Below are positions 1 through 64,000 of a DNA stretch of 64,000 nucleotides, piece by piece. The stretch is from an uncultured Acidobacteriota bacterium. Lineage in GTDB: Bacteria > Acidobacteriota > UBA4820 > DSQY01. A program made the position numbers and the translations under genes. Each line of letters opens with the position of its first letter. Position 1 is the first letter of the stretch. Location of the stretch: assembly GCA_963772255.1 (NCBI GenBank), contig CAVYWK010000029.1, forward strand, positions 404,645-468,644, given 5' to 3'. The notes under the pieces were generated by a model. It was not told the DNA's origin, made no database searches, and saw only the letters and a list, made by a program, of their open reading frames with translations.

Positions 1-1
1 C

Positions 2-409
2 CTGCAGCTCGGCTTCAGCGAGGGCATCGCCCTGGATGTGAACGGCTATGTCTCCGAAGGCTCCGGCGAGAACATCTTCCTCGTGCGCAACGATGTGGTC
101 TACACGCCCTCCCTGGGGCACTCCGTGCTTCCGGGCATCACGCGCGACGGCGTCCTGCGGATCCTCGAGCACGAAATGAAACTGACCGTGCGCCACCAGG
201 CGGTCCCGCGGGAGATGCTCTACCTCGCCGACGAGATCTTCTTCACGGGGACGGCCGCGGAGGTCACTCCCGTGGCCAGCGTGGACAGGATCCCGGTGGG
301 AGCGGGCCATCGCGGACCCATCACGGAGTCCGTCCAGAGCCGGTACCTTTCCCTGGTCAAGGGCGATGTGCCGGACCAGTACGGCTGGCTCACGCCGGTG
401 AATAAATAG
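2..409 (+). CDS. ilvE: Branched-chain amino acid aminotransferase, C-terminal part (5' end lies outside the window)
   Basis: The frame is open to the window edge. The translation ...LPGITRDGVLRILEHEMKLTVRHQAVPREMLYLADEIFFTGTAAEVTPVASVD... is typical of a class IV aminotransferase C-terminus. Confidence 0.8.
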   Translation: MQLGFSEGIALDVNGYVSEGSGENIFLVRNDVVYTPSLGHSVLPGITRDGVLRILEHEMKLTVRHQAVPREMLYLADEIFFTGTAAEVTPVASVDRIPVGAGHRGPITESVQSRYLSLVKGDVPDQYGWLTPVNK

Positions 410-515
410 GGAGAAGCGGGAGCAGGTCAGCAGGGAGCTGAGAAGGACCGAGCAGTTCTATCATCCCGCTCCCTGCTCCCGACTCGCCGAAGCTCCCGCC
501 TAAGGAGGTCCGTCC

Positions 516-1670
516 ATGCATATCAACGATCTGCTGAAGATGGCCATCGATCACGGTGCGAGCGACCTGCACCTGAAGGTCGGATCCCACCCGGTCATCC
601 GCGTGGACGGCACCCTCATGCCCATGATGGACTCCAAGCGCCTCATGCAGGAGGACACCATCGCCATGGCGTTCTCCATCATGGACGCCAAGCAGAAGGA
701 GAAGTTCAAGACCAACCTGGACCTGGACATCGCCTATTCGGTCCCGGGCCTGGGGCGGTTCCGCGTGAACATCTTCCAGCAGCGCGGCACCGTGGGCATC
801 GTGGCCCGCGTCATCCCCATCGGCATCAAGACGACCCGCGACCTCATGCTTCCCGGCATCCTGGACAAGATCGCCCAGGAGCAGCGCGGGCTCATCCTCT
901 GCACGGGCACCACGGGTTCGGGCAAGTCCACCACGCTCGCCGCCATGATCGACCAGATCAACTCCACGCGGACCGAGCACATCATCACCGTCGAAGACCC
1001 CATCGAGTTTCTCCACCGGGACAAGAAGTCCATCGTGAACCAGCGCGAGGTGGGCATCGACACGCGGTCCTTCGCCTCGGCCCTGCGCTCGGCCCTGCGC
1101 GAGGACCCCGACGTGATCCTCGTGGGCGAGATGCGAGACTACGAGACCATCGAGACGGCCCTCATGGCCGCCGAGACGGGCCACCTGGTCTTCTCCACCC
1201 TCCACACCCTGGACGCGACGGAGACCATCACGCGAATCATCTCCGTGTTCCCGCCGCACCAGCAGAAGCAGGTGCGCCTCCAGCTCGCGGCGGTCCTGAA
1301 GGCGGTCATCTCCCTCCGCCTGCTGCCCCGCTCGGACGGCAAAGGCCGCGTGCCCGCCACGGAGGTCATGATGACCACGGCCACCATCCGGGACTGCATC
1401 GAGAACAAGGAAAAGACCAAGATGATCCGGGATTTCATCGAGCAGGGCTACAGCCAGTACGGCATGCAGACCTTCGACCAGTCGCTCTTCTTCCTCTACA
1501 AGCAGGGCCTCATCACCCTCGACGAAGCCCTCCGCCGCACCACCAATCCCGACGATTTCAAGCTCAAGATCGCCGGCGTCCACTCCACGGCGGAGATGGC
1601 CGCGGAGCAGATGGAGGCCGTCAAGAACCCCGGCCAGGCGTCCTCCATGTCGCCGTTCACCAAGTACTAG
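516..1670 (+). CDS. pilT: Type IV pilus retraction ATPase, PilT/PilU family
   Basis: Carries Walker A TGTTGSGKSTT and the PilT signature LREDPDVILVGEMRDYETIETALMAAETGHLVFSTLHT. A GGAGG lies upstream of the ATG. Confidence 0.9.
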   Translation: MHINDLLKMAIDHGASDLHLKVGSHPVIRVDGTLMPMMDSKRLMQEDTIAMAFSIMDAKQKEKFKTNLDLDIAYSVPGLGRFRVNIFQQRGTVGIVARVIPIGIKTTRDLMLPGILDKIAQEQRGLILCTGTTGSGKSTTLAAMIDQINSTRTEHIITVEDPIEFLHRDKKSIVNQREVGIDTRSFASALRSALREDPDVILVGEMRDYETIETALMAAETGHLVFSTLHTLDATETITRIISVFPPHQQKQVRLQLAAVLKAVISLRLLPRSDGKGRVPATEVMMTTATIRDCIENKEKTKMIRDFIEQGYSQYGMQTFDQSLFFLYKQGLITLDEALRRTTNPDDFKLKIAGVHSTAEMAAEQMEAVKNPGQASSMSPFTKY

Positions 1671-1687
1671 GAAGAGTGAACAGTTGC

Positions 1688-1727
1688 GAAGTAAAAAGTG
1701 AAAAGTGACGAAAGTGAAAGGTCAAAG
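1688..1727. repeat. Imperfect micro-tandem array built on AGTGAAA (gaagtaaaaagtgaaaagtgacgaaagtgaaaggtcaaag)
   Basis: Read directly in the pilT-recX spacer. AGTGA recurs at 1697, 1704 and 1713. Confidence 0.6.
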
Positions 1728-2177
1728 CAGGGGACGACGACCCGCGTCCGTGCGCGGAGCGCCTCCTCGCGGTCCGGGACCACGGCCGGGAGGAGTTGCG
1801 CCGCAAGCTTCTCAAGCGGGGCTACGCGCCCGACGCCGTGGAGCGCGTACTCGACGACCTGGCCGGGCGGGGTGTCCTGGACGACGCCCGGTTCATCCGC
1901 GAGTTCACCCGGCAGGCGCTGGAGAAGGGCCACGGGCCGGCCTACATCCGGGCCAAGCTGACCTCGCGCGGAACCCGGCTCGCCGGCCCGGTCTGCACGC
2001 CCGGCGAGGAGTCGGCGTCCCTGCAAGGCATTTCTGGAGCGCCGCCGACTGCGCCCCAGCGCCTTGACCGGTGCTCCGGAACGCGCCAAAATACAACGTT
2101 TTCTTCTCGGCCGCGGGTATTCTGGCGCCGTCATCCGCGCCGTACTGGGAGCGGGAGGGGATTTCGAAGATCCGTAG
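1718..2177 (+). pseudogene. recX: RecX-like regulator, disrupted: no in-frame start for the conserved N-terminus and one frameshift near 2020
   Basis: Frame 2 reads ...[69 protein letters not shown]. The RecX-like C-terminus AFLERRRL...[26 protein letters not shown] is in another frame and stops at 2175-2177. There is no ATG, GTG or TTG between the upstream stop (1715-1717) and the TTG at 1796. Confidence 0.6.
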
Positions 2178-2191
2178 CTTCGGCGGAAATC

Positions 2192-2233
2192 GGGAGCAGG
2201 GAGCAGGCAGCAGGAAGCAGGCCAGAAGCAGCG
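2192..2233. repeat. Six tandem heptamers GGNAGCA (gggagca gggagca ggcagca ggaagca ggccaga agcagcg)
   Basis: Read directly, just upstream of alaS. The related GGGAGCAGG words occur at 416-438 and, inverted, at 468-481. Confidence 0.7.
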
Positions 2234-2302
2234 GATGAGTTCTTCCTCCGCTCCCCGCTCACGGCTCCTCACTCCCGAAAGGTTTTTCTTGAGAGGACAA
2301 CC

Positions 2303-4971
<2,669 letters not shown>

Positions 4972-4988
4972 CGAAATGTCGAGGTAGC

Positions 4989-5008
4989 TAGGGGACTAGG
5001 GGACTGGG
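4989..5008. repeat. Tandem octamer TAGGGGAC x2 plus a partial third unit
   Basis: Reads taggggac taggggac tggg, just after the alaS stop. The same unit recurs in reverse complement at 51490-51521. Confidence 0.7.
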
Positions 5009-5250
5009 AAGGCAAGTGTGATTTGGCCACCTCGCCCCGATCGGCTGACATGTGACCAGGGCAGCCTCCGAACCGGGCGCGCTCCGGGCAGGAAAGCCCC
5101 AAGGGTGGGGTGGGGTCCCCAACGGGCTTTGCCCGTGGGGCGGGGAGGGAATGGGCCCTCCCCGTCTTGGAGATCAAACGGCGCCCACCCGGAACCACCC
5201 CCATTTCGAAGGCAAGGGAATTCAATCGCGAAATTTGGACTGGAGAATTC

Positions 5251-5952
5251 ATGCGAACCCTCGGACTGATCGGCGGCACCGGCTGGGTCTCCACCCTCGA
5301 GTACTACCGCGCCTTGAACGAGACCGTGAACCGACGCCTGGGTGGCCACGAGTCCTGCCGGTGCGTTCTCTATTCCTTCAATTTCGGCGATATCATGCGC
5401 GCCAAGGAAGCGGCCCCCGATCAGGCTGAAGTCCGCAAGCTGGTCGTCCAGGCGGCGGGCAGCATGGCCTCCACCGGCGTCGAGGGCATCATGCTCTGCG
5501 CCAACACCCTCCACTGGTTCGCCGAGGATGTGGAAAGGGCGATCCCCGTGCCGCTGATCCACATCGCCCGGGCCGCCGCCGCCGAGGTCAACCGCGCGGG
5601 CCTCACCCGTGTCGGCCTGCTCGGCACCCGGCCCACCATGGAGCAGGATTTTTACCGCAAGTGGCTGGAGGAGGCCGGCATCGAAGTGCTGGTGCCCGAC
5701 GAGGTCGGGCGATCCTTCGTGGATCGGGCCATTTTCGAAGAGCTGCTGAAGGAGATCTTCAGGGAAGAAACGAAGGCCAGATTCCTGGACATCGTCGAGG
5801 ACTTGCGCCTCCGCGGCGCCCAGGGTGTGGTCTTGGGCTGCACGGAGATCCCGCTGTTGCTCAAGCCCTCCGACTCCCCCCTACCCCTCTTCGATACCCT
5901 GCGCATCCATGTCGAGGCGGCCGTGGATTGGGCTCTGGCGACGGAGCCCTAG
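5251..5952 (+). CDS. Aspartate/glutamate racemase family protein
   Basis: Starts MRTLGLIGGTGWVSTLEYYRALN and has the two catalytic-Cys contexts IMLCANTLH and VVLGCTEIPLL. I chose the ATG at 5251 rather than the ORF-track start at 5110. Confidence 0.8.
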   Translation: MRTLGLIGGTGWVSTLEYYRALNETVNRRLGGHESCRCVLYSFNFGDIMRAKEAAPDQAEVRKLVVQAAGSMASTGVEGIMLCANTLHWFAEDVERAIPVPLIHIARAAAAEVNRAGLTRVGLLGTRPTMEQDFYRKWLEEAGIEVLVPDEVGRSFVDRAIFEELLKEIFREETKARFLDIVEDLRLRGAQGVVLGCTEIPLLLKPSDSPLPLFDTLRIHVEAAVDWALATEP

Positions 5953-6072
5953 CAAGAGCTGATCCCGTTAGCTCTGGGTCAGTCTCGCAATCTCTCATCC
6001 GCGATTTACCATCACTTCGTGGGAGCGGCCTCCGGGCCGCGAACCCCGCAAAGGTCTTCATTCATCGCCCTT

Positions 6073-6100
6073 CACATTCCACATTCCCCATTCCCCATTC
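6073..6100. repeat. Four tandem heptamers C(A/C)CATTC (cacattc cacattc cccattc cccattc)
   Basis: Read directly, about 125 nt upstream of the kinase start at 6227. A related word, CCCCATTCG, also lies upstream of the dsrL-like gene (complement of 47053-47064). Confidence 0.6.
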
Positions 6101-6226
6101 GACATGTCCGTCTCGCATTTCGCGTCTCGCCCCCGCCCCCGGTTCCTTCGGGTGGGACAATGGCGTAATCTGAGGGGGAAGCTCCACCATTCAGGAGGGC
6201 AAGGCTTGAATCCGACCTCAAAGGAC

Positions 6227-7852
6227 ATGCCGGAATACACGCTGGGCGAGGCGGAGACCCAGAAGTTGCATGAGACCGAGCGGGCCTTTCTCTCCCGACC
6301 CATGCTGAGCATCCGCCTCCGCATCGTGGCCGGCTTCCTCCTCTGCTTCTTCCTCACGGGCATCACGGCACTGGTTACGCTCGTCATCCTCTACCAGGCC
6401 CGGGGCAAGCTCCAGTTTCTGAGGACCTCCCAGGACATCACCTTCGAGGTGCTCCAGGCCCGGCGGTTCGAGAAGGACTACTTCCTGTACGGGACCAACC
6501 TGAACACCGCCAAGGAGCATGCCGACAAGGCATTGGCGCTGCTGCAGTCGAGCACCGTTAACATTCTGGATGTGGCGGGGGAGAAGAGTCTGGCGGCCAT
6601 GATCAGGGACCTGGGTCAGTATGATGCCCTGCTCGGCCAGTGCGTGGCCCTGGAGAACGCGGGCCTGGATCCAGGCCTGGAGCCTGGGCGGAAGAGGGCC
6701 CTGGAGGAGGAGCTTCGCGGTCCCGGCTCCAGGGTCACGGAGCTGGCCTGGGCGTTGAACGGGAGGGAGTCGGCGGCGGTGGACCGCATGCTCACGCTGT
6801 CCCAGGCCGTCCCCTTCGCCTTCCTGGCCCTCCTGCTGCTCCTCATCTTCTGGGTGGCCCACCTGCTGGCCAAGACCATCACCAAGTCGCTGGAACGGTT
6901 CCAGGGCTACACCCGCAGGATCGCGGGAGGGAACTTCGGCCCCATCCAGCCCGCCAAGCCTTACCGCGACGAGTTCTCGGACATGGCCATGGCGGTCAAC
7001 CGGATGCTGTTTGAGCTGAGGGCTCGGGAGGCGCAGGTCCTTCAGGCGGGCAAACTCGCAGCCGTGGGGACCTTCACCCTCGGCGTGGCCCACGAGCTCA
7101 GCAACCCCCTCAACAATATTTCCCTTACCGCCGAAGCCCTCATGGACGAGTGCGATGAGCGGCGGGACTCGCGGGGACACAAACTCCTGAGTGAAATCTA
7201 CCAGGAGACGGAGCGCGCCAACCGGATCATCTTCGGACTCCTTGATTTCATCCGCCAGGAATCGCCTGGGACGGTTCCCGTAGATCTCGACGAGGCGGTG
7301 GAGTCGGCCCGGAGCCTGGTGGAAAACGAGATGGAGATCGGGCACGTCCTCTTCGTCCACGAGATCGTCCCCGGGTTGCCCAGCGTCCAGGCCACGCCGC
7401 ACGAGGTGCGCCAGGTGCTCTTGAACCTCTTCCTCAACGCCATAGAGGCCATGCGGGACGGCGGCACCCTCAGCGTCCGGTCGAAACGCTCGGAGGAGGG
7501 TCTTGTCTGCCTGGAAGTGTCCGACGAAGGGGTGGGGATCCCGGTGGAGAACCTGACTCGGATCTTCGACCCCTTTTTCACCACCAAACCCCGGGGGAAG
7601 GGTACGGGGCTGGGGCTCTCCATTAGTTACGGAATCATTAAGCGATTCGGAGGGAGTGTTAAGGTGGAAAGCGTCCAGGGCCGCGGCACCACCGTCAGGA
7701 TATGCCTGCGCGAGGCGGAGCAGGCGGGTGACGGCAGTCATCCTGAGGGCTCCTCGATGTTGCTCACCGGAAGAGCCTGCCTTGAAGAGCTCTCCCAGAG
7801 GGCTACCCATGAAGGGATCTCAAGTGTTGACCGGAGCAATTCCACGTCTTGA
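6227..7852 (+). CDS. Sensor histidine kinase (TM / helical sensor / TM / HAMP-like / HisKA / HATPase), paralog 1 of 3
   Basis: Sensor motif QARRFEKDYFLYGTNL, H-box GVAHELSNPLNNI, and G-boxes DEGVGIP and GTGLGLSISYG. The start was taken at MPEYTLGEAE. Confidence 0.85.
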   Translation: MPEYTLGEAETQKLHETERAFLSRPMLSIRLRIVAGFLLCFFLTGITALVTLVILYQARGKLQFLRTSQDITFEVLQARRFEKDYFLYGTNLNTAKEHADKALALLQSSTVNILDVAGEKSLAAMIRDLGQYDALLGQCVALENAGLDPGLEPGRKRALEEELRGPGSRVTELAWALNGRESAAVDRMLTLSQAVPFAFLALLLLLIFWVAHLLAKTITKSLERFQGYTRRIAGGNFGPIQPAKPYRDEFSDMAMAVNRMLFELRAREAQVLQAGKLAAVGTFTLGVAHELSNPLNNISLTAEALMDECDERRDSRGHKLLSEIYQETERANRIIFGLLDFIRQESPGTVPVDLDEAVESARSLVENEMEIGHVLFVHEIVPGLPSVQATPHEVRQVLLNLFLNAIEAMRDGGTLSVRSKRSEEGLVCLEVSDEGVGIPVENLTRIFDPFFTTKPRGKGTGLGLSISYGIIKRFGGSVKVESVQGRGTTVRICLREAEQAGDGSHPEGSSMLLTGRACLEELSQRATHEGISSVDRSNSTS

Positions 7853-7928
7853 GATCCATCGGTGGTTCCGCTCCGAGGATGTCTTCAGGATGACCGGTCA
7901 AGCCAATTCCGAGACACCCCACAAGGTT

Positions 7929-8702
7929 CTACTTGCCGCGGCCGAGCCTTCCGAAGAGGGCGCTGGCGGCGAGGCCGGTGAGCAGGGCCACGAACACGGC
8001 CAGGAGTCCGTATATAAGCCCGTGGGTGGCGGCCAGACCGCTTATCCAGGCCTCCGTGCCCACCTTCTGCACGAGGATCTCCCGGGAGGCGGAGCCGGTG
8101 ACCGCGCCCTTGCTGACCGCGAAGGCGTCCATGCGGTAGGCTCCCGAAGGCCCCCGTGCCGGCCACCGGAACTCGGCCTGGTAGGTCCCGTCCGCTCCAC
8201 GAGTCACGCCCCCGCCTTCGGTGTCGTAGAATCCGTCGTCCCGTTTGAGCCGGAGGAGTTCGGAGGCGAATAGCCCCGCGTCCACTCCCGGCTGGACCCG
8301 CAGCGAGGCCTTGAGACCTTCGACGCCCAGGGTTTCGCGCACCTGTTCGTCGGGCGGTAGAATCTCCTCGATGGGCCGGGTGGACCGCAGTTTGTAAATG
8401 CGCGGGGCGGATTCGAACCGCACCTTCCCGACGGTGAGCCAGAGGGGTCCCCGTTTGCCTTTGAGGTCGAGAGTCTCCTCTTCCGCTGGGGAGCTCAGGC
8501 GCAGGATCACCTCGGAATCCCTGGGGGCAACTCCCGAAACCTTCAGGAGGTCTCCGTGGAAGCCCGCCGTGATACGGATCTCGGCCTTGCTCACGGCGAG
8601 GGTGATGATGGACCCTGAAGGGCCAGGCCCAGACGGCGCCGAGCCGGCCGCTTGAAACGCCAGAACGCAAAGGGCTCCGGCCACCCGCACGGCGCGCATC
8701 AC
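7929..8702 (-). CDS. Secreted protein with a C-terminal membrane anchor, paired with the TSUP permease (resembles the Alph_Pro_TM/TIGR02186 family as far as I recall)
   Basis: Has the signal peptide MMRAVRVAGALCVLAFQAAGS and the C-terminal TM segment GLIYGLLAVFVALLTGLAASALF. It is a paralog of 33528-34322 (GPLWLTVGKV versus GPIWVNAGKV). It overlaps the upstream permease stop by 4 nt. Confidence 0.7.
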   Translation of the reverse strand: MMRAVRVAGALCVLAFQAAGSAPSGPGPSGSIITLAVSKAEIRITAGFHGDLLKVSGVAPRDSEVILRLSSPAEEETLDLKGKRGPLWLTVGKVRFESAPRIYKLRSTRPIEEILPPDEQVRETLGVEGLKASLRVQPGVDAGLFASELLRLKRDDGFYDTEGGGVTRGADGTYQAEFRWPARGPSGAYRMDAFAVSKGAVTGSASREILVQKVGTEAWISGLAATHGLIYGLLAVFVALLTGLAASALFGRLGRGK

Positions 8703-9607
8703 CGTCCCCCCGGAATGGTGAGAAAGTGCCTCGGCAAGACCAGGAGGTCGTCAAACATCTTCAGGGACAGCGCGAGGAGCAGGAGGGCCAGCACGACTTT
8801 CAGCTGGTTGCCCTTGATGGCTCTGGCCGCGCGCGCGCCCGCCTGGGCGCCCAAGGTGGCGCCGAGCAGGAGGCCCACCGCGAGGAAGGCGTCCACGGTG
8901 TGGTTGACGCTCGCCTGCATGACCGTCACGGCGGCGGAGGTGAAGAGCATCTGAAAGAGGCTCGTTCCGATGACCACGCGGATAGGCATGGCGAGAAAGT
9001 AGGACATGGCGGGGATCAGAAAGAATCCGCCTCCCACGCCAAGAAAAGCCGCGAGCATGCCCACGAGGGCGCCCAGGATGAAGGGGGCGATGGCGCTGGT
9101 TCGCACTCCCGAGGTGGGAAAGTTGGTGGAAAGAGGGAAGCGTTGGAGAAGGCGGTACCCGGGCGACTCGGACTGGGGCTCGTCTTCCCCCTTGACCTGG
9201 CTCGCCAGCCCTTCCACGAAGAGGACCACGCCCATGACGGCAAGGAGGGCCACGTAGCCCAGGACGATGACCACATCGGCGTTGCCCCCGCCTCGGAGGG
9301 CCTTCACGAGAAGCGTTCCCACTCCGCCTCCGAGCACGCCTCCCGCGAGCATGAGGGTGCCCATCTTCACATCCACATTTCGGGCCCTGAGGTGGGCCAT
9401 GGTCCCGGAGGCGCTGGCCCCGACGATGGCGTTGGTCCCCGAAGCCGCCGCCACGAGCGGATCGATGCCCAGCATGATGAGGAGGGGAGTCAGCAGGAAT
9501 CCACCGCCCACGCCCAGGAGCCCAGACATGAAACCCACGAGGGCGCCGAGGCCCAGGAGGATCGCGGCGTTGATGTTCGAGCCTGCCACGGGCAGAAAGA
9601 TGTCCAT
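8699..9607 (-). CDS. TauE/SafE (TSUP) family anion permease, copy 1
   Basis: Starts MDIFLPVAGSNINAAILLGLGALVGFMSGLLGVGGGFLLTPLL and has the second-half repeat AAFLGVGGGFFLIPAM. It is a close paralog of 34325-35239. Confidence 0.85.
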   Translation of the reverse strand: MDIFLPVAGSNINAAILLGLGALVGFMSGLLGVGGGFLLTPLLIMLGIDPLVAAASGTNAIVGASASGTMAHLRARNVDVKMGTLMLAGGVLGGGVGTLLVKALRGGGNADVVIVLGYVALLAVMGVVLFVEGLASQVKGEDEPQSESPGYRLLQRFPLSTNFPTSGVRTSAIAPFILGALVGMLAAFLGVGGGFFLIPAMSYFLAMPIRVVIGTSLFQMLFTSAAVTVMQASVNHTVDAFLAVGLLLGATLGAQAGARAARAIKGNQLKVVLALLLLALSLKMFDDLLVLPRHFLTIPGGR

Positions 9608-9724
9608 GCGCCTCCGTACGGGTACCTCGGGACGAGCCGGCGAGCTGCGAGGGAACCTGAGCCCCACGGCAACTTTCGTCAGTCCGCTCGCCGCCGGGAT
9701 CATCCCTTTTCAAATTGTAACCCA

Positions 9725-10220
9725 AAAGGGAAGTCTGGCCTCCCCACAGAACGACAGGGGAATCTTGATATGAGAAGACGATGACGACATAGGATCTGAG
9801 TGGTCCGCTTGAGCTTCCGGCTCACGCGTGCCGATCTGTGACGACAGAGCGATAAGGAGCCAGGGCGAGGAGAAAGTCCACGGTGTGGTTCATCCAGGAC
9901 TGCATGACCGTGACGTTCAGGCAGGTGAAGAGGATTTGGAAGAGGCTGGTGCCGACGACCACGTGCATGGGCATGCGCAGCAGGTAGACCATGACGGGAC
10001 CATGATGAATCCGCCGCCCACCCCATGATCGCCGCCAGCACGCCGACGAGAATGCCAGGAAAAGGGGAACCAGGGCGGAAGGGTGATCGGGAGCGCTCGA
10101 ATTCCATCTTGAAGGGAAGCTCCGACGATGCGGCGTAGATGGACGACCTCGGGCGCTGCCGCGCCGTCGCTCTGTTCTTCCCGCAGGCCTGCACGCTGTC
10201 GCCAGGGCCGGCGCACGCGC
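9725..10220 (-). pseudogene. 5'-truncated, multiply frameshifted fragment of a TauE/SafE permease
   Basis: The pieces ELPFKMEF...FPGILVGVLAAIMG, GGGFIMVP, VMVYLLRMPMHVVVGTSLFQILFTCLNVTVMQSWMNHTVDFLLALA and IGTRVSRKLKRTTQIL sit in different frames. They align colinearly with the C-terminal half of the permease at 34325-35239. There is no room for the N-terminal half. Confidence 0.7.
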
Positions 10221-10367
10221 CGGCCCTGTTCGTTGCGGTACCCCGCTGGCTTCGGGGGACTTCGAATGCTCTGTCCAATGCGGCGGATTCCGCACGCCGG
10301 GACAGAACGCCAGATGCGGGATCCCGAATATCTTGGCCCGGCTGGGCAAATCGTTCCTATGGAATTT

Positions 10368-10712
10368 CTAGGTCCCCTTCTTGTCACGCTCCTTTTGCTG
10401 GGTCAGGTTCATGACGCGCAGTGCCATGTTCCTTCCGGCTTCGACCCGGTAGACGAGGCGGACCTCGTCGCCCACCTCCGGCTGAGCCCCGATTTCGGCC
10501 TTGCCGATGTCGAAGGTCATGGGTGCTTGGTCGGTCTTTCTTTCGTCCTGCAGGGTGATCGTCTTGGCGTCGCGGTCCACGCTCACCACCGGACCCTGAA
10601 CCACGGGGGAGGGCGGTGCGCAGGCCAGTCCCAGCCCCAGGCCCAGAACCACGAGCAGGAGCCACATGGAAACCGTTGCGGTCCTCGCGACAACCCGATT
10701 AGCGTCCCTCAT
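10368..10712 (-). CDS. Small exported protein, hypothetical
   Basis: Has the hydrophobic leader MWLLLVVLGLGLGLACAPP followed by a beta-rich domain. It overlaps the upstream permease end by 14 nt. The start is uncertain, and the lipobox match is imperfect. Confidence 0.5.
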   Translation of the reverse strand: MRDANRVVARTATVSMWLLLVVLGLGLGLACAPPSPVVQGPVVSVDRDAKTITLQDERKTDQAPMTFDIGKAEIGAQPEVGDEVRLVYRVEAGRNMALRVMNLTQQKERDKKGT

Positions 10713-11718
10713 GGTTCGACCTCTTGGCCCTGAGCTCCTTGGCCGCTCCCCTGAACATTCCCACGATGACCACGCCCGTCATGATGGTGACGGCCGTCAT
10801 GATCACCCAGGAGGCCGCGCCTCCCAGACCCATCTGCTTCAAGATCACCGAAACCATGGCGCAGACCACGGTGGCGCCGAACATGAGCCGGATGCCGTAG
10901 CCCCGGATGTACTTGGTCGCGATGGTGCCGACCATGGCGCCGGGCGCCGCTCCCGCGAGCATGATGAGCACGGCGAGCAGTTCGATGCGTCCCTTGATCC
11001 CGTACGTGAACGCGCCGTAAAACCCGGCAAGCATGATGGTGAAGAGGTCGGTCCCCACGGCCACGTAGGTGGGGCACCCGATGAGGTACACCAGGGCGGG
11101 CATCATGAGCAGGCCGCCTCCGATACCCAGGAACCCCGCCAGGAGACCCACCATGAATCCCACGGCGGCGGGCAGCCAGAGGGAGCACTCCACGCCCGCC
11201 ATGGGCAGCTTCACCATGGGGGGGATTTTGATCTTATGGAGGGTTTCGTGCCACGTGATGGCGGATTTGGACTCGTCCTCGCCGGCCTTGTCCATCTGCC
11301 TCTTCTTGGCGAAATCGTAGAAGACCAGCAGGCCGATGAGGGCCAGGAAGACCACATAGACCCAGCGGATCACCGGACCCGCCAGGCCGAATCTCTCCAG
11401 ATACATGACGGCGCGAGCGCCTATCTCGATGCCGACCACGTCGAAGGACAGCATGATCAGGCCAAGCTTCACGTCCACGTTCCCGAACTTGGCGTGCCGG
11501 CGGGTCGAGATGATGGACTTGCCCGCCATGTGGCACAGGTCCGTACCCACGGCGAAGGGCATGGGGAAGCCGAAGATGTTCAGCGCCGGCGTGACCATCC
11601 AGGCGCCTCCCATGCCGAAGAACCCTCCGAGCACGCCCACGGCGACGCCGAGCAGGACGAGAAGGAGGGGGTTGATGGCCACGCCCGAAATCGGCAGCGT
11701 AATCGTCAGAAAGTCCAT
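10699..11718 (-). CDS. TauE/SafE (TSUP) family permease, long type (339 aa), copy 2
   Basis: Contains GVLGGFFGMGGAWMVTPALNIFGFP and AGFLGIGGGLLMMPALVYLIG with a central insert. It is the closest match to 61165-62241. Confidence 0.85.
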   Translation of the reverse strand: MDFLTITLPISGVAINPLLLVLLGVAVGVLGGFFGMGGAWMVTPALNIFGFPMPFAVGTDLCHMAGKSIISTRRHAKFGNVDVKLGLIMLSFDVVGIEIGARAVMYLERFGLAGPVIRWVYVVFLALIGLLVFYDFAKKRQMDKAGEDESKSAITWHETLHKIKIPPMVKLPMAGVECSLWLPAAVGFMVGLLAGFLGIGGGLLMMPALVYLIGCPTYVAVGTDLFTIMLAGFYGAFTYGIKGRIELLAVLIMLAGAAPGAMVGTIATKYIRGYGIRLMFGATVVCAMVSVILKQMGLGGAASWVIMTAVTIMTGVVIVGMFRGAAKELRAKRSNHEGR

Positions 11719-11727
11719 GGCCGCCCC

Positions 11728-12024
11728 CTATTCCTTCACGTCGCGCTTGCTCAGGTCCAGGCCGATCATGGCGACCAGCTTGTCCATGAGGAATCCCAGG
11801 GTCACGCCCATGATGACCGTGAGCCCGATCGCCTCCAGCGTGAATAGGAGCCGGTTGGTGTTGTAAAGGTCGGCGAAGTAGAGGTTGAACCCGGTCAGTC
11901 CCCTCGTGTCCGCCACGTGGACGAGTTTCCCCTGTTTCTCGCCGCCCCCCGCCATGAGCGCCAGGGGCATGGAACACATGGCCAACCCCAGGGCCATCGC
12001 CAAAAATTTGACTCTCTTTCTCAT
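11728..12024 (-). CDS. Small membrane protein, putative partner of the long-type TSUP permease
   Basis: Has the signal-like N-terminus MRKRVKFLAMALGLAMCSMPLALMA. Its C-terminal motif GVTLGFLMDKLVAMIGLDLSKRD is shared with the C-terminus of the protein at 60597-61151 (GLCLGYLAEGFTDLIGLKFHKID). Confidence 0.6.
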   Translation of the reverse strand: MRKRVKFLAMALGLAMCSMPLALMAGGGEKQGKLVHVADTRGLTGFNLYFADLYNTNRLLFTLEAIGLTVIMGVTLGFLMDKLVAMIGLDLSKRDVKE

Positions 12025-12099
12025 CGCCCCCTCCCTTGCCTGAGCTTCATAGTAAGACTCTCTTGGAGAAGGCACGGAGGTCTGGTGATTTCACTCCAT

Positions 12100-12200
12100 C
12101 GCCTGTGGCAAATACCCCATTCATTTGATGAAAATCATTAATATAATATAAAAAATATGACCAATTAAAGTATTGATGATTCATATAGGTATGCAGATTA
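12100..12200. promoter_or_regulatory. AT-rich divergent intergenic island with two TTGATGA words, small palindromes and a TATAAT hexamer
   Basis: TTGATGA occurs at 12125-12131 and 12173-12179. TGATGAAAATCA is at 12126-12137, ATGATTCAT at 12176-12184, and TATAAT at 12142-12147. The island sits between minus- and plus-strand operon starts in an otherwise GC-rich sequence. Confidence 0.35.
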
Positions 12201-12303
12201 CTCTCCTTTTTGAATGGGCCCAACGCCCAGCGACCCGGCAATTTGAACCCATGGGTCCCCTCCTGCGGAATCTTCCGAGACCTCACGCGGGCGCGGTGTT
12301 AGA

Positions 12304-13386
12304 ATGATGCCGGAAAGCTTGTCGAGGGGGCGAACCATGGGCAGGACGCGCGGGAGAGCCAGGGGACTTTGGGAGCCCAGCCGGCTCCTGAAGCGGACCA
12401 TTTTGGCCCTCCTTCTCACTCCCCCCGCATGCCTCATGCTCTTCGCCCTGGCCGTCCTCTTTTGGGGTCCCCACCGCTCGGCCGCGTTCTTCATCCCCCT
12501 CGTGACGGCGCTGGCTCTCTCCACGGCCCTGGGCTGGCCCCTCGCCGCCAAGCTGCGGCGTCAGCTCACGGCCCTCGCCAGGCAGCGCGACGCCTTCTAC
12601 GAGGAACTCCTTCGCCTCTCCAAGGCCGCAAGCCTGGGGGAAGTGGCCTCCAGCATCGCCCACGATCTGAACAATCCTCTGGCCATCATGCGGGAGGAAG
12701 CGGGCTGGATTCAGGACCTGATGAAGGGCGGGGACCTTCAGGGCGCGCACACCCAGGCGGAGATCGCCAACTCGCTTCAACAGATCGACATCCAGATCGA
12801 GCGTTCCAGGGAAATCACGCGGCGCCTCCTCCAGTGGGGGCGAGACTCCGCGCCCCCGACCCAGTCGGTGGACGTGAATCTCCTCCTCAACAAAACGCTT
12901 TACCTCCTGGAAAGCGAGCTTCAGACCGCCAGCGTCAACGTGGTCAAAGACCTTCCGCCGGGCCTTGCCCATGTGCGAGGTGGGGCTCCAGAATTGCGGC
13001 AGGTGTTCTTGAACCTCATGAAGAACGCCCTGGACGCCATGAAGGACCGCGGCGGCACCCTCACGCTGGTGACCCGCCCCGAGCCCGACGGCGTGAGAAT
13101 CGAAATCACCGACACGGGTCAGGGCATTCCGGCCGCCGCCATGGAGCACATTTTCGAACCCTTTTTCACCACCAAACCCGCCAGCGACGGTACCGGCCTC
13201 GGCCTGCCCATCAGCCGCTGGATCGTGGAGAAGCTCGGCGGACGCATCGAAGTGGAGAGCCGCGAGGGAGCGGGAACGTCTTTCCAGGTGACATTACCGG
13301 CCCAGCCCATCACACCAGACATGGCCCCGACGGTTGGTCGCGACCAAAGTGTCGTGGAGGTAGCCAAAGCGTCGCCCGGAGCCTGA
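12304..13386 (+). CDS. Membrane histidine kinase with a minimal sensor (2 TM / HisKA / HATPase)
   Basis: H-box SSIAHDLNNPLAIM, N-box FLNLMKNALDAM, and G-boxes DTGQGIP and GTGLGLPISRWIV. Confidence 0.85.
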   Translation: MMPESLSRGRTMGRTRGRARGLWEPSRLLKRTILALLLTPPACLMLFALAVLFWGPHRSAAFFIPLVTALALSTALGWPLAAKLRRQLTALARQRDAFYEELLRLSKAASLGEVASSIAHDLNNPLAIMREEAGWIQDLMKGGDLQGAHTQAEIANSLQQIDIQIERSREITRRLLQWGRDSAPPTQSVDVNLLLNKTLYLLESELQTASVNVVKDLPPGLAHVRGGAPELRQVFLNLMKNALDAMKDRGGTLTLVTRPEPDGVRIEITDTGQGIPAAAMEHIFEPFFTTKPASDGTGLGLPISRWIVEKLGGRIEVESREGAGTSFQVTLPAQPITPDMAPTVGRDQSVVEVAKASPGA

Positions 13387-13489
13387 TATGTTGTCCTCGG
13401 GTGACCTTAGCCGGTCATCCTGAATACCGCCCCGGGGGGACTCCCCGAGAAGGATCTCAAGTTTGGCGTCCCACTCAACGGAGGCACTC

Positions 13490-13906
13490 ATGACCCGGCC
13501 CATTCGTCTGCTCATCGTGGATGATGAGAAACGCCTCGTGGAAACATTGTCCAAACGGCTCACCGCCAGGGGGCTTTACGTGGAGGGCGTGCACTCGGGC
13601 GCCGAGGCGCTGGCCCTGGCACAGGCCAAGCCCTTCGACGTGGCGCTGCTGGACGTCCGCATGCCCGTCATGGACGGCATCACCGTCCTGCGCGAGATTA
13701 AAAAGATCCAGCCCCTGCTGCAGGTCATCATGCTCAGCGGCAACGCCTCCATCAACGCGGCCGTGGAGGGGATGCGGCTCGGCGCGGTGGAGTACCTGCT
13801 CAAGCCGGCCAACATCGAAGATGTTCTCGCCAAAATCGAGGAGGCATTCAACAAGAAGCGCCTCCAAGAAGAACGCCAGGCGGCACAGCGGGAGCCCGGA
13901 GGTTAG
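13490..13906 (+). CDS. Stand-alone receiver-domain response regulator (no output domain)
   Basis: Contains MTRPIRLLIVDDEKRL...DVALLDVRMPVMDG...MLSGN...YLLKP. The ORF-track start is 13463; I prefer the ATG at 13490. Confidence 0.85.
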   Translation: MTRPIRLLIVDDEKRLVETLSKRLTARGLYVEGVHSGAEALALAQAKPFDVALLDVRMPVMDGITVLREIKKIQPLLQVIMLSGNASINAAVEGMRLGAVEYLLKPANIEDVLAKIEEAFNKKRLQEERQAAQREPGG

Positions 13907-13912
13907 AGCCAA

Positions 13913-16558
13913 ATGAACTTGCGGCGATTCTTCCGACGACTCCTGGGGAGGGACCGGTGGAAGCCCCTGGAGGCGCGTCCCGATGCCAGGGCGGCGCTCC
14001 ATCTTCAGTACCTCACCTTCAAGGACCTCATCACGTCCAACGACGAGATCCTTGAAGTGATCGCCGACATGGAAAAGAAGCTGGAGGGCCGAACCACCTT
14101 CGGCATGACGTTCGTCCGCTCCAGGTCCGTCACCGCAGCGAGCCACGCCTACCGCATGATCCAGAACCTTAACGCCCTGTCCCATCGCCGTTACCAGGAA
14201 CTGTATGTGCGGTTTGCGGATATCCAGCAGTCGGTGGAGCGAGTCCTGGCCAGAGATCCGGGGCGGGAGAGGGGACCCCTCGTCCTGCCTCTGGAGTCCG
14301 TAACCCTGGATCACTTGGACCGGGTGGGCGGCAAGAGCGCGAACTTGGGGGAAATGAAGAATCGGGCCGGGCTCCCCGTGCCCGAGGGCTTCGCCATCAC
14401 GACCGGCGCTTGCATTGAATTTTTTGAGGCCAACCAGCTCCAGGACGAGATCCGCGCTCTGCTGTTGGGGCTCGATGTGGAGGACCTGCAGTCCGCCTCC
14501 GGAACCAGCGAGACCATTCGCCAGGCCATCCTGGCGGCGGTCCTTCCGCCCCGGATCGAAGCGGCCATTCTCGATGGTTACGCGCACCTGTCCTCCTCCT
14601 TGGGTTCCGGGCCGCGGGTCGCACTCCGGTCGAGCGCCCTCGGAGAAGACGGCGAATTGTCTTTTGCGGGACAGTACGTGAGCCTCCTGAACGTCCCGGC
14701 GGGCGAAATCCTGGCCGCCTACAAGGACGTCATCGCGGGGCTCTACACCCCCAGGGCCATCTGCTACCGGGCCATCAAGGGCATTCCCGACGAAGACGTC
14801 CCCATGGGCGTCTCCTGTCTGGCCATGGTGGACGCCGTGGCCAGTGGCGTGGCCTGTTCGGTGGATCCCAACCGTCCGGATGTGCGGCGCATGGTCATCA
14901 ACGGAGCCTGGGGCCTGGGCATCGGTACGGTGGATGGTTCGGTGAGCCCCGACACCTGGACCGTCTCCAAGGGCGAGCGGAATTCCGTCATGGCCCGCAT
15001 CGCAGGTTCCAAGGAGACGAGCGTGGAGTCACTGTCCCAGGGGGGCGTGGAGGCCGTGCCCGTACCCTCCGAACTCAGGCCTTCCCTGTGCCTCACCGAC
15101 GTGCAGGTGGAGGACCTGGCCCGCCTCGTGCAAGCCGCGGAGAGCCACTACGGCGTGCCCCAAGAGGTCGAGTGGGCGCTGGATCGGTCGGGACGGCTCT
15201 TCCTCCTCCAGGCCAGGCCACTCCATGCCAGTTCCCGGTGGACGGAAAAGGAAGAGGCACCCGGGGAAGTGGAGGGACACGCCCTGCTGCTGTCCGGGGT
15301 CTCGGCCTCCACCGGCTGCGGCAGCGGGCCCGCGTTCCTGTCCTTCGGTCCCGATGACATCGGGGGGTTCCCCGAGGGCGCGGTCCTCGTAGCCCGCCAC
15401 TCCCACCCGCAATATGTCCGGGTCATGGACCGGGCGTCCGCCATCGTGGCGGACATCGGCGCTCCCACCGGGCACATGGCTTCCCTCGCGAGGGAGTTCG
15501 GCATCCCCGCCGTGCTGGATGCGCACCGCGCGACGGCCGTCCTCAAGCCCGGCGATGTGGTCACCGTGGACGGCAACCGCGGTGCGGTCTATGAGGGCCG
15601 GGCGGAAGGCCTGCTTGCCGAGCAGGGGGAGCGGGGACCCAAGGGTATGTCGGGAACGCCCGTTCACTCGGTATTGACGGAGGTTTCCAGGCATGTCGTG
15701 ACCCTCAACCTCACCGATCCCAAATCGCCCGACTTCAGCGCCGGGTCGTGCCGGACGTTTCACGACATCGCGAGGTTTGTACACGAGAAGGCCTTCGAGG
15801 AGATGTTCCGAGTCAGCGACCATGTGTCCTACGAGGAACTCCGCTCCCTGCCCCTTTCGGCGCGGCTGCCCTTCACGGTGTACCTCATCGACCTGGGCGG
15901 AGGGCTGAATCGGCGGCCAGGGGCGCTGAACGTGAAGCAAGAGGAGGTCACCTCCCTGCCCATGACGGCCCTGCTGGCGGGCATGACCAACCCCGAGCTG
16001 CGCTGGTGGCAGCCGAAGGCGCTCAGCGTGAGCGGGGTCGCCTCGGTGACGACGCAGGCGATCTTCACGCCCTTTGTGGAATACGGGGAGAGAAAGCTCG
16101 GGGATCGGAGCTACGCCATCGTGGCGGAAGCCTACTGCAACTTCAGCTCGCGCATCGGCTACCATTTCGCGGCCGTGGATTCCTACTGCGGCGATTCCCC
16201 CAGCCGCAATTACATCAGCTTCCGATTCAAGGGTGGGGCCGCGGACGAGGCGCGCCGGGTCAACCGGTGCGTCCTTCTGGAGCGGATCCTGCTGGGCATG
16301 GACTTCCAGGTGGAGAGGCAGGGGGACCTGGTGAACGCCAGGATCAGGAAGTTCAGCATGGAATCCACGCTCAAACGCCTGGACCAGTTGGGCCGGCTCA
16401 TCGTCGCCACCCGCCAGCTGGACATGAGGATGGGGCAGCGATCCTCCGTGGACTGGTACGCCAAGGCGTTCACGGAGGGCAACTACCTGTTCGATCCCGA
16501 TTTTCATTCGGACACCGGCCGGAAGGACCCCTCGAGAATCGAGGTCCAGGAGTGTTGA
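13913..16558 (+). CDS. PpsA-like phosphotransferase: N-terminal helical region, PPDK_N-type ATP-grasp, phosphohistidine swivel, then an unrecognised ~300 aa C-terminal domain (copy 1)
   Basis: Contains GGKSANLGEM, RSSALGEDGELSFAGQY and the swivel histidine TGHMASLAREFGIPAV. The C-terminus (LNLTDPKSPDF...CRTFHDIARFVHEKAFEEMF...YHFAAVDSYC...NYISFRFKGGAA) lacks the PEP/pyruvate TIM-barrel motifs I can recognise. Confidence 0.8.
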   Translation: MNLRRFFRRLLGRDRWKPLEARPDARAALHLQYLTFKDLITSNDEILEVIADMEKKLEGRTTFGMTFVRSRSVTAASHAYRMIQNLNALSHRRYQELYVRFADIQQSVERVLARDPGRERGPLVLPLESVTLDHLDRVGGKSANLGEMKNRAGLPVPEGFAITTGACIEFFEANQLQDEIRALLLGLDVEDLQSASGTSETIRQAILAAVLPPRIEAAILDGYAHLSSSLGSGPRVALRSSALGEDGELSFAGQYVSLLNVPAGEILAAYKDVIAGLYTPRAICYRAIKGIPDEDVPMGVSCLAMVDAVASGVACSVDPNRPDVRRMVINGAWGLGIGTVDGSVSPDTWTVSKGERNSVMARIAGSKETSVESLSQGGVEAVPVPSELRPSLCLTDVQVEDLARLVQAAESHYGVPQEVEWALDRSGRLFLLQARPLHASSRWTEKEEAPGEVEGHALLLSGVSASTGCGSGPAFLSFGPDDIGGFPEGAVLVARHSHPQYVRVMDRASAIVADIGAPTGHMASLAREFGIPAVLDAHRATAVLKPGDVVTVDGNRGAVYEGRAEGLLAEQGERGPKGMSGTPVHSVLTEVSRHVVTLNLTDPKSPDFSAGSCRTFHDIARFVHEKAFEEMFRVSDHVSYEELRSLPLSARLPFTVYLIDLGGGLNRRPGALNVKQEEVTSLPMTALLAGMTNPELRWWQPKALSVSGVASVTTQAIFTPFVEYGERKLGDRSYAIVAEAYCNFSSRIGYHFAAVDSYCGDSPSRNYISFRFKGGAADEARRVNRCVLLERILLGMDFQVERQGDLVNARIRKFSMESTLKRLDQLGRLIVATRQLDMRMGQRSSVDWYAKAFTEGNYLFDPDFHSDTGRKDPSRIEVQEC

Positions 16559-19152
16559 TCGATCAGGTCCGCGGCTTTCTCAAGACCCGCTTCGGCCGGC
16601 TCTCGGAGGAGGAGGCCCGGAGCCGGCTGGCCCTGAAGTACGCCGCGTTCAAACGGCTCGTGGACGCCAACACGGCGGCCCTGGAGGTCATGGCGGACAT
16701 GCAGGCCAAAGCCACCGGCGAGTACCTGTTCGACCGGGCCTATGTGGACGAGTCCTTCGCGCGCCTTTCGGAACTCACTTCCGGCGTCGTACAGGATCTT
16801 CAGGATCTCTCGGACGGCCGTCACAAGGCGCTGAGCGCCGCCATGGAACAGGTGGCGAGCGCGGCCAGGCAGACCGCGGGAGAGGCACAGCGCCAGCACG
16901 GCGGCCCCGCGGTCATCGACCTGTCCTCCCTGAAAGGCGCGCCCCTCGAGCTCGTGGGCGGAAAGGTCCAGCGCCTCGGGGAGATCATGACCGAGGTGGG
17001 ACTCCCCGTACCCGACGGGTTCTGCGTCACCACCGCCGCGTGCGGCCTCTACCTCGAACAGAAAGACCTTCTGGGCGCCATCCGTGATCACATCGCCCAG
17101 ATCTCCCTCAAGGACAAGGAGGAGCTCAACAGGGCGAGTCAGGCCATCAAGTCGGCGATCATGGATGCCTCCTGGCCCGATGCCGTGTCGAAGTCCATCC
17201 TGGCGGCGTACGATGCCCTGGCCCACCGCGTGGGCCGCGGGGCGGGCCAGGACCTGAGGGTCTCGGTGCGGTCCAGCGCGGTGGGCGAGGACGGCGACTT
17301 CAGCTTCGCCGGGCAGTTCGACACCGTTCTCAACGTGAGCCGGGATGACTTGCTCCGAACCTGCCAGGAGGTTTTGGCGAGCCAATTCGGTCCGAGGGCG
17401 CTGGTCTACTTCAAGGCCAGGGGGGTGGGCGCCGGCGTCCTTCCCATGGCCATCGGCGTCGTCGCCATGCTCGACGCCCGCGCCAGCGGCGTCCTCTACA
17501 CGCGCGACCCCCAGGAGCCCGAATCGGACGCCCTCGTCGTGGCCGGGCTCTGGGGATTGGGCAGCCTGGCCGTGGACGGCTCCGTCAACCCCGACGTCTT
17601 CACCCTTTCGCGCGATCCGGAGCCTTCGCTTCGTGAGACGAAGGTGTCCGCCAAGAGCCGAATGTTGCTCTGCCGGGAAACCACGGGTCTGGTCGAAGTC
17701 GAGGTCCCCGGATGGATGAGGGACCAGCCCTGCCTGAGCAAGGACCAGGTCGCCCTCCTGGGCGCCTACGGCAAGAAGTTGGAGGAGCACTTCTCCAGGC
17801 CGCAGGATGTGGAATGGGCCTTGGATGCGAAAGACGATCTGTACATCCTCCAATCCAGGCCCCTGAGGATCGCCCCTTCGGTGAAACCCGGACAGAATGT
17901 GATGGCGCTGAGGCAGGGATTGACCCCCCTCCTTCAGGGCGGCGTCGTGGCCTGCAAGGGCTGCGCCGCCGGCCTCGTGCACGTGCTCTCCTCGGAGGAC
18001 GACGTGCACCTCGTCCCCCCCGGCGCCGTCGTGGTCGCCAGGTCCGCATCCCCGAAGCTGGCGGAGGCGCTGGACCGAGCCGCCGCCATGGTGACCGACG
18101 CGGGTTCCGCCGCCAGCCACCTGGCGACGGTGGCCAGGGAGTTCGGGATCCCCTCCATTTTCGGCGCACCGTCGGCCACCAGCCTTCTCAGGCAGGGCAT
18201 GATGGTGACCGTGGACGCGGATCTCGGAAATGTCTACGAAGGACGCGCCGAGGCCCTCCTCCAGGGCACGGCCAAGCACCCGGTCCACGCCGAAGAGTCA
18301 CCCCTCCTGAAGAGGTTCCGCGCGAGCCTCGCACACGTGACGCCTCTCCACCTGACCGACCCCCGAAGCCCCGGCTTCAAAGCCTCGAAGTGCAGGACGC
18401 TCCACGACATCCTCAGATTCGCCCACGAGATGGCGGTGGAGGAGATGTTCCTGGCCGGGAGCTTGGCGTCCAGGGGCACGAGGCATGCCCTGAGGCTGAA
18501 GAGCGCCTTGCCCGTGGACTTCTTCTTCATCGATCTGGGCGGAGGTCTGGGCGCCCTTCCGGAGGGGGGCCAGGTGACCCCTGAGGTCTTCGTGTGCCGT
18601 CCGCTGATCCCCTTGTGGCGCGGGATGGTGCAGGCGCCGTGGAGAACCGACGCGGCGGCGGGCGCAGGCGATATGGCCTCCCTGTTCGCGAACACGATGA
18701 CCGCGAGGGACGCCCTGGAGCAGGCCGCCTCGCCCAATTTCGTGATCGTGTCCGACGCCTATCTCAACCTGAGCTTCCGGCTCGGATACCACTTCTCCCG
18801 CGTGGACGCCTATCTCTCCGGCCGCGTCGAAGACAACTACGCGAGCTTCCTGTTCCACGGTGGAGCGGCGAACCTGGCCGGAAAGACGCGCAGGATCCGG
18901 TTCCTCGCGGGGGCGTTGGAGGCGGCCGGATTTCAAGTCCACCACCGGGAGGACGCCCTGTTCGCCCGGACCGGCCATGCCCAAGCCGCCGAAATGGACC
19001 GCAGGCTGGAAGACCTGGGAAGGCTCCTGGTGATCACGAGGCAGGCCGATACCCTCTTCGGCGACGAGACCGAAGTGGACAGGGCCCTGGCGGCATACCG
19101 GGCGGGCGACCTCTCTCTGGGGTTCCGGCCGGAAGGGGAGGGGACCCCATGA
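16552..19152 (+). CDS. PpsA-like phosphotransferase, copy 2, translationally coupled to copy 1
   Basis: The GTG at 16552 overlaps the upstream stop (GTGTTGA). Contains GGKVQRLGEI, RSSAVGEDGDFSFAGQF, the swivel histidine ASHLATVAREFGIPSIFG, and the same C-terminal family (CRTLHDILRFAHEMAVEEMF...YHFSRVDAYL...NYASFLFHGGAA). Confidence 0.8.
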   Translation: MLIDQVRGFLKTRFGRLSEEEARSRLALKYAAFKRLVDANTAALEVMADMQAKATGEYLFDRAYVDESFARLSELTSGVVQDLQDLSDGRHKALSAAMEQVASAARQTAGEAQRQHGGPAVIDLSSLKGAPLELVGGKVQRLGEIMTEVGLPVPDGFCVTTAACGLYLEQKDLLGAIRDHIAQISLKDKEELNRASQAIKSAIMDASWPDAVSKSILAAYDALAHRVGRGAGQDLRVSVRSSAVGEDGDFSFAGQFDTVLNVSRDDLLRTCQEVLASQFGPRALVYFKARGVGAGVLPMAIGVVAMLDARASGVLYTRDPQEPESDALVVAGLWGLGSLAVDGSVNPDVFTLSRDPEPSLRETKVSAKSRMLLCRETTGLVEVEVPGWMRDQPCLSKDQVALLGAYGKKLEEHFSRPQDVEWALDAKDDLYILQSRPLRIAPSVKPGQNVMALRQGLTPLLQGGVVACKGCAAGLVHVLSSEDDVHLVPPGAVVVARSASPKLAEALDRAAAMVTDAGSAASHLATVAREFGIPSIFGAPSATSLLRQGMMVTVDADLGNVYEGRAEALLQGTAKHPVHAEESPLLKRFRASLAHVTPLHLTDPRSPGFKASKCRTLHDILRFAHEMAVEEMFLAGSLASRGTRHALRLKSALPVDFFFIDLGGGLGALPEGGQVTPEVFVCRPLIPLWRGMVQAPWRTDAAAGAGDMASLFANTMTARDALEQAASPNFVIVSDAYLNLSFRLGYHFSRVDAYLSGRVEDNYASFLFHGGAANLAGKTRRIRFLAGALEAAGFQVHHREDALFARTGHAQAAEMDRRLEDLGRLLVITRQADTLFGDETEVDRALAAYRAGDLSLGFRPEGEGTP

Positions 19153-20957
19153 GGCGCCTTTACCCAGTTCTTCGCATGCTGCCGTTCCTGGGCATTCTGG
19201 CCACGGCCTTGCTGCTGATTTTCGCGTTCGTGCTGGGGCTGGTGTCCTTCGGCAAGATGCGCCAGGTGGTCACGGAGGAGTTCAACGGCCAGCAGCTCGT
19301 TCTGGCGCAGAACCTGGCGGCGCTCATCCAACAGGACCTGGATTTCCTGCGCCGCGAGTTGACCGTGCTCAACCTCTCGCCCTCCGTCCAGTACAGCGAA
19401 TCGCCCTCGCTGGTGAGCCGCCTGAAGGTGACTCTGGGCTCCATTCAGGAGGGCGAGCTTCTGGAAATCCGCCGCGTCTCAGCCGATGGAATGGAGGCCG
19501 TCGTCCTGGACCGTTCGGGCGTGGTCAGGACCGAACCGGGGCCCTTCACGGACGACCCCTGCTTCATCTGGGGGGTCTCTCCGAGAAACCGCGGCCGCAT
19601 CCTCATGGGCGAGCCGTCGCGACATTTGCTGGAGCGTTATGGCGGCCGACCCCTGATGGTCATGGCCATCCCGCATTACCAGACCTCTTCGGACGAGGCC
19701 CACCCCCATCCCACGGGGCAATTCTCCGGCGCGCTCATGTTCGTGCTCGACGCGTCGGCCATCGCCGGCAGGTTCACCGACCACGCCCGTTCGGGCAACA
19801 CGGGGTATGCCTGGGTCATCGACGAGCACGGGACGTTTCTCGCGCATCCCATGAACTCGTTCGTGGGGAAGAACGCCTTCACGGTTCGGACGCAGCTCAA
19901 CCCCTCCATAGGATTCGAGGGGATCAACGCCATCATGAGCGACCGGATGCTCACGGGCCAGGAGGGCACGGGCTCCTATATCTCCGGCTGGCACCGCCAG
20001 GCCGTCGGGCCCATCCACAAGCTCATCGGATTCTGCCCCGTCCGCATCGATCCGGAGCGGCCCAACCGGCGGTGGTCCGTGGCGGTAGTTGCCCCGGTGA
20101 GCGAGGTCCACGGGCTGGTGGCATCGCTCTTCATGCGCCAATTCTTCATGCAGGCCGCCATCGTCTTGGCCATCCTGGCCGGCGGCCTGTCGCTCTTCCG
20201 GCTGGAACGCCACTGGACGCGGATCAAGAAGCAGCGCGAGCGGGAGGTCAACCTCAGTTCGAGGCTCGCGTCCCTGGGCATGCTGTCCGCGGGCGTGGCC
20301 CACGAGATCAACAACCCCATCGCCATCATTCTCGGATTCACGGATGTCCTGCTCGAGGAAACTCCGCCGGACACGAAGGCTTACGGGCATCTCAAGATCA
20401 TCGAGCGGCAGGGCCTGGCCTGCAAAAAGATCGTGGAGAACTTGGGGCGCTTCGCCAGGATTCCCGAACAGCGCGACGAGACGACGGATCTCAACGAAGA
20501 GGTGCGCCGCGTGCTGTCCATGGTCCAGAACACGCTCCTGACGGAGAAGGTCGAGTGTCACGCCGAACTCCATGAGGATTTGCCCCGGGTCATGGGCGAT
20601 CCCCAGGGTCTCCAGCAGGTTCTTTTGAACCTCATCACCAACGCCCGAGGGGCCATGAAGAAGAGCGGGGGTACCCTCACGGTGGAGACGCGCAGGCTGG
20701 ATGACCGTGTGGCCGTGTCCGTGAGCGACACGGGCCATGGCATCCCCAAGAAAGACCTGGGGCGGATTTTCGACCCCTTCTTCACCACCAAAGCTCCAGG
20801 AGAAGGGACGGGGCTCGGCCTCTCCATCAGCCACGGCATCGTCGAGAAGGCCGGGGGAAAAATAACCGTGGAGAGCACCCACGAGGACGATGCAGGTGCC
20901 GGGCACTCCGGTACGACCTTTACCGTGGTCCTGCCCGTCGTGGCCCAGAAATCCTGA
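19149..20957 (+). CDS. Sensor histidine kinase with a Cache-like extracytoplasmic domain
   Basis: ATGA overlap with the upstream stop. Has a TM segment, then GYAWVIDEHGTFLAHPMNSFVGKNAF, a second TM segment, H-box GVAHEINNPIAII, and G-box GTGLGLSISHGIV. Confidence 0.85.
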   Translation: MRRLYPVLRMLPFLGILATALLLIFAFVLGLVSFGKMRQVVTEEFNGQQLVLAQNLAALIQQDLDFLRRELTVLNLSPSVQYSESPSLVSRLKVTLGSIQEGELLEIRRVSADGMEAVVLDRSGVVRTEPGPFTDDPCFIWGVSPRNRGRILMGEPSRHLLERYGGRPLMVMAIPHYQTSSDEAHPHPTGQFSGALMFVLDASAIAGRFTDHARSGNTGYAWVIDEHGTFLAHPMNSFVGKNAFTVRTQLNPSIGFEGINAIMSDRMLTGQEGTGSYISGWHRQAVGPIHKLIGFCPVRIDPERPNRRWSVAVVAPVSEVHGLVASLFMRQFFMQAAIVLAILAGGLSLFRLERHWTRIKKQREREVNLSSRLASLGMLSAGVAHEINNPIAIILGFTDVLLEETPPDTKAYGHLKIIERQGLACKKIVENLGRFARIPEQRDETTDLNEEVRRVLSMVQNTLLTEKVECHAELHEDLPRVMGDPQGLQQVLLNLITNARGAMKKSGGTLTVETRRLDDRVAVSVSDTGHGIPKKDLGRIFDPFFTTKAPGEGTGLGLSISHGIVEKAGGKITVESTHEDDAGAGHSGTTFTVVLPVVAQKS

Positions 20958-20997
20958 GCGACAAGGGCGGGGCCGGGTTCATCGCGAGGAGGTTTGA

Positions 20998-21402
20998 ATG
21001 ACAGAGAAGCTTCTGATCTTGGACGATGAAGTGGACATGCTCACGCTGCTGGAGACCATCATCCGCGCCAAGACTCCCCACGATGTGGTAGCCACCAACA
21101 ATCCCCTGGAGATCGAGGAACTGATGGCCACCCACTCCTTCTCGCTCGTCATCTCGGACTTGAAAATGCTCGGCAGGGACGGGTTGGAGGTCATCGATAT
21201 CGTCCATCGGGCCGATGCCACCATCCCGGTGATCATCATCACCGCCTACGGCAGTCTGGAGTCCGCCCAGGAGGTCGTGCGCCACGGCGCCTACGACTAC
21301 ATCACCAAGCCCTTCAGAAAGGAGCAGGTTCTCATCACCATCGAACGCGCCATGGAATGGAGGCGCATCACGCTCGAAAATCTCAGGCTCAAGGAGAAAT
21401 AG
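20998..21402 (+). CDS. Stand-alone receiver-domain response regulator
   Basis: Contains MTEKLLILDDEVDML...LVISDLKMLGRDG...IIITAYGS...YITKP. Confidence 0.85.
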   Translation: MTEKLLILDDEVDMLTLLETIIRAKTPHDVVATNNPLEIEELMATHSFSLVISDLKMLGRDGLEVIDIVHRADATIPVIIITAYGSLESAQEVVRHGAYDYITKPFRKEQVLITIERAMEWRRITLENLRLKEK

Positions 21403-21486
21403 GACGACGTGGAGATTTCGTTGCTCGGGGGAGGCTACGCGGGGAGGAGGCGGGCTTAACCATCATCCCCATTAGGAGGAGGGGCC

Positions 21487-22326
21487 ATGGCGATCATTAC
21501 GGTTTCCAGGGGATCCTTGGGCTTGGGCGCGTCGCTGGCGGAGAATCTCGCCGGGGTGCTGGGATACCCGTGCTTGGGACGCGAGGTCGCCCTTGAAGTG
21601 GCGGAAAAGGTCGGGATTTCGCCGGCGCTCATGATGAAGAAGGTCGAAGAGAGTCCGAACCTCTGGGAGAGGATGACCACGGAGCGCAGGGCCTATGTCA
21701 TCGCCATGCAGGTGGCCCTCTCTGAACGGGCCATGGGGGGCCAGCTCGTCTACCACGGGTATGCGGGAAATCTCCTTTTGAAAGGAATGCCCGCGCTGCT
21801 GAGGGTGCGGGTCATCGCTCCCATGGAGGTCCGCGTGCCCATGGTCATGGAGGAGCGGCACCTGGGGCCGGAGGAGGCGGAGGCGCACATCAAGGAGATG
21901 GATGACACGCGGGCCCGATGGACGAAATTCGTCTTTGGCGTGGACTGGCGGGACCCCTCTCTCTACGACCTCGTCCTGAACCTCGGCGTCATTTCCGTGG
22001 GTACGGCCTGCGAAGCCTTGGCAGGCATCGCGCGGAGCGCGGAATTGGCGGTGGACGAGGCGGTCCTGGGCAAATTGCGCGACTTCGTGTTGGCCTCGCG
22101 GATCCGGCTGGCGCTCGTCACCAGCCACCTGTCGGGGGCGGCCGACCTGGATGTGGAGGTCCAGGATGGCATCGCATTCATCAGGGGCGACATCCCGAGG
22201 GATCCCCGATACGCCAATTCGGAGGCCCGTTTCACGAAAGCGCTCACCGACCTGGTCCTCTCCATCAAGGGCGTGAAGCACCTCACGCTGGGCGTCAGAG
22301 CCCTCCCCTCAGCGGCAGTGGATTGA
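21487..22326 (+). CDS. Cytidylate-kinase-like (Cytidylate_kin2-type) protein with a BON-like C-terminus, copy 1
   Basis: The N-terminus MAIITVSRGSLGLGASLAENLAGVLGYP has a degenerate P-loop with no GK[ST]. Also contains LRVRVIAPMEVRV...RARWTKFVFGVDWRDPSLYDLVLN, and the C-terminus DLDVEVQDGIAFIRGDI...IKGVKHLTL. Confidence 0.7.
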   Translation: MAIITVSRGSLGLGASLAENLAGVLGYPCLGREVALEVAEKVGISPALMMKKVEESPNLWERMTTERRAYVIAMQVALSERAMGGQLVYHGYAGNLLLKGMPALLRVRVIAPMEVRVPMVMEERHLGPEEAEAHIKEMDDTRARWTKFVFGVDWRDPSLYDLVLNLGVISVGTACEALAGIARSAELAVDEAVLGKLRDFVLASRIRLALVTSHLSGAADLDVEVQDGIAFIRGDIPRDPRYANSEARFTKALTDLVLSIKGVKHLTLGVRALPSAAVD

Positions 22327-22349
22327 CCGGGCGAGAGGGCGAGGCTGCC

Positions 22350-23866
22350 ATGGCGGACATCAAACCGGACTTGACCAAGGTGGTGCTGGACCCGGCCCTG
22401 GCCGAAAGGCTGAGGACCGCCCAAGACTTCATCGTCTCCCGGCCCAGGATCAGCATTCGGCTCCGGTTCATGGTCAGCCTGGCCCTGTGCTTCTGCCTCT
22501 GCGCCCTGGCCGCCCTCGTCAACTGGACCTATCTCCACCAGGTGCGCAGCCGCCTCCTCCTCCTGGGAACCACCGAGAGCGTCGCCTTCGATCTCGAACA
22601 GGCCCGCCGCTTTGAAAAGGACTTTTTCCTCTACGGCACGAATCTCGACGATGCGGTACGGTACGCCGAATCCGCCGCGACGCGCCTCCAGTCCGAGACA
22701 CCGCAAATAACCGAAGCGGCCGCGCCCGGCGAAGTACTCGCCATCGCGGGACACCTCCGGGAGTACCGCCGATCTGCTTACCTACTGCCAGGCCATGGCG
22801 CGAGCCAGAATCCTGGATCCGTCGCGAAGGCAGGCGATCGAGGCCAGCCTCCGCCAGCAGGGATCCACGGTGACGGCGCTCGTGGAGGAATTGACCTCCC
22901 GCGAGCGGAAGACCGTGACCCACATGCTCAAGGTCTCCGAGACGCTGCCCATGGTTCTGCTCATCGCCCTGCTCATCTTGTTCGTCCTCATTTCCTACTT
23001 CTTCACGGAGGCCCTCCTCAATCCCATTCGCAGGTTTCAGGCCTATACCCGCCGCATCGCGGAGGGTGACTTCACGCTGATCCGCCCCGCGAGGACCTAT
23101 CGGGACGAATTTTCCGACCTGGCCCTCGCCGTCAACCGCATGCTGGCCGACCTCCAGGCGACCCAGCAGCGGTGCGTGGAGGCAGGAAAGCTGGCCGCCG
23201 TCGGAACCATCACCTCGGGCATCGCCCACGAGATCAACAACCCGCTGAACAACATCTCGCTGACCACCGAAGCGCTCATGGAGGATTTCAAGACCATGAG
23301 CGACGAAAAGAAGTGGAATTTTCTGCAGGACATCTATTTCGAAACCGAGCGGGCCAGTGAAATCGTCAAGAGCCTCCTGGATTTCACGCGCACGGAAAAG
23401 ATCGAGCGAGTCCCGCTGGATGTGAGCGGTGTGGTCCTGAGCACGCAGAGGTTGCTCCAGAACGAAATGATGCTCAACGGCGTGATTTTCGACTGCGACC
23501 TTCCCTCAGGACCTTCCCCAGATCAAGGGAGCCGCGAACCAGCTCCGTCAGGTCTTCCTGAACCTGTTCATCAACGCCATCCACGCCATGCCCCGCGGCG
23601 GAACCCTGCGCGTCAAGGCCAGCCTCCACGAGGAGGAGCGGGTATGCGTGGAGGTTCAGGACCAGGGCGAGGGGATTCCCCCGGAGGTCCTGCCCCACGT
23701 GTTCGATCCTTTCTTCACGACGAAGGAGCCCGGGAAAGGGACGGGCCTGGGACTCTCCGTGAGCTTGAGCATCATCAGGAGGCACGGCGGCGACATCAAG
23801 GTGGAGAGCGAGCCGGGCAAAGGGACCACTTTCCATGTTTGCCTGCCCCGGGCGGACAGGGCATAA
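22350..23866 (+). CDS. Sensor histidine kinase, paralog 2 of 3, with two apparent frameshifts (about 22769 and about 23505)
   Basis: Three colinear frames carry, in order, QARRFEKDFFLYGTNL; then HAMP, H-box GIAHEINNPLNNI; then QVFLNLFINAIHAMPRGGTL...GTGLGLSVSLSII. Together they give the full architecture of 6227-7852. Confidence 0.8.
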
Positions 23867-23893
23867 TGGAGAGAGACTGAGGGAGACCGCCGA

Positions 23894-24259
23894 ATGACGA
23901 CCGAGAGGCGAGTGCTGGTTCTGGATGATGAACCCATCGTAGGGGACAGGCTGAAGGACGCCTTTGAGAAGGAGGGGCTGGAGGTCGAGGTTTTCAGGGA
24001 CAGTGGACAGGCCATCGAGCGTCTCAAGGAGCAGGCTTTCGGCGTGCTTGTGACCGACATGAAAATGAGCGGGCCTTCGGGGATGGACGTGCTCAGATTC
24101 GTGAAGGAGAAAAACCCCTCCACCAGCGTCATCGTCATCACCGGTTACGCCACCATCGAAACCAACTACGAGGCCCAGGCTCTGGGTGCGGACCACTTCG
24201 TCCCCAAACCCTTCAAGATGAAGGACCTGGTCAAGCTCGTTCTGAAGGCTTTCAACTAG
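23894..24259 (+). CDS. Stand-alone receiver-domain response regulator
   Basis: Contains RRVLVLDDEPIVG...VLVTDMKMSGPSG...VITGYAT...FVPKP. Confidence 0.85.
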   Translation: MTTERRVLVLDDEPIVGDRLKDAFEKEGLEVEVFRDSGQAIERLKEQAFGVLVTDMKMSGPSGMDVLRFVKEKNPSTSVIVITGYATIETNYEAQALGADHFVPKPFKMKDLVKLVLKAFN

Positions 24260-25809
24260 GACCGGTCCTGACCCCGGGCATCGGACTCCGAACGGGGCTG
24301 CCCGAGCTCGGGCACCCTAGCCGCGGGGAGCACGACGATCAACTCGGTGTGCTTGCCCGGAGAGCTCTCGGCGCGTATGTCCCCTCCGTGTTGCCGCACG
24401 ATCCCCAGGCTCACCGAGAGTCCCAGCCCAGTACCCTTGCCCTTGGACTTAGTCGTGAAGAACGGGTCGAAGATATAGGGGAGGATGTGGCTCGGAATCC
24501 CCTTGCCGTCGTCGGAGACGATCACCTGCAAGTAACCGGGTTCCCGCGCCGCCTCGGCCTTGATCCAAACGTGGCCCCCCTTCCCGACGGCGTCCACGGC
24601 GTTCAGGATTAAATTCAGGAACACCTGCGAGATGGATTGTCGGTCGCCGTGAATAGGCGGCAGGTTCTCGGGCACCTCCATGAGGATCTTGGCGCCCGAG
24701 AGTTTGATCTGGTTGGCGGCCAGATTGGCCGTTCCCCGAAGCAGCTCTCCCACGTCCAACCGCTCGGTGCGGATCTCGCTCTCCCTGGCAAAATCCAGCA
24801 GGTTTCGCACGATTCGCTGCGCCCGGCTGCCCTGGTCCACCAGGTCGTCCACCATGGCCAGCTTTTCGGCGTCCGGCAGGACGGGGAAATCCTCCTTGAG
24901 CATCTCGGCGGTCAGGATGATGTTGTTGATGGGGTTGTTCAACTCGTGAGCCACGCCCGCCGTCAGGGTTCCCACGGCCTGGAGCTTGTGGGACTGAACC
25001 AGAACCTCCTGGCGGTGGGCCACCTCCCGCATCATGGTGTTGAGCGCCACGGCCAGGTCCGAGAACTCGTCCCGATACCTTCGGGCCGGTGCGATGGGCG
25101 TAAAGTCCCCCATGGAAATGCGCTGGGTCGTGGCCATGAGGCGGCCCAGGGGCCCCAGCATCTGCCGCGCGAGAAAGTTCACGATGACGGCCATCAGCAC
25201 CAGGAGAACGATCAGGAAAAGGACGGGCAGACGCTTGAAGAGCGCCAGTGTCTGGTTGACGCTGTTCCTCTCCTTCTGCGCCAATTCCAGGGCGAAGGCC
25301 ACCATCTGAGAGCCGTGGGCCCTCAATTCCGTCTCGATGGAGCTTTTCCTTTCGGCTTGGTCAGGAGGCCCCCGTTTCGCCATCTCCGCCAGATTTCCGA
25401 GCAGCGTCTCGTATCGATCGAGGTGCTCTCTCATGCGCCTGAGATCCGCCGTCGTGAGGACCTTGAACGCCTCGGACTCTGACGAATTGAGGAGGATGCG
25501 GGCGTTGGCGATGTGTTCCTGGACGTCCTGCAGGTTGGTGCCGTACAGGAAGTAGTTCTTTTCGAAGCGCCGCGCTTGCTGGATTTCCAGGGTATACCGA
25601 TCCGCCACCTCCAGAAACTTGAGACGGACCTCGAGCCTGGACAGCATGATCCATGCTGCGGCGGTCACCGCGGCCGCCACGAGGAAGAGGGCGAGCAGTC
25701 CCAAAGAGAGCCTCGCCCTGATCCCGAAACTGGGCCTCTGGAGGAGGGCCCTCTCGGCGTTCGTGATCTCGACCGGCTCGGGTATCTCGGGAGGCGCGGG
25801 TACCGTCAT
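24256..25809 (-). CDS. Sensor histidine kinase, paralog 3 of 3
   Basis: Sensor motif QARRFEKNYFLYGTNL, HAMP-like RRYRDEFSDLAVALNTM, H-box GVAHELNNPINNI, and G-box GTGLGLSVSLGIV. Confidence 0.85.
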   Translation of the reverse strand: MTVPAPPEIPEPVEITNAERALLQRPSFGIRARLSLGLLALFLVAAAVTAAAWIMLSRLEVRLKFLEVADRYTLEIQQARRFEKNYFLYGTNLQDVQEHIANARILLNSSESEAFKVLTTADLRRMREHLDRYETLLGNLAEMAKRGPPDQAERKSSIETELRAHGSQMVAFALELAQKERNSVNQTLALFKRLPVLFLIVLLVLMAVIVNFLARQMLGPLGRLMATTQRISMGDFTPIAPARRYRDEFSDLAVALNTMMREVAHRQEVLVQSHKLQAVGTLTAGVAHELNNPINNIILTAEMLKEDFPVLPDAEKLAMVDDLVDQGSRAQRIVRNLLDFARESEIRTERLDVGELLRGTANLAANQIKLSGAKILMEVPENLPPIHGDRQSISQVFLNLILNAVDAVGKGGHVWIKAEAAREPGYLQVIVSDDGKGIPSHILPYIFDPFFTTKSKGKGTGLGLSVSLGIVRQHGGDIRAESSPGKHTELIVVLPAARVPELGQPRSESDARGQDRS

Positions 25810-25818
25810 CGGACCGCC

Positions 25819-26664
25819 TCAGGGACCGATGTCCGCGAACCCGGCGTCCCGCGCGAGGTTTGCCGCGCGCTGGTGCAACCGCGCGCTGGACCTCCGGTAG
25901 CCCAATCCACCGTAGATCACCAGCCAGAGGCTTGCGAGGATGAGGGCCCCGTCAAACAGGCTCCACCAGGAGATCCCGAAGTAGCGGAAGAGACTGATCC
26001 CCAGGGTCAGAAACGCCAGTCCCGTCCGGACGAAGGCCAGGTAAGTCCGCCCCCAGGCAAGGTCCGTTCTGTGGAGCGACAGGCTCGTCCTCGTCTTGGC
26101 CCGGACGGTGCGCTCTTCGGCCAGGCCGTTGCGCTCCCGGGCCAGGTCGGTCCGGCGGATGGAGTAGTCGGTCCGCTGCTCCGCCAGTTCGTTGCGCCTG
26201 GAGGCCATCTCGGTCCGGGTGGTCGAGAGCCTCGTTCGATCCTCCGCCAGGCGCGTTCGCATCTGGGCCAGGTCGGTGCGCCCCTCGGCGAGGTGCGTCC
26301 GCCGACGGGCCATGTCCGTCCTCCCCACGGCCAGGTCGGTCCTCTGGTTGGCGAGGGCGGTCCGCTCCCGGCCGAGGTCGGTCCGGATGTTGGCCAGCTC
26401 CGTGCTCCGCGTGGACAGGCGGGTCTGCTCGCGCGTCAGGGCGGTCCGTTCCTGGGCCATGGCCGTCTGGCGCTCCGTGTGGTGGGCCGTGGACGAGGAG
26501 AAGGTGAGCAGGTTGCTCACACTCTCGTTCGTGCGCTCGGAAATGCCGATCCCGGCCTTCGCCAGCTCGACCTGCGACTCCTCCGCACGCACAGAATGGG
26601 CCAGGAGCGTTTCGATGCGGTCCAGCGCACGCTCGGGCGGCGCTCCGCGGTCTTCGTCGGACAT
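25819..26664 (-). CDS. DUF202/YidH-like membrane protein carrying about 21 tandem heptads xRTxLAx before two C-terminal TM helices
   Basis: Reads ...ERTALTR EQTRLST RSTELAN IRTDLGR ERTALAN QRTDLAV GRTDMAR RRTHLAE GRTDLAQ MRTRLAE DRTRLST ... HRTDLAW GRTYLAF VRTGLAF, then LTLGISLFRYFGISWWSLFDGALILASLWLVIYGG. The start was taken at MSDEDRG (26664). Confidence 0.7.
   Translation of the reverse strand: MSDEDRGAPPERALDRIETLLAHSVRAEESQVELAKAGIGISERTNESVSNLLTFSSSTAHHTERQTAMAQERTALTREQTRLSTRSTELANIRTDLGRERTALANQRTDLAVGRTDMARRRTHLAEGRTDLAQMRTRLAEDRTRLSTTRTEMASRRNELAEQRTDYSIRRTDLARERNGLAEERTVRAKTRTSLSLHRTDLAWGRTYLAFVRTGLAFLTLGISLFRYFGISWWSLFDGALILASLWLVIYGGLGYRRSSARLHQRAANLARDAGFADIGP
26011..26451 (-). 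repeat. 21-bp periodic coding repeat that encodes the RTxLAxx heptads
   Basis: Words like gccaggtcggtcc recur in phase at multiples of 21 nt (near 26142, 26266, 26331 and 26373). There are no unique spacers, and the reading frame is continuous. Confidence 0.75.
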
Positions 26665-26799
26665 GGGCGACCTCCTGCCCCCGCAGTTGCCGGGGCCCAA
26701 AGTTGACTCGGACCGGCGACACCGCTCGCCGGCGATCCCATTCACCGCCACCAACTCCGACCCCGGCTCGATCCTCCCCGGTCCGGCGAAAGGTCGGTC

Positions 26800-27618
26800 T
26801 CAGAACGCAAACTCCATGCTGGAGGGACAGCCGGGTTGATAGTCGACGGAGGTCACGCCCTCGACGGCGCGCGCGGTCTCCACCACGGCATCCATCTGTG
26901 CGCCCTCCATGTATGGCCCCTCCAGGACCACGAGGCCGCCGCGGGCACTGGCGCCCACTTCTAGGGTGTAGGTGCGCGGGTCGCTCACCAGGGCAGCTTC
27001 CACGGCCGTGGCGAGGAAGAGGTTGGACATGGCTTGGGCGGATTCGGGTGTGGGCTGGAACTCTTGCTCCTGCAAGGCTCCCGCGATCATGTTGCAGATA
27101 CCGGATATGGACAGGCGATCCTGGCAGAACCAGGCGTCGTAGAGGTGGGGATCCCGGATGTCGCACCCGTAGACGAAGCGCGCCCACCGGACCCGGTCCT
27201 CATCCTCCCGCAGGACCGCCTCGCGCGCCTCCTCCCTGGAGAGGTTCAACCGCTTCATGGCGTTGTCCACGCGTCGCTCTTTCGTAGTGGTGATCCTTAC
27301 CCTCAAGCAGCAGGCGAGGTGCGGCAAGAGCAGGTGCCCCGCGTGTCCGTGGTACACCACGTTGCCGCAGCGCACGAACTCGAGAAGGGCTGACCTCATC
27401 AGGATCAGGTAGGAACGTCGCAGCCGGCTGAATTGCTCGTAGGCGCGCGTGGCTTGGTTGAGGCTTTCCAGGACTTTCTTCGCCACTTCGCCGTGAGCGT
27501 CCACGAGTGCCACAAGGTCTTCCCTGGACACGGCCCGCAACCCGAGCCGCTCCGACAGGCAGGCCGCCAGGGCGCGGCCCCCGGACATGGTTCCTCTGGA
27601 AATCAATACGACTGACAA
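26800..27618 (-). CDS. Cytidylate-kinase-like protein with a BON-like C-terminus, copy 2
   Basis: Contains MSVVLISRGTMSGGRALAACLSERLG...CLRVRITTTKERRV...RVRWARFVYGCDIRDPHLYDAWF, and the C-terminus TLEVGASARGGLVVLEGPY...VEGVTSVDY. Confidence 0.7.
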   Translation of the reverse strand: MSVVLISRGTMSGGRALAACLSERLGLRAVSREDLVALVDAHGEVAKKVLESLNQATRAYEQFSRLRRSYLILMRSALLEFVRCGNVVYHGHAGHLLLPHLACCLRVRITTTKERRVDNAMKRLNLSREEAREAVLREDEDRVRWARFVYGCDIRDPHLYDAWFCQDRLSISGICNMIAGALQEQEFQPTPESAQAMSNLFLATAVEAALVSDPRTYTLEVGASARGGLVVLEGPYMEGAQMDAVVETARAVEGVTSVDYQPGCPSSMEFAF

Positions 27619-27678
27619 GGTGCGCCCTCCGTCCGCCGGCGGCGCTCCGTCCCTCGGACCGGCACGCCGGGATCGGAC

Positions 27679-28092
27679 CTACTTGACCTCGGGGAGGGCC
27701 GCCTCCGCGATGCCGTGGAAGCCGAGGGATTCGGCGGCCTTGGCGATGACGTCCCTGAGCTCTTGGGGCTTGAAGGGTTTGGCGATGAAGTCGAAGGCCC
27801 CCTTGGCCTCGGCCTCGCGGGCCATCTCCACGGTGGCGTATCCCGTGATCATGACCACCCGGGTTCCGGGGTGGAGGTCCATCACCCGCTCGAGGACCTC
27901 GATGCCGTCGATGTCGTCCATCCGGATATCCGTCACCACGATGTGGAACGCCTTCTCGCGGATCCTCTCCAGGGCGGGCGCCGGGGCATCGAAAATCTCC
28001 ACGTCGCAGCCGATTTTCGAGAGCGCGGGCTGCAGGCGCCGGCCCACGATCGGTTCGTCGTCCAGGATCAAGACTTGAAGCCTCTCTGGCAT
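27679..28092 (-). CDS. Stand-alone receiver-domain response regulator
   Basis: Contains LQVLILDDEPIVG...IVVTDIRMDDIDG...MITGYAT...FIAKP. Confidence 0.85.
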   Translation of the reverse strand: MPERLQVLILDDEPIVGRRLQPALSKIGCDVEIFDAPAPALERIREKAFHIVVTDIRMDDIDGIEVLERVMDLHPGTRVVMITGYATVEMAREAEAKGAFDFIAKPFKPQELRDVIAKAAESLGFHGIAEAALPEVK

Positions 28093-28117
28093 GGATGCCT
28101 CCCCATTGTGGGTCCTG

Positions 28118-29209
28118 CTATGCCTCGGATTCCCCCTTGGTGACCAGCAGCGTCGTGTGGATGCGCTGGCGTTCCAGGTGCGCCGCCGCCACCTTGTACA
28201 AAATCATGAGGGCGCCTCCGATGCCCGCCGTGAAGAGGACCACCGTGCTGGTCGTGTTCAGCCACCGGTCCATGCCCGCGTCGAAGTGCATCCATCCCAG
28301 TGCCCGGAAGTACACCGGCAGGGCGATGACCCTGCTCAGCACGCAGATGATGATGATGACACCCGTGGTGAGGCGGATGAGACTCTCGGTGACCACTTTC
28401 ACGCCATAAGCACCGATGTAGACGCCCACCAGGGATCCGAGGAAGAGGAGGAAGGTAAGCCTGAGGTCCACATACCCCTCCCAGGCGTAGTTGAGCGCCC
28501 CGAAGGCTCCCATGTAAATGGCCAGATAGAGTTCCGTGCCCGCGGCCACGGCGGTCGGGACCCCGAAGACGTAGATCATGGCGGGGACGCCCACGAACCC
28601 TCCCACGCCGATGGTTCCCGCGAGGTACCCCGTGGCCAGCCCCACCGGCAGGAGCACCCAGAGGGAGACCTCCACGTCCGATACGGGGAATCGGATGACG
28701 GGCCGCAGGTGGAGCCGGCCCAGGTACCCCGTGATGGCCGTGGAAGGCCCCTGGCCCTCGTCGGAGGAACCCAGGGAGTCCTTCAGCATGCTCAGGCCCA
28801 CGAAGGTCAGCACGCCGATGAAGACGCCGCTGATGTAAAGGTCGCCGGCCGCGCTCTTCCCCTGTCCGTGACTCATGCCCCCGGCGAAGAGTAGGCTGTT
28901 GATCCACACCGCCAGCCGTGTGCCCAGGAGTGCGGTGACCAGGAGGAACGCCGCCAGCCGCTTGTCCACATTTCCCATTTGCCCGTGCTTGCGCGAGCCC
29001 ACGAGGGCCTTGCCGAACTTGTGGGTCATGTTGCTCGCCACGGCCACCACGCCGGGCACTCCCAGGTTCATCATGCCGGGGGTCATGAAAAACGCGCCGC
29101 CGCTTCCGATGAACCCGCTCAGGACGCCCCCGATAAATCCCAGCAGGACCATCAGCAAGGCCGAAGTCCATGTGATTGGTACGAACATCTCCCCGATCAT
29201 CGTCTCCAT
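28118..29209 (-). CDS. TauE/SafE (TSUP) family permease, long type (363 aa), copy 3
   Basis: Contains GGVLSGFIGSGGAFFMTPGMMNLGVP and YLAGTIGVGGFVGVPAMIYVFGVP, with a central hydrophilic insert and an extra C-terminal TM region. Confidence 0.8.
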   Translation of the reverse strand: METMIGEMFVPITWTSALLMVLLGFIGGVLSGFIGSGGAFFMTPGMMNLGVPGVVAVASNMTHKFGKALVGSRKHGQMGNVDKRLAAFLLVTALLGTRLAVWINSLLFAGGMSHGQGKSAAGDLYISGVFIGVLTFVGLSMLKDSLGSSDEGQGPSTAITGYLGRLHLRPVIRFPVSDVEVSLWVLLPVGLATGYLAGTIGVGGFVGVPAMIYVFGVPTAVAAGTELYLAIYMGAFGALNYAWEGYVDLRLTFLLFLGSLVGVYIGAYGVKVVTESLIRLTTGVIIIICVLSRVIALPVYFRALGWMHFDAGMDRWLNTTSTVVLFTAGIGGALMILYKVAAAHLERQRIHTTLLVTKGESEA

Positions 29210-29257
29210 CGCTCTATCCCCCGCGGACCGTGGTACGGTACGCCCCCGGCGACCTGG

Positions 29258-30769
29258 CTATTCCATTCTGACGGCCTTCAGGAGAAGGCCCGCCACGACG
29301 CCGTAGACTCCGGCCACAATGGGCGCCACCACGGCCACGACGACCGGTGCCACCCAAGGGTGCTCCTTGTGATAGGCACCTCCCAGAATATTCACCACCT
29401 GATCCTGGTGGGTGAACATGAACACGTACCCCGCGATCACCACGGCCAGGGCCGATCCGAACTGGAACCATTGCTTGGGACCCAGCCGCAGCTGTTCTCC
29501 AAGCTCCTTGGTGGAGACCACGGGCGCCTTGAGCCTCCGAGCCAGAAAATCGGAGAGCTCGCGGGTCATCCTCGTTCGTGCACCGGCGGGCTTTTGCAGG
29601 AAGAGGCCTCCCACGGCGACCAGGCTATATTTGATCGTGGGGTTGATGGCCGAAAGGAGCTTTTCGCGGGTCCCGCAAATGGTTTGGCCTCCGCCTGATC
29701 GTCCCTCTCGAACCAGCGCCACCAGGGTGTCTTGAAACGGCTTGTCGCGCAGCGACGGCGGTGCTTCCGGCACGTCGTCTTCCACGCCCCCCGTGTAGGC
29801 TTTCACCGCAGGAGCAGCAGGCACATCGGACGGCGCGGTGCCCCTGTCCGCCTCCTCTCCCTCGCAGCGGTACTGAAGGAGTTCCACGGCAGCCCCCCAG
29901 CGCCTTGCGATCTCGTTCACCTGCCGAAAGGCCTCCGAGTCGGCCTCGAAGTCCTCCTGGACCCACAAGATGTTCGTGCTGGCCATGGTGCAGCGGATCT
30001 CCCGGCATGCCGGCAAGTCTTCGAGCAATGTGGGGATGCGCGCCGCCAGGTGTGCTTGCCTTGGAACATAGGTGATCGTCACCACGCCCGAATTGGCGCG
30101 AACCGTGAGATCGGCCTCGCCGACCTGGTCGTCGAGGGCGAGCCGGATGCGGGCCTCGGCCTGCAGCAGTCGGTCCTGGAACGCCGCCCTGCTCGCCGGC
30201 GTGGGCCGGAAATCGGGCAGTTCGGCCATCGAGCACAGGGCGGAGGCGGAGTTTTCCAGGCTCATGTGCTCCAGGTTCAGAACGAAGTCGTATTTCCGGG
30301 CGTCGTCCATGTCGATGCCATGGACGAACCTCACCCAGGCCCGGATGTCGCCGTCGATGTCCTGGAGGAACTTCTCCGCCTTTTCCCGGTTGAGTTTGAG
30401 GCGGGCCATGACGGTGTCGATGCGTTGTCCGTGCTCCGGCAGCACATGTACGCGCATGACGTGGGATACACCGGGAAGGAGATGATGTCCCGCCCTGCCG
30501 TAATAGACGAGGTTTTCCTGGTTGGCCCGCTCGCAGATGGTCGCCGTTGCCACAGCCAGGTAGCGATCCTTCAGGCGTGCCAGTCGCTCCTGGACCGCGG
30601 GTTTCTTCACCATGGCCACTTCGAGCTTGCCCACCGGGATCCCGGCCTCGTTGGCCCGGGCCACCACATCTTCGCGGCTCAGGTAGGCGTAGCCCAGCTT
30701 CTGCGCCAGGCTCTTCGCCACCCGCTCGCCGCCGCTGAACGGCACGCTGCATACAAAAATGATAGGCAT
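29258..30769 (-). CDS. Long cytidylate-kinase-like fusion protein: kinase-like N-domain, BON-like segment, unassigned central region, C-terminal TM helices
   Basis: Contains MPIIFVCSVPFSGGERVAKSLAQKLG...VMRVHVLPEHGQRI...IRAWVRFVHGIDMDDARKYDFVLN, then DLTVRANSGVVTITY, and ends in WFQFGSALAVVIAGYVFMF and PVVVAVVAPIVAGVYGVVAGLLL. The start was taken at 30769. Confidence 0.65.
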   Translation of the reverse strand: MPIIFVCSVPFSGGERVAKSLAQKLGYAYLSREDVVARANEAGIPVGKLEVAMVKKPAVQERLARLKDRYLAVATATICERANQENLVYYGRAGHHLLPGVSHVMRVHVLPEHGQRIDTVMARLKLNREKAEKFLQDIDGDIRAWVRFVHGIDMDDARKYDFVLNLEHMSLENSASALCSMAELPDFRPTPASRAAFQDRLLQAEARIRLALDDQVGEADLTVRANSGVVTITYVPRQAHLAARIPTLLEDLPACREIRCTMASTNILWVQEDFEADSEAFRQVNEIARRWGAAVELLQYRCEGEEADRGTAPSDVPAAPAVKAYTGGVEDDVPEAPPSLRDKPFQDTLVALVREGRSGGGQTICGTREKLLSAINPTIKYSLVAVGGLFLQKPAGARTRMTRELSDFLARRLKAPVVSTKELGEQLRLGPKQWFQFGSALAVVIAGYVFMFTHQDQVVNILGGAYHKEHPWVAPVVVAVVAPIVAGVYGVVAGLLLKAVRME

Positions 30770-30890
30770 GAGATCCCCCGAAACATCGTTGTTCAACCGG
30801 GCAGTTCAGCAGATCCTTCGAAGAGCTTCCTCTAAGGTAGCTCCATGCCAGCCCTGCTATGCCCGTGGCGCGATTTTACCACAAAGACCC

Positions 30891-33467
30891 TCACGGATTC
30901 TGCGGCGCAGGCGGCTCCTCCCCGGCTCCGGCCTCCCCCTCCCCGAACGCGTAATTGCCCTCGATGAACTGTTTCACATACCACGCCATCACGGCGTCGC
31001 TGGTCATGTACATATCCAATTGGCTGGCACAGGCCATGAGGCGTCCGAGGATGTCCAGCATGTCCTCGGTCTCCCGGGCCGGGGCCTTCTTGAACCAGGC
31101 GTTGACCACATCCCCCCGGCGGTCCACCTGGAACCCGAAGTGGGCCAGGCTGGCCTCGATGAAGCTCGCCCTGAGGTTTCTCCGCCACCGGGTCGCACCG
31201 CCGCCCGCAAAGCGGAACGCCACGTAGTTCTGGTTGGGGAGGTCCGTCACGCACGCGTCCACGAGCGTGAAATGGTAGGCCAGGCGGGAATTGAGGTTCA
31301 TGTACTGGTCGGCCACCAAGAGGTAGCTTCGCTCCCCCAGGGCGCGCCTCGCGCTGGACTGGTGAGAGGCCAGGGATCCCGCCAGCACGGACGCGATGCC
31401 GTCCAAACTGGCGGGCATGCCCCGGCTCCAACTGACGCCCGGGTGGCAGATGCCTCTCCAGATCGCCTGGAAGGGGCGCGAGACGATTTCCTCGGGCTTC
31501 ACTTTGCGATCATCGGGGTTCTCGAGCTTGAGGCCTCCGCCCAGGTCCAGCACGTGAAGCTGGATGGGAACGGAAGCCTCCAGTCGCTTGGACGCGCGCG
31601 GTCCCCTTTCGGTCTCCAGGTCGTTTACGGCGAACATGGCCTCGATGGCCTTCTCGTGACAGAATCTCAGAACATCGTGCGCAGACTTGCACCCCCGTGG
31701 TCGGAAGTGAAAGGAGGAGGGATCGAGCAGGTGGAGGGCGAGGAGCCGCCGGTTGATGGGATCGGAAGAGTGGTCGCCGAACCGCTCCTTCCTTTCCCTG
31801 GACGAGTCCCGGCCGGGCCAAAGCAAGCCCCGGTGGAGGGCGAGCTGAACGGCGTCCAGGCTCACATCGTCCCCCGTTTTCACGTGCTCCGCGGAGCCCG
31901 TCATGCCGAAAACAGAAGGGACTTTGAACTCCCTAAGGATGGCGGCTCCGTGGCCCGTGATGTTGCCCCATTCGGCCACCAGGCCCCCGATGCGGGCCAG
32001 GACCCGGACGATCTCCGGCGAGATCCTGGGCATGAACACGATGGCCCCCTCGGGAGCCTCCTCGATACCTTGGGAATCGGTCACCAGGAAGGCCTTTCCG
32101 GAGACCTTTCCCGGGTAGACCGTCCGTCCCCCGGAAAGGAGGGACGGTTCTCGCGTTCGGGTGCGAGCCTTGGCGGATACGGGTTCAGCGAGAATGAGGG
32201 GGCGCGCCTGGACGATCCACAGGTTGCCGGCCTTGTCCAGGACCCATTCGACATCCTGAGGCGTTCCGAAGTGTTCTTCGATGCGGACGCCCCAGTTCGC
32301 GAGAACCTGAAGGTCCTCCGTCCCCAGGCTCGGCGACATGCGCTCCTCCGCCTCCGACGAGCGGCGCTCCACGCCACCGCCGTCCCGAACCTCTATCCGC
32401 GTGTCCTTCGAGACGATCTGTCGCTCGATGACCGTGTGGGTCCGCCCGCGGGAGACCACGAAGAGGTCCGCCGGAGTCCGGCCGCTGGCGATGTCCAACG
32501 CGAGCCCGCGGGTGGAGGTGATCCACAGATTTTCGCTCCTGTGGTCCTTGGGGTCCCTCGTGTAAAGGACTCCCGCGGCCTTGGCGTCCAGGGTCGGCAA
32601 GAACAGGACCGCCATGGGACTCTCCCTCTCCGAGAGTCCCCAAAAGAGCCGGTACACCATGGCCCGCTCGCTGAACCGGCTGGCCACGACCCGCCTGTAG
32701 GCGTCCACCACATCGTTCTTCGGCACGTTGATCCGGCTCTGGAATTGCCCCGCGAAGGCGTGGGTACCGCCCTCGCCCATGGCGCTGGACCGCACCGCCA
32801 GGCCCAGCCCACCCGTCTCCAAGGTCAGGGCGCGCTCGGTGATGGCAACCTCCACGGCGCGGGTCAGGGGGGCCTCCATGACCCCCGCCGTGAGCGTGGC
32901 CGAGGCCGCCTGAACGGCTCGCGGGTTGGACGGGTCCAGGTCCCGCATGGCATTTCGGATGGACTGCCACCGCGGCACACCGAAAAACTGTCGGTAGCCT
33001 TCGGTGGTGATGACATACCCCTCCGGGACAGGCAGGCCCATGACGTTCTTCACTTCACCGAGGGTGGCGGCCTTCCCGCCCGCCATGAGCGCGTCCCTGG
33101 CGGTCACCTCGGAGAGCGAGAAAGAGAGGCGGGGAGTGGCCAGTTCCTGGGCGGCGGCGATGAACGCCTCCACCTGCCGCCGCTGGCCCTCCACCGCCTT
33201 GTGCAGGGAAAGGTAGGGGATCCCCGAGAGCCGTTCCAGTGCGGAGACGATGGACTCCGAGCGCTCGAAAATCGCGCCGATGCGATCCCCCAGGACGTCC
33301 CTCAGGGGCGGCACGAATTGGAGGTCTTCCTGCAGCCCCGCGAGGAGCTCCAGGCACTCGTTGTTTAGCGTGAGCAGATCCCTGAACCCCTGGTACTTCT
33401 CCCGCACTCGCGCTTCCGTGGAACCGGGCCCGTCCAGGTGGCCCCGTTTAGCCGGCCAGAACCTCAT
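30891..33467 (-). CDS. PpsA-like phosphotransferase, copy 3
   Basis: Contains GGKAATLGEV, RSSAMGEGGTHAFAGQF and the swivel histidine TGHGAAILREFKVPSVFG. Its C-terminal family motifs are CKSAHDVLRFCHEKAIEAMF...YHFTLVDACV...NYVAFRFAGGGA. Confidence 0.8.
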   Translation of the reverse strand: MRFWPAKRGHLDGPGSTEARVREKYQGFRDLLTLNNECLELLAGLQEDLQFVPPLRDVLGDRIGAIFERSESIVSALERLSGIPYLSLHKAVEGQRRQVEAFIAAAQELATPRLSFSLSEVTARDALMAGGKAATLGEVKNVMGLPVPEGYVITTEGYRQFFGVPRWQSIRNAMRDLDPSNPRAVQAASATLTAGVMEAPLTRAVEVAITERALTLETGGLGLAVRSSAMGEGGTHAFAGQFQSRINVPKNDVVDAYRRVVASRFSERAMVYRLFWGLSERESPMAVLFLPTLDAKAAGVLYTRDPKDHRSENLWITSTRGLALDIASGRTPADLFVVSRGRTHTVIERQIVSKDTRIEVRDGGGVERRSSEAEERMSPSLGTEDLQVLANWGVRIEEHFGTPQDVEWVLDKAGNLWIVQARPLILAEPVSAKARTRTREPSLLSGGRTVYPGKVSGKAFLVTDSQGIEEAPEGAIVFMPRISPEIVRVLARIGGLVAEWGNITGHGAAILREFKVPSVFGMTGSAEHVKTGDDVSLDAVQLALHRGLLWPGRDSSRERKERFGDHSSDPINRRLLALHLLDPSSFHFRPRGCKSAHDVLRFCHEKAIEAMFAVNDLETERGPRASKRLEASVPIQLHVLDLGGGLKLENPDDRKVKPEEIVSRPFQAIWRGICHPGVSWSRGMPASLDGIASVLAGSLASHQSSARRALGERSYLLVADQYMNLNSRLAYHFTLVDACVTDLPNQNYVAFRFAGGGATRWRRNLRASFIEASLAHFGFQVDRRGDVVNAWFKKAPARETEDMLDILGRLMACASQLDMYMTSDAVMAWYVKQFIEGNYAFGEGEAGAGEEPPAPQNP

Positions 33468-33527
33468 GGCGCCACTTTCGCACCCCCTCGACGAAAATGC
33501 CAGCAGCAGCGGCGCGGACCCGCCACC

Positions 33528-34322
33528 CTAGTGCGCGATGGCCCCTTTCTTGCCCAACTTCGTGGCCACGAAGTCGATGCCGAAGCCCGCGATCATGGCC
33601 ACCAGCACGCAGAGCAAACCGTAAAGGTAGCCCCGATTCCTGGCCATCCCCGCGATCTTTTCGGGGAATCCCATCTCCCGGACGACGAGGCCCGAAGTGA
33701 CCTTGCCGGTCACGGCACCACCGCGGCACTCGTAGGCGCTCACCTCGTAGGAGGCCGGAGGCGCTTTCTTCGACCAGGGAAGGTCCAGGGTGAAGGGCAC
33801 TCCCTCGGGCCCCGGCGTTCCCAGCTTCACGGCTCCCTCGGTCACCTGGTAGAACCCTTGCTGCCTCTTGAGGGAGAGGTAGTTGTCGCGGATCACCTCC
33901 TGATCCATGGCCTTGGGCTCCACGATCATCTGCGCCTTGATGGCCACTTGGTCGAGTTGGCCCTGATCCAGGGATTCCCGGGACAGGATGCTCGCCATAG
34001 GGCCGCTCGAGAAACAGAGAAACAGGGAGGGGACGCCGGAAATGTGGACCTTGCCAGCGTTCACCCAGATGGGCCCGAACCGCCCCTTCTTGTTGAATTC
34101 TTCCGCCGTCTCCGGCCCCCTGACCACCACCAGGACCTGCGAATCCGGGGCGACGGTTCCTTCGACCTTCAGGGCCGCCCCGCCGTAGAACGCCCCCATC
34201 TCGATGACGGCAGGAGTCACCTTGAGTGCCGGCGAGCCGCCCTGAACCGTGGCCACCGTGAGGGGCGCCATGATGAGAGCCACCAGCAACACCACCATCA
34301 GAATTCCGATTCGGCGTCCCAT
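33528..34322 (-). CDS. Secreted protein with a C-terminal anchor, paired with a TSUP permease (paralog of 7929-8702)
   Basis: Has the signal peptide MGRRIGILMVVLLVALIMAPLTVATV and the C-terminal TM segment GYLYGLLCVLVAMIAGFGIDFV. It starts 2 nt after the upstream permease stop. Confidence 0.7.
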   Translation of the reverse strand: MGRRIGILMVVLLVALIMAPLTVATVQGGSPALKVTPAVIEMGAFYGGAALKVEGTVAPDSQVLVVVRGPETAEEFNKKGRFGPIWVNAGKVHISGVPSLFLCFSSGPMASILSRESLDQGQLDQVAIKAQMIVEPKAMDQEVIRDNYLSLKRQQGFYQVTEGAVKLGTPGPEGVPFTLDLPWSKKAPPASYEVSAYECRGGAVTGKVTSGLVVREMGFPEKIAGMARNRGYLYGLLCVLVAMIAGFGIDFVATKLGKKGAIAH

Positions 34323-34324
34323 GG

Positions 34325-35239
34325 TCAGTGCCCCTTCGCGTAAGAAAGAAGGCTGGAGGGAGTGAGCACCAGCCCGACGGCCATTTTCACCATCACGAGC
34401 AGCACGATGGTGGCCAGCAGGATCTTGAGTTGGTCGCCCCGGAGGCGCTTGCCCAGCCTTGCCCCGAACTGGGCGCCGATGGTGGAGCCGACCATGAGCA
34501 GGATGGCCAGGACGATGTCCACCGTGTGGTTGGAGACGGCCTGCATGAAAGTCACGCCGGCGCAGGTGAAGAGGATCTGGAAGAGGTCCGTCCCCACGGC
34601 CACGTGCATGGGCATGCGCAGGAGGTAGACCATCATGGGCACCATGATGAATCCGCCTCCCACGCCCATGATGGCCGCCAGGACGCCCACGATGGCGCAC
34701 AGCACGAAGGGGACGAAGGCGGAGTGCTGGACGCCAGACCGCGGGAACTGCATTTGCAGGGGCAGTTTGGCCAGGAGGTTCCCCTTCTTGGCGGCCGTGT
34801 GGTGCTTGCCCGCCATGCTGCCTCGGCGGAGGCTCTGGAGGCTCTCGACGAACATGTAGCTTCCGATACTCCCCAGCACCACGATGTAGGTCACCACGAT
34901 GACGAAGTCGGCGTTACCCAGGGTTCTCAGGACCTTGATGATCTGCACGCCGATGGCGGCTCCCACCAGGCCCCCCACGAGAAGGATGGACCCGAGCTTG
35001 AGGTCCACGTTGCCCAGCCGGAAGTGGGCCGCGGCGCCCGAGGCTGAGGCCCCCACGATCTGACAGGAGTCGGAGGCGGCCGCCACGGTGGGAGGAATAC
35101 CGACCATCATGAGGATGGGCGTGAGCAGGAATCCGCCTCCCACGCCGAAGAGGCCCGAGAGAAATCCCACGAGGGCCCCCACGCCCACGAGAATGAAGAG
35201 GTTGATGCTGACGCCCGCTACGGGAAGAAAGATGTCCAT
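34325..35239 (-). CDS. TauE/SafE (TSUP) family permease, copy 4 (paralog of 8699-9607)
   Basis: Starts MDIFLPVAGVSINLFILVGVGALVGFLSGLFGVGGGFLLTPIL and has the second half AAIMGVGGGFIMVPMMVYLL. Confidence 0.85.
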   Translation of the reverse strand: MDIFLPVAGVSINLFILVGVGALVGFLSGLFGVGGGFLLTPILMMVGIPPTVAAASDSCQIVGASASGAAAHFRLGNVDLKLGSILLVGGLVGAAIGVQIIKVLRTLGNADFVIVVTYIVVLGSIGSYMFVESLQSLRRGSMAGKHHTAAKKGNLLAKLPLQMQFPRSGVQHSAFVPFVLCAIVGVLAAIMGVGGGFIMVPMMVYLLRMPMHVAVGTDLFQILFTCAGVTFMQAVSNHTVDIVLAILLMVGSTIGAQFGARLGKRLRGDQLKILLATIVLLVMVKMAVGLVLTPSSLLSYAKGH

Positions 35240-35541
35240 GCCCCCTCCTTTTTCAAATTCCGCGCTGGAATTCTCTTGCCATCGGAACGTGGGCGCCTTT
35301 GGGGCTCATGGGTTCGGGTTCTGTGACGGGGAGGGCCCGTGGATTTGCCCTCCCGAACCGCGAGCCAGGCCCGCCGGGGTCCCCATCCCACCCTGGGGGC
35401 TTGCTAACGCGGCCAGTGCCTGGCGTGCAAGCAACCCCGACCCCTTTAAAAATGTCCTGCCCTCCGTGCGCATCCTACGCTCTGCTACAATAAACGCCGC
35501 GGGAAGCGGCCTGGCATCTTACGCCTGCCACTCGGCCCGGC

Positions 35542-36978
35542 GTGTCTTACAAGGAATCGGTGAAGATGGTCATAAAACGCGAGCTCGTGGCTCACTTTCC
35601 GAGGCTCGTCATCGCCGGGATCTCGGGAGACTCCGGAAAGACCCTGGTGACCCTCGGCCTGGCGGCCCGTGCCCGCAGGGGCGGCACTCCGGTGGCGGCC
35701 TTTAAGAAGGGGCCGGATTTCATCGACGCCGCCTGGCTGTCCTGGGCCTCTGGCCGGCCCGCGAGACACCTGGACACCTACCTCATGGGCGTTCCAGGCG
35801 CCATCGCCGCATTCCAGCGGCGTGCACTGCCCGGCGGGCTCAACCTGGTGGAGGGAAACCGCGGGCTCTACGACGGGCTGGACGCTTCGGGGACGCACAG
35901 CACGGCGGTGTTGGCCAAAGCGCTTCAGGCCCCCCTGATCCTCGTCCTGAATGTCACGAAGATGACGCGCACCGCTGCGGCCCTCGTTTTGGGCTGCCAG
36001 CGGCTTGATCCCCACCTCCGCCTCGCGGGAGTGATTCTCAACAGGGTGGCGGGAAAGCGTCACGAAGCGATTCTGAGGGACGCCATCCAGGGCACCTGCG
36101 GGATTCCCGTGCTGGGCGCACTCCCCAAACTCGCGGGTGAAACCCTTCTTCCAGGACGCCACCTGGGCCTCTTCACGCCGGAAGAGCACCCGCAAATGGA
36201 GGGGCTCCGGGAGTCGCTGGCCGAACTCTGCGCCCGGCACCTGGATGTGGACGCACTGCTGGAGATCGCGAACTCGGCGCCGCCTCTCGCTGCGCCGCCG
36301 CCTCTGCCCAGACGGAGGCCGGGCGGCGAGTGCCTCGTCGGGGTCGTCCGGGATTCGGCGTTCACCTTCTATTACCCGGAGAACCTGGAAGCCCTGGAAC
36401 GGCTCGGAGCCACGCTGGTGGCCGTTTCGCCCCTCTCGGGCGAGCCTTTCCCGAAAAACCTCGACGCGCTCTACGCCGGCGGCGGCTTCCCCGAAACGCA
36501 CGGCGCTCGGCTCGCGGAGAACCGGCCCTGGATGGACGCCCTGGCCGCGGCCGCCCGCGACGGACTTCCCATCTACGCCGAATGCGGCGGGCTCATGGCC
36601 CTCTGCCGGGCCATCGTGTGGGAGGGCGAGAGGTTCCCCATGGCGGGGGTGTTGCCCTTCGATGTGGAGGTCCTGTCCGCGCCGCAGGGACACGGGTACA
36701 CCGAACTGCTGGTGGATCGGAACAACCCGTTTTTCCCCGAGGGAACGCGGCTGAGGGGCCACGAGTTTCACTATTCGAGGATCGCGAATCCCGCCGTTCA
36801 GCCCGCCACGGCCTGCCTCGTGGAGCGCGGGACGGGGTGCTTCCCGAAACGGGACGCCATCATTCAGAACCGGGTTTGGGCCAGCTACACCCACTTGCAT
36901 GCCCTGGCATCGCCTCAGTGGGCGACCTCCCTGGTCCGCTTGGCCCGGAGGCGTCGCCGGGAAATGGGCGTGAGGTAG
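35542..36978 (+). CDS. Cobyrinate a,c-diamide synthase family amidotransferase (CbiA/CobB); DsrN-like candidate given its position
   Basis: Has the P-loop IAGISGDSGKTLVTLGL and the GATase part YAECGGLMALC...GHEFHYS. It is divergent from the TSUP operon and convergent with sat. An alternative start lies at 35566. Confidence 0.75.
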   Translation: MSYKESVKMVIKRELVAHFPRLVIAGISGDSGKTLVTLGLAARARRGGTPVAAFKKGPDFIDAAWLSWASGRPARHLDTYLMGVPGAIAAFQRRALPGGLNLVEGNRGLYDGLDASGTHSTAVLAKALQAPLILVLNVTKMTRTAAALVLGCQRLDPHLRLAGVILNRVAGKRHEAILRDAIQGTCGIPVLGALPKLAGETLLPGRHLGLFTPEEHPQMEGLRESLAELCARHLDVDALLEIANSAPPLAAPPPLPRRRPGGECLVGVVRDSAFTFYYPENLEALERLGATLVAVSPLSGEPFPKNLDALYAGGGFPETHGARLAENRPWMDALAAAARDGLPIYAECGGLMALCRAIVWEGERFPMAGVLPFDVEVLSAPQGHGYTELLVDRNNPFFPEGTRLRGHEFHYSRIANPAVQPATACLVERGTGCFPKRDAIIQNRVWASYTHLHALASPQWATSLVRLARRRRREMGVR

Positions 36979-37030
36979 GCGGTCGGGACCGAAGCCCCGC
37001 ACCGCCCACCGTCGCGCCGCGTCGCTCGAG

Positions 37031-38299
37031 CTAATTCTTCTTCACATCACCCGTTGCCGCCCCGTGGAGTTTCACTTCCACCTTGTTTTCGAGGTGGTCG
37101 TAGTACTCGTTGAGAACGGCGATGACCTCGGGCTTGGAGAACTCCGGAGGAACGGGCTTTCCTTCGCTCATGAGTTTGCGAAGCAGGGTGCCGGAGAGCA
37201 GCAGCCTGGCGCCGCCCTTGTAGTTGCCCTCGTCGTCGATGACGGCCTTGCTCTCGTGGGGGCAGGTCTTCATGGACGCCATGGAGCCGCATTCGTAGCA
37301 GTAGAAGGTCCAGTCCATGCACAGCGGCTTGAGCGCCAGCGCGTCCTGGGGGATCTCGAGGAAGATCTTCTGGGCGTCGAAGGGTCCGTAGTAATCGCCC
37401 ACTCCGGCGTGATCACGGCCGACGATGAGGTGGGAGCAGCCGTAGTTCTGCCGGAATAGGGCGTGGAGAAGGGCCTCGCGGGGTCCCGCGTAGCGCATGT
37501 CGAGGGGATAGCCGGCCATGGCCACGCGGTCTTTGCGGAAGTATTTGTTGATCAGGGCGTCGATGGCCTTCACGCGCACGTCGGCCGGGATGTCACCGGG
37601 CTTGAGCTTGCCCACGAGCTGGTGGATGTACACGCCGTCGCAGACCTCGATGGCGACCCAGGCCAGGTAGGCGTGGGAGCCGTGCATGGGGTTGCGGAGC
37701 TGAAGGGCGGCCACCGTGTTCCAGCCGCGCTCCTCGAACATCTTGCGGGACTCGGCGGGGCGCTGGTAGAGGCCCTTGAACTGCTCGGGGAAATAGGACT
37801 CGGAAAGCACCTTGACGGGGCCTGCCAGGTTCACGTCGGCCTGCTCCATGACCATCTTCACGCCGGGGTGGGCCAGGTCGGTGGTCTTGAAGACCTGCTG
37901 GCACTCGTGGGCTTTGTCGATGGCGTACTTCTCGGTCACCTTCATGGTGGCCATGAGGGTGTTCGTCTCCACGTCCCAGAGCGCCACTTCCTCGTTGAGG
38001 GCAATGGAGTCGGCGAGGGCCTTCTCGGCGGACAGGGTGATGGGAATGGGCCAGAACAGCCCGTTCTTGGAGGGCATCTTGTACTCGTCGCAGACGCCCT
38101 TCCAGTCGGCGTAGCCCATGAATCCGTCCAGGGGCGTGAATCCGCCGATGCCCATCATGATGAGGTCGCCGGTCTCGCGGCTCGTGAGCGGGACCTTCTT
38201 CATGCCCTGGGCCTTCTTGATCTCATCCTCGAGCGCCTTGCCTTCGAGCAACAGGCACTTGAGCTCTTTACTTCCGTGCGGGGGTACCAACTTGCTCAT
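37031..38299 (-). CDS. sat: Sulfate adenylyltransferase (ATP sulfurylase)
   Basis: Starts [20 protein letters not shown] and contains [13 protein letters not shown] and [20 protein letters not shown]. It is 422 aa and intact. Confidence 0.92.
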
Positions 38300-38378
38300 G
38301 GGACACCTCCTCTATCTTCACGTGTGGTTGTCGATTGCCTGCACCAACATTCATACCCGAATCCCACTGACCTCAAGT

Positions 38379-39230
38379 CTAGCTTGCCGTCTCCCCGAGG
38401 GGCTCGAGATTGCCGCCGCCCTCATCCATGTGCAGGGCGAGGACGCCGGGCACCTCCGCGACGATGGCTTCGACCATCTGGGTGAGCTGCCTGAAGAGCT
38501 CGCCGGGGAAACCCGATTCGATCATCGAACCGCCGAGATGGACCACTCCTTTCTCCGCTCTCACATCCAGGTCGAGGTCCCGGCTGGCGGGGTTCATGGC
38601 CAGCGCGAGATTGACCCTGGCGGCAAGGGCCAGATCTTGCAACCTCCCTTTGACCTCCTCCGTGACCACAAATTCCGGCCGCTTCGCGGCATCCAGCACG
38701 CAGCAACAGGCCCCGTCTATGGTAAGATTTTCGAGATTGATGACCAGGTCGTAGAGTGCCGGATCCCTCCACTCCACGCCGAAGATGAATTTGGTCCAGC
38801 GTGCCCACTCCTCGTCGACCCTCTTGATGTAGGCCTCCGCGTCCTCCCTGGAGATCTCGGATTTCTCCGTCACGACGCGGACCCTGACCTCCATCGGCGC
38901 GATGATCCTGACCCTCAGGACGGACGGTATCCCCCTCAGGAGCAAGTGACCCGCGTGGCCGTGATAGACGAGGTTGCCGCTTCCCGCGTGACTGGCCAGG
39001 GTCGCCTGCAGGGCCGACAGGTACGTCGTCCGCTCGGAGGCCAGCCTGTCCCAGCCCCAGGGTTCCTGCCCCGAATTCCCCCTGGTGCCCTCGGCTCCCA
39101 AGGTCAACCGGAGCGCCTCGCCCGTCAGCGTCTCCCGCCCCATGCAGGGGCAACCCAGCGCCTCGGAGACCCCCTTGGCGACGGCTTGCCCTCCCCACAT
39201 GGATCCCCGGGCGATCGTGATGATGGGCAT
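38379..39230 (-). CDS. Cytidylate-kinase-like protein with a BON-like C-terminus, copy 4, located between dsrP and sat
   Basis: Contains MPIITIARGSMWGGQAVAKGVSEALG...VLRVRIIAPMEVRVRV...WARWTKFIFGVEWRDPALYDLVIN, and the C-terminus DLDVRAEKGVVHLGGSM. It is closest to 21487-22326. Confidence 0.7.
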   Translation of the reverse strand: MPIITIARGSMWGGQAVAKGVSEALGCPCMGRETLTGEALRLTLGAEGTRGNSGQEPWGWDRLASERTTYLSALQATLASHAGSGNLVYHGHAGHLLLRGIPSVLRVRIIAPMEVRVRVVTEKSEISREDAEAYIKRVDEEWARWTKFIFGVEWRDPALYDLVINLENLTIDGACCCVLDAAKRPEFVVTEEVKGRLQDLALAARVNLALAMNPASRDLDLDVRAEKGVVHLGGSMIESGFPGELFRQLTQMVEAIVAEVPGVLALHMDEGGGNLEPLGETAS

Positions 39231-39241
39231 GGTTGGCCTCT

Positions 39242-40405
39242 CTACCCCGCCAGGCTCTCCCTGACGGAGAGCGCGATCTTGTAGAAAACCGTGATCATGA
39301 GGAATCCGACGGCCCAAATGGCGGCCACGATGGCCAGTTCGGGCGCGGTGGGCACGTAGCTCGTGACGACCCCGAGGGGCGAGGGTGTGAATCCACCGAT
39401 GATGAGACCCAGGCCCTTGTCGATCCAGAGCGAGACGAAGACCATGACGCAGGTCACGGCCAGGACGGTCTCGTTCTTTCTGTATCGGGGCACGAGGAGG
39501 AGGAAGATGGCGACGGCCGCCAGCCCCATGGAAGTCCACATCCAGGGCACCAGAGGCGCTTTGCCCTGAAGCCCCACGAAGAGAAACTTGAAGTGCTCCG
39601 TATGCTCGGGGATGCCGCTGTAGAAGACCGTGAAGACCTCCATCAGGACGAAGAAGATGTTCACGAGCATGGCGTAGGTCACGATGATGGCCAGCTTCTG
39701 GATGGGCTCGGACCCCACGTCGAACTTGGTCAGCTTTCGGATGACCATGCAGAGCAAAATCAGCAGGGCCGGGCCGGCGGCGAAAGCCGAGGCCAGAAAT
39801 CGCGGCGCGAGGATGGCCGTGAGCCAGAAGGAGCGCCCCGGAAGGCCGTTGTAGAGAAAGGCCGTGACGGTGTGGATGGAGACGGCCCACGGGATGGATA
39901 GGATGATGATGGGCTTGATCCAGCCTGGCGGAGCCACCCCGTTTCGCTCGGCGCTGAGGGTGATGTAGGCGATCAGGGCGTTCAGCCCAAGGTACCCCGA
40001 GAGGGAGACCATGTCCCAGAACATCATGGAATTGGGCGTGGGATGGAGCATGACGTTGAGGATCCTCGTCGGTTGGCCCATGTCCACGAAGATGAAGAGC
40101 ATGCACATGGTCACCGCGGAGATGGCCAGGAACTCGCCCAGGATGGTGATTTTTCCGAAGGCCTTGTAATTGTGGAGATAGTAGGGCAGGACCACCATGA
40201 CCGCGGAGGCCGCCACGCCCACGAAGAAGGTGAACTGGGCGATGTACATGCCCCAGGTCACGTCCCGGCTGAGACCCGTGATGCCCAACCCGTCACGCAG
40301 CTGCCACAGGTAGCACAGGAAGCCCACGAGGATCACCGTCCCCAGGATGCCGATCCAGCCCCAGTACCGCCTGCCACCCACGACGGCTTTCTCAAACATG
40401 AACAT
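39242..40405 (-). CDS. dsrP: DsrP, NrfD/PsrC-like integral membrane subunit of DsrMKJOP
   Basis: It is a polytopic membrane protein (…DVTWGMYIAQFTFFVGVAASAVMV…) directly downstream of dsrO. The start was taken at MFMFEKAV. Confidence 0.85.
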   Translation of the reverse strand: MFMFEKAVVGGRRYWGWIGILGTVILVGFLCYLWQLRDGLGITGLSRDVTWGMYIAQFTFFVGVAASAVMVVLPYYLHNYKAFGKITILGEFLAISAVTMCMLFIFVDMGQPTRILNVMLHPTPNSMMFWDMVSLSGYLGLNALIAYITLSAERNGVAPPGWIKPIIILSIPWAVSIHTVTAFLYNGLPGRSFWLTAILAPRFLASAFAAGPALLILLCMVIRKLTKFDVGSEPIQKLAIIVTYAMLVNIFFVLMEVFTVFYSGIPEHTEHFKFLFVGLQGKAPLVPWMWTSMGLAAVAIFLLLVPRYRKNETVLAVTCVMVFVSLWIDKGLGLIIGGFTPSPLGVVTSYVPTAPELAIVAAIWAVGFLMITVFYKIALSVRESLAG

Positions 40406-40468
40406 GCGCTGCCTCCGTACGGAGTCGGAGCGGCGGGGAGAGGCCCCGCCACCCGCCGGCATTCCCCA

Positions 40469-41230
40469 TCACAGGATGTAGTAGATCTCCGGTTGTGTTC
40501 CCAGCTCGGGCTTCCGCCTGAGGGAGTAGCGATCTTTGAGGAGCGCCCTCACCTCAGAGGCGGGATCGTCCAGGTTCCCGAAGACCATGGCCTTTTCCGG
40601 GCACGATTCGACGCAGGCCGGCTGCTGTCCCCGGGCCAGGCGCTCGTCGCAGAACGTGCATTTTTCCACCACGCCCTTGGTGCGGGTGGGGAAGTTGGGG
40701 TCGAGCGTCTTGATGCGCGGCCGCGGGTCCGACCAGTTGAAGCTCCTGGAGCCGTACGGGCAAGCCGCGACGCAGTACCGGCAGCCGATGCACCGGTGCC
40801 AGTCCATCATGACGATGCCGTCCTCCCGTTTCCATGTCGCCTTGGTGGGGCAGACCCGCACGCACGGCGGATTGTCGCAGTGGTTGCAGAATACCAGCAC
40901 GGGCTTCTCTTTGAGCGCCTCCGCGGTGTAGGGGTTCTCCTGGTCCGGGAAGGCGTGCTCGAAGGGCTCCTTCCAGATCCATTTCACCTCGTGCTGGGCA
41001 TCGGGGAACTGCGGCACGTTGTGGACCTGGTTGCAGGCGTTGATGCAGTCCCTGCACCCCTCGTGTTTCAGGCACTTCTGGGGATCGATGACCATGGCCC
41101 AGCGAGTCCGCGCACCGGCCGCGGTGTCCTTCTTCTCGGCGCTTTCGATGGCGCCGATGGTTGATTTTCCGGCGAGGGCCAGCGCCGAGAGTCCGGCGAC
41201 GCCCAGGAACGTCCGTCGATTGGTGCTCAT
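40469..41230 (-). CDS. dsrO: DsrO, Tat-exported 4x[4Fe-4S] ferredoxin-like subunit
   Basis: Has the Tat leader MSTNRRTFLGVAGLSALA and Cys clusters including CIGCRYCVAACP and CTFCDERL. ATGA overlap with the dsrJ stop. Confidence 0.88.
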   Translation of the reverse strand: MSTNRRTFLGVAGLSALALAGKSTIGAIESAEKKDTAAGARTRWAMVIDPQKCLKHEGCRDCINACNQVHNVPQFPDAQHEVKWIWKEPFEHAFPDQENPYTAEALKEKPVLVFCNHCDNPPCVRVCPTKATWKREDGIVMMDWHRCIGCRYCVAACPYGSRSFNWSDPRPRIKTLDPNFPTRTKGVVEKCTFCDERLARGQQPACVESCPEKAMVFGNLDDPASEVRALLKDRYSLRRKPELGTQPEIYYIL

Positions 41231-41622
41231 CCGTTGGCCCTCCGCGCCAGCTTGGGATCGATGTGGCAGTCCCAGCAGTAGGGGGTGACGCCCGCGTAGA
41301 GGTGGCACTTGTCGCAGAACTCCTCCTTGTTGTCGTGGCACTTCATGCACGTGCGCGTGAGGCTCATCTCGAAGGTCCTGCCGTCCGCCGTGACCATGGT
41401 CCGCTTGTCCTGCCGGACCACTGAGTCCCGCCAGGTGATGAGCATTTCCATGTGGGTGGTCCGCATGGTCTCCTTGGAGGCGACGCACTGCTTCTCGTCG
41501 ACGGGGAGTTTGAGTTCGGGCTCCTTGGAGGAGGTGCCCGACGCGAGGTTGTACCAGATGGGGAAGGTGATCAGCCCCAGGAACAGCAGCAACCCTGCCA
41601 GGATCAGGCTCCGGTCACGCAT
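41227..41622 (-). CDS. dsrJ: DsrJ, membrane-anchored triheme cytochrome c
   Basis: Has three CxxCH motifs (CMKCH, CDKCH, CWDCH) after an N-terminal TM helix. Confidence 0.9.
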   Translation of the reverse strand: MRDRSLILAGLLLFLGLITFPIWYNLASGTSSKEPELKLPVDEKQCVASKETMRTTHMEMLITWRDSVVRQDKRTMVTADGRTFEMSLTRTCMKCHDNKEEFCDKCHLYAGVTPYCWDCHIDPKLARRANG

Positions 41623-43233
41623 GGGCCGCCTCCTTTGCCGCCAGCGGCGTTCCGCGAAGGTCGGTGGTCCTCTCCTTCTCGCCCTTCATCACGAGGGCGT
41701 TGCCAACGAACTCGTGGACGCCCGCCACCTCGACTCCCGGCACCCAGTACTCCATCAGGGTGGGGAGCGTCGCCTTGTCGATGGCGCAGATGCAGGAGAG
41801 GACGTTGACGCCGAACTTCTCGTGGACGTGCTTCACCGCGTTGGCGCGGGGAAGGCCGCCCCTCATGCGCATCTCGAAGTTCTCGTCGTTCCCGAGGCCC
41901 GCGCCGCTGCCGCAGCAGAAGGTGTTCTCTCGGATGGTGTTTTCGGGCATCTCGTGGAAGTTCCGGCAGGTGTTCTTGATGACGTAGCGGGGCTCCTCGA
42001 AGAGGCCCATGGCCCGGGCCGGGTTGCACGAGTCGTGGAACGTGACGTTCCAGTGGTCGTTGCGGCTCGGGTCCAGCTTGAGCTTGCCGTTCCTGATGAG
42101 GTCGGACGGTGAACTCGCAGATGTGGACCATCTTGGTGGACTGGGTGTTCTCGAACACGGTGCCCGTGATGGGGGACATGGGCACCTCCAGGAAATCGGC
42201 CGGGCCGTTCATGGTGCTCATGTACTGGTGCAGGACCCGCCACATGTGGCCGCATTCCCCGCCGATGATCCACTTCACGCCCAGGCGTTTGGCCTCGGCG
42301 TAGATCTTGTTGTTGAGGCGCTTGATCATCTCGTGGCTCGTGAAGAGGCCGAAGTTGCCGCCCTCTCCCGCGAAGGCGCTCCAGGTGTAGTCCAGGCCGA
42401 TCTCGTGGAAGAGCTGGAGATAGCCCAGGAGCGTGTAGTAGTGTGGCGTGCCGAAGTAGTCCGCCGACGGCGCCACGAACAGGATCTCGGCGCCCTTCCG
42501 GTTGATGGGCAGGTCTACCCGGATCCCCGTGATCTCCTCCAGCTCGTCCACGGCGAACTCCAGGGAGTCTTTGAAGCCGTGCGGCTGGATGCCCAGGTGG
42601 TTGCCCGTGCGGAAGCAGTTGGCCGCCGGCTCGATGACCCAGTTGATGTTGCAGCCCACGAGGTTGAGCAGCTCGCGGCCGATCATGGTGATCTCCGCCT
42701 GGTCGATGCCGTAGGGGCAGAAGACCGAGCAGCGGCGGCACTCGGTGCACTGGTAGAAGTAGTAGAACCACTCCTTGATCACGTCCTCGGTGAGCTCCCG
42801 CCCGCCGGCCAGTGATGCCGAAGGCCTTCCCCGCCGGCGTGAAATACCGGCGGTAGACGGAGCGGATCAGCTCGGCCCGCAGGACGGGCATGTTCTTGGG
42901 GTCGCCGGAGCCGATGTAGAAGTGGCACTTGTCGGCGCAGGCCCCGCACCGCACGCAGATGTCCATGAAGAGCCGGAAGGAGCGGTACTTCTCCAGCCGC
43001 TCTTTCATGCCGTCCAGGATGATCTGCTTCCAGTTGGGCGGCAGCTTCCAGTCCTCGTCGAAGGGCTGCCATTCCCTGGGGTTGGGCATGCCGAGGTACT
43101 CGAGGTTTTTCCCCAGGGCGCTGTAGCAGTAGGTCCCCTTTCGGAAGTCGACGTGAGGGTCCATCCAGCCCTTCTGGGGGGGCTTGTAGGAGATCTTCGC
43201 CAGTTCCTCGGGGTTGGGGTGCTTCTCCGCCAT
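41615..43233 (-). CDS. dsrK: DsrK, HdrD-like catalytic subunit, with two apparent frameshifts (about 42100 and about 42810)
   Basis: Three colinear frames carry MAEKHPNPEE...CVRCGACADKCHFY, then KEWFYYFYQCTECRRCSVFCPYGID...GGECGHMWRV, then DLIRNGKLKLDPSRNDHWNVTFHDSCNPARAMGLF...FCCGSGAGLG. At about 42100 the coding strand reads ttc acc g tcc gac, which has one base too many. Confidence 0.88.
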
Positions 43234-43235
43234 GG

Positions 43236-44229
43236 CTACTCCCTATCCAAAGGCAGGCCGGCCGCCTTGATCTTGTCGTGGAATTCTTCCTCCCACTCCT
43301 CGTAGGTGTGGACCTTCACGGGGTAGTCCCACGGGTTGACGTGACGCTTCATCCGATTGTTGTTGGCCAGGTTCCGCGTGGGGCTCAGGAACACCCCCGG
43401 AGCGTGCATGAGCTTGCTGAAGGGGAAGTAGGCCACCAGCAGCGCTGAGGAGGAACAGGTGGACAAAGAAGAGGGGACCGACCTCCGCCGGGATCGCAGG
43501 GGAGAAGGTCACCAGACCCATGGCCAGCCGTTTGACGGCCACCACATCCACGCGGGTGAAGTAGCGCATGAGCACGCCGGAGCCCGCCAGGCCCAGCAGG
43601 AGGAACAGGGCGAAGTAGTCCGTGAAGAGGGAGATGTACCGGACCTGCGCCTCGCCCAGGCGCCGGTAGAGCAGGTAGAGCAAGGCCGCCAGAATGACCA
43701 CGTCGGTCACGTAGAGCACCGGTGCGCCGACCTGGAAGAAGCCGTCCACGGCGGCCAGCATGTTCACGAACGCAGGCACGGGTTCCATGAAGAATCTCAG
43801 GTGCCTCAGGAAGATCACGAGGAAGGTCCAGTGGAAGGCGATGGCGCCGAGCCAGAGCCACTTGTTCTCCCCGTAGATCAGCTTGGGGCCGCCGCGGATC
43901 TCGGCTGTGGTGTTGCGGAAGAGGGACCGGAAGAGCAGGACCTCCAGCGCCATCCTCACCACCACGCCGAAGGCCGTGGAGGGGCTTTCGATCCAGCTGG
44001 ACTTCATCCAGGGCAGGGACTTCTGCTGGCCGCAGGTCGTGGGGATCCTGAACGGCACGGGCGTCGAGGCCCACCGGACCACCCTGTAGGCGAGCCCGCA
44101 GAGAAAGACGGCGATGGCGGCGAACGGGAGGACGGTCCCAAAGAAGAACTGCAGATGGGCCACCGTCACGCCGAAGTACACCAGTCCGGTCAGCACCAGG
44201 ACAGTCAACAGCGAATACAAGGCACTCAT
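43236..44229 (-). CDS. dsrM: DsrM, NarI/HdrE-like dihaem membrane subunit, with one apparent frameshift (about 43445)
   Basis: Starts MSALYSLLTVLVLTGLVYFG and runs to FFVHLFLLSA. It continues in another frame as LLVAYFPFSKLMHAPGVFLSPTRN... Confidence 0.85.
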
Positions 44230-44272
44230 CAACCGATTCCTCCTTCCCCAAATGGCGCGCAACTCTCGCCCG

Positions 44273-44889
44273 TCATGGCTTCATCTCGCCTCGCCGGTTT
44301 CCATCCTCAACCTGGGAGCCTGAGGCAGTGTTCGCCATGGGTTCCGCAACCGGGTTGGGACCCGGGCCATCGAATGTCCTGATGGCCCGCTCGATTACGA
44401 ACAGGCTCCTCTTCATTTCGTTGATTCTGATCTCGGAAATTTTCTCTCGGGTCGCGGACGCATAGGTCGAAGGCGCTCAGCGCCAGCTCGTCCACCTTCG
44501 CGTCGAAAGCCAGCGCCTCGCGAGCCGCCTGAGGGGTCGAGATTTCCTTCTCTGTGGAGCTGCTTACCACTTCTCTTGCAATCTGCTTGAGCGTGAAAAT
44601 GAATGCGAGGGCCTGGGAGGGCGTCAGGCCCTGCACCGAGCGGAGCTTGATGACGGTTTCCAGCGGGGAGGCAAGGCGCGGCCGGATCGGAACCCGCCAG
44701 GAGTCCTTCGAGGATGGCGGCGAGCTCCTTGGAGAGGGTGGCCCCGACGGGGTTCGCGAAGGGGTCCTTCACCTGGCTCAAGAAATGTCTGGATTGGTCC
44801 GGGTAGGACTCCAGAACCTCCCGGAGCCACCTCTCCAGGATGACGGCTCTCTTGCCAAGTAGAATCTCAGTCAGGGCCATGGGCCCCAC
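44273..44889 (-). CDS. dsrT: DsrT-like protein (RsbRD N-terminal-domain family), with two apparent frameshifts (about 44465 and about 44685)
   Basis: Reads MALTEILLGKRAVILERWLREVLESYPDQSRHFLSQVKDPFANPVG, then ...LASPLETVIKLRSVQGLTPSQALAFIFTLKQIAREV..., then ...REKISEIRINEMKRSLFVIERA. It lies immediately upstream of dsrM. Confidence 0.7.
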
Positions 44890-44922
44890 CCCCTCCGCTG
44901 CCGAAGGCCCCCCCGGGGGCCG

Positions 44923-44975
44923 GCAGGCGGGACGAAGTCGGTAGCCGGAACGGCCCTCCGACTTCTCCCGCCTGC
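44923..44975 (-). terminator. Long GC-rich stem-loop between dsrC and dsrT-like; an attenuator or RNA-stabilising hairpin with no U-tract
   Basis: gcaggcgggacgaagtcgg (44923-44941) pairs with ccgacttctcccgcctgc (44958-44975) with one mismatch or bulge. It starts 15 nt after the dsrC stop. Confidence 0.4.
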
Positions 44976-44989
44976 TTTCCTCGCTTACC

Positions 44990-45308
44990 TTACACGCACC
45001 CCGTGGGCTTGGGCAGGCCCGCGAGCTTGCAGGCGCCCTTGGCCGGACCGGAGGGGAAGAGTTCGTAGACCTTGTTCAGCGGGAATCCCGGTCTCCTTGC
45101 AGAGCTTGCGGATCATGGGAGCGATCCCGAACTGCAGGTAGTAGTTCCGGAGGTAGTTGATCATCTTCCAGTGCTCTTCGGTCAGTTCGTCGACACCCTC
45201 GATGGAGGCGAAGTCCTTGGCCACGTCCTCGTTCCAGACGCCGGGATCTTCCAGGAACCCGTCCTCATCCACGATGTAGGTCTTTCCGTTCAGTTCGAGA
45301 TCAGGCAT
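44990..45308 (-). CDS. dsrC: DsrC, with one apparent frameshift (about 45075)
   Basis: Reads [39 protein letters not shown]...[24 protein letters not shown]. The conserved tail [29 protein letters not shown] is in the next frame. The coding strand reads att ccc g ctg aac, which has one base too many. Confidence 0.9.
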
Positions 45309-45320
45309 GTGAGTCTCCTT

Positions 45321-46980
45321 CTAGACCATGTCGATGTACCCGCAGGGGCACTCTTCCGCGCACTTCTTGCACCCGTTGCACACTTCCAGCTTGACCTTGT
45401 AGTGCTCGCCCTTCGGGAGCTTCACGAAGCAGCTGTTGGTGCAGTACATCCAGCAGGACTCGCAGTCCATGCACAGGCCGCAGGACATGCACCGCTTGGC
45501 CTCATCCTGGGCCTGCTGGTCCGTGAGGCCCATGCTCGATTTCGGTATCCATGCCGCGCTGGTCCGCGGGCAGGTGGGGGCGATCGTTTCGGACGGCCTC
45601 CTTGTACCAGGCCAGCTTCATCTTGTCCGACTTGACGAGGGGGGGCTGCTGGTGCTTCTCCAGGGTCTTGCCGCGGAACCGCGCGTCGATGGCCTCCGCC
45701 GCGAAGCGCCCCTGGGCGATGGCGATGGTGGCCAGACCGAGCTCCACGTCGTCGCCGCCGGAGTAAACGCCGTCGGCCTTCGTGGCACCCCAGCCATCGA
45801 CGACGATCCAGTCTTTCCCTTCGCGGAGCGACTCGAAGCCGTCGAAGGCCGGCTCCTGGCTGATGGCGGCGATGATGGCCGTGGCCTCGATGTCGAATTC
45901 GGAACCGGCTTTGGGCACGGGCCGGCGGCGTCCGGAAGCGTCGGGTTCGCCGAGCTCCATCCGGATGCACTTCATGCCCACCGCCACGCCGTCCTTGACG
46001 AGGATTTCCACGGGCGCGGCCAGGAACTCGATGGTCACGCCCTCCTCGAGCGCCCCCTCGATCTCGGGCGCGATGGCGGGCATCTCGGCGCGCGTCCGGC
46101 GGTACAGGATCGTGGACTCGGCGCCCAGGCGCTTGCTGATCCGCGCCGCGTCGATGGCCGTGTCTCCGCCCCCGATGACGATGACCTTGCCACCGACCTT
46201 CACATCCTCGCCGCTGTTCACCCTGTTGAGAAACTCCGTGCCCGTGTACACGTTGGGCGCGTCTTCGCCGGGGACGCGAAGCTTGATGCCCTTGTGTGCT
46301 CCGATGCCGACGAAGATGGCCTGGTACTGCTTCTTGAGATCTTCCAGGCTCATGTCTTTGCCGATGATGAAGTTGCACTTGAGCTCGACGCCCAGTTCCG
46401 TGATCTGCCCGATTTCGGCGTCGAGAACCTGGCGGGGCAGGCGGTAGCGGGGAATGCCGTAGCGCAGCATGCCGCCCGGCTTGCTGAACGCCTCGAACAC
46501 CGTCACGCCGTAGCCCCGGCGCGCCAGCTGGTAGGCGCAGGAGAGGCCCGCGGGTCCGGCACCCACCACGGCCACCTTTTCGGCGTGCTTCTCGTCCGTC
46601 AGCAAGGAGGGCTTGAGCCCCTTTTCCAGGGCGAAGTCTCCGAGGAAGCGCTCGATGGCGTTGATGGACACGGAGCCTTCCTTCTCCTTACGGTTGCATC
46701 CGTCCTCGCAGGGATGGGGGCAGACCCGGCCGCAGGTGGCCGGGAAGGGGTTGTTCTCCGTGATCATGCGCCAGGCGATCTCGTAGGCCTGCTCGTTGGT
46801 GCGGCCGTAGGCCTCGGCCTGGGCGATGGTGGTCAGAATTCCGCGGATGTTGGTCCCGCTCGGACAGTTACCCATGCAAGGCGCAGTCTTCTCGGAGTAT
46901 TTCGGCCTGAGGGGGCTGATCTCTCCTGACGAACTCGCCGCTTTGATGACGGGCTTCTTTACTTCCTTGAAAAGACCCAT
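45321..46980 (-). CDS. dsrL: DsrL-like NAD(P)H oxidoreductase (GltD-type Fe-S/FAD/NAD(P) domains plus a C-terminal 2x[4Fe-4S] ferredoxin domain), with one apparent frameshift (about 45532)
   Basis: Contains CGRVCPHPCEDGCNR, VAVVGAGPAGLSCAYQLARRG, VIVIGGGDTAIDAAR and the C-terminus CMSCGLCMDCESCWMYC...CNGCKKCAEECPCGYI. It lies between dsrD and dsrC. Confidence 0.65.
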
Positions 46981-47135
46981 GGCCTCGTCCTTTCGGAGGT
47001 GGTGGTGATGAAAAAAGGGTAAAGGGTGAACGGCGAATGACGGGGAGCCCATGGCGAATGGGGTGCGGTGAGTGGTTTCATGAGCTTAGCGCCCGTTCAT
47101 CGCACCGTTCAACATGCGCTGACCGCCCTCCCCCA

Positions 47136-47572
47136 TCACGCGTAAGGGTAGAGGCCGCGCTTGAAATCCTCCAACTGGGAGAGCAGGCGGTCGTGCTTCT
47201 TCTCGTCGTCGATGAGGTAGGTCAGGAGATGGCGCTGCGCGAAGAGCCGGCAGTTCTTCCGGGCCTTCTCCGCGAGGACGATGGTCTCCTTCTCCATCTC
47301 GGCGTGCTTTTCGATGAGGTCCCAGACGTCAGCGAGCTCCTCGGGGGTCAGGCTGAACGCCTGCTTCTCCAGGCTGTCCAAGATCACTTGCTGGACGCGC
47401 TTGTGCATGGCCGAATCTTGGCGGATGATCTCCATGATCAAGCGGATGAGCGGGTTCGGGTCTTTTCCATGATCGTCGTGGTCTGGGAAATGGTGGCCAC
47501 CTCGAGTTCCTGCCAGTGCTTCAGGAGCGCCACCAGCTCTTTCACGTTGTCCGCTGCCTTCTCATTTTTCAT
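47136..47572 (-). CDS. Small all-helical hypothetical protein (about 145 aa) inside the dsr operon, with one apparent frameshift (about 47455)
   Basis: An ATG at 47572 follows a GGAGG. The sequence MKNEKAADNVKELVALLKHWQELEVATISQTTTIMEK joins NPLIRLIMEIIRQDSAMHKRV...DDEKKHDRLLSQLEDFKRGLYPYA in another frame. A ferritin-like fold is only a guess. Confidence 0.55.
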
Positions 47573-47656
47573 CAGACGATCCTCCATGGATGTCCTGAAC
47601 GTAACTCCAAAGCGTTGGCGGGCGGAGGCATGCCTCCGCCCGCCGGCGTGCCGGGC

Positions 47657-47905
47657 TTATTCCGGCGCGGCTCCCTCTTTGTGCGGCAGCGTGATGAAGC
47701 TTCCACCGAAGTAACTGTAGACGCACCGACCCGAGTCCATGAGGATCCGGATGGCGGCCTTGCAGTCGTCCTTGCTGCACTCCGCCTCGCCGTGCTTGGC
47801 GATCATGGCCTTGGTCAGGTCGCCCGCCTTCAGGTTTTTCTTCCCGAAGTACTCGGACACCATCTGGAACATCTCTTCGGCCAGCGCTTCATGGTTCACG
47901 GCCAT
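47657..47905 (-). CDS. dsrD: DsrD, small winged-helix protein of reductive dsr operons
   Basis: An 82 aa protein directly after dsrB. The segment ...KKNLKAGDLTKAM...AAIRILMDSGRCVYSYFGGSFITLPHKEG resembles the DsrD pattern (...YWSSGSTTMYGLKG). Confidence 0.8.
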   Translation of the reverse strand: MAVNHEALAEEMFQMVSEYFGKKNLKAGDLTKAMIAKHGEAECSKDDCKAAIRILMDSGRCVYSYFGGSFITLPHKEGAAPE

Positions 47906-47915
47906 GGGTCTCTCC

Positions 47916-48999
47916 TTAGAACTTGATGTGGGTCGACCTCGCGTAGGTCAGGCCCGCGTTCTTGAAGTCGTCGATGTGGTAGCGCGTGAACTCGATGCCC
48001 GTGAGCTCGAAGAACTTCGGCCATCCGATGCGCTCGATCCACTCGCCCATGCGCTCGTACTTCCGGGCGTTCTTGGCGTAGACCTCGACGATGTTGACCA
48101 CCGCCTCCACCACCTCGGGCCAGCGGGGCGGATTGTTCGGGATGAAGGGGATGGCGAGCTTGGAGAACTTCGGCGCCGTGCGGGCGTTGCTCACCTTCCC
48201 GCCGACCCAGATGGAGATGCCGTCGTTCTCGGGGTCGTTGAGCGGCATGGAGGGGCACACGGTGTAGCAGTTGCCGCAGTACATGCACTGCGGCTCTTCC
48301 ACCGCCACGCTGTTCTTGCCGTCCACCACCGCGGGCCGGATGGCGCCGGTGGGGCAGGAGGCGATGAGCGTGGGGACTTCGCAGGTCTTGGGCAGGGTGT
48401 CGTGGTTGACCTTCGGGGGCTTCCGGTGGATGCCCAGGATGGCGATGTCGGAGCAGTGCACGGCGCCGCACATGTTCAGGCAGCACGCCAGGGCGATGCG
48501 AAGCTTGGCGGGCAGGTTCTCGTGCGTGAAGCGGTCGTACAGGGCGTCCATGACGGCCTTGACGATGCCCGAGGCGTCGGTGGCGGAGGAGTGGCAGTGG
48601 ACCCACCCCTGCGTGTGGACGATGTTGCTGATGGCGTTGTTCGTGCCGCCGACCGGGAAGTTGTTCGCGCAAGAGCTCCTTCTTCAGCGGCTCGATGTTG
48701 GCCTGGTTGTCCAGGAGGAACTCCACGTTGTTCCGGCTCGTGAAGCGCAGGTAGCCGCCGCAGTATTTGTCGGCCAGGTCCGCGAAGAGGCGGATGCTCT
48801 GGATGCTCAGCAGGCGGGGCGACCCGGCCCGGACCGTGTAGATCTTGTCGCCCGACTCGGCGACGTGGCAGAGCACGCCCGGAGCCAGGTTCTCGTGGTA
48901 CTTCCACATCCCGTAGTTCTTCTTGATGACGGGGTGAAGGAACTTCTCGTAATTGGGCGGTCCGATATCGGTAATCCTTTTGACGGGTTCAGCTGCCAT
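47916..48999 (-). CDS. dsrB: Dissimilatory sulfite reductase beta subunit, with one apparent frameshift (about 48660)
   Basis: Reads [36 protein letters not shown]..., then [24 protein letters not shown]...[16 protein letters not shown]...[12 protein letters not shown]. Confidence 0.9.
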
Positions 49000-49060
49000 C
49001 GTTCATCTCCTCAATCTCGAAGGGCCGCATGCGCGACCCGGATCTCCCTGAATGCTCTCC

Positions 49061-50241
49061 CTATTCATCGGCCTTGAAGAAGATGTAGGGGTTGTCGCGC
49101 GGCGCCGTGACCATCTGCGGGATGGGATCCAGGCCGATGGCATCGAGGAAGTTGGACATGCCGACGCGCTGGATCAGCTCGCCGACGCGCTCGCGGTTCT
49201 TGCCGTACTCGTCCCAGAACTCCCAGATCCGGGAGACGAGCTCCTTGAGGGTCTCCATCAGTTCGTCCGCGGGGACGAAGGGGACCAGGACCGAGGAGAG
49301 CAGGGCGCCCTGGACGATGGGAGCCTTGGCGCCGATGAGGATGGTGGCGCCCCTCTCCTTGCCGGGCCGCAGCGCCTTGGGCATCACGTTGATGCAGTGC
49401 ATGCAGCGGACGCACTCGTGGTTCTCGATCGTCAGCTTCTTGCCGTCCCAGTTCATGCACTTGCTGGGGCAGTTGCCGCAGACGTCCTTCTGGATGTCCA
49501 TGCCGGCGGCGGCGTAGTCGGTCACCTGCGGCGTCGTCCTGCTGGATCTCGTCCTTCCAGGTGCCGATGACGGAGAGGTCGGAACGGGCGATGGAGGCCA
49601 CGCAGTCGTTCGGGCAGCCGGAGAACTTGAACTTGAACTTGTAGGGGAAGGGCGGGCGGTGCAGCTCGTCCTGGTACTGGTGCGTGATGTCGTTGCAGGT
49701 CTTCATCGTGTCGTAGCAGGCCCACTCGCAGCGCGCCATGCCGACGCAGGCGGAGGGAGTTCGCATGCACGAGCCTGAGCCACCCAGGTCGAAGCCCGCC
49801 TCGGCCAGCTCCTTGAAGCAGGGCTCGAGCTCGTCCGTCTTGGTGCCCAGGAAGACGATGTCGCCCGTGGAGCCGTGCATGTTGGTGAGGCCGGATCCGT
49901 GGCGCTCCCAGATGTCGCAGAGGGTCCGCAGGGCGTCGCTCGTGTAGAACCACCCCGAAGGCTGGTTGACGCGCATGGTGTGGAAGTGCGCCACGTTCGG
50001 GAACTTCTCGGGCACGTCGCTGTAGCGCCCGATGACTCCGCCGCCGTAACCCATGACGCCCACGATGCCGCCGTGCTTCCAGTGGCCCTTTTTCTCCACG
50101 TAGGAAAGCCTCGAGCTGCCCCAGCAGGTCGTCGCACATGGGGCTCGTCTGCCGGGCGTTCTTGATCTCCTTGACGAAGCTCGGCCACGGCCCCTTTTCG
50201 AGTTCATCGAGCAGGGGAGTTTTCACCTTATCGTCCGCCAT
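49061..50241 (-). CDS. dsrA: Dissimilatory sulfite reductase alpha subunit, with two apparent frameshifts (about 49530 and about 50112)
   Basis: Reads [27 protein letters not shown], then [29 protein letters not shown]...[20 protein letters not shown], then [10 protein letters not shown]...[12 protein letters not shown]...NPYIFFK. Confidence 0.9.
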
Positions 50242-50313
50242 GTCTTTCCTCCTAGTGCATCAAACCTTCGGCTATCGGCAGTCAGTCAGCAACGTTGGTC
50301 CAGTGATCCCGGT

Positions 50314-50337
50314 TTAGAAATCCCTCCTCATTTCTAA
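50314..50337. promoter_or_regulatory. Perfect 8-bp inverted repeat TTAGAAAT-N8-ATTTCTAA in the 121-nt qmoC-dsrA spacer
   Basis: Read directly. It is AT-rich within GC-rich surroundings. It could be an operator or a weak hairpin. Confidence 0.3.
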
Positions 50338-50362
50338 TCCTGCCTTTCCGTGTCCTCCCTCT

Positions 50363-51469
50363 CTATTTGCTTCTCGTGGCCGCCATGGCCACCGTGCGGT
50401 AGATCAGGTGCGCAAACTTGGTGAACGGCGCGAAGAGGAAGAGCACGAATATGAGAACCAGGTGGATGTAGTAGACCGGATACATGACGCTGGCAGTCTC
50501 GACGAGCCGGGCCGACTGGGAGAGGATACCCGTGAGGACCACGCCCGTGAGCCCGAGAAGGAAAAGCCAGTCGAAATAGGTGCTGTTCCGGCGCTTTTCC
50601 GCATCGCCCAGCCGGTCCACCAAAAGGATGACCAGGCCGATGAAGATCACCACCGCACACGCGTTGGCGAAGATCTTGAAGAAGGACTCCACGGGTCGGG
50701 ACATGTCCCAGAAGGGCAGGGGAGTGTGCATGAACCCTGCCATGGTGCCGATACCCACCACCGTCCCCATGAAGGCGAGGCCGGCGAAGCCCCACAGTGT
50801 CAGCAGGTGGCCCCAGAACCGGTTCTTCTCTTTGCCGCAGTCCTTGAAACGCTTGTGGGTCATGATGTCCACGAGCGCCGGCACGAACCCCGAAACGATG
50901 CTGCCGGTCGCCCCGCGGGCTCGCATGGCCTTGACGAAACGCGTCACGCCCACGCCAAACGCGAGGAGGGCGAGGCCGCCCACCGTGAAAAAGAGGGCCT
51001 CAAGCACGGGGAGCGGGAAGCGCGAAGCGAATTCCAGCACCTGGTCCTGCCTCTCGGGAGCCAGCATGGCGATGGCCGCGAAGAGGATGGCGGGGATGGC
51101 CAGGAGGACGAGCAGTCCCGCCGGCCGGGCCGCCAGCCGGGCCACGAAGCCCGGGAACGCATAGTGCTGGATGGCCTGATTTCGCAACGCGCCGAAGACG
51201 TCTCCCGGCCGGGCGCCGCGCGGGCACCGGGTGGAGCAGTCCCCGCAGTTGTGGCACAGCCAGATGGCCGGGTCGGAGAGCACCTGGTCCTTGAGCCCCC
51301 ACTGGGTCTGGATCATCTGCCTGCGGGGAAAGGGAGCCTCGTCGGGCGCCAGTGTGCAGGTCACGGAGCAGGTGGCGCACTGGTAGCACTTCTTGAGGTC
51401 CTCGCCCCCGGAGCACATGACGTCTTTAATGAAGCGCACATCCGGTTGGATCAGCGTGGAATCAGCCAT
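50363..51469 (-). CDS. qmoC: QmoC, membrane-bound HdrC/HdrE-like subunit
   Basis: Has the N-terminal Fe-S motifs CYQCATCSVTC and CHNCGDCSTRCP, followed by six or so TM helices. It lies directly after qmoB. Confidence 0.88.
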   Translation of the reverse strand: MADSTLIQPDVRFIKDVMCSGGEDLKKCYQCATCSVTCTLAPDEAPFPRRQMIQTQWGLKDQVLSDPAIWLCHNCGDCSTRCPRGARPGDVFGALRNQAIQHYAFPGFVARLAARPAGLLVLLAIPAILFAAIAMLAPERQDQVLEFASRFPLPVLEALFFTVGGLALLAFGVGVTRFVKAMRARGATGSIVSGFVPALVDIMTHKRFKDCGKEKNRFWGHLLTLWGFAGLAFMGTVVGIGTMAGFMHTPLPFWDMSRPVESFFKIFANACAVVIFIGLVILLVDRLGDAEKRRNSTYFDWLFLLGLTGVVLTGILSQSARLVETASVMYPVYYIHLVLIFVLFLFAPFTKFAHLIYRTVAMAATRSK

Positions 51470-51489
51470 GGAACCGGCTCCTTCTTTCC

Positions 51490-51521
51490 TAGTCCCCCAA
51501 TCCCCTAGTCCCCTAGTCTCG
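51490..51521. repeat. Tandem octamers tagtcccc caatcccc tagtcccc tagtctcg (the reverse complement of GGGGACTA) in the qmoB-qmoC spacer
   Basis: Read directly. It uses the same unit as 4989-5008 in the opposite orientation. Confidence 0.7.
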
Positions 51522-51535
51522 ACCCCGAGTTGTGA

Positions 51536-53791
51536 TCAGAATCCCTTGTAGGGATTCGGTCCCATCTCGCGGATCTTGTCCATGAATTCGTTGATCATGA
51601 CGGGCAGCTTGTCGTACTCGTTGATGGCGAGCTGGGTGAGCTGGATGCGCGCGGATTCGAGCTGGAGCCGTTGGAGGGTCTCCTTGACGTTCTCGAGGCG
51701 CGTGTTGGCGAGCTCGCTGCCCTTGGCGAAGTGGCACTGGTAGTCGTCCCCGTACTTGCAGCCGATGAGCATGACCCCGTCGATGCCCCCGGAGAGGGCG
51801 TCGGCGATCCAGACGATGTTGAGGGAGCCGAGGCATCGGAGCGGGATGACGCGCACGCTCGGGTCGTACTGGACGCGGTTCAACCCCGCCACGTCCAGGG
51901 CCGGGTAGGCGTCGTTCTCGCACATGAACACGAGGACGCGAGGCTTCTCCTCGTCCTCTTCGGGGACCTCGATGGCCTTGATCATGGTGGCGATCATGTC
52001 CACCGAATAGTTCTTGAAGGAGATGATCCGCTCGGGGCAGGCCCCCATGCAGACGCCGCACCGGCGGCAGCGGTAGGGGTTGGGCTTGGGCGTGCCCTTC
52101 TCGTCTTCGTCGATGGTCCCGAAGGGGCACTCCTCCGTGCAGCGCTTGCACTGGGTGCAGCGCTGGAGGAAGAACTCGGGGAAGGACATGTCACCCGCCC
52201 TGGGGTGCACGGCCTGGCCTACGGCGGCCAGCTCTACGGACTGGATCGCCTTCATGGCGGCCCCGAGGGCGTCCTCCTGGGCGTGAGCCGAATCCATGGG
52301 CGCGCGCATGGCTCCCGCGGCGTAGATGGCGGTTCTCCGGGTCTCGTACGGGAAGCAGACGAAGTGCGAGTCCGGGAAGCCGTACCTGAGGACGGGAAGG
52401 TCGGGACCCTGGCGGTAGGTGAGGTTGAGGATGCCCGTGCCCTCGTGGTGCTTGAGTTCCTCCACCTTTTTTTCGGCCTCGGTGCGCTGGGTCTCGGACT
52501 CGTTCCTCAAGACTTTGGCCCGGGCGTCGCTGAGTTGCCGGATGGCCTCGCTGTCCGCCGAGTTGGGAACCATGCCCGTGGCCAGGACCACCAGGTCCAC
52601 CACCACCTGGATGGTTTCCCCGATGAGCGTGTCCTTGACGCCCACCGCGAGCTTCCCGCCCGCGGCCTTCTCCACCACGGCCACCTCGCCCTTGGTCAGG
52701 AAGGTCCCCGGGTGGTTCTGGGCCTTGGCGTAGTATTTCTCGTACTGCCCAGGCGTGCGCATGTCCTTGTAGACGATGAAGACCTTGGCGTCGGCGTTCT
52801 GCCGGTGCACGAGCTCGGAGTGCTTGAGCGTCGCCATGCAGCACACGGACGAACAGTAGGGCAGGTGGTCCTTGTCGCGGGAGCCCGCGCACTGGACGAA
52901 GAGGACGCTCTCCACGGCCTTGCCGTCCGAGGGCCTCTTCAAGGGTCCCGCGGCGACCATCTTCTCGAATTCCACGTTGGTCACCACGTCCGGCGTGAGA
53001 CCGTAACCCAGGTGCGAGAGCTTGGCCGGATCGTAGGGCTTCCAGCCCGTGGCCATGACCACGGCGCCCACGCGGTGGACGACGGTGTTCCCGCCCGCCT
53101 CGATGGTGACGTCGAACTGGCCCGGCTGACCGGTCGTCTGGACGATGGTCGCGCCGGTGTGCAGCTTCACCTTGGGGTGATAGCTCACGGCCTGGATCTG
53201 TTCCGCCAAATCGGTCGCCTGGATTTCTGTGAACGGCGCGTCCTTCGGGAACCGGTGCGTGAGCGTGCCCACGAACCCGCCGAGGTGGGGCTGTTTCTCG
53301 ACCAGCACCACCTCGTACCCCGCCGCCGCCGCTTCGAGGGCCGCGGTCATGCCCGTGACGCCGCCGCCCACCACGAGGATGGTCTTGCAGACGGTGTCGG
53401 AGACGGGTTCGAGGGGCTCCATCTTCTGGGCCTTCACGATCCCCATGCGCAGGTAGTCCTCCGCCATCATCTGGGTGTCTTCGTCCTTGGGCTTCTGACA
53501 CCAGGCCACGTGCTCGCGGAGGTTGACGCGTTCCAAGACCATCCTGGGATCGAAGGCGAAGGCATCGGTCTTCACGCGGGGAGAACACGCCGCGATGACC
53601 ACGGAGTTCACCGCGTCGTCTGCCAGGTCCTTGCGGATGAGCTCGACGCCCTCCTTGCCGCACAGGAATGGGTGCACCTGGCACACGGGGGCCTTGTATT
53701 CCTTCTGGGCGACCTTCACAAGCCCGTCCACGTTCAAGGCGTCGCCTATGGAACAGCCGCTGCAGATGTAGACGCCGAGTTTTTTATCCAT
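51536..53791 (-). CDS. qmoB: QmoB, HdrA-like flavoprotein with a MvhD-like C-terminus
   Basis: A 751 aa protein. Starts MDKKLGVYICSGCSIGD, has the FAD motif ILVVGGGVTGMTAALEAAAAG, and contains CTQCKRCTEECP and CRRCGVCMGACP. Confidence 0.9.
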   Translation of the reverse strand: MDKKLGVYICSGCSIGDALNVDGLVKVAQKEYKAPVCQVHPFLCGKEGVELIRKDLADDAVNSVVIAACSPRVKTDAFAFDPRMVLERVNLREHVAWCQKPKDEDTQMMAEDYLRMGIVKAQKMEPLEPVSDTVCKTILVVGGGVTGMTAALEAAAAGYEVVLVEKQPHLGGFVGTLTHRFPKDAPFTEIQATDLAEQIQAVSYHPKVKLHTGATIVQTTGQPGQFDVTIEAGGNTVVHRVGAVVMATGWKPYDPAKLSHLGYGLTPDVVTNVEFEKMVAAGPLKRPSDGKAVESVLFVQCAGSRDKDHLPYCSSVCCMATLKHSELVHRQNADAKVFIVYKDMRTPGQYEKYYAKAQNHPGTFLTKGEVAVVEKAAGGKLAVGVKDTLIGETIQVVVDLVVLATGMVPNSADSEAIRQLSDARAKVLRNESETQRTEAEKKVEELKHHEGTGILNLTYRQGPDLPVLRYGFPDSHFVCFPYETRRTAIYAAGAMRAPMDSAHAQEDALGAAMKAIQSVELAAVGQAVHPRAGDMSFPEFFLQRCTQCKRCTEECPFGTIDEDEKGTPKPNPYRCRRCGVCMGACPERIISFKNYSVDMIATMIKAIEVPEEDEEKPRVLVFMCENDAYPALDVAGLNRVQYDPSVRVIPLRCLGSLNIVWIADALSGGIDGVMLIGCKYGDDYQCHFAKGSELANTRLENVKETLQRLQLESARIQLTQLAINEYDKLPVMINEFMDKIREMGPNPYKGF

Positions 53792-55061
53792 GGTGAGCGC
53801 TCCTTACCACGCACTGGAAAGCCTTAAGCGCCGCTCCCGTCCCGTCCTGCACGGTGGCTGAGACTTCCTCGGGTCGGCGGACGCAGCCCGCGCCGTAAAA
53901 CCCCGTCTTGCCAGGGCGGTTCTCGATAAACTTGAATTCATCCAGGACGGCCGCCTGGGGAAGCCCTTGCGTCTGGGGCACGATTCCCGTGGCGAGGACC
54001 AGCAGGTCCACGCGTTCGTGGATCTTCCGGCCGTGGACCACATCCTCCACCTCGATGAGCACGTCCTTGGTGGCGCCGTCCTCCTCCACCTTGGCCACCT
54101 TGCCCTTGATGAGCTCGACGCCCGGATCGGCGGAGACCTTGGCGTAGAAGTCCTCCAGGCGCCCGGGGGTTCTGATGTCGATGTAGAAGATCTTCACCTT
54201 GGCGTCTGGATAGGCGGCGCGGACGTACGTGGCCTGCTTGAGGGAGGCGGCGCAGCATACGGCGGAGCAGTAGGGCAGGTGGTTCTCGTCGCGCGAGCCC
54301 GCGCACTGCACGAAGGCCACGGTCTTGGGCTCCTTGCCGTCGGAGGGGCGGAGGATCTTCCCCCCCGTGGGCCCGTTGATGGAGGCGAGGCGCTCCATGA
54401 TCACGTTGGTCACCACGTTGGCGCAGCGCCCGTAACCCAGGTTGTCGATCTTGGTGGCGTCGTAGGGTGCCCACCCGGTGGCGGCGATGACGGCGGCCAC
54501 GTTCAGGGTCCGGGTCTGGGCCTTCTGGTTCAGGTCGATGGCGTCGTAGGCGCACGCCTTGACGCATGCCTCGCAGCCGGACGGGCACGCGGCGCGATCG
54601 ATGGCGAAGAGCGTGGGATAGGCCATGGGATAGGGAAGGTAGGCCGCCTTGGTCTTGGACAGACCGTAGTTGAAATCGTCGGTGCGCTCCGCCGGGCAGA
54701 CCTTGGCGCACTCGCCGCAGAGGGTGCATGCGTCGGTCACGTGGCGCGGAGAGACCTGGACCTTGGCCGTGTAGTCCCCCGGCGAGCCGGTCAGGTCCAA
54801 AAGCTCCGATTGGGTGAGCACTTCGATGCGGCCGTTGTTCTTGAGCCGCTTGAAGTTGATCTCGAGTCCGCAGGCCGGAGGGCAGAGCTTGGGAAAGTAG
54901 AGGTTCATCCGGGCCACCCGGCCCCCGAGGAAGGGAGACCGTTCCACGAGGACCACGGAGCAACCTGCCTCCGCGGCTTCGAGGGCCGCGGTCATGCCGG
55001 CCATCCCGCCCCCTAAAACCAAGATTCCCTTACCGTTGTGACCCTCTGAAGTCGTTGGCAT
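53784..55061 (-). CDS. qmoA: QmoA, HdrA-like flavoprotein
   Basis: Contains ILVLGGGMAGMTAALEAAEAG and CTLCGECAKVCP. It overlaps the qmoB start by 8 nt. Confidence 0.9.
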   Translation of the reverse strand: MPTTSEGHNGKGILVLGGGMAGMTAALEAAEAGCSVVLVERSPFLGGRVARMNLYFPKLCPPACGLEINFKRLKNNGRIEVLTQSELLDLTGSPGDYTAKVQVSPRHVTDACTLCGECAKVCPAERTDDFNYGLSKTKAAYLPYPMAYPTLFAIDRAACPSGCEACVKACAYDAIDLNQKAQTRTLNVAAVIAATGWAPYDATKIDNLGYGRCANVVTNVIMERLASINGPTGGKILRPSDGKEPKTVAFVQCAGSRDENHLPYCSAVCCAASLKQATYVRAAYPDAKVKIFYIDIRTPGRLEDFYAKVSADPGVELIKGKVAKVEEDGATKDVLIEVEDVVHGRKIHERVDLLVLATGIVPQTQGLPQAAVLDEFKFIENRPGKTGFYGAGCVRRPEEVSATVQDGTGAALKAFQCVVRSAHHG

Positions 55062-55088
55062 GACGCTTCTCCCTGCTGTCCCTGTCTC

Positions 55089-55922
55089 TTACGGAGTCGG
55101 AAGGGTGGCCGGGGAGGCCGCTTCGGCGGCTCTCCGGTGGGCCTCGACGACCGAACTGCGGATCTTCATGGTCTTCTCGCCGAACAGACTGAATCGGAGC
55201 CACTGCATGGCGAATTCCAGGAGCTCCTCGTTGTCCTCGCGGATTACCTCCACTCGGGTTTCGTCCACTTCGAAATAGTTCAGGAACTTGGTCTCGAAGA
55301 CGAAGCGCCGGAACCGGTCCAGGTCGTAGCAGGCCATGTAGACCATGTCCAGCTTGCCGGCCGGGATGGGTTCGCCCTTGGACCAATCCGGATGGAGCAT
55401 GAGCTCCTTGAAGGAGGAACCCATCATGTCGTACTCCTCGATGCCCTGATCCGAGACCCACTCGCGCACGGTCCATTCCCGGCCCTGCCCGTGGCCCTTG
55501 CAGAGGTCCTCGCGGAGCAGGAAGTGAAAGGCGTGGTCCTCGGGGTTGGGGTTCTGCGGCTCGGCCGCGCCCAGGGGATACATGCGGCAGGCCCAGGGTC
55601 TGTTCTGATAGACGGTGCAACCCTGCTCGCCCACCAGGGGGCAGCGCTTGTCCTCGCCCTGCATCTTCAGCAGGACCACGGGGAAGTTCGGCTTGGCGGC
55701 AACGCCCGTGATGGTGTGCTTTTCAAGAAATTCGGAGGAATCCATTCTCAAGGCGCGGGTCAGTCTGAGGATGTCGTAAGGCGTGAGCACGATGGAGACA
55801 TCCTTGCAGCAACAGGTAAAGCATGAGAGCCCCGGGCGACACTCGAAGGTGAAGTGTTCGTCCAGGCCCATTCGCGGAAAGTCTTTGAGGATGGCTTCTC
55901 TGGTGATGGGTTGATCATTCAT
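55089..55922 (-). CDS. YkgJ/UPF0153-type cysteine-cluster protein inserted between aprA and qmoA
   Basis: Contains [16 protein letters not shown] and [24 protein letters not shown]. It is 277 aa. Confidence 0.7.
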
Positions 55923-56202
55923 GGGACGTTCCCTTATCGAAAAGGATGGAGTCTTTGAGCGCGTCTTTGGACCAGACGGGCAGGGGCCCCGTCTCGCCGG
56001 TGGAGGGATCGTGCCGGTGGCGGTACGAAGCGGTCACGTTGTAGTGATCGGACATCCAGGCCCAGCCCCGCACGAAGTAAGGGCAGTCGTCGTTGAAGCA
56101 GACGTACTGAAATTCTCCGCCCCAGCTCCCCATCTGCGGATTCGCCCATCGCTCCATGGGCGCTTGGCAGTGGGGGCAGATGAACGAATGATCCGGGGCC
56201 AT
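55915..56202 (-). CDS. Small zinc-ribbon-like protein (95 aa)
   Basis: Reads [50 protein letters not shown], giving a CPxC...CxxxxC arrangement. It overlaps the next gene by 8 nt. Confidence 0.6.
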
Positions 56203-56230
56203 GGCGTCACCTAAGACAGGAGTGTGAAAC

Positions 56231-56271
56231 CAGGAAAAGAAGGAGGCCCCCGCCCCTTGACGGGGACCTCC
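56231..56271 (-). terminator. Rho-independent terminator-like hairpin 15 nt after the aprA stop
   Basis: The minus strand reads GGAGGTCCCCG-tcaagggg-CGGGGGCCTCC followed by TTCTTTTCC. That is an 11-bp stem (one G-U pair), an 8-nt loop and a T-rich tail. Confidence 0.6.
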
Positions 56272-56285
56272 TGGAACCAGACGCA

Positions 56286-58214
56286 TTAACCGCCGAGGAG
56301 TTCGTGATCCTTCGGCTGGGGGAAAATGTGCTTGATGGGCCGCTTGATCATCTCCCAGTTGCCGGACTTGGGATCGACTTTGCAGTTGGCGAAGACGAGC
56401 CAGTCCTTGTCGTTGATCGCGGGCGTGTCGGCGCGGAAATAGTAACCGGGCCAGCGCGTCTCTTCGCGGAACAGCATGGTGCGGACGTGGGCCTCGGCCT
56501 GCCACATACGGTGCTGGTTTTCCCAGCAGCGCATGAGCTCGTGGAGGCTGGAGGCGGCGAGGTTCTCCGCGTCTTCCTTCAGCAGGGCCAGGAGTTCCAG
56601 CGCACGCTCGAGCTGAGCCTTGTTGACCATGAACTGGGAGGACACGCCTCCAGCGTACTCGTCCATGATCTTCTGGAGGCGGAACATGAACATCCTGGGC
56701 TTGATGTAGTTGGGGTTGATCTCCGGGTCGGTGGTGGCGTTCTTGTGGGCCTCGAAGGTGTCCATGGGCTTGAGGATCGCGGCCTTCAGGGCATCGACCT
56801 CGGCCTGGTCAACCTTGGGCTGGGTGTTGTTCTCCACGATGAACTTCACCGCCGCTTTGGCGGCGATGCGGCCCTCGGCGTGGGAGCCGGAGGAGAACTT
56901 GTGGCTGGAGGCGCCCGAAGCGTCGCCGGCGCAGAAGAGGCCCTTCACCGTGGACATGTTGTCGTAGCCCCAGAAGTAGTCGCCCTTGGTGTCGCCGGTC
57001 TGGAGATCGGCGGGGCCGGAGACCCAGGCGCCGGACGCGCCGGAGTGGGAGCCGATGAAGTAGGGCTCGCAGGCGGCGATTTCGGAGCTGCGCTCCTCGG
57101 GCTGCACGTTGCTGGCGGCCCAGAGGATGGCCTGGGAGATGGTCATGTCGAGGAAATCTTCCCACGCCTCGGACTCGAGTTCCTTCATCTTCTTCTTGTA
57201 GGCCTTCTCGTCGTCCTTGTACTGGTCGGCGATCTTCTGGATGGCTTCTTCGGTCCGCATGAAGATCGGGCCCTTGCCTTCCATCAGGTCGAGCATGCCG
57301 AGGTAGTTGCGCAGGTTGGCCGGGATGGGTTTCACGCGGCCGTAGGGGCCCCATTTCTCCAGCTCGGGCTTGCGCTCGACCATGTATTCGCCGCCCATGG
57401 CGTTGGTGGCGCGGGACTTGAAGAGCAGGAACCACGCACCCACCGGACCGTAGGCGTCCTTGAACCGGACGGGGATGAAGCGCACTTCCTGGCACGTCAT
57501 CTCGGCGCCGGCCTTGAGGGTGAAGTAGGCGGAGGAGCCGGAGTTCCACGGCGGATACCAGGCGCGACCGAGGCCCTCGCCCATGCTGCGGGGCTTGAAC
57601 ACGTGCACGGCGCCGCCCAACATGACGATGGTGGCCTTCGCCTTGAAGATGTAGAACTTGTTCTCGCGCACCGAGAAGCCCACGGCTCCCGCGACGCGCT
57701 CGCCGTCCATGAGCGGCCCGACGATGAAGACGCGCTCGAAGATCTGGCCCACGCCGGATTGGAGCAGGGCGTTCTTGGCGGCCTCGGCCACGACGACCTT
57801 GTAGGACTCGCCGTTGATCATGAGCTGCCAGCGGCCCTCGTGAACGTAGCCGCCCTTCTCGTCCTTCCAGATGGGGAGTCCCCACTTCTCGAAGAGATGG
57901 ACGGTGGAGTCCACGTGGCGGGCGATGTTGGCGACCAGATCCTCGCGGGTGACGCCCATGAGGTCGTTGCGCACGTAGTCCACGTAGTCCTTGACGGAGT
58001 TGGCGCCGTCCTTGAGGCCCACGTACTGGTTGATGGCGGACAGGCCCATGGCCACGGCGCCGGAACGATCCATGGCGGCCTTGTCCACCAAGGTCACCTT
58101 CAGGCCGTTCTGCTTGGCCCAGTAAGCCGCTTCTACGGCCGCGCCGCAGGCGGCCATGCCCCCGCCGAGGATCAGGAGGTCGGTCTCGACCACAACGGTC
58201 TCAAAATTGGCCAT
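56286..58214 (-). CDS. aprA: Adenylylsulfate (APS) reductase alpha subunit
   Basis: A 642 aa protein. Starts [33 protein letters not shown] and contains ...[23 protein letters not shown].... Confidence 0.93.
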
Positions 58215-58229
58215 TTCTTTCCTCCCCCT

Positions 58230-58670
58230 CTACTTAGTCAGGGTAAAGATTTCATTGAGACCGGACGACGCAGGCTCCGTGAAAAGCGCGGGGCTGTTGA
58301 AGTCGGCTTTGGTCTCAAATCCACCGTCCGGTTTCGCCTGGCCTTCGGGAGTCGTCCGGATCGGGAACTTGAAGCGCTTGAGCATCCCGTTCCGGAACTT
58401 GACCGTCCACATGATGGAATCGGTGGACCGCAGCGGAGTGACCGCCGCGCCCATGGGCACGAAGTCGGCGTAGCCGCGGACCTCGACGGCCTGCGTGGGG
58501 CAGATCTTCACGCAGTTGTAGCACTCCCAGCACATGGAGACGTCCTGGTTGTACGCCTTCATCTTGTCCTTGTCCAGGACCATGAGGTCGTTGGGGCAAA
58601 TGTGCTGACACGCGGTCTTGTCCAGCGCTTTGCACCCGTCGCATTTCTCTGGGTTCACGTAACTCGGCAT
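58230..58670 (-). CDS. aprB: Adenylylsulfate (APS) reductase beta subunit
   Basis: Reads MPSYVNPEKCDGCKALDKTACQHICPNDLM...CWECYNCVKICP. A GGAGGTG lies 6 nt upstream of the ATG at 58670. Confidence 0.92.
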   Translation of the reverse strand: MPSYVNPEKCDGCKALDKTACQHICPNDLMVLDKDKMKAYNQDVSMCWECYNCVKICPTQAVEVRGYADFVPMGAAVTPLRSTDSIMWTVKFRNGMLKRFKFPIRTTPEGQAKPDGGFETKADFNSPALFTEPASSGLNEIFTLTK

Positions 58671-58976
58671 TCGTTCACCTCCAAACGGGTCAGGAACCAT
58701 GCCAAATGAATCTGAACGATCTCTGAAGACCCCCTCCTAGTCACTTCTCCACGTCTAGTTTGAGGAGTCACTCCACCTCCTTTCGCTGGAACTCTCACCG
58801 ACTGCGGAGCCGCAGCCGGGATGGAGCCTATCTGCTTCTGATCTGCAAGGCCTGGAACGCCATAATTACCGGTTGCCAGTTGAGTGCCACGTCTAGCCCC
58901 CCGGCCTCACTGCATGGCACCACACTAAGTCGGTCTCCATCATGACGCAATCGTTTGCGGTTAAAGGCTATTTTCA

Positions 58977-58992
58977 TGGGTTAAATAACCCA
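58977..58992. promoter_or_regulatory. Perfect palindrome TGGGTTA-AA-TAACCCA in the long non-coding region upstream of aprB
   Basis: Read directly, about 310 nt upstream of the aprB start, in a locally AT-richer stretch. A GGTTAAA half-site also occurs about 20 nt to the left. Confidence 0.3.
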
Positions 58993-59306
58993 CGAGTATT
59001 CACTCACTTCGCTCAGCCCTTCTCTGACAAGGACTTTCCAGCCAATTTAATCACCAACTTATATGCAGTTTAGTCTCCTCAGATGAGAACGGCCTCAGAC
59101 TCTTTGAACCACGATCCCCAATCCGCTGCTGGTTCAATAGTGATATATAAAAACTATTCGTTCCTGTGGCATATCAACATGCTCTCGCCGGCAGGATTTG
59201 AGAGGCCGGCGGATGTTCATGAGGTGGATCATCTCAGGCGAAGTCACTATTCCGGCGAGGTCTATCTCTTTCACTCTCCTCACATCGGATGTATGATGCC
59301 CCTCGC

Positions 59307-60434
59307 GGGGCCCCTATCCGCGTGGGAGCCGGGGGATGGCCAAAGCGTTCGAACAGCTATTCGGGAACGAGGAGGAGTGCCACAGCCACTTGGTCCAACT
59401 CCGTTGGCCGAGGGGGTTTCGCTGTCCCCGGTGCGGCGGGCAGAAGGCGTGGCTCGTGCGACGCGACCTCTTCCGGTGCGGGTACTGCGACCATCAGGTG
59501 TCCGTCACGGCGGGGACCATCTTTCACGGCAGCAGGAGTCCTCTCCTGGTGTGGTTCAGGGCCATGTGGTACGTCACCAACCAACGGTTTGGCGTGAGCG
59601 CCCTGGGCCTCCAGAAGGAGCTCGATCTGGGCAGTTACCACACCGCCTGGGCTTGGATGCACAAGCTCCGGACCGCCATGGTGCGCCCCAACCGCGACCG
59701 TCTGGGCGGCAAGATCGAACTGGGAGTCACCTATATCGGCGGACATCAACCGGGCAAGCGGGGGCGCGGCGCCGGAGGTAAGGTCCTCGTGGTGGTCGTG
59801 GCGCAGGATGCGGGGCATCGCCTCGGAAGGATCCGGCTCAGGCGTATCCGCAACGCGTCCGCCGAGAGCCTGAATGCCGTGGTCCGCGATGAGGTGGAGC
59901 CGGGCAGCGTGGTTCGGACGGACGGGTGGAAGGGATTCAGCCGGATCGAAGAAATGGGTTACAAGCACATCGTCGTGCCCAAAGATGGAGATCCGGGCAA
60001 GCCACCCCTTCCCCTGGTGGAGCGCGTGGCGGGCATGATCGACGCCTGGCTTGCAAAATCACATCAGGGTGCGGTGCGGCCCTTGTACTTCGACTACTAT
60101 CTGGACGAGTTCACTTTCCGATTCAACCGACGAACCTGGCACTCGCGGGAGTCGCTCTTCCTCGCCCTCATTCAGCAGGCCGCCGCCGTGGCTCCGTTGC
60201 CCGTCGGGAAAATGCAGAGTCGTGAACACCTCGTTCCGCTTTCCGAGGTGGGCGCGGGACCTCCCAAACCTCCCGTTCGCATCAAAAAGACCGCACCCGA
60301 ATCGGCACCCCCCAAAGATGCGGGAGACCCATCTGCCTAAGCATCGAAGGGCATATCTCCACTTAACACCTTGATAAAAATGACCGCAACCAGCAAATCC
60401 TAGGCTGCCTGGGTGAATTCGCGCATCGGGCCCC
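59307..60434 (+). mobile_element. Tentative IS1595-family element; boundaries are uncertain
   Basis: A candidate imperfect terminal inverted repeat pairs GGGGCCCCTATCCGCG (59307-59322) with the complement of CGCGCATCGGGCCCC (60420-60434). No convincing target-site duplication was seen. Confidence 0.3.
59336..60340 (+). CDS. IS1595-family transposase (N-terminal zinc ribbon plus ISXO2-like DDE domain)
   Basis: Contains FRCPRCGGQKAW...FRCGYCDHQVSVTAGT and IELGVTYIGGHQPGKRGRGAGGKVLVVVVAQ...VRTDGWKGF. Confidence 0.85.
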   Translation: MAKAFEQLFGNEEECHSHLVQLRWPRGFRCPRCGGQKAWLVRRDLFRCGYCDHQVSVTAGTIFHGSRSPLLVWFRAMWYVTNQRFGVSALGLQKELDLGSYHTAWAWMHKLRTAMVRPNRDRLGGKIELGVTYIGGHQPGKRGRGAGGKVLVVVVAQDAGHRLGRIRLRRIRNASAESLNAVVRDEVEPGSVVRTDGWKGFSRIEEMGYKHIVVPKDGDPGKPPLPLVERVAGMIDAWLAKSHQGAVRPLYFDYYLDEFTFRFNRRTWHSRESLFLALIQQAAAVAPLPVGKMQSREHLVPLSEVGAGPPKPPVRIKKTAPESAPPKDAGDPSA

Positions 60435-60596
60435 TAGCCGGGCCTATCCCCTGTTTTTCCCTTGGTATTAGGCCGTATCGTCCTGATGTAGAAGACCGGG
60501 GGGGGCCCCTCTTCTCAATTTCTTTTCTTTCAGGGCCTGGACCTCTGACCTCAAGGCCGTCAAGCCTCCCCTGCAAGCTTCCTGGAGGAGGTGGGC

Positions 60597-61151
60597 ATGT
60601 CGGTGAATAGGGGGAGGGCCGCCATCAAGTTTCTCTTCTGGGCGATAGCGACGGTGCTCGTTTTCGCCTACGCCATCCGTTTCTACCGATCGGGGACCAT
60701 GGTTCATTGGTATTACTACAAGGCCAAGGCGGACGGGTTCGCTGTCAACACCAAGATGTTCAAGGACGCCTCCCCCGAAATGCCCGCGGTCCTGGACATC
60801 GGCGACTATGGGATCCTGGATGGGTTGAAAGCCACCCGGGTGAAAAAGGGTGATGTTCTGCCCACGGATGCGACGGGCGTCATTGACCTCAAGACGGTCG
60901 AGGAGGGCAAGCGCGTCCAGCTCCTCGGAAGCCAGCTCAAGGTCCTCATCCCGTGGCAATTCAAGGAGGCCAAGGGCTTCAAGTATAAGGACTCCTTCAC
61001 GCACAAGAACATTCGCACCAACCCCATGTCGGGCGTCTGGAACCTCGTGATGGTGGGCCTCATCGGTCTGTGCCTGGGCTACCTCGCCGAAGGGTTCACC
61101 GATCTCATCGGACTGAAATTCCACAAAATCGACCACACGGTCGGCCACTGA
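60597..61151 (+). CDS. Membrane protein (N- and C-terminal TM helices), putative partner of the long-type TSUP permease
   Basis: A GGAGGAGG lies before the ATG at 60597. The C-terminal motif GLCLGYLAEGFTDLIGLKFHKID matches the tail of the protein at 11728-12024. Confidence 0.6.
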   Translation: MSVNRGRAAIKFLFWAIATVLVFAYAIRFYRSGTMVHWYYYKAKADGFAVNTKMFKDASPEMPAVLDIGDYGILDGLKATRVKKGDVLPTDATGVIDLKTVEEGKRVQLLGSQLKVLIPWQFKEAKGFKYKDSFTHKNIRTNPMSGVWNLVMVGLIGLCLGYLAEGFTDLIGLKFHKIDHTVGH

Positions 61152-61164
61152 GGGGAGGGACGGC

Positions 61165-62241
61165 ATGTTTGACTTTCTCATCGCTGGCATCCAAGCCCCG
61201 GCCTTCCTGCTGGTCTTCACCGGCTTCACGGTGGGCGTCGTGGGCGGGTTCATCGGGGTGGGGGGCGGCTACATGGTGACCCCCGCCCTCATCGTGTTCG
61301 GCTTTCCCGGATACATGGCCTCGGGAATCGACATGACCCACATCGCGGGCAAGGGAATCGTTTCGACCGTTCGGCACAAACAACTGGGGAACATCGACTG
61401 GATCCTGGCGCTGAGTATGGTCGCCGGGACCATGTTCGGCGTGGAGGAGGGCATCCGCCTGCTGGGCTTCTTCAAACACCTGGGTCTCTCTACGATAGCG
61501 CTCCTCTCGGCCTCGGTCGTCCTCATGTTCTCCCTCTTCGTCTACACGCTGTTCGAGACGCTCAAATCGCACAAGCGCCTGGAGGAGATGGCGCGCGAGG
61601 GCAAGGCCCTGGCGCGGGAGGTGACCTCTTCGCGGCTTCCCAAGATTTTCCAGGGATTTCCCCTGGCGCCCATCGTCCGCTGCCGAACGGCCCGGGTCGT
61701 GGTGTCCATGTGGGTCATCGTGCTGGTCGGCGTCATCACCGGGGTCCTGGCAGGGTTCCTGGGCGTGGGTGGAGGCTTCATCCGGGTTCCCGCGCTCGTC
61801 TACATCGTGGGGGCGTCCACCCACATCGCGGTGGGCACCGACCTGGTGGAAATCGTATTTTCGGGAGCCTACGGGTGCCTGCGCCACTCCATCGAAGGCA
61901 ACGTGGACTTCATCGCCGTCATGTTCATGATCTGCGGGGCCATGTTCGGGGCGCAGTTCGGGTCCATCGCCACGGCCTTCGTTCGCGGCCCGGCTATCCG
62001 TTACATGCTCTCCTTTTCTCTGGCCCTGGCCACCCTGGGTGCGGGCTTGCCCCTCGCGAACCTCCTCATGGGCGGCAAACTCAAGGTTCTGGTGGCCCTC
62101 TCGGTCATCATCACACTGGGTCAGATGTTCTTCTTGTGCCTCTTCATCATCTCCTTGGTGTACTTCGCCTACCGCGCACGGCGGGGCCGGTGGGTGCCCG
62201 AGTGGGTGGTCCCGCTCCTGGTCCAGAACGCCACCGAATAG
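61165..62241 (+). CDS. TauE/SafE (TSUP) family permease, long type (358 aa), copy 5
   Basis: Contains GVVGGFIGVGGGYMVTPALIVFGFP and AGFLGVGGGFIRVPALVYIVG. It is the closest match to 10699-11718. Confidence 0.85.
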   Translation: MFDFLIAGIQAPAFLLVFTGFTVGVVGGFIGVGGGYMVTPALIVFGFPGYMASGIDMTHIAGKGIVSTVRHKQLGNIDWILALSMVAGTMFGVEEGIRLLGFFKHLGLSTIALLSASVVLMFSLFVYTLFETLKSHKRLEEMAREGKALAREVTSSRLPKIFQGFPLAPIVRCRTARVVVSMWVIVLVGVITGVLAGFLGVGGGFIRVPALVYIVGASTHIAVGTDLVEIVFSGAYGCLRHSIEGNVDFIAVMFMICGAMFGAQFGSIATAFVRGPAIRYMLSFSLALATLGAGLPLANLLMGGKLKVLVALSVIITLGQMFFLCLFIISLVYFAYRARRGRWVPEWVVPLLVQNATE

Positions 62242-62254
62242 GGGAGGATGAGCG

Positions 62255-62362
62255 ATGAAAAAACTTCTGGATAACATGTGGTTCTACGTCTTCCTCCTGC
62301 TGGCGGTCTCCATGGGGCTGTCCACCCTCGTCTTCGTGCTGTACATGCGCAACCTCGTGTAG
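62255..62362 (+). CDS. 35-aa single-TM peptide (not in the ORF track)
   Basis: GGGGAGGA is followed by an ATG. The peptide is MKKLLDNMWFYVFLLLAVSMGLSTLVFVLYMRNLV*. It begins 14 nt after the permease stop. Confidence 0.4.
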   Translation: MKKLLDNMWFYVFLLLAVSMGLSTLVFVLYMRNLV

Positions 62363-62371
62363 GAGGGAGCC

Positions 62372-62575
62372 GTGAAGAAGCTCTTCCAAGTTCTCGCCAA
62401 CCTCGTGCTCTACGGTGTCCTACTTTATTTCGCCGTGCACTCGACCTTCGTGGAGGCCGATCCCTGGTTCGCCTTCGTCGTCTGGTTCCTCCTGGCCGTG
62501 GCCTTGCTGATCACGCTGATCCCCGGTCTCCATGCGCGCGGGCTCTCGCCGGGCGAATATCCGTATGAAGATTGA
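62372..62575 (+). CDS. 67-aa two-TM small membrane protein
   Basis: A GTG start follows AGGAGGGAG. The protein is MKKLFQVLANLVLYGVLLYFAVHSTF...WFAFVVWFLLAVALLITLIPG. Confidence 0.5.
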   Translation: MKKLFQVLANLVLYGVLLYFAVHSTFVEADPWFAFVVWFLLAVALLITLIPGLHARGLSPGEYPYED

Positions 62576-63236
62576 CCCTCCGGGTCCTTGTCCGGAGGCC
62601 GAAGGATTGGAAACCAAGCTGGCGGCCCTCGCCGGGAAGCTCAAAGTGGGCGATGTGACGCCCAAGCGGTACGCCAAGGCGAGGCAGGATCTGCTCGCCC
62701 GGCTGGGGCGCGCCAAGCTCGCGCCGCGCCTCGAGGCCAACGAGACCGTCATCGCCGAGCACCATTGGGTTGAAGGGCATTCCAGGATCCCGGACTCGGT
62801 GCTGCAAGAAACGGCTCAGATTGCCGGAAGCCTCTACGCCACCGATCGCCGGCTGTTTCTCTGGCGATTCCAGGACCGGGGTGTTCCCGGCGCCGCCCTC
62901 CTAGAGGGTGCCGAGGAGACCCTGGACGAACGATGGTATCGCGACGTCCAATCCCTGGCGCCGTGCCGACAATGGCGCTGGGGCGAGGTCGCGGCGGGAG
63001 CGGTCATCGCCGCCGTCGCGCTGTTGCTTGCGGGCCACCTGAGGATGACCACCTATTTCCTCATGGGCATCGGCCTCTTCGGCGTTCTCCACGGGCTGCT
63101 GTTCCCCACGCGCTGGGTGGCCGTCGCCAGCCGGACGCCGGGAGAAGCGCCGTGGGCGGTCTGGGCCGCTCGCACGAAGAGCGGGCGGGAACTGCTTCGG
63201 GAGGTTGAGGCGAGAACGCGTTCTGAGCGAAGATGA
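62565..63236 (+). CDS. Hypothetical protein with a soluble N-domain and two C-terminal TM helices
   Basis: Contains MKIDPPGPCPEAEGLETKLAALAG...SLYATDRRLFLWRF...AAGAVIAAVALLLAGHL...YFLMGIGLFGVLHGLLF. It overlaps the upstream ORF by 11 nt. Confidence 0.5.
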   Translation: MKIDPPGPCPEAEGLETKLAALAGKLKVGDVTPKRYAKARQDLLARLGRAKLAPRLEANETVIAEHHWVEGHSRIPDSVLQETAQIAGSLYATDRRLFLWRFQDRGVPGAALLEGAEETLDERWYRDVQSLAPCRQWRWGEVAAGAVIAAVALLLAGHLRMTTYFLMGIGLFGVLHGLLFPTRWVAVASRTPGEAPWAVWAARTKSGRELLREVEARTRSERR

Positions 63237-63249
63237 GCAGGGAGAACCC

Positions 63250-63654
63250 ATGTCGCAGCCCCGATCGGTCTTGCTGGTGGACGACGAGGCCCTGTTCCTG
63301 GCCACCATGGCCAAGGTGCTCGGGCGCCACGGCCTGGGTGTGCATACCGCCCCCAGCGGAGAAGAGGCCCTGAAGATCCTTCAGACCATGGATCCCGATG
63401 CCGTCGTGTTGGACGTGAAGATGCCCGGCATGGACGGGCTGGCCACCCTCAAGGAGATCGTGCGCCTGCGCCCCCTGACGCCGGTCATCCTCCTCACGGG
63501 CCACGGCACCGTCGAAGAGGGCCAGGAGGCCATGCGGCTGGGCGCCTTCGACTTTCAGACCAAGCCGGCCAGCGTGGGCCAACTTTTGGAGACCATCGAG
63601 GAGGCCATCCGCTCGCGGGCGCTGGCCGAGGAAGCCGCCCGGAGGACCTCCTAG
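63250..63654 (+). CDS. Stand-alone receiver-domain response regulator
   Basis: Contains RSVLLVDDEALFL...AVVLDVKMPGMDG...LLTGHGT...FQTKP. Confidence 0.85.
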   Translation: MSQPRSVLLVDDEALFLATMAKVLGRHGLGVHTAPSGEEALKILQTMDPDAVVLDVKMPGMDGLATLKEIVRLRPLTPVILLTGHGTVEEGQEAMRLGAFDFQTKPASVGQLLETIEEAIRSRALAEEAARRTS

Positions 63655-64000
63655 ATGACCGCCGCGGCGACCCACCGCAAACATGCCACGCTGTACCGGC
63701 GCCTCCTGGAGAACATGCTGCTCATGTGCCTGGTTCCGCTCCTTCTCGTGGGCGGGGCCGCCTACGTGCAGTTCCAGCTCTATTCCACCAGGATGGTGCT
63801 GGACCAGCAGGAGCGCCTGGTGCTCAATCACCGGGATTTCATCGAGTCCTACCTCCGCGGCCGCAGCGCCGAGCTGGCCGCCATCGCCAGCCAGTACACC
63901 CTGGAACAACTGAGGCGCGGCGAACTGGAGCGGGTCTTCGCGGTGATCCAGCAGGGGGCCGGGATCTACACGGACATCGGGGTCATCGACGACCGGGGGA
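63655..64000 (+). CDS. Sensor kinase N-terminus (TM plus start of an extracytoplasmic or PAS-like sensor); the 3' end lies outside the window
   Basis: The ATG abuts the upstream TAG. The sequence MTAAATHRKHATLYRRLLENMLLMCLVPLLLVGGAAYVQFQLY...GIYTDIGVIDDRG stays open to the window edge. The kinase assignment is inferred from context only. Confidence 0.5.
   Translation, partial: MTAAATHRKHATLYRRLLENMLLMCLVPLLLVGGAAYVQFQLYSTRMVLDQQERLVLNHRDFIESYLRGRSAELAAIASQYTLEQLRRGELERVFAVIQQGAGIYTDIGVIDDRG

Follow-up and report, generated by a model that had tools for sequence, protein, structure and literature searches.

Within a 64-kb stretch of the genome of an uncultured acidobacterium (hereafter the window, meaning the whole stretch of DNA that was analysed), histidine kinases and receiver-only response regulators are gathered around two genes for proteins resembling PEP synthase (PpsA), and no DNA-binding output is encoded with them. 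In the reading that we prefer, to which we give a probability of roughly 60%, the block is one of at least three neighbouring copies of a signalling and transport cassette of sulfur-respiring anaerobes, and would tune the transport of sulfur oxyanions through protein contact.

In this cassette, a TSUP anion permease and its small membrane partner are combined with one or two PpsA-like proteins (PpsL), with sensor histidine kinases and with a receiver made of one domain. The cassette is widespread but little studied in sulfate reducers, and is known genetically from Desulfovibrio. For sulfate reducers, there is no settled view of how sulfate, thiosulfate and sulfite are imported or how this import is regulated; the TSUP permeases are among the candidates for the carriers, though their role is as yet unproven (PMC5840216).

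Gene content of the block and of the surrounding island

The features of the locus are collected in Table 1. The plus-strand order proposed in the initial annotation (kinase, receiver, two PpsA-like genes, dCache kinase, receiver, kinase-like protein, kinase, receiver) agreed with Pfam, and both of its start/stop overlaps were present when the sequence was read directly: 7 nt between PpsL1 and PpsL2 (GTG at 16552, TGA at 16556-16558) and ATGA at 19149-19152 between PpsL2 and HK2. A gap of 6 nt separates REC1 from PpsL1. The REC1 reading frame opens at 13463 or 13490, and a GGAGG ribosome-binding site precedes the ATG at 13490. HK1 has two adjoining TM helices with the external loop nearly absent (TM-like segments at 31-81) and an H-box, HDLNNP, at residue 120.

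Table 1. Features of the block and of the neighbouring cassettes (positions in the window)
Feature	Position	Strand	Basis or context
TSUP (TauE/SafE) permease	10699..11718	-	Pfam TauE 2.9e-44
DVU0150-family small membrane protein	11728..12075	-	PF28216 at orthologous position in L001, L087, L088
HK1, histidine kinase, intramembrane type	12304..13386	+	Pfam HisKA + HATPase_c
REC1, bare receiver, 138 aa	13490..13906	+	Response_reg 1e-27 only
PpsL1, PpsA-like swivel-His phosphotransferase	13913..16558	+	Pfam PPDK_N + PEP-utilizers
PpsL2, PpsL1 paralogue, 36% identity	16552..19152	+	Pfam PPDK_N + PEP-utilizers
HK2, dCache sensor histidine kinase	19149..20957	+	Pfam dCache + HisKA + HATPase_c
REC2, bare receiver, 134 aa	20998..21402	+	Pfam Response_reg only
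Cytidylate-kinase-like protein	21487..22326	+	Pfam Cytidylate_kin2 6.7e-36
HK3, TM-sensor-TM-HAMP-HisKA-HATPase_c kinase	22350..23866	+	Frame plots, tblastn
REC3, bare receiver, 121 aa	23894..24259	+	Pfam Response_reg only
Second cassette, convergent	24256..35239	-	Pfam scans
HAMP kinase	24256-25809	-	Second cassette
DUF202 protein	25819-26754	-	Second cassette
Kinase-like/BON	26800-27618	-	Second cassette
REC4, bare receiver	27679-28092	-	Second cassette
TSUP	28118-29209	-	Second cassette
Kinase-like protein, 512 aa	29258-30796	-	Second cassette
PpsL3	30891-33467	-	Second cassette
Alph_Pro_TM partner	33528-34322	-	Second cassette
TSUP, tail ...KGH	34325-35239	-	Second cassette
Third cassette, start (TSUP 61165-62241, REC5 63250-63654)	61165..63654	+	Pfam

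A scan of positions 11900-24500 for σ70 promoters and terminators gave no plus-strand terminators and promoters at chance level only; gene spacing and this absence of terminators hint that HK1 to REC3 may form a single transcription unit. The 12-kb operon put forward initially stands as a gene block, but it is conserved only as an 8.7-kb core, the tail being variable in comparison with three related loci (L001, L087 and L088). The cytidylate-kinase-like gene is an accessory part, missing from L001 and L087 and differing in presence among relatives; its product has a degenerate P-loop, with no GK[ST] in the N-terminus. It had been described as a kinase-like/BON protein, and the kinase-like part was recovered, while Pfam did not detect a BON domain there, though it did so in the paralogues. 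Divergent from the operon, the TSUP permease is paired with the small DVU0150-family protein (likely start at 12024, giving 98 aa). This pair also lies opposite the operon in the three related loci, and an HMM made from the small reading frame matched TSUP-adjacent partners at many related loci. The region before HK1 contains sequence blocks that are kept among close relatives.

HK3 proved to be one gene spread over three frames, as indicated by GC3 frame plots, translations and a tblastn search with the intact 515-aa orthologue from L087 as query. The shifts lie near 22770 and 23500, and HATPase_c is in the third frame. The kinase listed as the fourth in the initial annotation is present as a gene, but the reading frame assigned to it (22795-23880, in which Pfam gives HAMP and HisKA only) is merely a fragment of it. 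The gene is intact in an 88%-identical relative. As the dsrAB reading frames of the window are full-length (47896-48999 and 49065-50207), a general indel error across the assembly is not established.

The block sits in an island of ~70 kb surrounding the sat/apr/qmo/dsr genes. This island holds all five PpsL genes of the genome, six of its eight TSUP matches, five of its seven kinase-like/BON genes and seven bare receivers, and the five PPDK_N genes of the genome all fall within 2% of its length. Past the end of the window, the third cassette continues with a dCache kinase, REC6 and PpsL4, and on the opposite strand with a kinase-like/BON gene, PpsL5 and REC7. A gene for a PilT-like ATPase is found at 516-1670.

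The PpsL protein family

PpsL1 is composed of an N-terminal three-helix domain, an ATP-grasp domain, a His domain (H521) and a C-terminal domain of ~310 aa. In an alignment of 13 family members, which included all five paralogues of the source genome, the ATP-grasp motifs GGK, RSSA, FAGQ, EW and Q.RP and the catalytic His were invariant, and the C-terminal domain had invariant residues of its own (C, H, D, R, H, E, R, H). PpsL1 matched the PEP synthase model NF005057 at 361 bits, against a cut-off of 598 bits, over model positions 6-472 of 798; its sequence matches in the PDB end near residue ~600, and Pfam gave no match to PEP-utilizers_C, the PEP barrel, in PpsL1 or PpsL2. PpsL is an ATP-grasp and swivelling phospho-histidine enzyme in which the place of the PEP/pyruvate barrel is taken by an uncharacterised domain at the C-terminus, and hundreds of 'PEP synthase' annotations are probably wrong.

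AF2 folds the C-terminal domain with confidence (pLDDT 80) into a mixed alpha/beta structure, which has no significant match in the PDB by sequence or by Foldseek (best query TM-score 0.20). The domain is found in 1626 clusters at 50% identity, almost invariably at residues ~560-870 of proteins of 840-900 aa. For the N-terminal 135 aa, modelled by AF2 as a three-helix bundle, Foldseek returned generic helical matches only (best E-value 0.83); this domain has no invariant His and no significant match to the Hpt or DHp fold. Fusions of PpsL with a receiver, a kinase or a TSUP permease were absent from 83 loci.

PpsL has in common with PEP synthase and pyruvate phosphate dikinase (PPDK) the ATP-grasp domain, the swivelling phospho-histidine domain, their motifs and the catalytic His, but it lacks the TIM barrel, scores below the equivalog cut-offs and carries the extra N-terminal three-helix domain and the novel C-terminal one. 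As judged from NCBIfam matches, it resembles rifampicin phosphotransferase (RPH) and the PigC/RedH-type proteins, which, as PpsA-superfamily proteins without the barrel, apply the ATP-grasp domain and swivel His to a substrate other than pyruvate. The swivel His domain of RPH lies at its C-terminal end, whereas that of PpsL occupies the middle of the protein, ahead of the new domain; the RPH-type matches to PpsL fall in two separate stretches, and its NCBIfam scores are far below the RPH/PigC/RedH cut-offs.

Conservation of the cassette and its link to sulfur metabolism

The neighbourhoods of 65 PpsL genes from several phyla, each with at least 3 kb of flanking sequence, were compared. A bare receiver was located within 600 bp of PpsL in 48% of them and within 3 kb in 63%. 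At a distance of 6 kb or less, 62% had a TSUP gene and 74% a kinase, and only six of the 65 had none of the three nearby. A kinase was found within 6 kb in 23 of 26 receiver-PpsL pairs, so that a kinase-less design is not usual, and the idea that PpsL replaces the kinase was rejected. In the receiver tree, PpsL-adjacent receivers group together: REC1 is a member of a clade made up of bare receivers encoded at PpsL loci, and REC4 clusters with those located after PpsL in cassettes of Desulfobacterota.

The TSUP-PpsL-REC cassettes of relatives are often headed by a kinase and either a receiver protein of 460-520 aa, the size of NtrC, or a NarL-type regulator (confirmed in locus L064), and 32% of the 65 family genes have a receiver protein of >300 aa within 6 kb. 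These regulators imply that the lack of a transcriptional output is a trait of the locus in the source lineage and not of the system, and that transcriptional control, which belongs to the system at other loci, could be exerted on the source locus by a gene encoded far away.

The PpsL family tracks APS reductase in Acidobacteriota. Among 401 genomes of this phylum, 26 encode both PpsL and AprB, 2 PpsL only, 10 AprB only and 363 neither (p=1.8e-30); outside the family to which the source organism belongs, the corresponding counts are 6, 0, 10 and 360 (p=2e-9).

The closest known counterpart is a gene set of Desulfovibrio called the 'nitrate cluster' (DVU0251-DVU0245 / Dde_0597-Dde_0605; Korte et al. 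2014, PMC4001038). Mutants disrupted in its permease, its bare receiver or its PpsA-like gene are resistant to nitrate, as are kinase mutants in G20, and growth of the G20 mutants on thiosulfate is poor (PMC4001038); the genes of the cluster are placed in one pathway, suspected to transport thiosulfate or nitrate. The common phenotype of the permease, receiver and PpsA-like mutants fits a shared non-transcriptional pathway acting on transport. Both loci belong to sulfate reducers and contain a TauE permease, a sensor kinase, a receiver-only regulator of ~120 aa and a barrel-less protein with PPDK_N and the mobile His, in the order kinase, receiver, PpsA-like. From the published domain list, DVU0246 may be an ortholog of PpsL. 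The nitrate cluster is single-copy; its kinase is of the PAS/HAMP type, and it includes a dual-specificity phosphatase and a binding protein resembling PtxB. None of these three turned up at the source locus, the latter two as judged from general Pfam scans that covered the ORFs of the window and its flanks. The source locus differs in its tandem PpsA-like pairs, three kinase-receiver pairs, kinase-like/BON proteins and at least three cassettes around sat/apr/qmo/dsr. In Dissulfuribacter, a 'PEP synthase', a TauE-associated membrane protein and TauE, with neighbouring locus tags, rise together during thiosulfate disproportionation (PMC13490349).

Possible action of the receivers

REC1-8 carry the DD, D, T/S and KP residues at the expected positions, and HK1, HK2 and HK3 have a HisKA H-box and HATPase_c (the ATPase domain of HK3 being in the shifted frame); the kinase and receiver residues of a classical two-component system are accordingly in place, and its DNA-binding output is missing. 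It had been claimed that all five response regulators of the window are receiver-only and that the 64 kb hold no helix-turn-helix or sigma-54 activator gene, and both claims were upheld by Pfam: the regulators (138, 134, 121, 137 and 134 aa) have the receiver domain alone, and no transcription factors were found among ~70 window ORFs, in which the DNA-related matches were only RecX and an IS1595 transposase. A DNA-binding or Hpt partner just outside the window would have spoken against non-transcriptional signalling, and none was found in ~100 kb around it. In a six-frame search of the whole genome, the nearest matches to Sigma54_activat and Trans_reg_C were ~190-200 kb upstream on the contig, and Hpt, GerE and LytTR had no match on the whole contig. 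The phosphorelay that had been envisaged was not borne out, as no component of one was found. The three Hpt (PF01627) matches of the genome are all on other contigs and of CheA type; on contig C1, a bare receiver adjoins an Hpt match, probably in a chemotaxis cluster. All seven receivers of the island are bare, compared with ~30% genome-wide.

Protein contact is the usual mode of action of single-domain response regulators such as those of the CheY, DivK, CpdR and Spo0F types. The present system has in common with these the intact kinases, the full acidic pocket with T/S and K, and the lack of an output domain, but their partners (FliM, DivL/PleC, ClpXP and Spo0B/Hpt) are not encoded nearby. 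We infer that HK1, HK2 and HK3 would each phosphorylate the bare receiver encoded just downstream. Having no output domain, the receivers would exert their effect through contact with the PpsL proteins encoded beside them and/or with the permeases, and PpsL, as an ATP-driven His-phosphotransferase, would then modify a putative acceptor. The net effect would be that uptake or export of a sulfur oxyanion, presumably sulfate, thiosulfate or sulfite, is tuned for the adjacent sat/apr/qmo/dsr pathway. Post-translational control of transport at the source locus, as suggested initially, is plausible: no DNA-binding or Hpt partner is local, and the linkage of bare receivers to PpsA-like and TSUP genes recurs in several phyla. 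The broader notion of non-transcriptional signalling agrees with the Desulfovibrio mutants, but less well with the DNA-binding regulators often carried by relatives.

In the cassette, TSUP permeases are linked with output-less receivers and with a phospho-histidine enzyme that is driven by ATP. If the receivers control the enzyme or the permease, dissimilatory sulfur metabolism would be subject to post-translational control at this point; the nitrate-resistance mutants of Desulfovibrio would then be explained, which is relevant to the control of oil-field souring. A bolder version, which we regard as a long shot, is that PpsL represents a new class of signalling phosphotransferase, whose swivel His is loaded by ATP and whose C-terminal domain phosphorylates a protein and not a metabolite, gating sulfur-oxyanion transport. 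The candidate acceptors would be the Asp of the partner receiver, with PpsL as a non-HisKA phosphodonor, or the C-terminal tail of the partner TSUP permease, with its conserved ...GGH.

The output might instead be transcriptional and remote, with the bare receivers serving as phosphate sinks or shuttles, or with the kinases also serving a distant DNA-binding regulator, for example one of the ~23 σ54 activators of the genome; that no regulator lies nearby would in this case be due to a rearrangement in the source lineage. The regulators heading the cassettes of relatives would suit this explanation, as would the 27 Sigma54_activat matches of the genome, many with receivers, and the conserved blocks before HK1, which could be operator sites. 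We nevertheless consider it rather unlikely, because the kinases and receivers of the island occur at ~1:1 in adjoining pairs, the contig lacks Hpt, and the nearest DNA-binding response regulator is ~190 kb away. Moreover, a σ54 promoter scan of the window gave 27 matches against 23.5 expected, with none in the operon leader, so that these matches were discarded as evidence for control by a σ54 activator (EBP). Bare receivers also accompany PpsL where a DNA-binding regulator is present beside it, which argues that they have a role of their own.

That the PpsL proteins are metabolic enzymes phosphorylating a small molecule, with the kinases and receivers merely co-regulated or neighbouring and not acting on them, appears improbable. 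PEP synthase, PPDK and rifampicin phosphotransferase do phosphorylate small molecules, the invariant polar cluster of the C-terminal domain resembles an active site, and neither a signalling gene nor a permease gene lies within 6 kb of six of the 65 family genes; against this, the 6-nt gap and the 4-7-nt overlaps tie receiver, enzymes and kinase together, the close linkage to a bare receiver is kept in nearly half of the family across phyla, and the receiver and enzyme mutants of Desulfovibrio have a common phenotype (PMC4001038). Least credible of all is that the receivers are CheY-like and target motility or chemotaxis. They are single-domain proteins of CheY size and the window has the PilT-like ATPase gene, but scans of the window and flanks found no che genes (cheA, cheW or MCP) and no flagellar switch genes, the CheA-type Hpt matches being on other contigs, and the receivers are linked to PpsL and TSUP genes and have their best NCBIfam matches among receiver domains of the NtrC, AtoC and NtrX types.

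The plus-strand block and its core

Pfam and NCBIfam scans confirmed the gene order that the initial annotation had given for the plus-strand block, namely kinase, receiver, two genes for PpsA-like swivel-His enzymes (PpsL), dCache kinase, receiver, kinase-like gene, kinase and receiver. The start/stop overlaps claimed there are real (GTG16552/TGA16558 and ATGA19149-19152), 6 nt separate the end of REC1 from the start of PpsL1, with GGAGG ribosome-binding sites ahead of both, and no terminator-like site was found on the plus strand between 11900 and 24500. The acidic pair, phospho-Asp, T/S and K are present in all receivers and the H-box in all kinases; HK1 has two adjacent TM helices and hardly any external loop, an arrangement that corresponds to an intramembrane-sensing kinase.

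Coordinates of cassette genes and related features (window positions unless prefixed; L004 is a flank of the same genome; plus-strand genes assigned by Pfam/NCBIfam, sat by Pfam)
Feature	Position	Strand	Assignment
HK1	12304-13386	+	HisKA + HATPase_c
REC1	13490-13906	+	bare receiver
PpsL1	13913-16558	+	PpsA-like
PpsL2	16552-19152	+	PpsA-like
HK2	19149-20957	+	dCache kinase
REC2	20998-21402	+	bare receiver
Cytidylate_kin2 protein	21487-22326	+	Cytidylate_kin2
REC3	23894-24259	+	bare receiver, after HAMP kinase
Second cassette	24256-35239	-	TSUP, Alph_Pro_TM partner, PpsL3, kinase-like, TSUP, REC4, kinase-like/BON, DUF202, HAMP kinase
Cytidylate_kin2 protein	26800-27618		Cytidylate_kin2
Cytidylate_kin2 protein	29258-30796		Cytidylate_kin2
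sat	37031-38299		sat
Cytidylate_kin2 protein	38379-39230		Cytidylate_kin2
Cytidylate_kin2 protein	L004:8405-9214		Cytidylate_kin2

The ORF at 22795-23880, previously listed as the fourth kinase, does represent a kinase, but its boundaries did not hold: it is a fragment that lacks the ATPase domain and ends out of frame in Pro/Gly/Arg-rich sequence. GC3 frame plots and three-frame translation showed that 22350-23866 holds one HAMP kinase gene (HK3), whose frame shifts near 22770 and again near 23500; by tblastn, all three frames were matched by its 515-aa orthologue, which is intact on a contig of 88% identity. These shifts may be errors or may mark a real pseudogene. The second shift resembles one extra G in 'CAGGACC'. 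The alanyl-tRNA synthetase is also seemingly encoded in two ORFs (1796-3622 and 3982-4971), the first continuing from RecX-like sequence, a split that is possibly a further frameshift or an ORF-calling artefact.

In the close relatives L001, L087 and L088, a DVU0150-TSUP pair (TSUP, TauE/SafE permease) divergent from HK1-REC1-PpsL1-PpsL2-HK2-REC2 is kept, but the tail after REC2 varies, being absent in L001, HK3-REC3 in L087, and a kinase-like gene followed by HK3, where the contig ends, in L088. Thus, the 12-kb unit originally described resolves into a conserved 8.7-kb core and accessory genes. Between the DVU0150-TSUP pair and HK1 lies an AT-rich divergent promoter region (12020-12310) with blocks conserved in L087 and L088 (e.g., CCTGTGGCAAATACCCCATTC, GGTATGCAG, GGTGTTAGAATGA) that could be operator or promoter elements; σ54 -24/-12 spacing is absent from these blocks.

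The sulfate-reduction island

The genome comprises 3.49 Mb in 38 contigs at 65% G+C, with the window at C29:404645-468644 (C29, contig CAVYWK010000029.1), and the closest relatives of the window's PpsA-like proteins come from Thermoanaerobaculaceae/Acidobacteriota MAGs. Core sulfate-reduction genes recognized by Pfam inside the window are sat, dsrMKJOP-like genes, dsrC, dsrAB, qmoABC and aprBA; directly after dsrB, in the usual dsrD position, is an 82-aa ORF (47657-47905) with no Pfam match at E<=0.01. Just upstream of the window (L005:16186-17535 = C29:400830-402179) are a RuBisCO large-subunit-like gene and an 810-aa receiver+TPR protein.

The genome's five PPDK_N genes are all located at C29:418-476 kb, three of them inside the window; PpsL4 and PpsL5, just past it, each adjoin a bare receiver, one together with a dCache kinase and the other with a kinase-like/BON gene. 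A census with HMMs derived from proteins of the window itself placed 5/7 kinase-like and 6/8 TSUP matches of the genome, its only DVU0150-family gene and seven bare receivers within the 70-kb island around these genes, which makes up 2% of the genome. All receivers of the island are bare (7/7), compared with approximately 30% genome-wide.

Five Cytidylate_kin2 proteins were found, four with a BON match, and all lack the N-terminal Walker A GK[ST] (e.g., MAIITVSRGSLGLGAS); elsewhere, 11% of family genes have a copy within 6 kb. These proteins are probably pseudokinases that bind nucleotides and form an accessory component of the cassette of TSUP, PpsL, bare receiver and kinase. One is encoded between dsrP and sat, and another is 512 aa long with C-terminal TM helices.

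By the initial annotation's own account, cognate DNA-binding regulators or Hpt proteins encoded just outside the window would speak against its proposal of post-translational control. A scan of approximately 70 window ORFs, the intergenic gaps and 20 kb on each side returned RecX and an IS1595 transposase as the only DNA-related matches; up to 100 kb away, every other response regulator consists of a receiver alone or of receiver+TPR. Six-frame searches of the whole genome for regulator output families and Hpt yielded 27 Sigma54_activat, 3 Trans_reg_C, 3 GerE, 2 LytTR and 3 Hpt matches. On C29, the nearest of these is approximately 190-200 kb upstream, and the contig has no match to Hpt, GerE or LytTR; thus, no such partner is encoded close to the window, and the objection foreseen in the initial annotation did not materialize. 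The IS1595-family transposase (Zn-ribbon + DDE; 59336-60340) separates aprB from the third cassette and may indicate a site at which the island was rearranged.

Linkage and co-occurrence of the cassette

At least 598 related loci were found in species-representative genomes, mostly of Desulfobacterota and Nitrospirota, with some in Acidobacteriota and few in other phyla. For the 65 family genes flanked by 3 kb or more of sequence, a bare receiver was present within 600 bp of PpsL in 48% of cases and no farther than 3 kb away in 63%, and a TSUP (62%) or a kinase (74%) within 6 kb; only 6/65 had no receiver, TSUP or kinase nearby. A recurring order in Desulfobacterota is kinase, 460-520-aa receiver protein, TSUP, PpsL and bare receiver, and a Desulfovibrionaceae locus reads, by Pfam, HisKA_3 kinase, NarL-type regulator, TSUP, PpsL, dCache kinase, bare receiver and PpsL. 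In a tree of 200 receivers, those adjoining PpsL group together: REC1, REC5 and REC7 share a supported clade made up of bare receivers of PpsL loci, and REC4 falls among receivers that follow PpsL. No PpsL fusion with a receiver, kinase or permease was seen. The arrangement that the initial annotation described is real and non-random.

The link extends to sulfur respiration. Of 401 Acidobacteriota genomes, 28 encode the PpsL C-terminal domain and 36 encode AprB (both 26, PpsL only 2, AprB only 10, neither 363; Fisher p=1.8e-30), and the two PpsL-only genomes are 67-73% complete. With the window's own family left out, the association persists (6, 0, 10 and 360, respectively; p=2e-9); in many genomes of that family, aprB lies 10-20 kb from PpsL on the same contig.

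PpsA-like enzymes and their possible regulation

The PEP synthase model is matched by PpsL at positions 6-472 of 798 only (361 bits against a 598-bit cut-off), and solved PEP synthase structures align only as far as residue ~600. The enzymes look catalytically competent from their sequences, because 13 aligned family members, among them all five paralogues, share without exception the ATP-grasp motifs and the swivel His (H521). At the N-terminus, ~125 residues make up a three-helix bundle that lacks an invariant His and gave no informative match. The last ~310 residues constitute a conserved domain in which Cys, His, Asp, Arg and Glu residues are invariant. AF2 models this domain confidently as a mixed alpha/beta fold (pLDDT 80, pTM 0.70), and no PDB relative was found by sequence or fold (best TM-score on query 0.20); its profile recovered 1626 clusters at 50% identity, and the domain almost always occupies the same position in proteins of 840-900 aa.

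Published Desulfovibrio systems resemble the cassette. The nitrate cluster DVU0251-DVU0245/Dde_0597-0605 of Korte et al. encodes a TauE permease, a hypothetical protein and a PtxB-like protein together with a PAS/HAMP kinase, a receiver-only regulator of 120 aa, a protein with PPDK_N and the mobile domain, and a dual-specificity phosphatase (PMC4001038). Nitrate resistance results when a transposon disrupts the permease, receiver or PpsA-like gene, and in G20 also the kinase; on thiosulfate, mutants of G20 are slightly impaired (PMC4001038). These authors proposed a leaky thiosulfate transporter, leaving its native function open (PMC4001038). The DVU0150-TauE module is induced in syntrophy, where sulfate is absent (PMC4265775), and has the σ54 activator DVU0151 as its assigned regulator (PMC4641369). 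In thiosulfate disproportionation by Dissulfuribacter, an annotated 'PEP synthase', a TauE-associated membrane protein and TauE, identified by annotation and with neighbouring locus tags, rise together (PMC13490349), and TSUP proteins are abundant in sulfate reducers, without assigned role (PMC5840216).

Linkage and the shared Desulfovibrio phenotypes suggest, as initially proposed, that the output is not transcriptional and would act on the PpsA-like enzymes or on transport, and this is the best-supported idea. Related cassettes, however, often include a DNA-binding regulator, and thus the whole system has a tier of transcriptional control, which at this locus is either missing or remote. As to how the receivers are phosphorylated, ordinary kinase-to-receiver transfer is the economical reading, because a kinase lies no more than 6 kb from 23/26 receiver-PpsL pairs. 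The boldest reading, in which PpsL itself would phosphorylate a protein, at the receiver Asp or the permease C-terminal His, seems improbable. One TSUP subtype has a conserved ...LLSY.GGH C-terminus (L014, L030, L054, L055, L061, L066, L067, L074, L075, L078 and L082), and in 8/11 such permeases of the related loci its gene lies just upstream of the PpsA-like gene. A terminal His beside a His-phosphotransferase gene may be significant. In the window, the TSUP at 34325-35239 ends in ...SYAKGH and the copy at 8699-9703 in ...PGGR.

Follow-up and report, generated by a model that had tools for sequence, protein, structure and literature searches.

Known dikinases fall into TIM-barrel, RIF-binding-like and glucan-binding classes. 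PPDK/PpsA family reactions can run in both directions, and in anaerobes PPDK regenerates ATP from AMP. The RPH-type dikinases comprise rifampin phosphotransferase, the phenylphosphate synthase PpsAB, HpeHI/CreHI and PigC/HapC, and two-component dikinases such as HpeHI have been described (PMC12167813). PpsA (TIGR01418/NF005057; PDB 2ols, 8a8e and 9dae) is the closest sequence relative of the three paralogs analysed here, P1, P2 and P3, which are encoded within a window of 64,000 nucleotides of an uncultured Acidobacteriota bacterium. We infer that P1–P3 are PpsA-type phosphohistidine enzymes ('water dikinases') in which the TIM barrel has been replaced and a three-helix domain has been added at the N-terminus. 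Our preferred reading, held with moderate confidence, is that they act as ATP-dependent dikinases with a new acceptor domain, under two-component control and with a tie to anion transport. A literature search found no description of this PpsA-like family.

Three paralogs on a dikinase chassis

P1, P2 and P3 are 34–37% identical in full-length pairwise comparisons and share a four-part layout, in which an N-terminal three-helix domain of ~115 aa is followed by a PPDK_N ATP-grasp, a phosphohistidine swivel and a C-terminal domain (C-domain) of ~290 aa (Table 1). Their lengths agree with the 858–881 aa of a preliminary description of this DNA, and all the motifs quoted there were recovered at exact positions, with GGKxxxLGE at residues 139/136/130 and RSSAxGE at residues 239/240/226 of P1/P2/P3. 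The translational coupling that it proposed for the tandem P1–P2 was likewise evident, as the P1 TGA and the P2 start overlap (GTGTTGA), with a GAGG 7 nt upstream of the P2 start; the P2 reading frame opens at GTG 16552 or TTG 16555 and runs to 19152. This overlapping arrangement is kept in the Acidobacteriota relatives (L004–L012).

Table 1. Features of the window and of the P1–P3 proteins
Feature	Position	Strand	Length or residues	Remark
Second TauE permease (8699-9703) and Alph_Pro_TM (7929-8702)	7929..9703	-		coupled
orf114, lipoprotein with DUF4881/CusF-like small beta domain	10368..10712	-		TSUP cassette gene 3
TauE/TSUP permease	10699..11718	-		of conserved cassette
orf115, small signal-peptide and C-terminal TM protein	11728..12075	-		TSUP cassette gene 1
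Histidine kinase (HisKA + HATPase_c)	12304..13386	+		head of HK-RR-P1-P2 string
Receiver-only response regulator	13463..13906	+	147 aa	ends 7 nt before P1 start
P1, PpsA-like dikinase	13913..16558	+	881 aa
P1 N-helical domain	13913-14266		aa 1-~118
P1 PPDK_N ATP-grasp			aa 136-448
P1 swivel			aa 486-557	His521, codon 15473-15475
P1 novel C-domain	15635-16522		aa ~575-870
P2, tandem paralog	16552..19152	+	866 aa
P2 PPDK_N			aa 133-442
P2 swivel			aa 489-559	His523, codon 18118-18120
P2 C-domain	18274-19149		from aa ~575
dCache-HisKA-HATPase_c histidine kinase	19200..20957	+		directly 3' of P2
Receiver-only response regulator	20998..21402	+
Cytidylate_kin2 (PF13189) P-loop kinase-like protein	21487..22326	+		lineage-specific association
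Minus-strand genes downstream of P3	24256..30796	-
HAMP histidine kinase	24256-25809	-		downstream of P3
DUF202 protein	25819-26754	-		downstream of P3
Cytidylate_kin2-BON	26800-27618	-		downstream of P3
Receiver-only response regulator	27679-28092	-		downstream of P3
TauE	28118-29209	-		downstream of P3
Cytidylate_kin2	29258-30796	-		downstream of P3
P3, third paralog	30891..33467	-	858 aa
P3 PPDK_N			aa 128-427
P3 swivel			aa 472-539	His506, codon 31950-31952
P3 C-domain	30894-31790		aa ~560-858
TauE (34325-35239) and Alph_Pro_TM (33528-~34320)	33528..35239	-		directly upstream of P3

Pfam searches recognised in all three proteins the PPDK_N-type ATP-grasp (PF01326; E 5e-89, 2e-85 and 5e-64, covering ~2–320 of the 328 model positions) and the phosphohistidine swivel (PF00391, PEP-utilizers; E 3e-11 to 1e-21) that had been read from the sequence, and the ATP-grasp residues and swivel His are invariant across 48 full-length homologs. 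The combination of an ATP-grasp and a swivel His carrier in one protein is that of the dikinase superfamily (PpsA, PPDK, RPH, GWD). The closest PDB relatives are PEP synthases, aligned solely through grasp and swivel; the sequence alignments end at ~aa 575–605, and the Foldseek alignment with 2ols spans only 458 columns. The NCBIfam PpsA models gave scores far under their cut-offs (361, 338 and 242 bits vs 598 for NF005057; 345, 329 and 230 bits vs 739.75 for TIGR01418), in alignments ending at model position ~470 of ~790, and the NCBIfam scores place the N-terminal half with PpsA (E 1e-107), not with PPDK (E 1e-17). The RPH and PigC models matched the ATP-grasp part only (205–233 bits vs cut-offs of 999–1350), NF041857 reaching 215–228 bits vs 999 over positions 3–321.

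A C-terminal domain in place of the TIM barrel

The preliminary description had stated that the TIM barrel is missing and that a shared domain takes its place, and both statements stood up to analysis. The C-domains are mutually homologous (BLASTP E 6e-50 and 6e-68) and carry C(R/K)(T/S)xHD(I/V)xRFxHE at residues 613/614/593, YHFxxVD at 750/746/731 and NYxxFxFxGGxA at 766/762/747 of P1/P2/P3. The PF02896 barrel was absent from the Pfam results of all three; the isolated C-domains had no Pfam match even at E≤10, and searches with the N- and C-domains at that threshold returned nothing, or noise such as KxDL and Gp6-like. NCBIfam holds no family for the C-domain, and a PDB profile search with the C-domain alignment A3 gave only noise (E>1). 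The AlphaFold model (pLDDT 84, pTM 0.75) is of an alpha+beta domain, with an antiparallel sheet and helices, whose predicted secondary structure differs from (beta/alpha)8. Foldseek searches with this model gave nothing significant against the PDB (best E 0.044, TM 0.2) or BFVD (best E 0.015, none at E≤1e-3); no match to the PpsA, PPDK or EI barrels and no significant match to RPH structures appeared, and the domain is not detectably RIF-binding-like. The top PDB matches, to RecJ, arginine kinases and the C-Ala domain of AlaRS (E 0.04–0.1, TM ~0.2), were judged random, although arginine kinases recur among them, with ~235 aligned columns. The C-domain is thus predicted to be a non-TIM alpha+beta fold without match in Pfam, NCBIfam or the PDB.

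Across 366 sequences, 29 columns of the C-domain are at least 95% conserved and 14 of these are polar, namely Cys613, His617, Asp618, Arg621, His624, Asp660, Tyr741, Asn743, Tyr750, His751, Asn766, Arg785, Asp805 and Asp837. The near-identity of this site in three paralogs of about 35% identity argues against diversified small-molecule specificities.

Family and gene context

The family amounts to 1,616 clusters at 50% identity; genomes representing species of Desulfobacterota and Acidobacteriota contain at least 594 of its loci, and all its members bear automatically assigned PEP synthase names ('phosphoenolpyruvate synthase' or 'pyruvate, water dikinase'). The N-grasp-swivel-C architecture was found in 230 proteins. 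Four others are grasp-less (N-swivel-C), and the only one with a readable locus, P0233, is encoded in tandem behind a full-length paralog. There are also homologs reduced to the N- and C-domains, which have neither grasp nor swivel and retain the conserved C-domain residues; their genes are translationally coupled to a receiver, overlapping or abutting the response regulator (RR) gene, and diverge from a TauE-Alph_Pro_TM pair. Since these N-C-only forms keep the conserved residues, the C-domain can function without a phospho-His in cis, and they fit a sensor or regulatory role of the C-domain at least as well.

Within the window, the previously described surroundings of histidine kinases (HKs), receiver-only regulators, PF13189, TauE/TSUP and sulfate-reduction genes were all found. 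The latter comprise sat, dsrMKJOP, dsrC, qmoABC and aprBA, and P-loop NMP-kinase-like genes occur nearby, one of them between sat and dsrP. The TSUP cassette diverges from the HK-RR-P1-P2 string, whose RR has the canonical DD/D/T/K residues and is ~50% identical to those at Desulfobacterota PpsA-like loci, in a cross-phylum subfamily. The ORF 9703-10278 was rejected as a gene, as it appears to be made of degraded TauE and Alph_Pro_TM fragments.

Among 52 loci, each of at least 15 kb, TauE is present in 81% and TauE with the small protein in 69%, a receiver-only RR in 81%, an HK in 88%, and two or more PpsA-like paralogs in 48%. A receiver-only RR lies no more than 400 bp from 37 of 92 genes, in 28 cases on the same strand, and DASS transporters stand in for TauE at L001 and at the P0233 locus. 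General associations with PF13189 (8% of the 52 loci), Alph_Pro_TM (6%) and aprAB (only L006, L008 and L012, all Acidobacteriota) were discarded. The partners that are conserved are pairs of HK and receiver-only RR, together with either the TSUP cassette of three genes or DASS transporters; the neighbourhood noted earlier is conserved across phyla in its TSUP and two-component parts, and not in PF13189 or the apr adjacency.

The cassette is comparable to the DVU2957–2959 operon of DvH in gene order only, DVU2958 being a presumed ortholog of its permease. DVU2958 falls within a clade of TSUP proteins that is conserved among sulfate reducers, and a role in sulfate transport has been put forward for it (PMC5840216, PMC4641369). 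DVU2957 turns up in a paper on the sigma54 regulon, and a literature search found no mention of DVU2954, DVU2955, DVU2959 or DUF4881.

Discussion

As the tests for a TIM barrel, by which the preliminary description had made its novel-substrate idea refutable, were negative, a new acceptor on a dikinase chassis is consistent with all the evidence, and the N-swivel-C forms in tandem with full-length paralogs lend it added support. The comparison with RPH and phenylphosphate synthase in the preliminary description applies to the mechanism alone, the domain order here being PpsA-like (grasp-swivel-acceptor). In such a mechanism the ATP-grasp would pyrophosphorylate the swivel His, the gamma-phosphate leaving as Pi and AMP being released; the phospho-His domain would then swing over to the C-domain, where the conserved polar set, assumed to cluster in one pocket, and the KGGAAD loop would bind and phosphorylate an acceptor other than pyruvate. 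The coupled P1–P2 pair probably forms a hetero-oligomer, and the two-component systems encoded alongside probably control activity by way of receiver-only regulators. In physiological terms there is probably a tie to the anion that the adjacent TSUP transporters handle, or DASS in other lineages, and the acceptor may be this anion, a derivative of it or a part of the transport machinery.

Against this reading stand the heavy two-component context, which would be more usual for a signalling system than for a catabolic one, the near-identical site in the three paralogs and the N-C-only forms described above. In one alternative, which we consider doubtful, the proteins would be regulatory kinases or sensors that tune the uptake or export of anions such as sulfate, sulfite or thiosulfate, the C-domain (with the N-domain) sensing a cytoplasmic anion or metabolite or binding RR~P, and the phospho-His acting in trans on a protein target, for example TSUP/DASS, accessory or PF13189 proteins. 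Linkage to two unrelated anion-transporter families, the position of the N-C-only genes opposite TauE-Alph_Pro_TM, the adjoining sat, dsr, qmo and apr genes and the DvH-like cassette order all speak for it, but the apr adjacency and PF13189 are as restricted as described above, the orthology to DVU2958 is presumed and the protein target is putative. A signalling phosphorelay appears unlikely: grasp and swivel His would form an unorthodox histidine kinase passing phosphate to or from the Asp of the receiver-only RR, with the N- and C-domains as docking or sensor modules. The proximity of RR genes, their overlap or abutment with N-C genes and the cross-phylum RR subfamily with intact phospho-acceptor residues fit this scheme, and PTS Enzyme I provides a precedent for a swivel His that phosphorylates a protein. 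However, the N-C forms lack a His carrier altogether, a conserved site of 14 polar residues exceeds what a docking surface needs, and an extra kinase is not needed because a conventional HK adjoins each RR in the window and HKs are so frequent at related loci.

The remaining alternatives keep closer to metabolism. An enzyme working in reverse, whose C-domain binds a phosphoryl donor and which regenerates ATP from the AMP left by APS reductase, would suit the adjoining sat and aprBA, the NMP-kinase-like genes and the reversibility of the family; it is nevertheless very improbable, given that the N-terminal half resembles PpsA and not PPDK, that no donor candidate is at hand, and that the adjacency to sulfate-reduction genes is not kept outside Acidobacteriota. 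A conventional PEP synthase whose pyruvate/PEP-binding barrel has diverged strongly, as names in databases and the PpsA-like domain order would have it, is almost certainly not what these genes encode: the Pfam, NCBIfam, predicted-fold and Foldseek results refute it, with PF02896 absent, an antiparallel sheet and helices in place of the barrel, only the N-terminal ~470 positions of the models aligned and the alignment to 2ols confined to 458 columns.

Regarding the preferred reading of a dikinase with a new acceptor domain, a bolder version, in our opinion rather unlikely, would make the C-domain a new phosphoryl-acceptor fold and the family a fourth dikinase class, with an inorganic or simple sulfur oxyanion or the anion-transport machinery as acceptor. 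Were this true, a conserved regulator or activator step in sulfate, sulfite or thiosulfate handling, controlled by two-component systems and common to Desulfobacterota and sulfate-reducing Acidobacteriota, would be missing from current pathway maps. A swivelling-His chassis with a new acceptor domain would be new enzymology, with sharply defined candidate catalytic residues. Hundreds of genomes from lineages of sulfate reducers contain one, two or three such genes misannotated as PEP synthase, and since these genes are unable to encode one, the label distorts reconstructions of gluconeogenesis and pyruvate metabolism. How dissimilatory sulfate reducers regulate anion uptake is poorly understood, and the linkage to the TSUP cassette or DASS together with a dedicated receiver subfamily makes this regulation experimentally approachable.

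Comparison with known systems

P1–P3 share with PpsA the PPDK_N ATP-grasp, the central swivel and the order grasp-swivel-acceptor domain and, by analogy, probably the chemistry from ATP through His~PP to His~P with output of AMP and Pi. Unlike PpsA, they have an unrelated alpha+beta domain in place of the PF02896 barrel and an extra N-terminal three-helix domain, their scores fall far short of the family cut-offs, and they are encoded in a context of signalling and transport, not gluconeogenesis. With the RPH-type dikinases they would share the reuse of the chassis for a non-pyruvate acceptor, and the split versions of that type are paralleled by the N-swivel-C proteins encoded beside full-length paralogs; however, the RIF-binding-like acceptor domain there precedes a C-terminal swivel, whereas here the swivel is central and the C-domain follows it. 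PTS Enzyme I (PtsI/PtsP) differs in taking PEP as donor in a TIM barrel and in having no ATP-grasp, while here ATP would be the donor and there is no barrel. It resembles P1–P3 in its swivel phosphohistidine domain and helical accessory domain and, as a phosphoryl carrier for a protein partner, it offers a precedent for the alternatives with a protein substrate.

Domain content and predicted structure

P1, P2 and P3, the three PpsA-like paralogs of the window (G+C 62-68%), are the large ORFs that the preliminary description had claimed, and all the motifs it named were located at defined positions in them. Their full-length identity is 34-37%, and the stop of P1 is overlapped by the start of P2 (GTGTTGA, with GAGG 7 nt upstream), a type of tandem also present in the closest relatives. 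The C-terminal ~300 aa (C-domain), described as shared, are clearly homologous among the three proteins (BLASTP E 6e-50 and 6e-68).

Each protein contains a near full-length PPDK_N ATP-grasp (Pfam, E 5e-64 to 5e-89), a PEP-utilizers phosphohistidine swivel (E 3e-11 to 1e-21) and no other credible Pfam domain; the isolated C-domains gave zero Pfam matches even at E<=10, and the N-terminal ~120 aa yielded only noise. NCBIfam PpsA equivalogs align over only the first ~470 of ~790 model positions, scoring 230-361 bits against cut-offs of 598-740; matches to the RPH, PigC and RedH models are confined to the ATP-grasp. PDB sequence matches (PEP synthases 9dae, 8a8e, 2ols; RPH) end at ~aa 575-605, and a profile of 44 C-domains found no match in the PDB. 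The AlphaFold2 model of the P1 C-domain (input alignment of 44 sequences) is confident (pLDDT 84, pTM 0.75), and consists of two long helices, a two-strand element, a four-strand antiparallel meander, a helix, a hairpin and a helix, a topology that rules out a (beta/alpha)8 barrel. With this model, Foldseek found no match at E<=1e-3 in the PDB (best 0.044, TM ~0.2) or in BFVD. In the full-length P1 model (pLDDT 85.4, pTM 0.68) the N-terminus forms three long helices (25-57, 65-89, 96-113), and Foldseek aligned it with PEP synthase over 458 columns (grasp and swivel) as well as with HpeI and with the ATP-grasp domains of RPH, global RPH alignments being poor (TM 0.43, rmsd 9 Å). Since neither the Pfam, NCBIfam and PDB searches nor the models contain one, a normal PEP-utilizers_C barrel is excluded, in agreement with the initial impression that the PEP/pyruvate barrel is missing.

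Family, conserved residues and architectures

A C-domain profile search returned 1,616 representatives of 50%-identity clusters at E<=1e-3 (824 at E<=1e-30), most of them 830-890 aa long with the domain C-terminal, and scanning GTDB with a single genome for each species confirmed at least 594 loci. Among the matches listed, the closest loci are Acidobacteriota MAGs (77-80% identity, same synteny), and the remainder are Desulfobacterota such as Desulfobulbus elongatus DSM 2908, Nitratidesulfovibrio sp. HK-II and Pseudodesulfovibrio pelocollis; members of the window TauE's cluster carry the name Thermoanaerobaculaceae. Database names of family members are 'phosphoenolpyruvate synthase', 'pyruvate, water dikinase' or 'PEP/pyruvate-binding domain-containing protein', and our literature search found no paper on the family. 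In an alignment of 366 C-domains, conservation reaches at least 95% in 29 columns, 14 of them polar (C613, H617, D618, R621, H624, D660, Y741, N743, Y750, H751, N766, R785, D805, D837; P1 numbering). The G774-G775 loop lies at a strand-to-helix junction and precedes an Arg-rich helix. To judge from the alignment, this pattern looks like a candidate catalytic or ligand site.

The complete N-grasp-swivel-C order occurs in 230 of 398 family proteins surveyed. Four are N-swivel-C, including P0233 (539 aa), which is encoded immediately after a full-length paralog of 852 aa. This is reminiscent of two-component dikinases, whose ATP-grasp is a polypeptide separate from the one with swivel and acceptor (PMC12167813), and supports hetero-oligomers and a role of the C-domain as acceptor. 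At least nine proteins are N-C only (~392 aa), among them P0096, which matches P1 in both domains (N, E 3e-7; C, E 2e-55). P0096 and P0082, of the same type, are each directly followed by a receiver-only response regulator (RR) gene (gap ~50 nt and abutting stop, respectively) and are divergent from TauE-Alph_Pro_TM, which shows that the C-domain also works without in-cis phospho-His.

In a subset of ~1,050-aa proteins the C-terminus is extended by a ConA-like lectin region. This region (~200 aa) occurs in P0218, P0232, P0236, P0246, P0253, P0255 (1,038-1,072 aa) and the fragment P0254 (661 aa); four of the seven gave weak ConA-like lectin/glucanase matches (Glyco_hydro_59_C, Laminin_G_3, 3keto-disac_hyd), and in P0232, P0253 and P0255 it has no Pfam match. 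In three Desulfobulbaceae loci (L030 10213-12384, L034 11018-12778, L042 11029-13116, all +) a third, shorter protein comes after the tandem pair, with partial PPDK_N, a swivel in two of three, no detectable N- or C-domain in any, and a receiver-only RR after each.

Gene neighbourhood

Main features of the window by position (HK, histidine kinase; TauE, TSUP permease; Cytidylate_kin2, PF13189)
Feature	Position	Strand	Remark
Alph_Pro_TM	7929-8702	-	with TauE 8699-9703
TauE	8699-9703	-	beyond lipoprotein
Lipoprotein	10368-10712	-	divergent from plus-strand string
TauE	10699-11718	-	divergent from plus-strand string
Small signal/TM protein	11728-12075	-	divergent from HK-RR-P1-P2 string
HK	from 12304	+	first of HK-RR-P1-P2 string
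RR	from 13463	+	between HK and P1
P1	13913-16558	+	ORF, 881 aa
P2	16552-19152	+	in-frame ORF from GTG 16552 (or TTG 16555), 866 aa
Cache-HK	from 19200	+	after P2
RR	from 20998	+	after Cache-HK
Cytidylate_kin2	from 21487	+	after RR 20998
HAMP-HisKA	22795-23880	+	after Cytidylate_kin2 21487
RR	from 23894	+	end of plus-strand string
HK	24256	-	last of minus-strand string
DUF202 protein	25819	-	beyond Cytidylate_kin2-BON
Cytidylate_kin2-BON	26800	-	beyond RR 27679
RR	27679	-	beyond TauE 28118
TauE	28118	-	beyond Cytidylate_kin2 29258
Cytidylate_kin2	29258	-	beyond P3
P3	30891-33467	-	ORF, 858 aa
Alph_Pro_TM	33528	-	between TauE 34325 and P3
TauE	34325	-	P3 neighbourhood

With window proteins as phmmer queries against the ORFs of related loci (52 loci of >=15 kb, ±10 kb), a histidine kinase was found in 88%, TauE and a receiver-only RR in 81% each, TauE plus the small protein in 69%, the complete cassette (small signal/TM protein, TauE, DUF4881-type lipoprotein) in 63%, two or more paralogs in 48%, Cytidylate_kin2 in 8% and Alph_Pro_TM in 6%. 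The proposed association with TSUP genes is therefore conserved, but PF13189-like genes are not a general partner. Likewise, the sulfate-reduction genes do adjoin in the window, where sat, a fourth Cytidylate_kin2, dsrMKJOP, dsrC, qmoABC and aprBA lie farther along, but the loci with aprAB no more than 10 kb away are all from Acidobacteriota. Two loci have DASS (Na_sulph_symp/CitMHS) transporters with CBS proteins instead of TauE.

A receiver-only RR lies within 400 bp of 37 of 92 full-length genes, and RRs at the equivalent position relative to the PpsA-like gene are mutual best cross-locus matches in 19 of 22 cases. The RR upstream of P1 shares ~50% identity with those of Desulfobacterota loci, as does the RR at 63205 (~47-52%), which is next to a further TauE; identity drops to 30-39% for three others of the window, at 20998, 23894 and 27682 (27679 in the table).

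The cassette of Nitratidesulfovibrio sp. HK-II stands divergent to a sigma54 activator preceding the PpsA-like gene, an arrangement like that of DVU2956 and DVU2957-2959 of D. vulgaris Hildenborough. DVU2957-2959 form a sigma54 'transmembrane transport' operon (PMC4641369), and DVU2958 (TSUP) falls in a clade that is conserved in sulfate reducers and for which sulfate transport has been proposed (PMC5840216, PMC7531388). With gene order as the sole basis, we infer orthology between the cassette TauE and DVU2958.

Several further observations concern these loci. The fourth Cytidylate_kin2 paralog (~38382-39230, -) lies between sat (37034-38299) and dsrP (39245-40462), and such a P-loop NMP-kinase-like gene could be related to AMP recycling. 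In two Desulfobulbus loci (L040 16289-17515 and L054 16332-17555, both -) a single ORF matches receiver and Cytidylate_kin2, so PF13189 can be an RR output domain there. A universal-stress-protein-like gene stands between cassette and PpsA-like gene in Desulfobacterota loci (e.g. L016 7392-7823, -), replaced by a sigma54 activator in L078. The HAMP-HisKA frame lacks HATPase_c, and a HATPase_c-like segment lies in another frame (23486-23866); the gene is probably frameshifted, whether as a pseudogene or through an assembly error. The interval 9700-10367 (-), which separates TauE 8699-9703 from the cassette lipoprotein, holds fragments like TauE (aa 203-276) and Alph_Pro_TM, overlapping an Arg-rich 192-aa ORF with zero family matches; it looks like a decayed duplicate TauE-Alph_Pro_TM pair, not a gene. 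Just past aprB lies an IS1595-family transposase (59336-60340, +), and after it come another TauE (61165-62241), a protein of 234 aa that has no family and, at 63205-63654 (+), a receiver-only RR belonging to the subfamily of the one that precedes P1; an additional module may extend beyond the window end. Alanyl-tRNA synthetase (1796-4971, +) apparently spans two ORFs (tRNA-synt_2c, 1796-3622, with RecX helix matches at its N-terminus; tRNA_SAD and DHHA1, 3982-4971), which may reflect a frameshift or an over-extended ORF.

Discussion

The best-supported reading, which we consider somewhat probable, is that these proteins would be ATP-dependent phosphohistidine dikinases whose new C-terminal domain serves a putative acceptor that we leave unnamed. 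Two-component systems would control them by way of dedicated receiver-only regulators, and their function would be linked to anion transport. An ordinary PpsA is effectively refuted by the exclusion of the barrel, and a reverse, ATP-forming reaction appears very improbable. The N-C-only forms are the chief reservation about the enzyme model; a role in trans as regulator or sensor of transport, which would fit these forms and their TauE neighbours, seems rather unlikely. Phosphorelay to the receivers, to which the adjacent RR genes could point, is somewhat less probable still.

The PpsA-like family with its new C-domain is real, non-trivial and, as far as searches and literature go, not described before, its function being predicted. 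P1, P2 and P3 appear to fall outside the PpsA, RPH-type and EI families, because the sequence and structure searches detected none of the acceptor or donor domains that define these. Up to the phospho-His step, they are predicted to work as PpsA and RPH do, and the family is a variant on the known dikinase scheme rather than a categorically new one.
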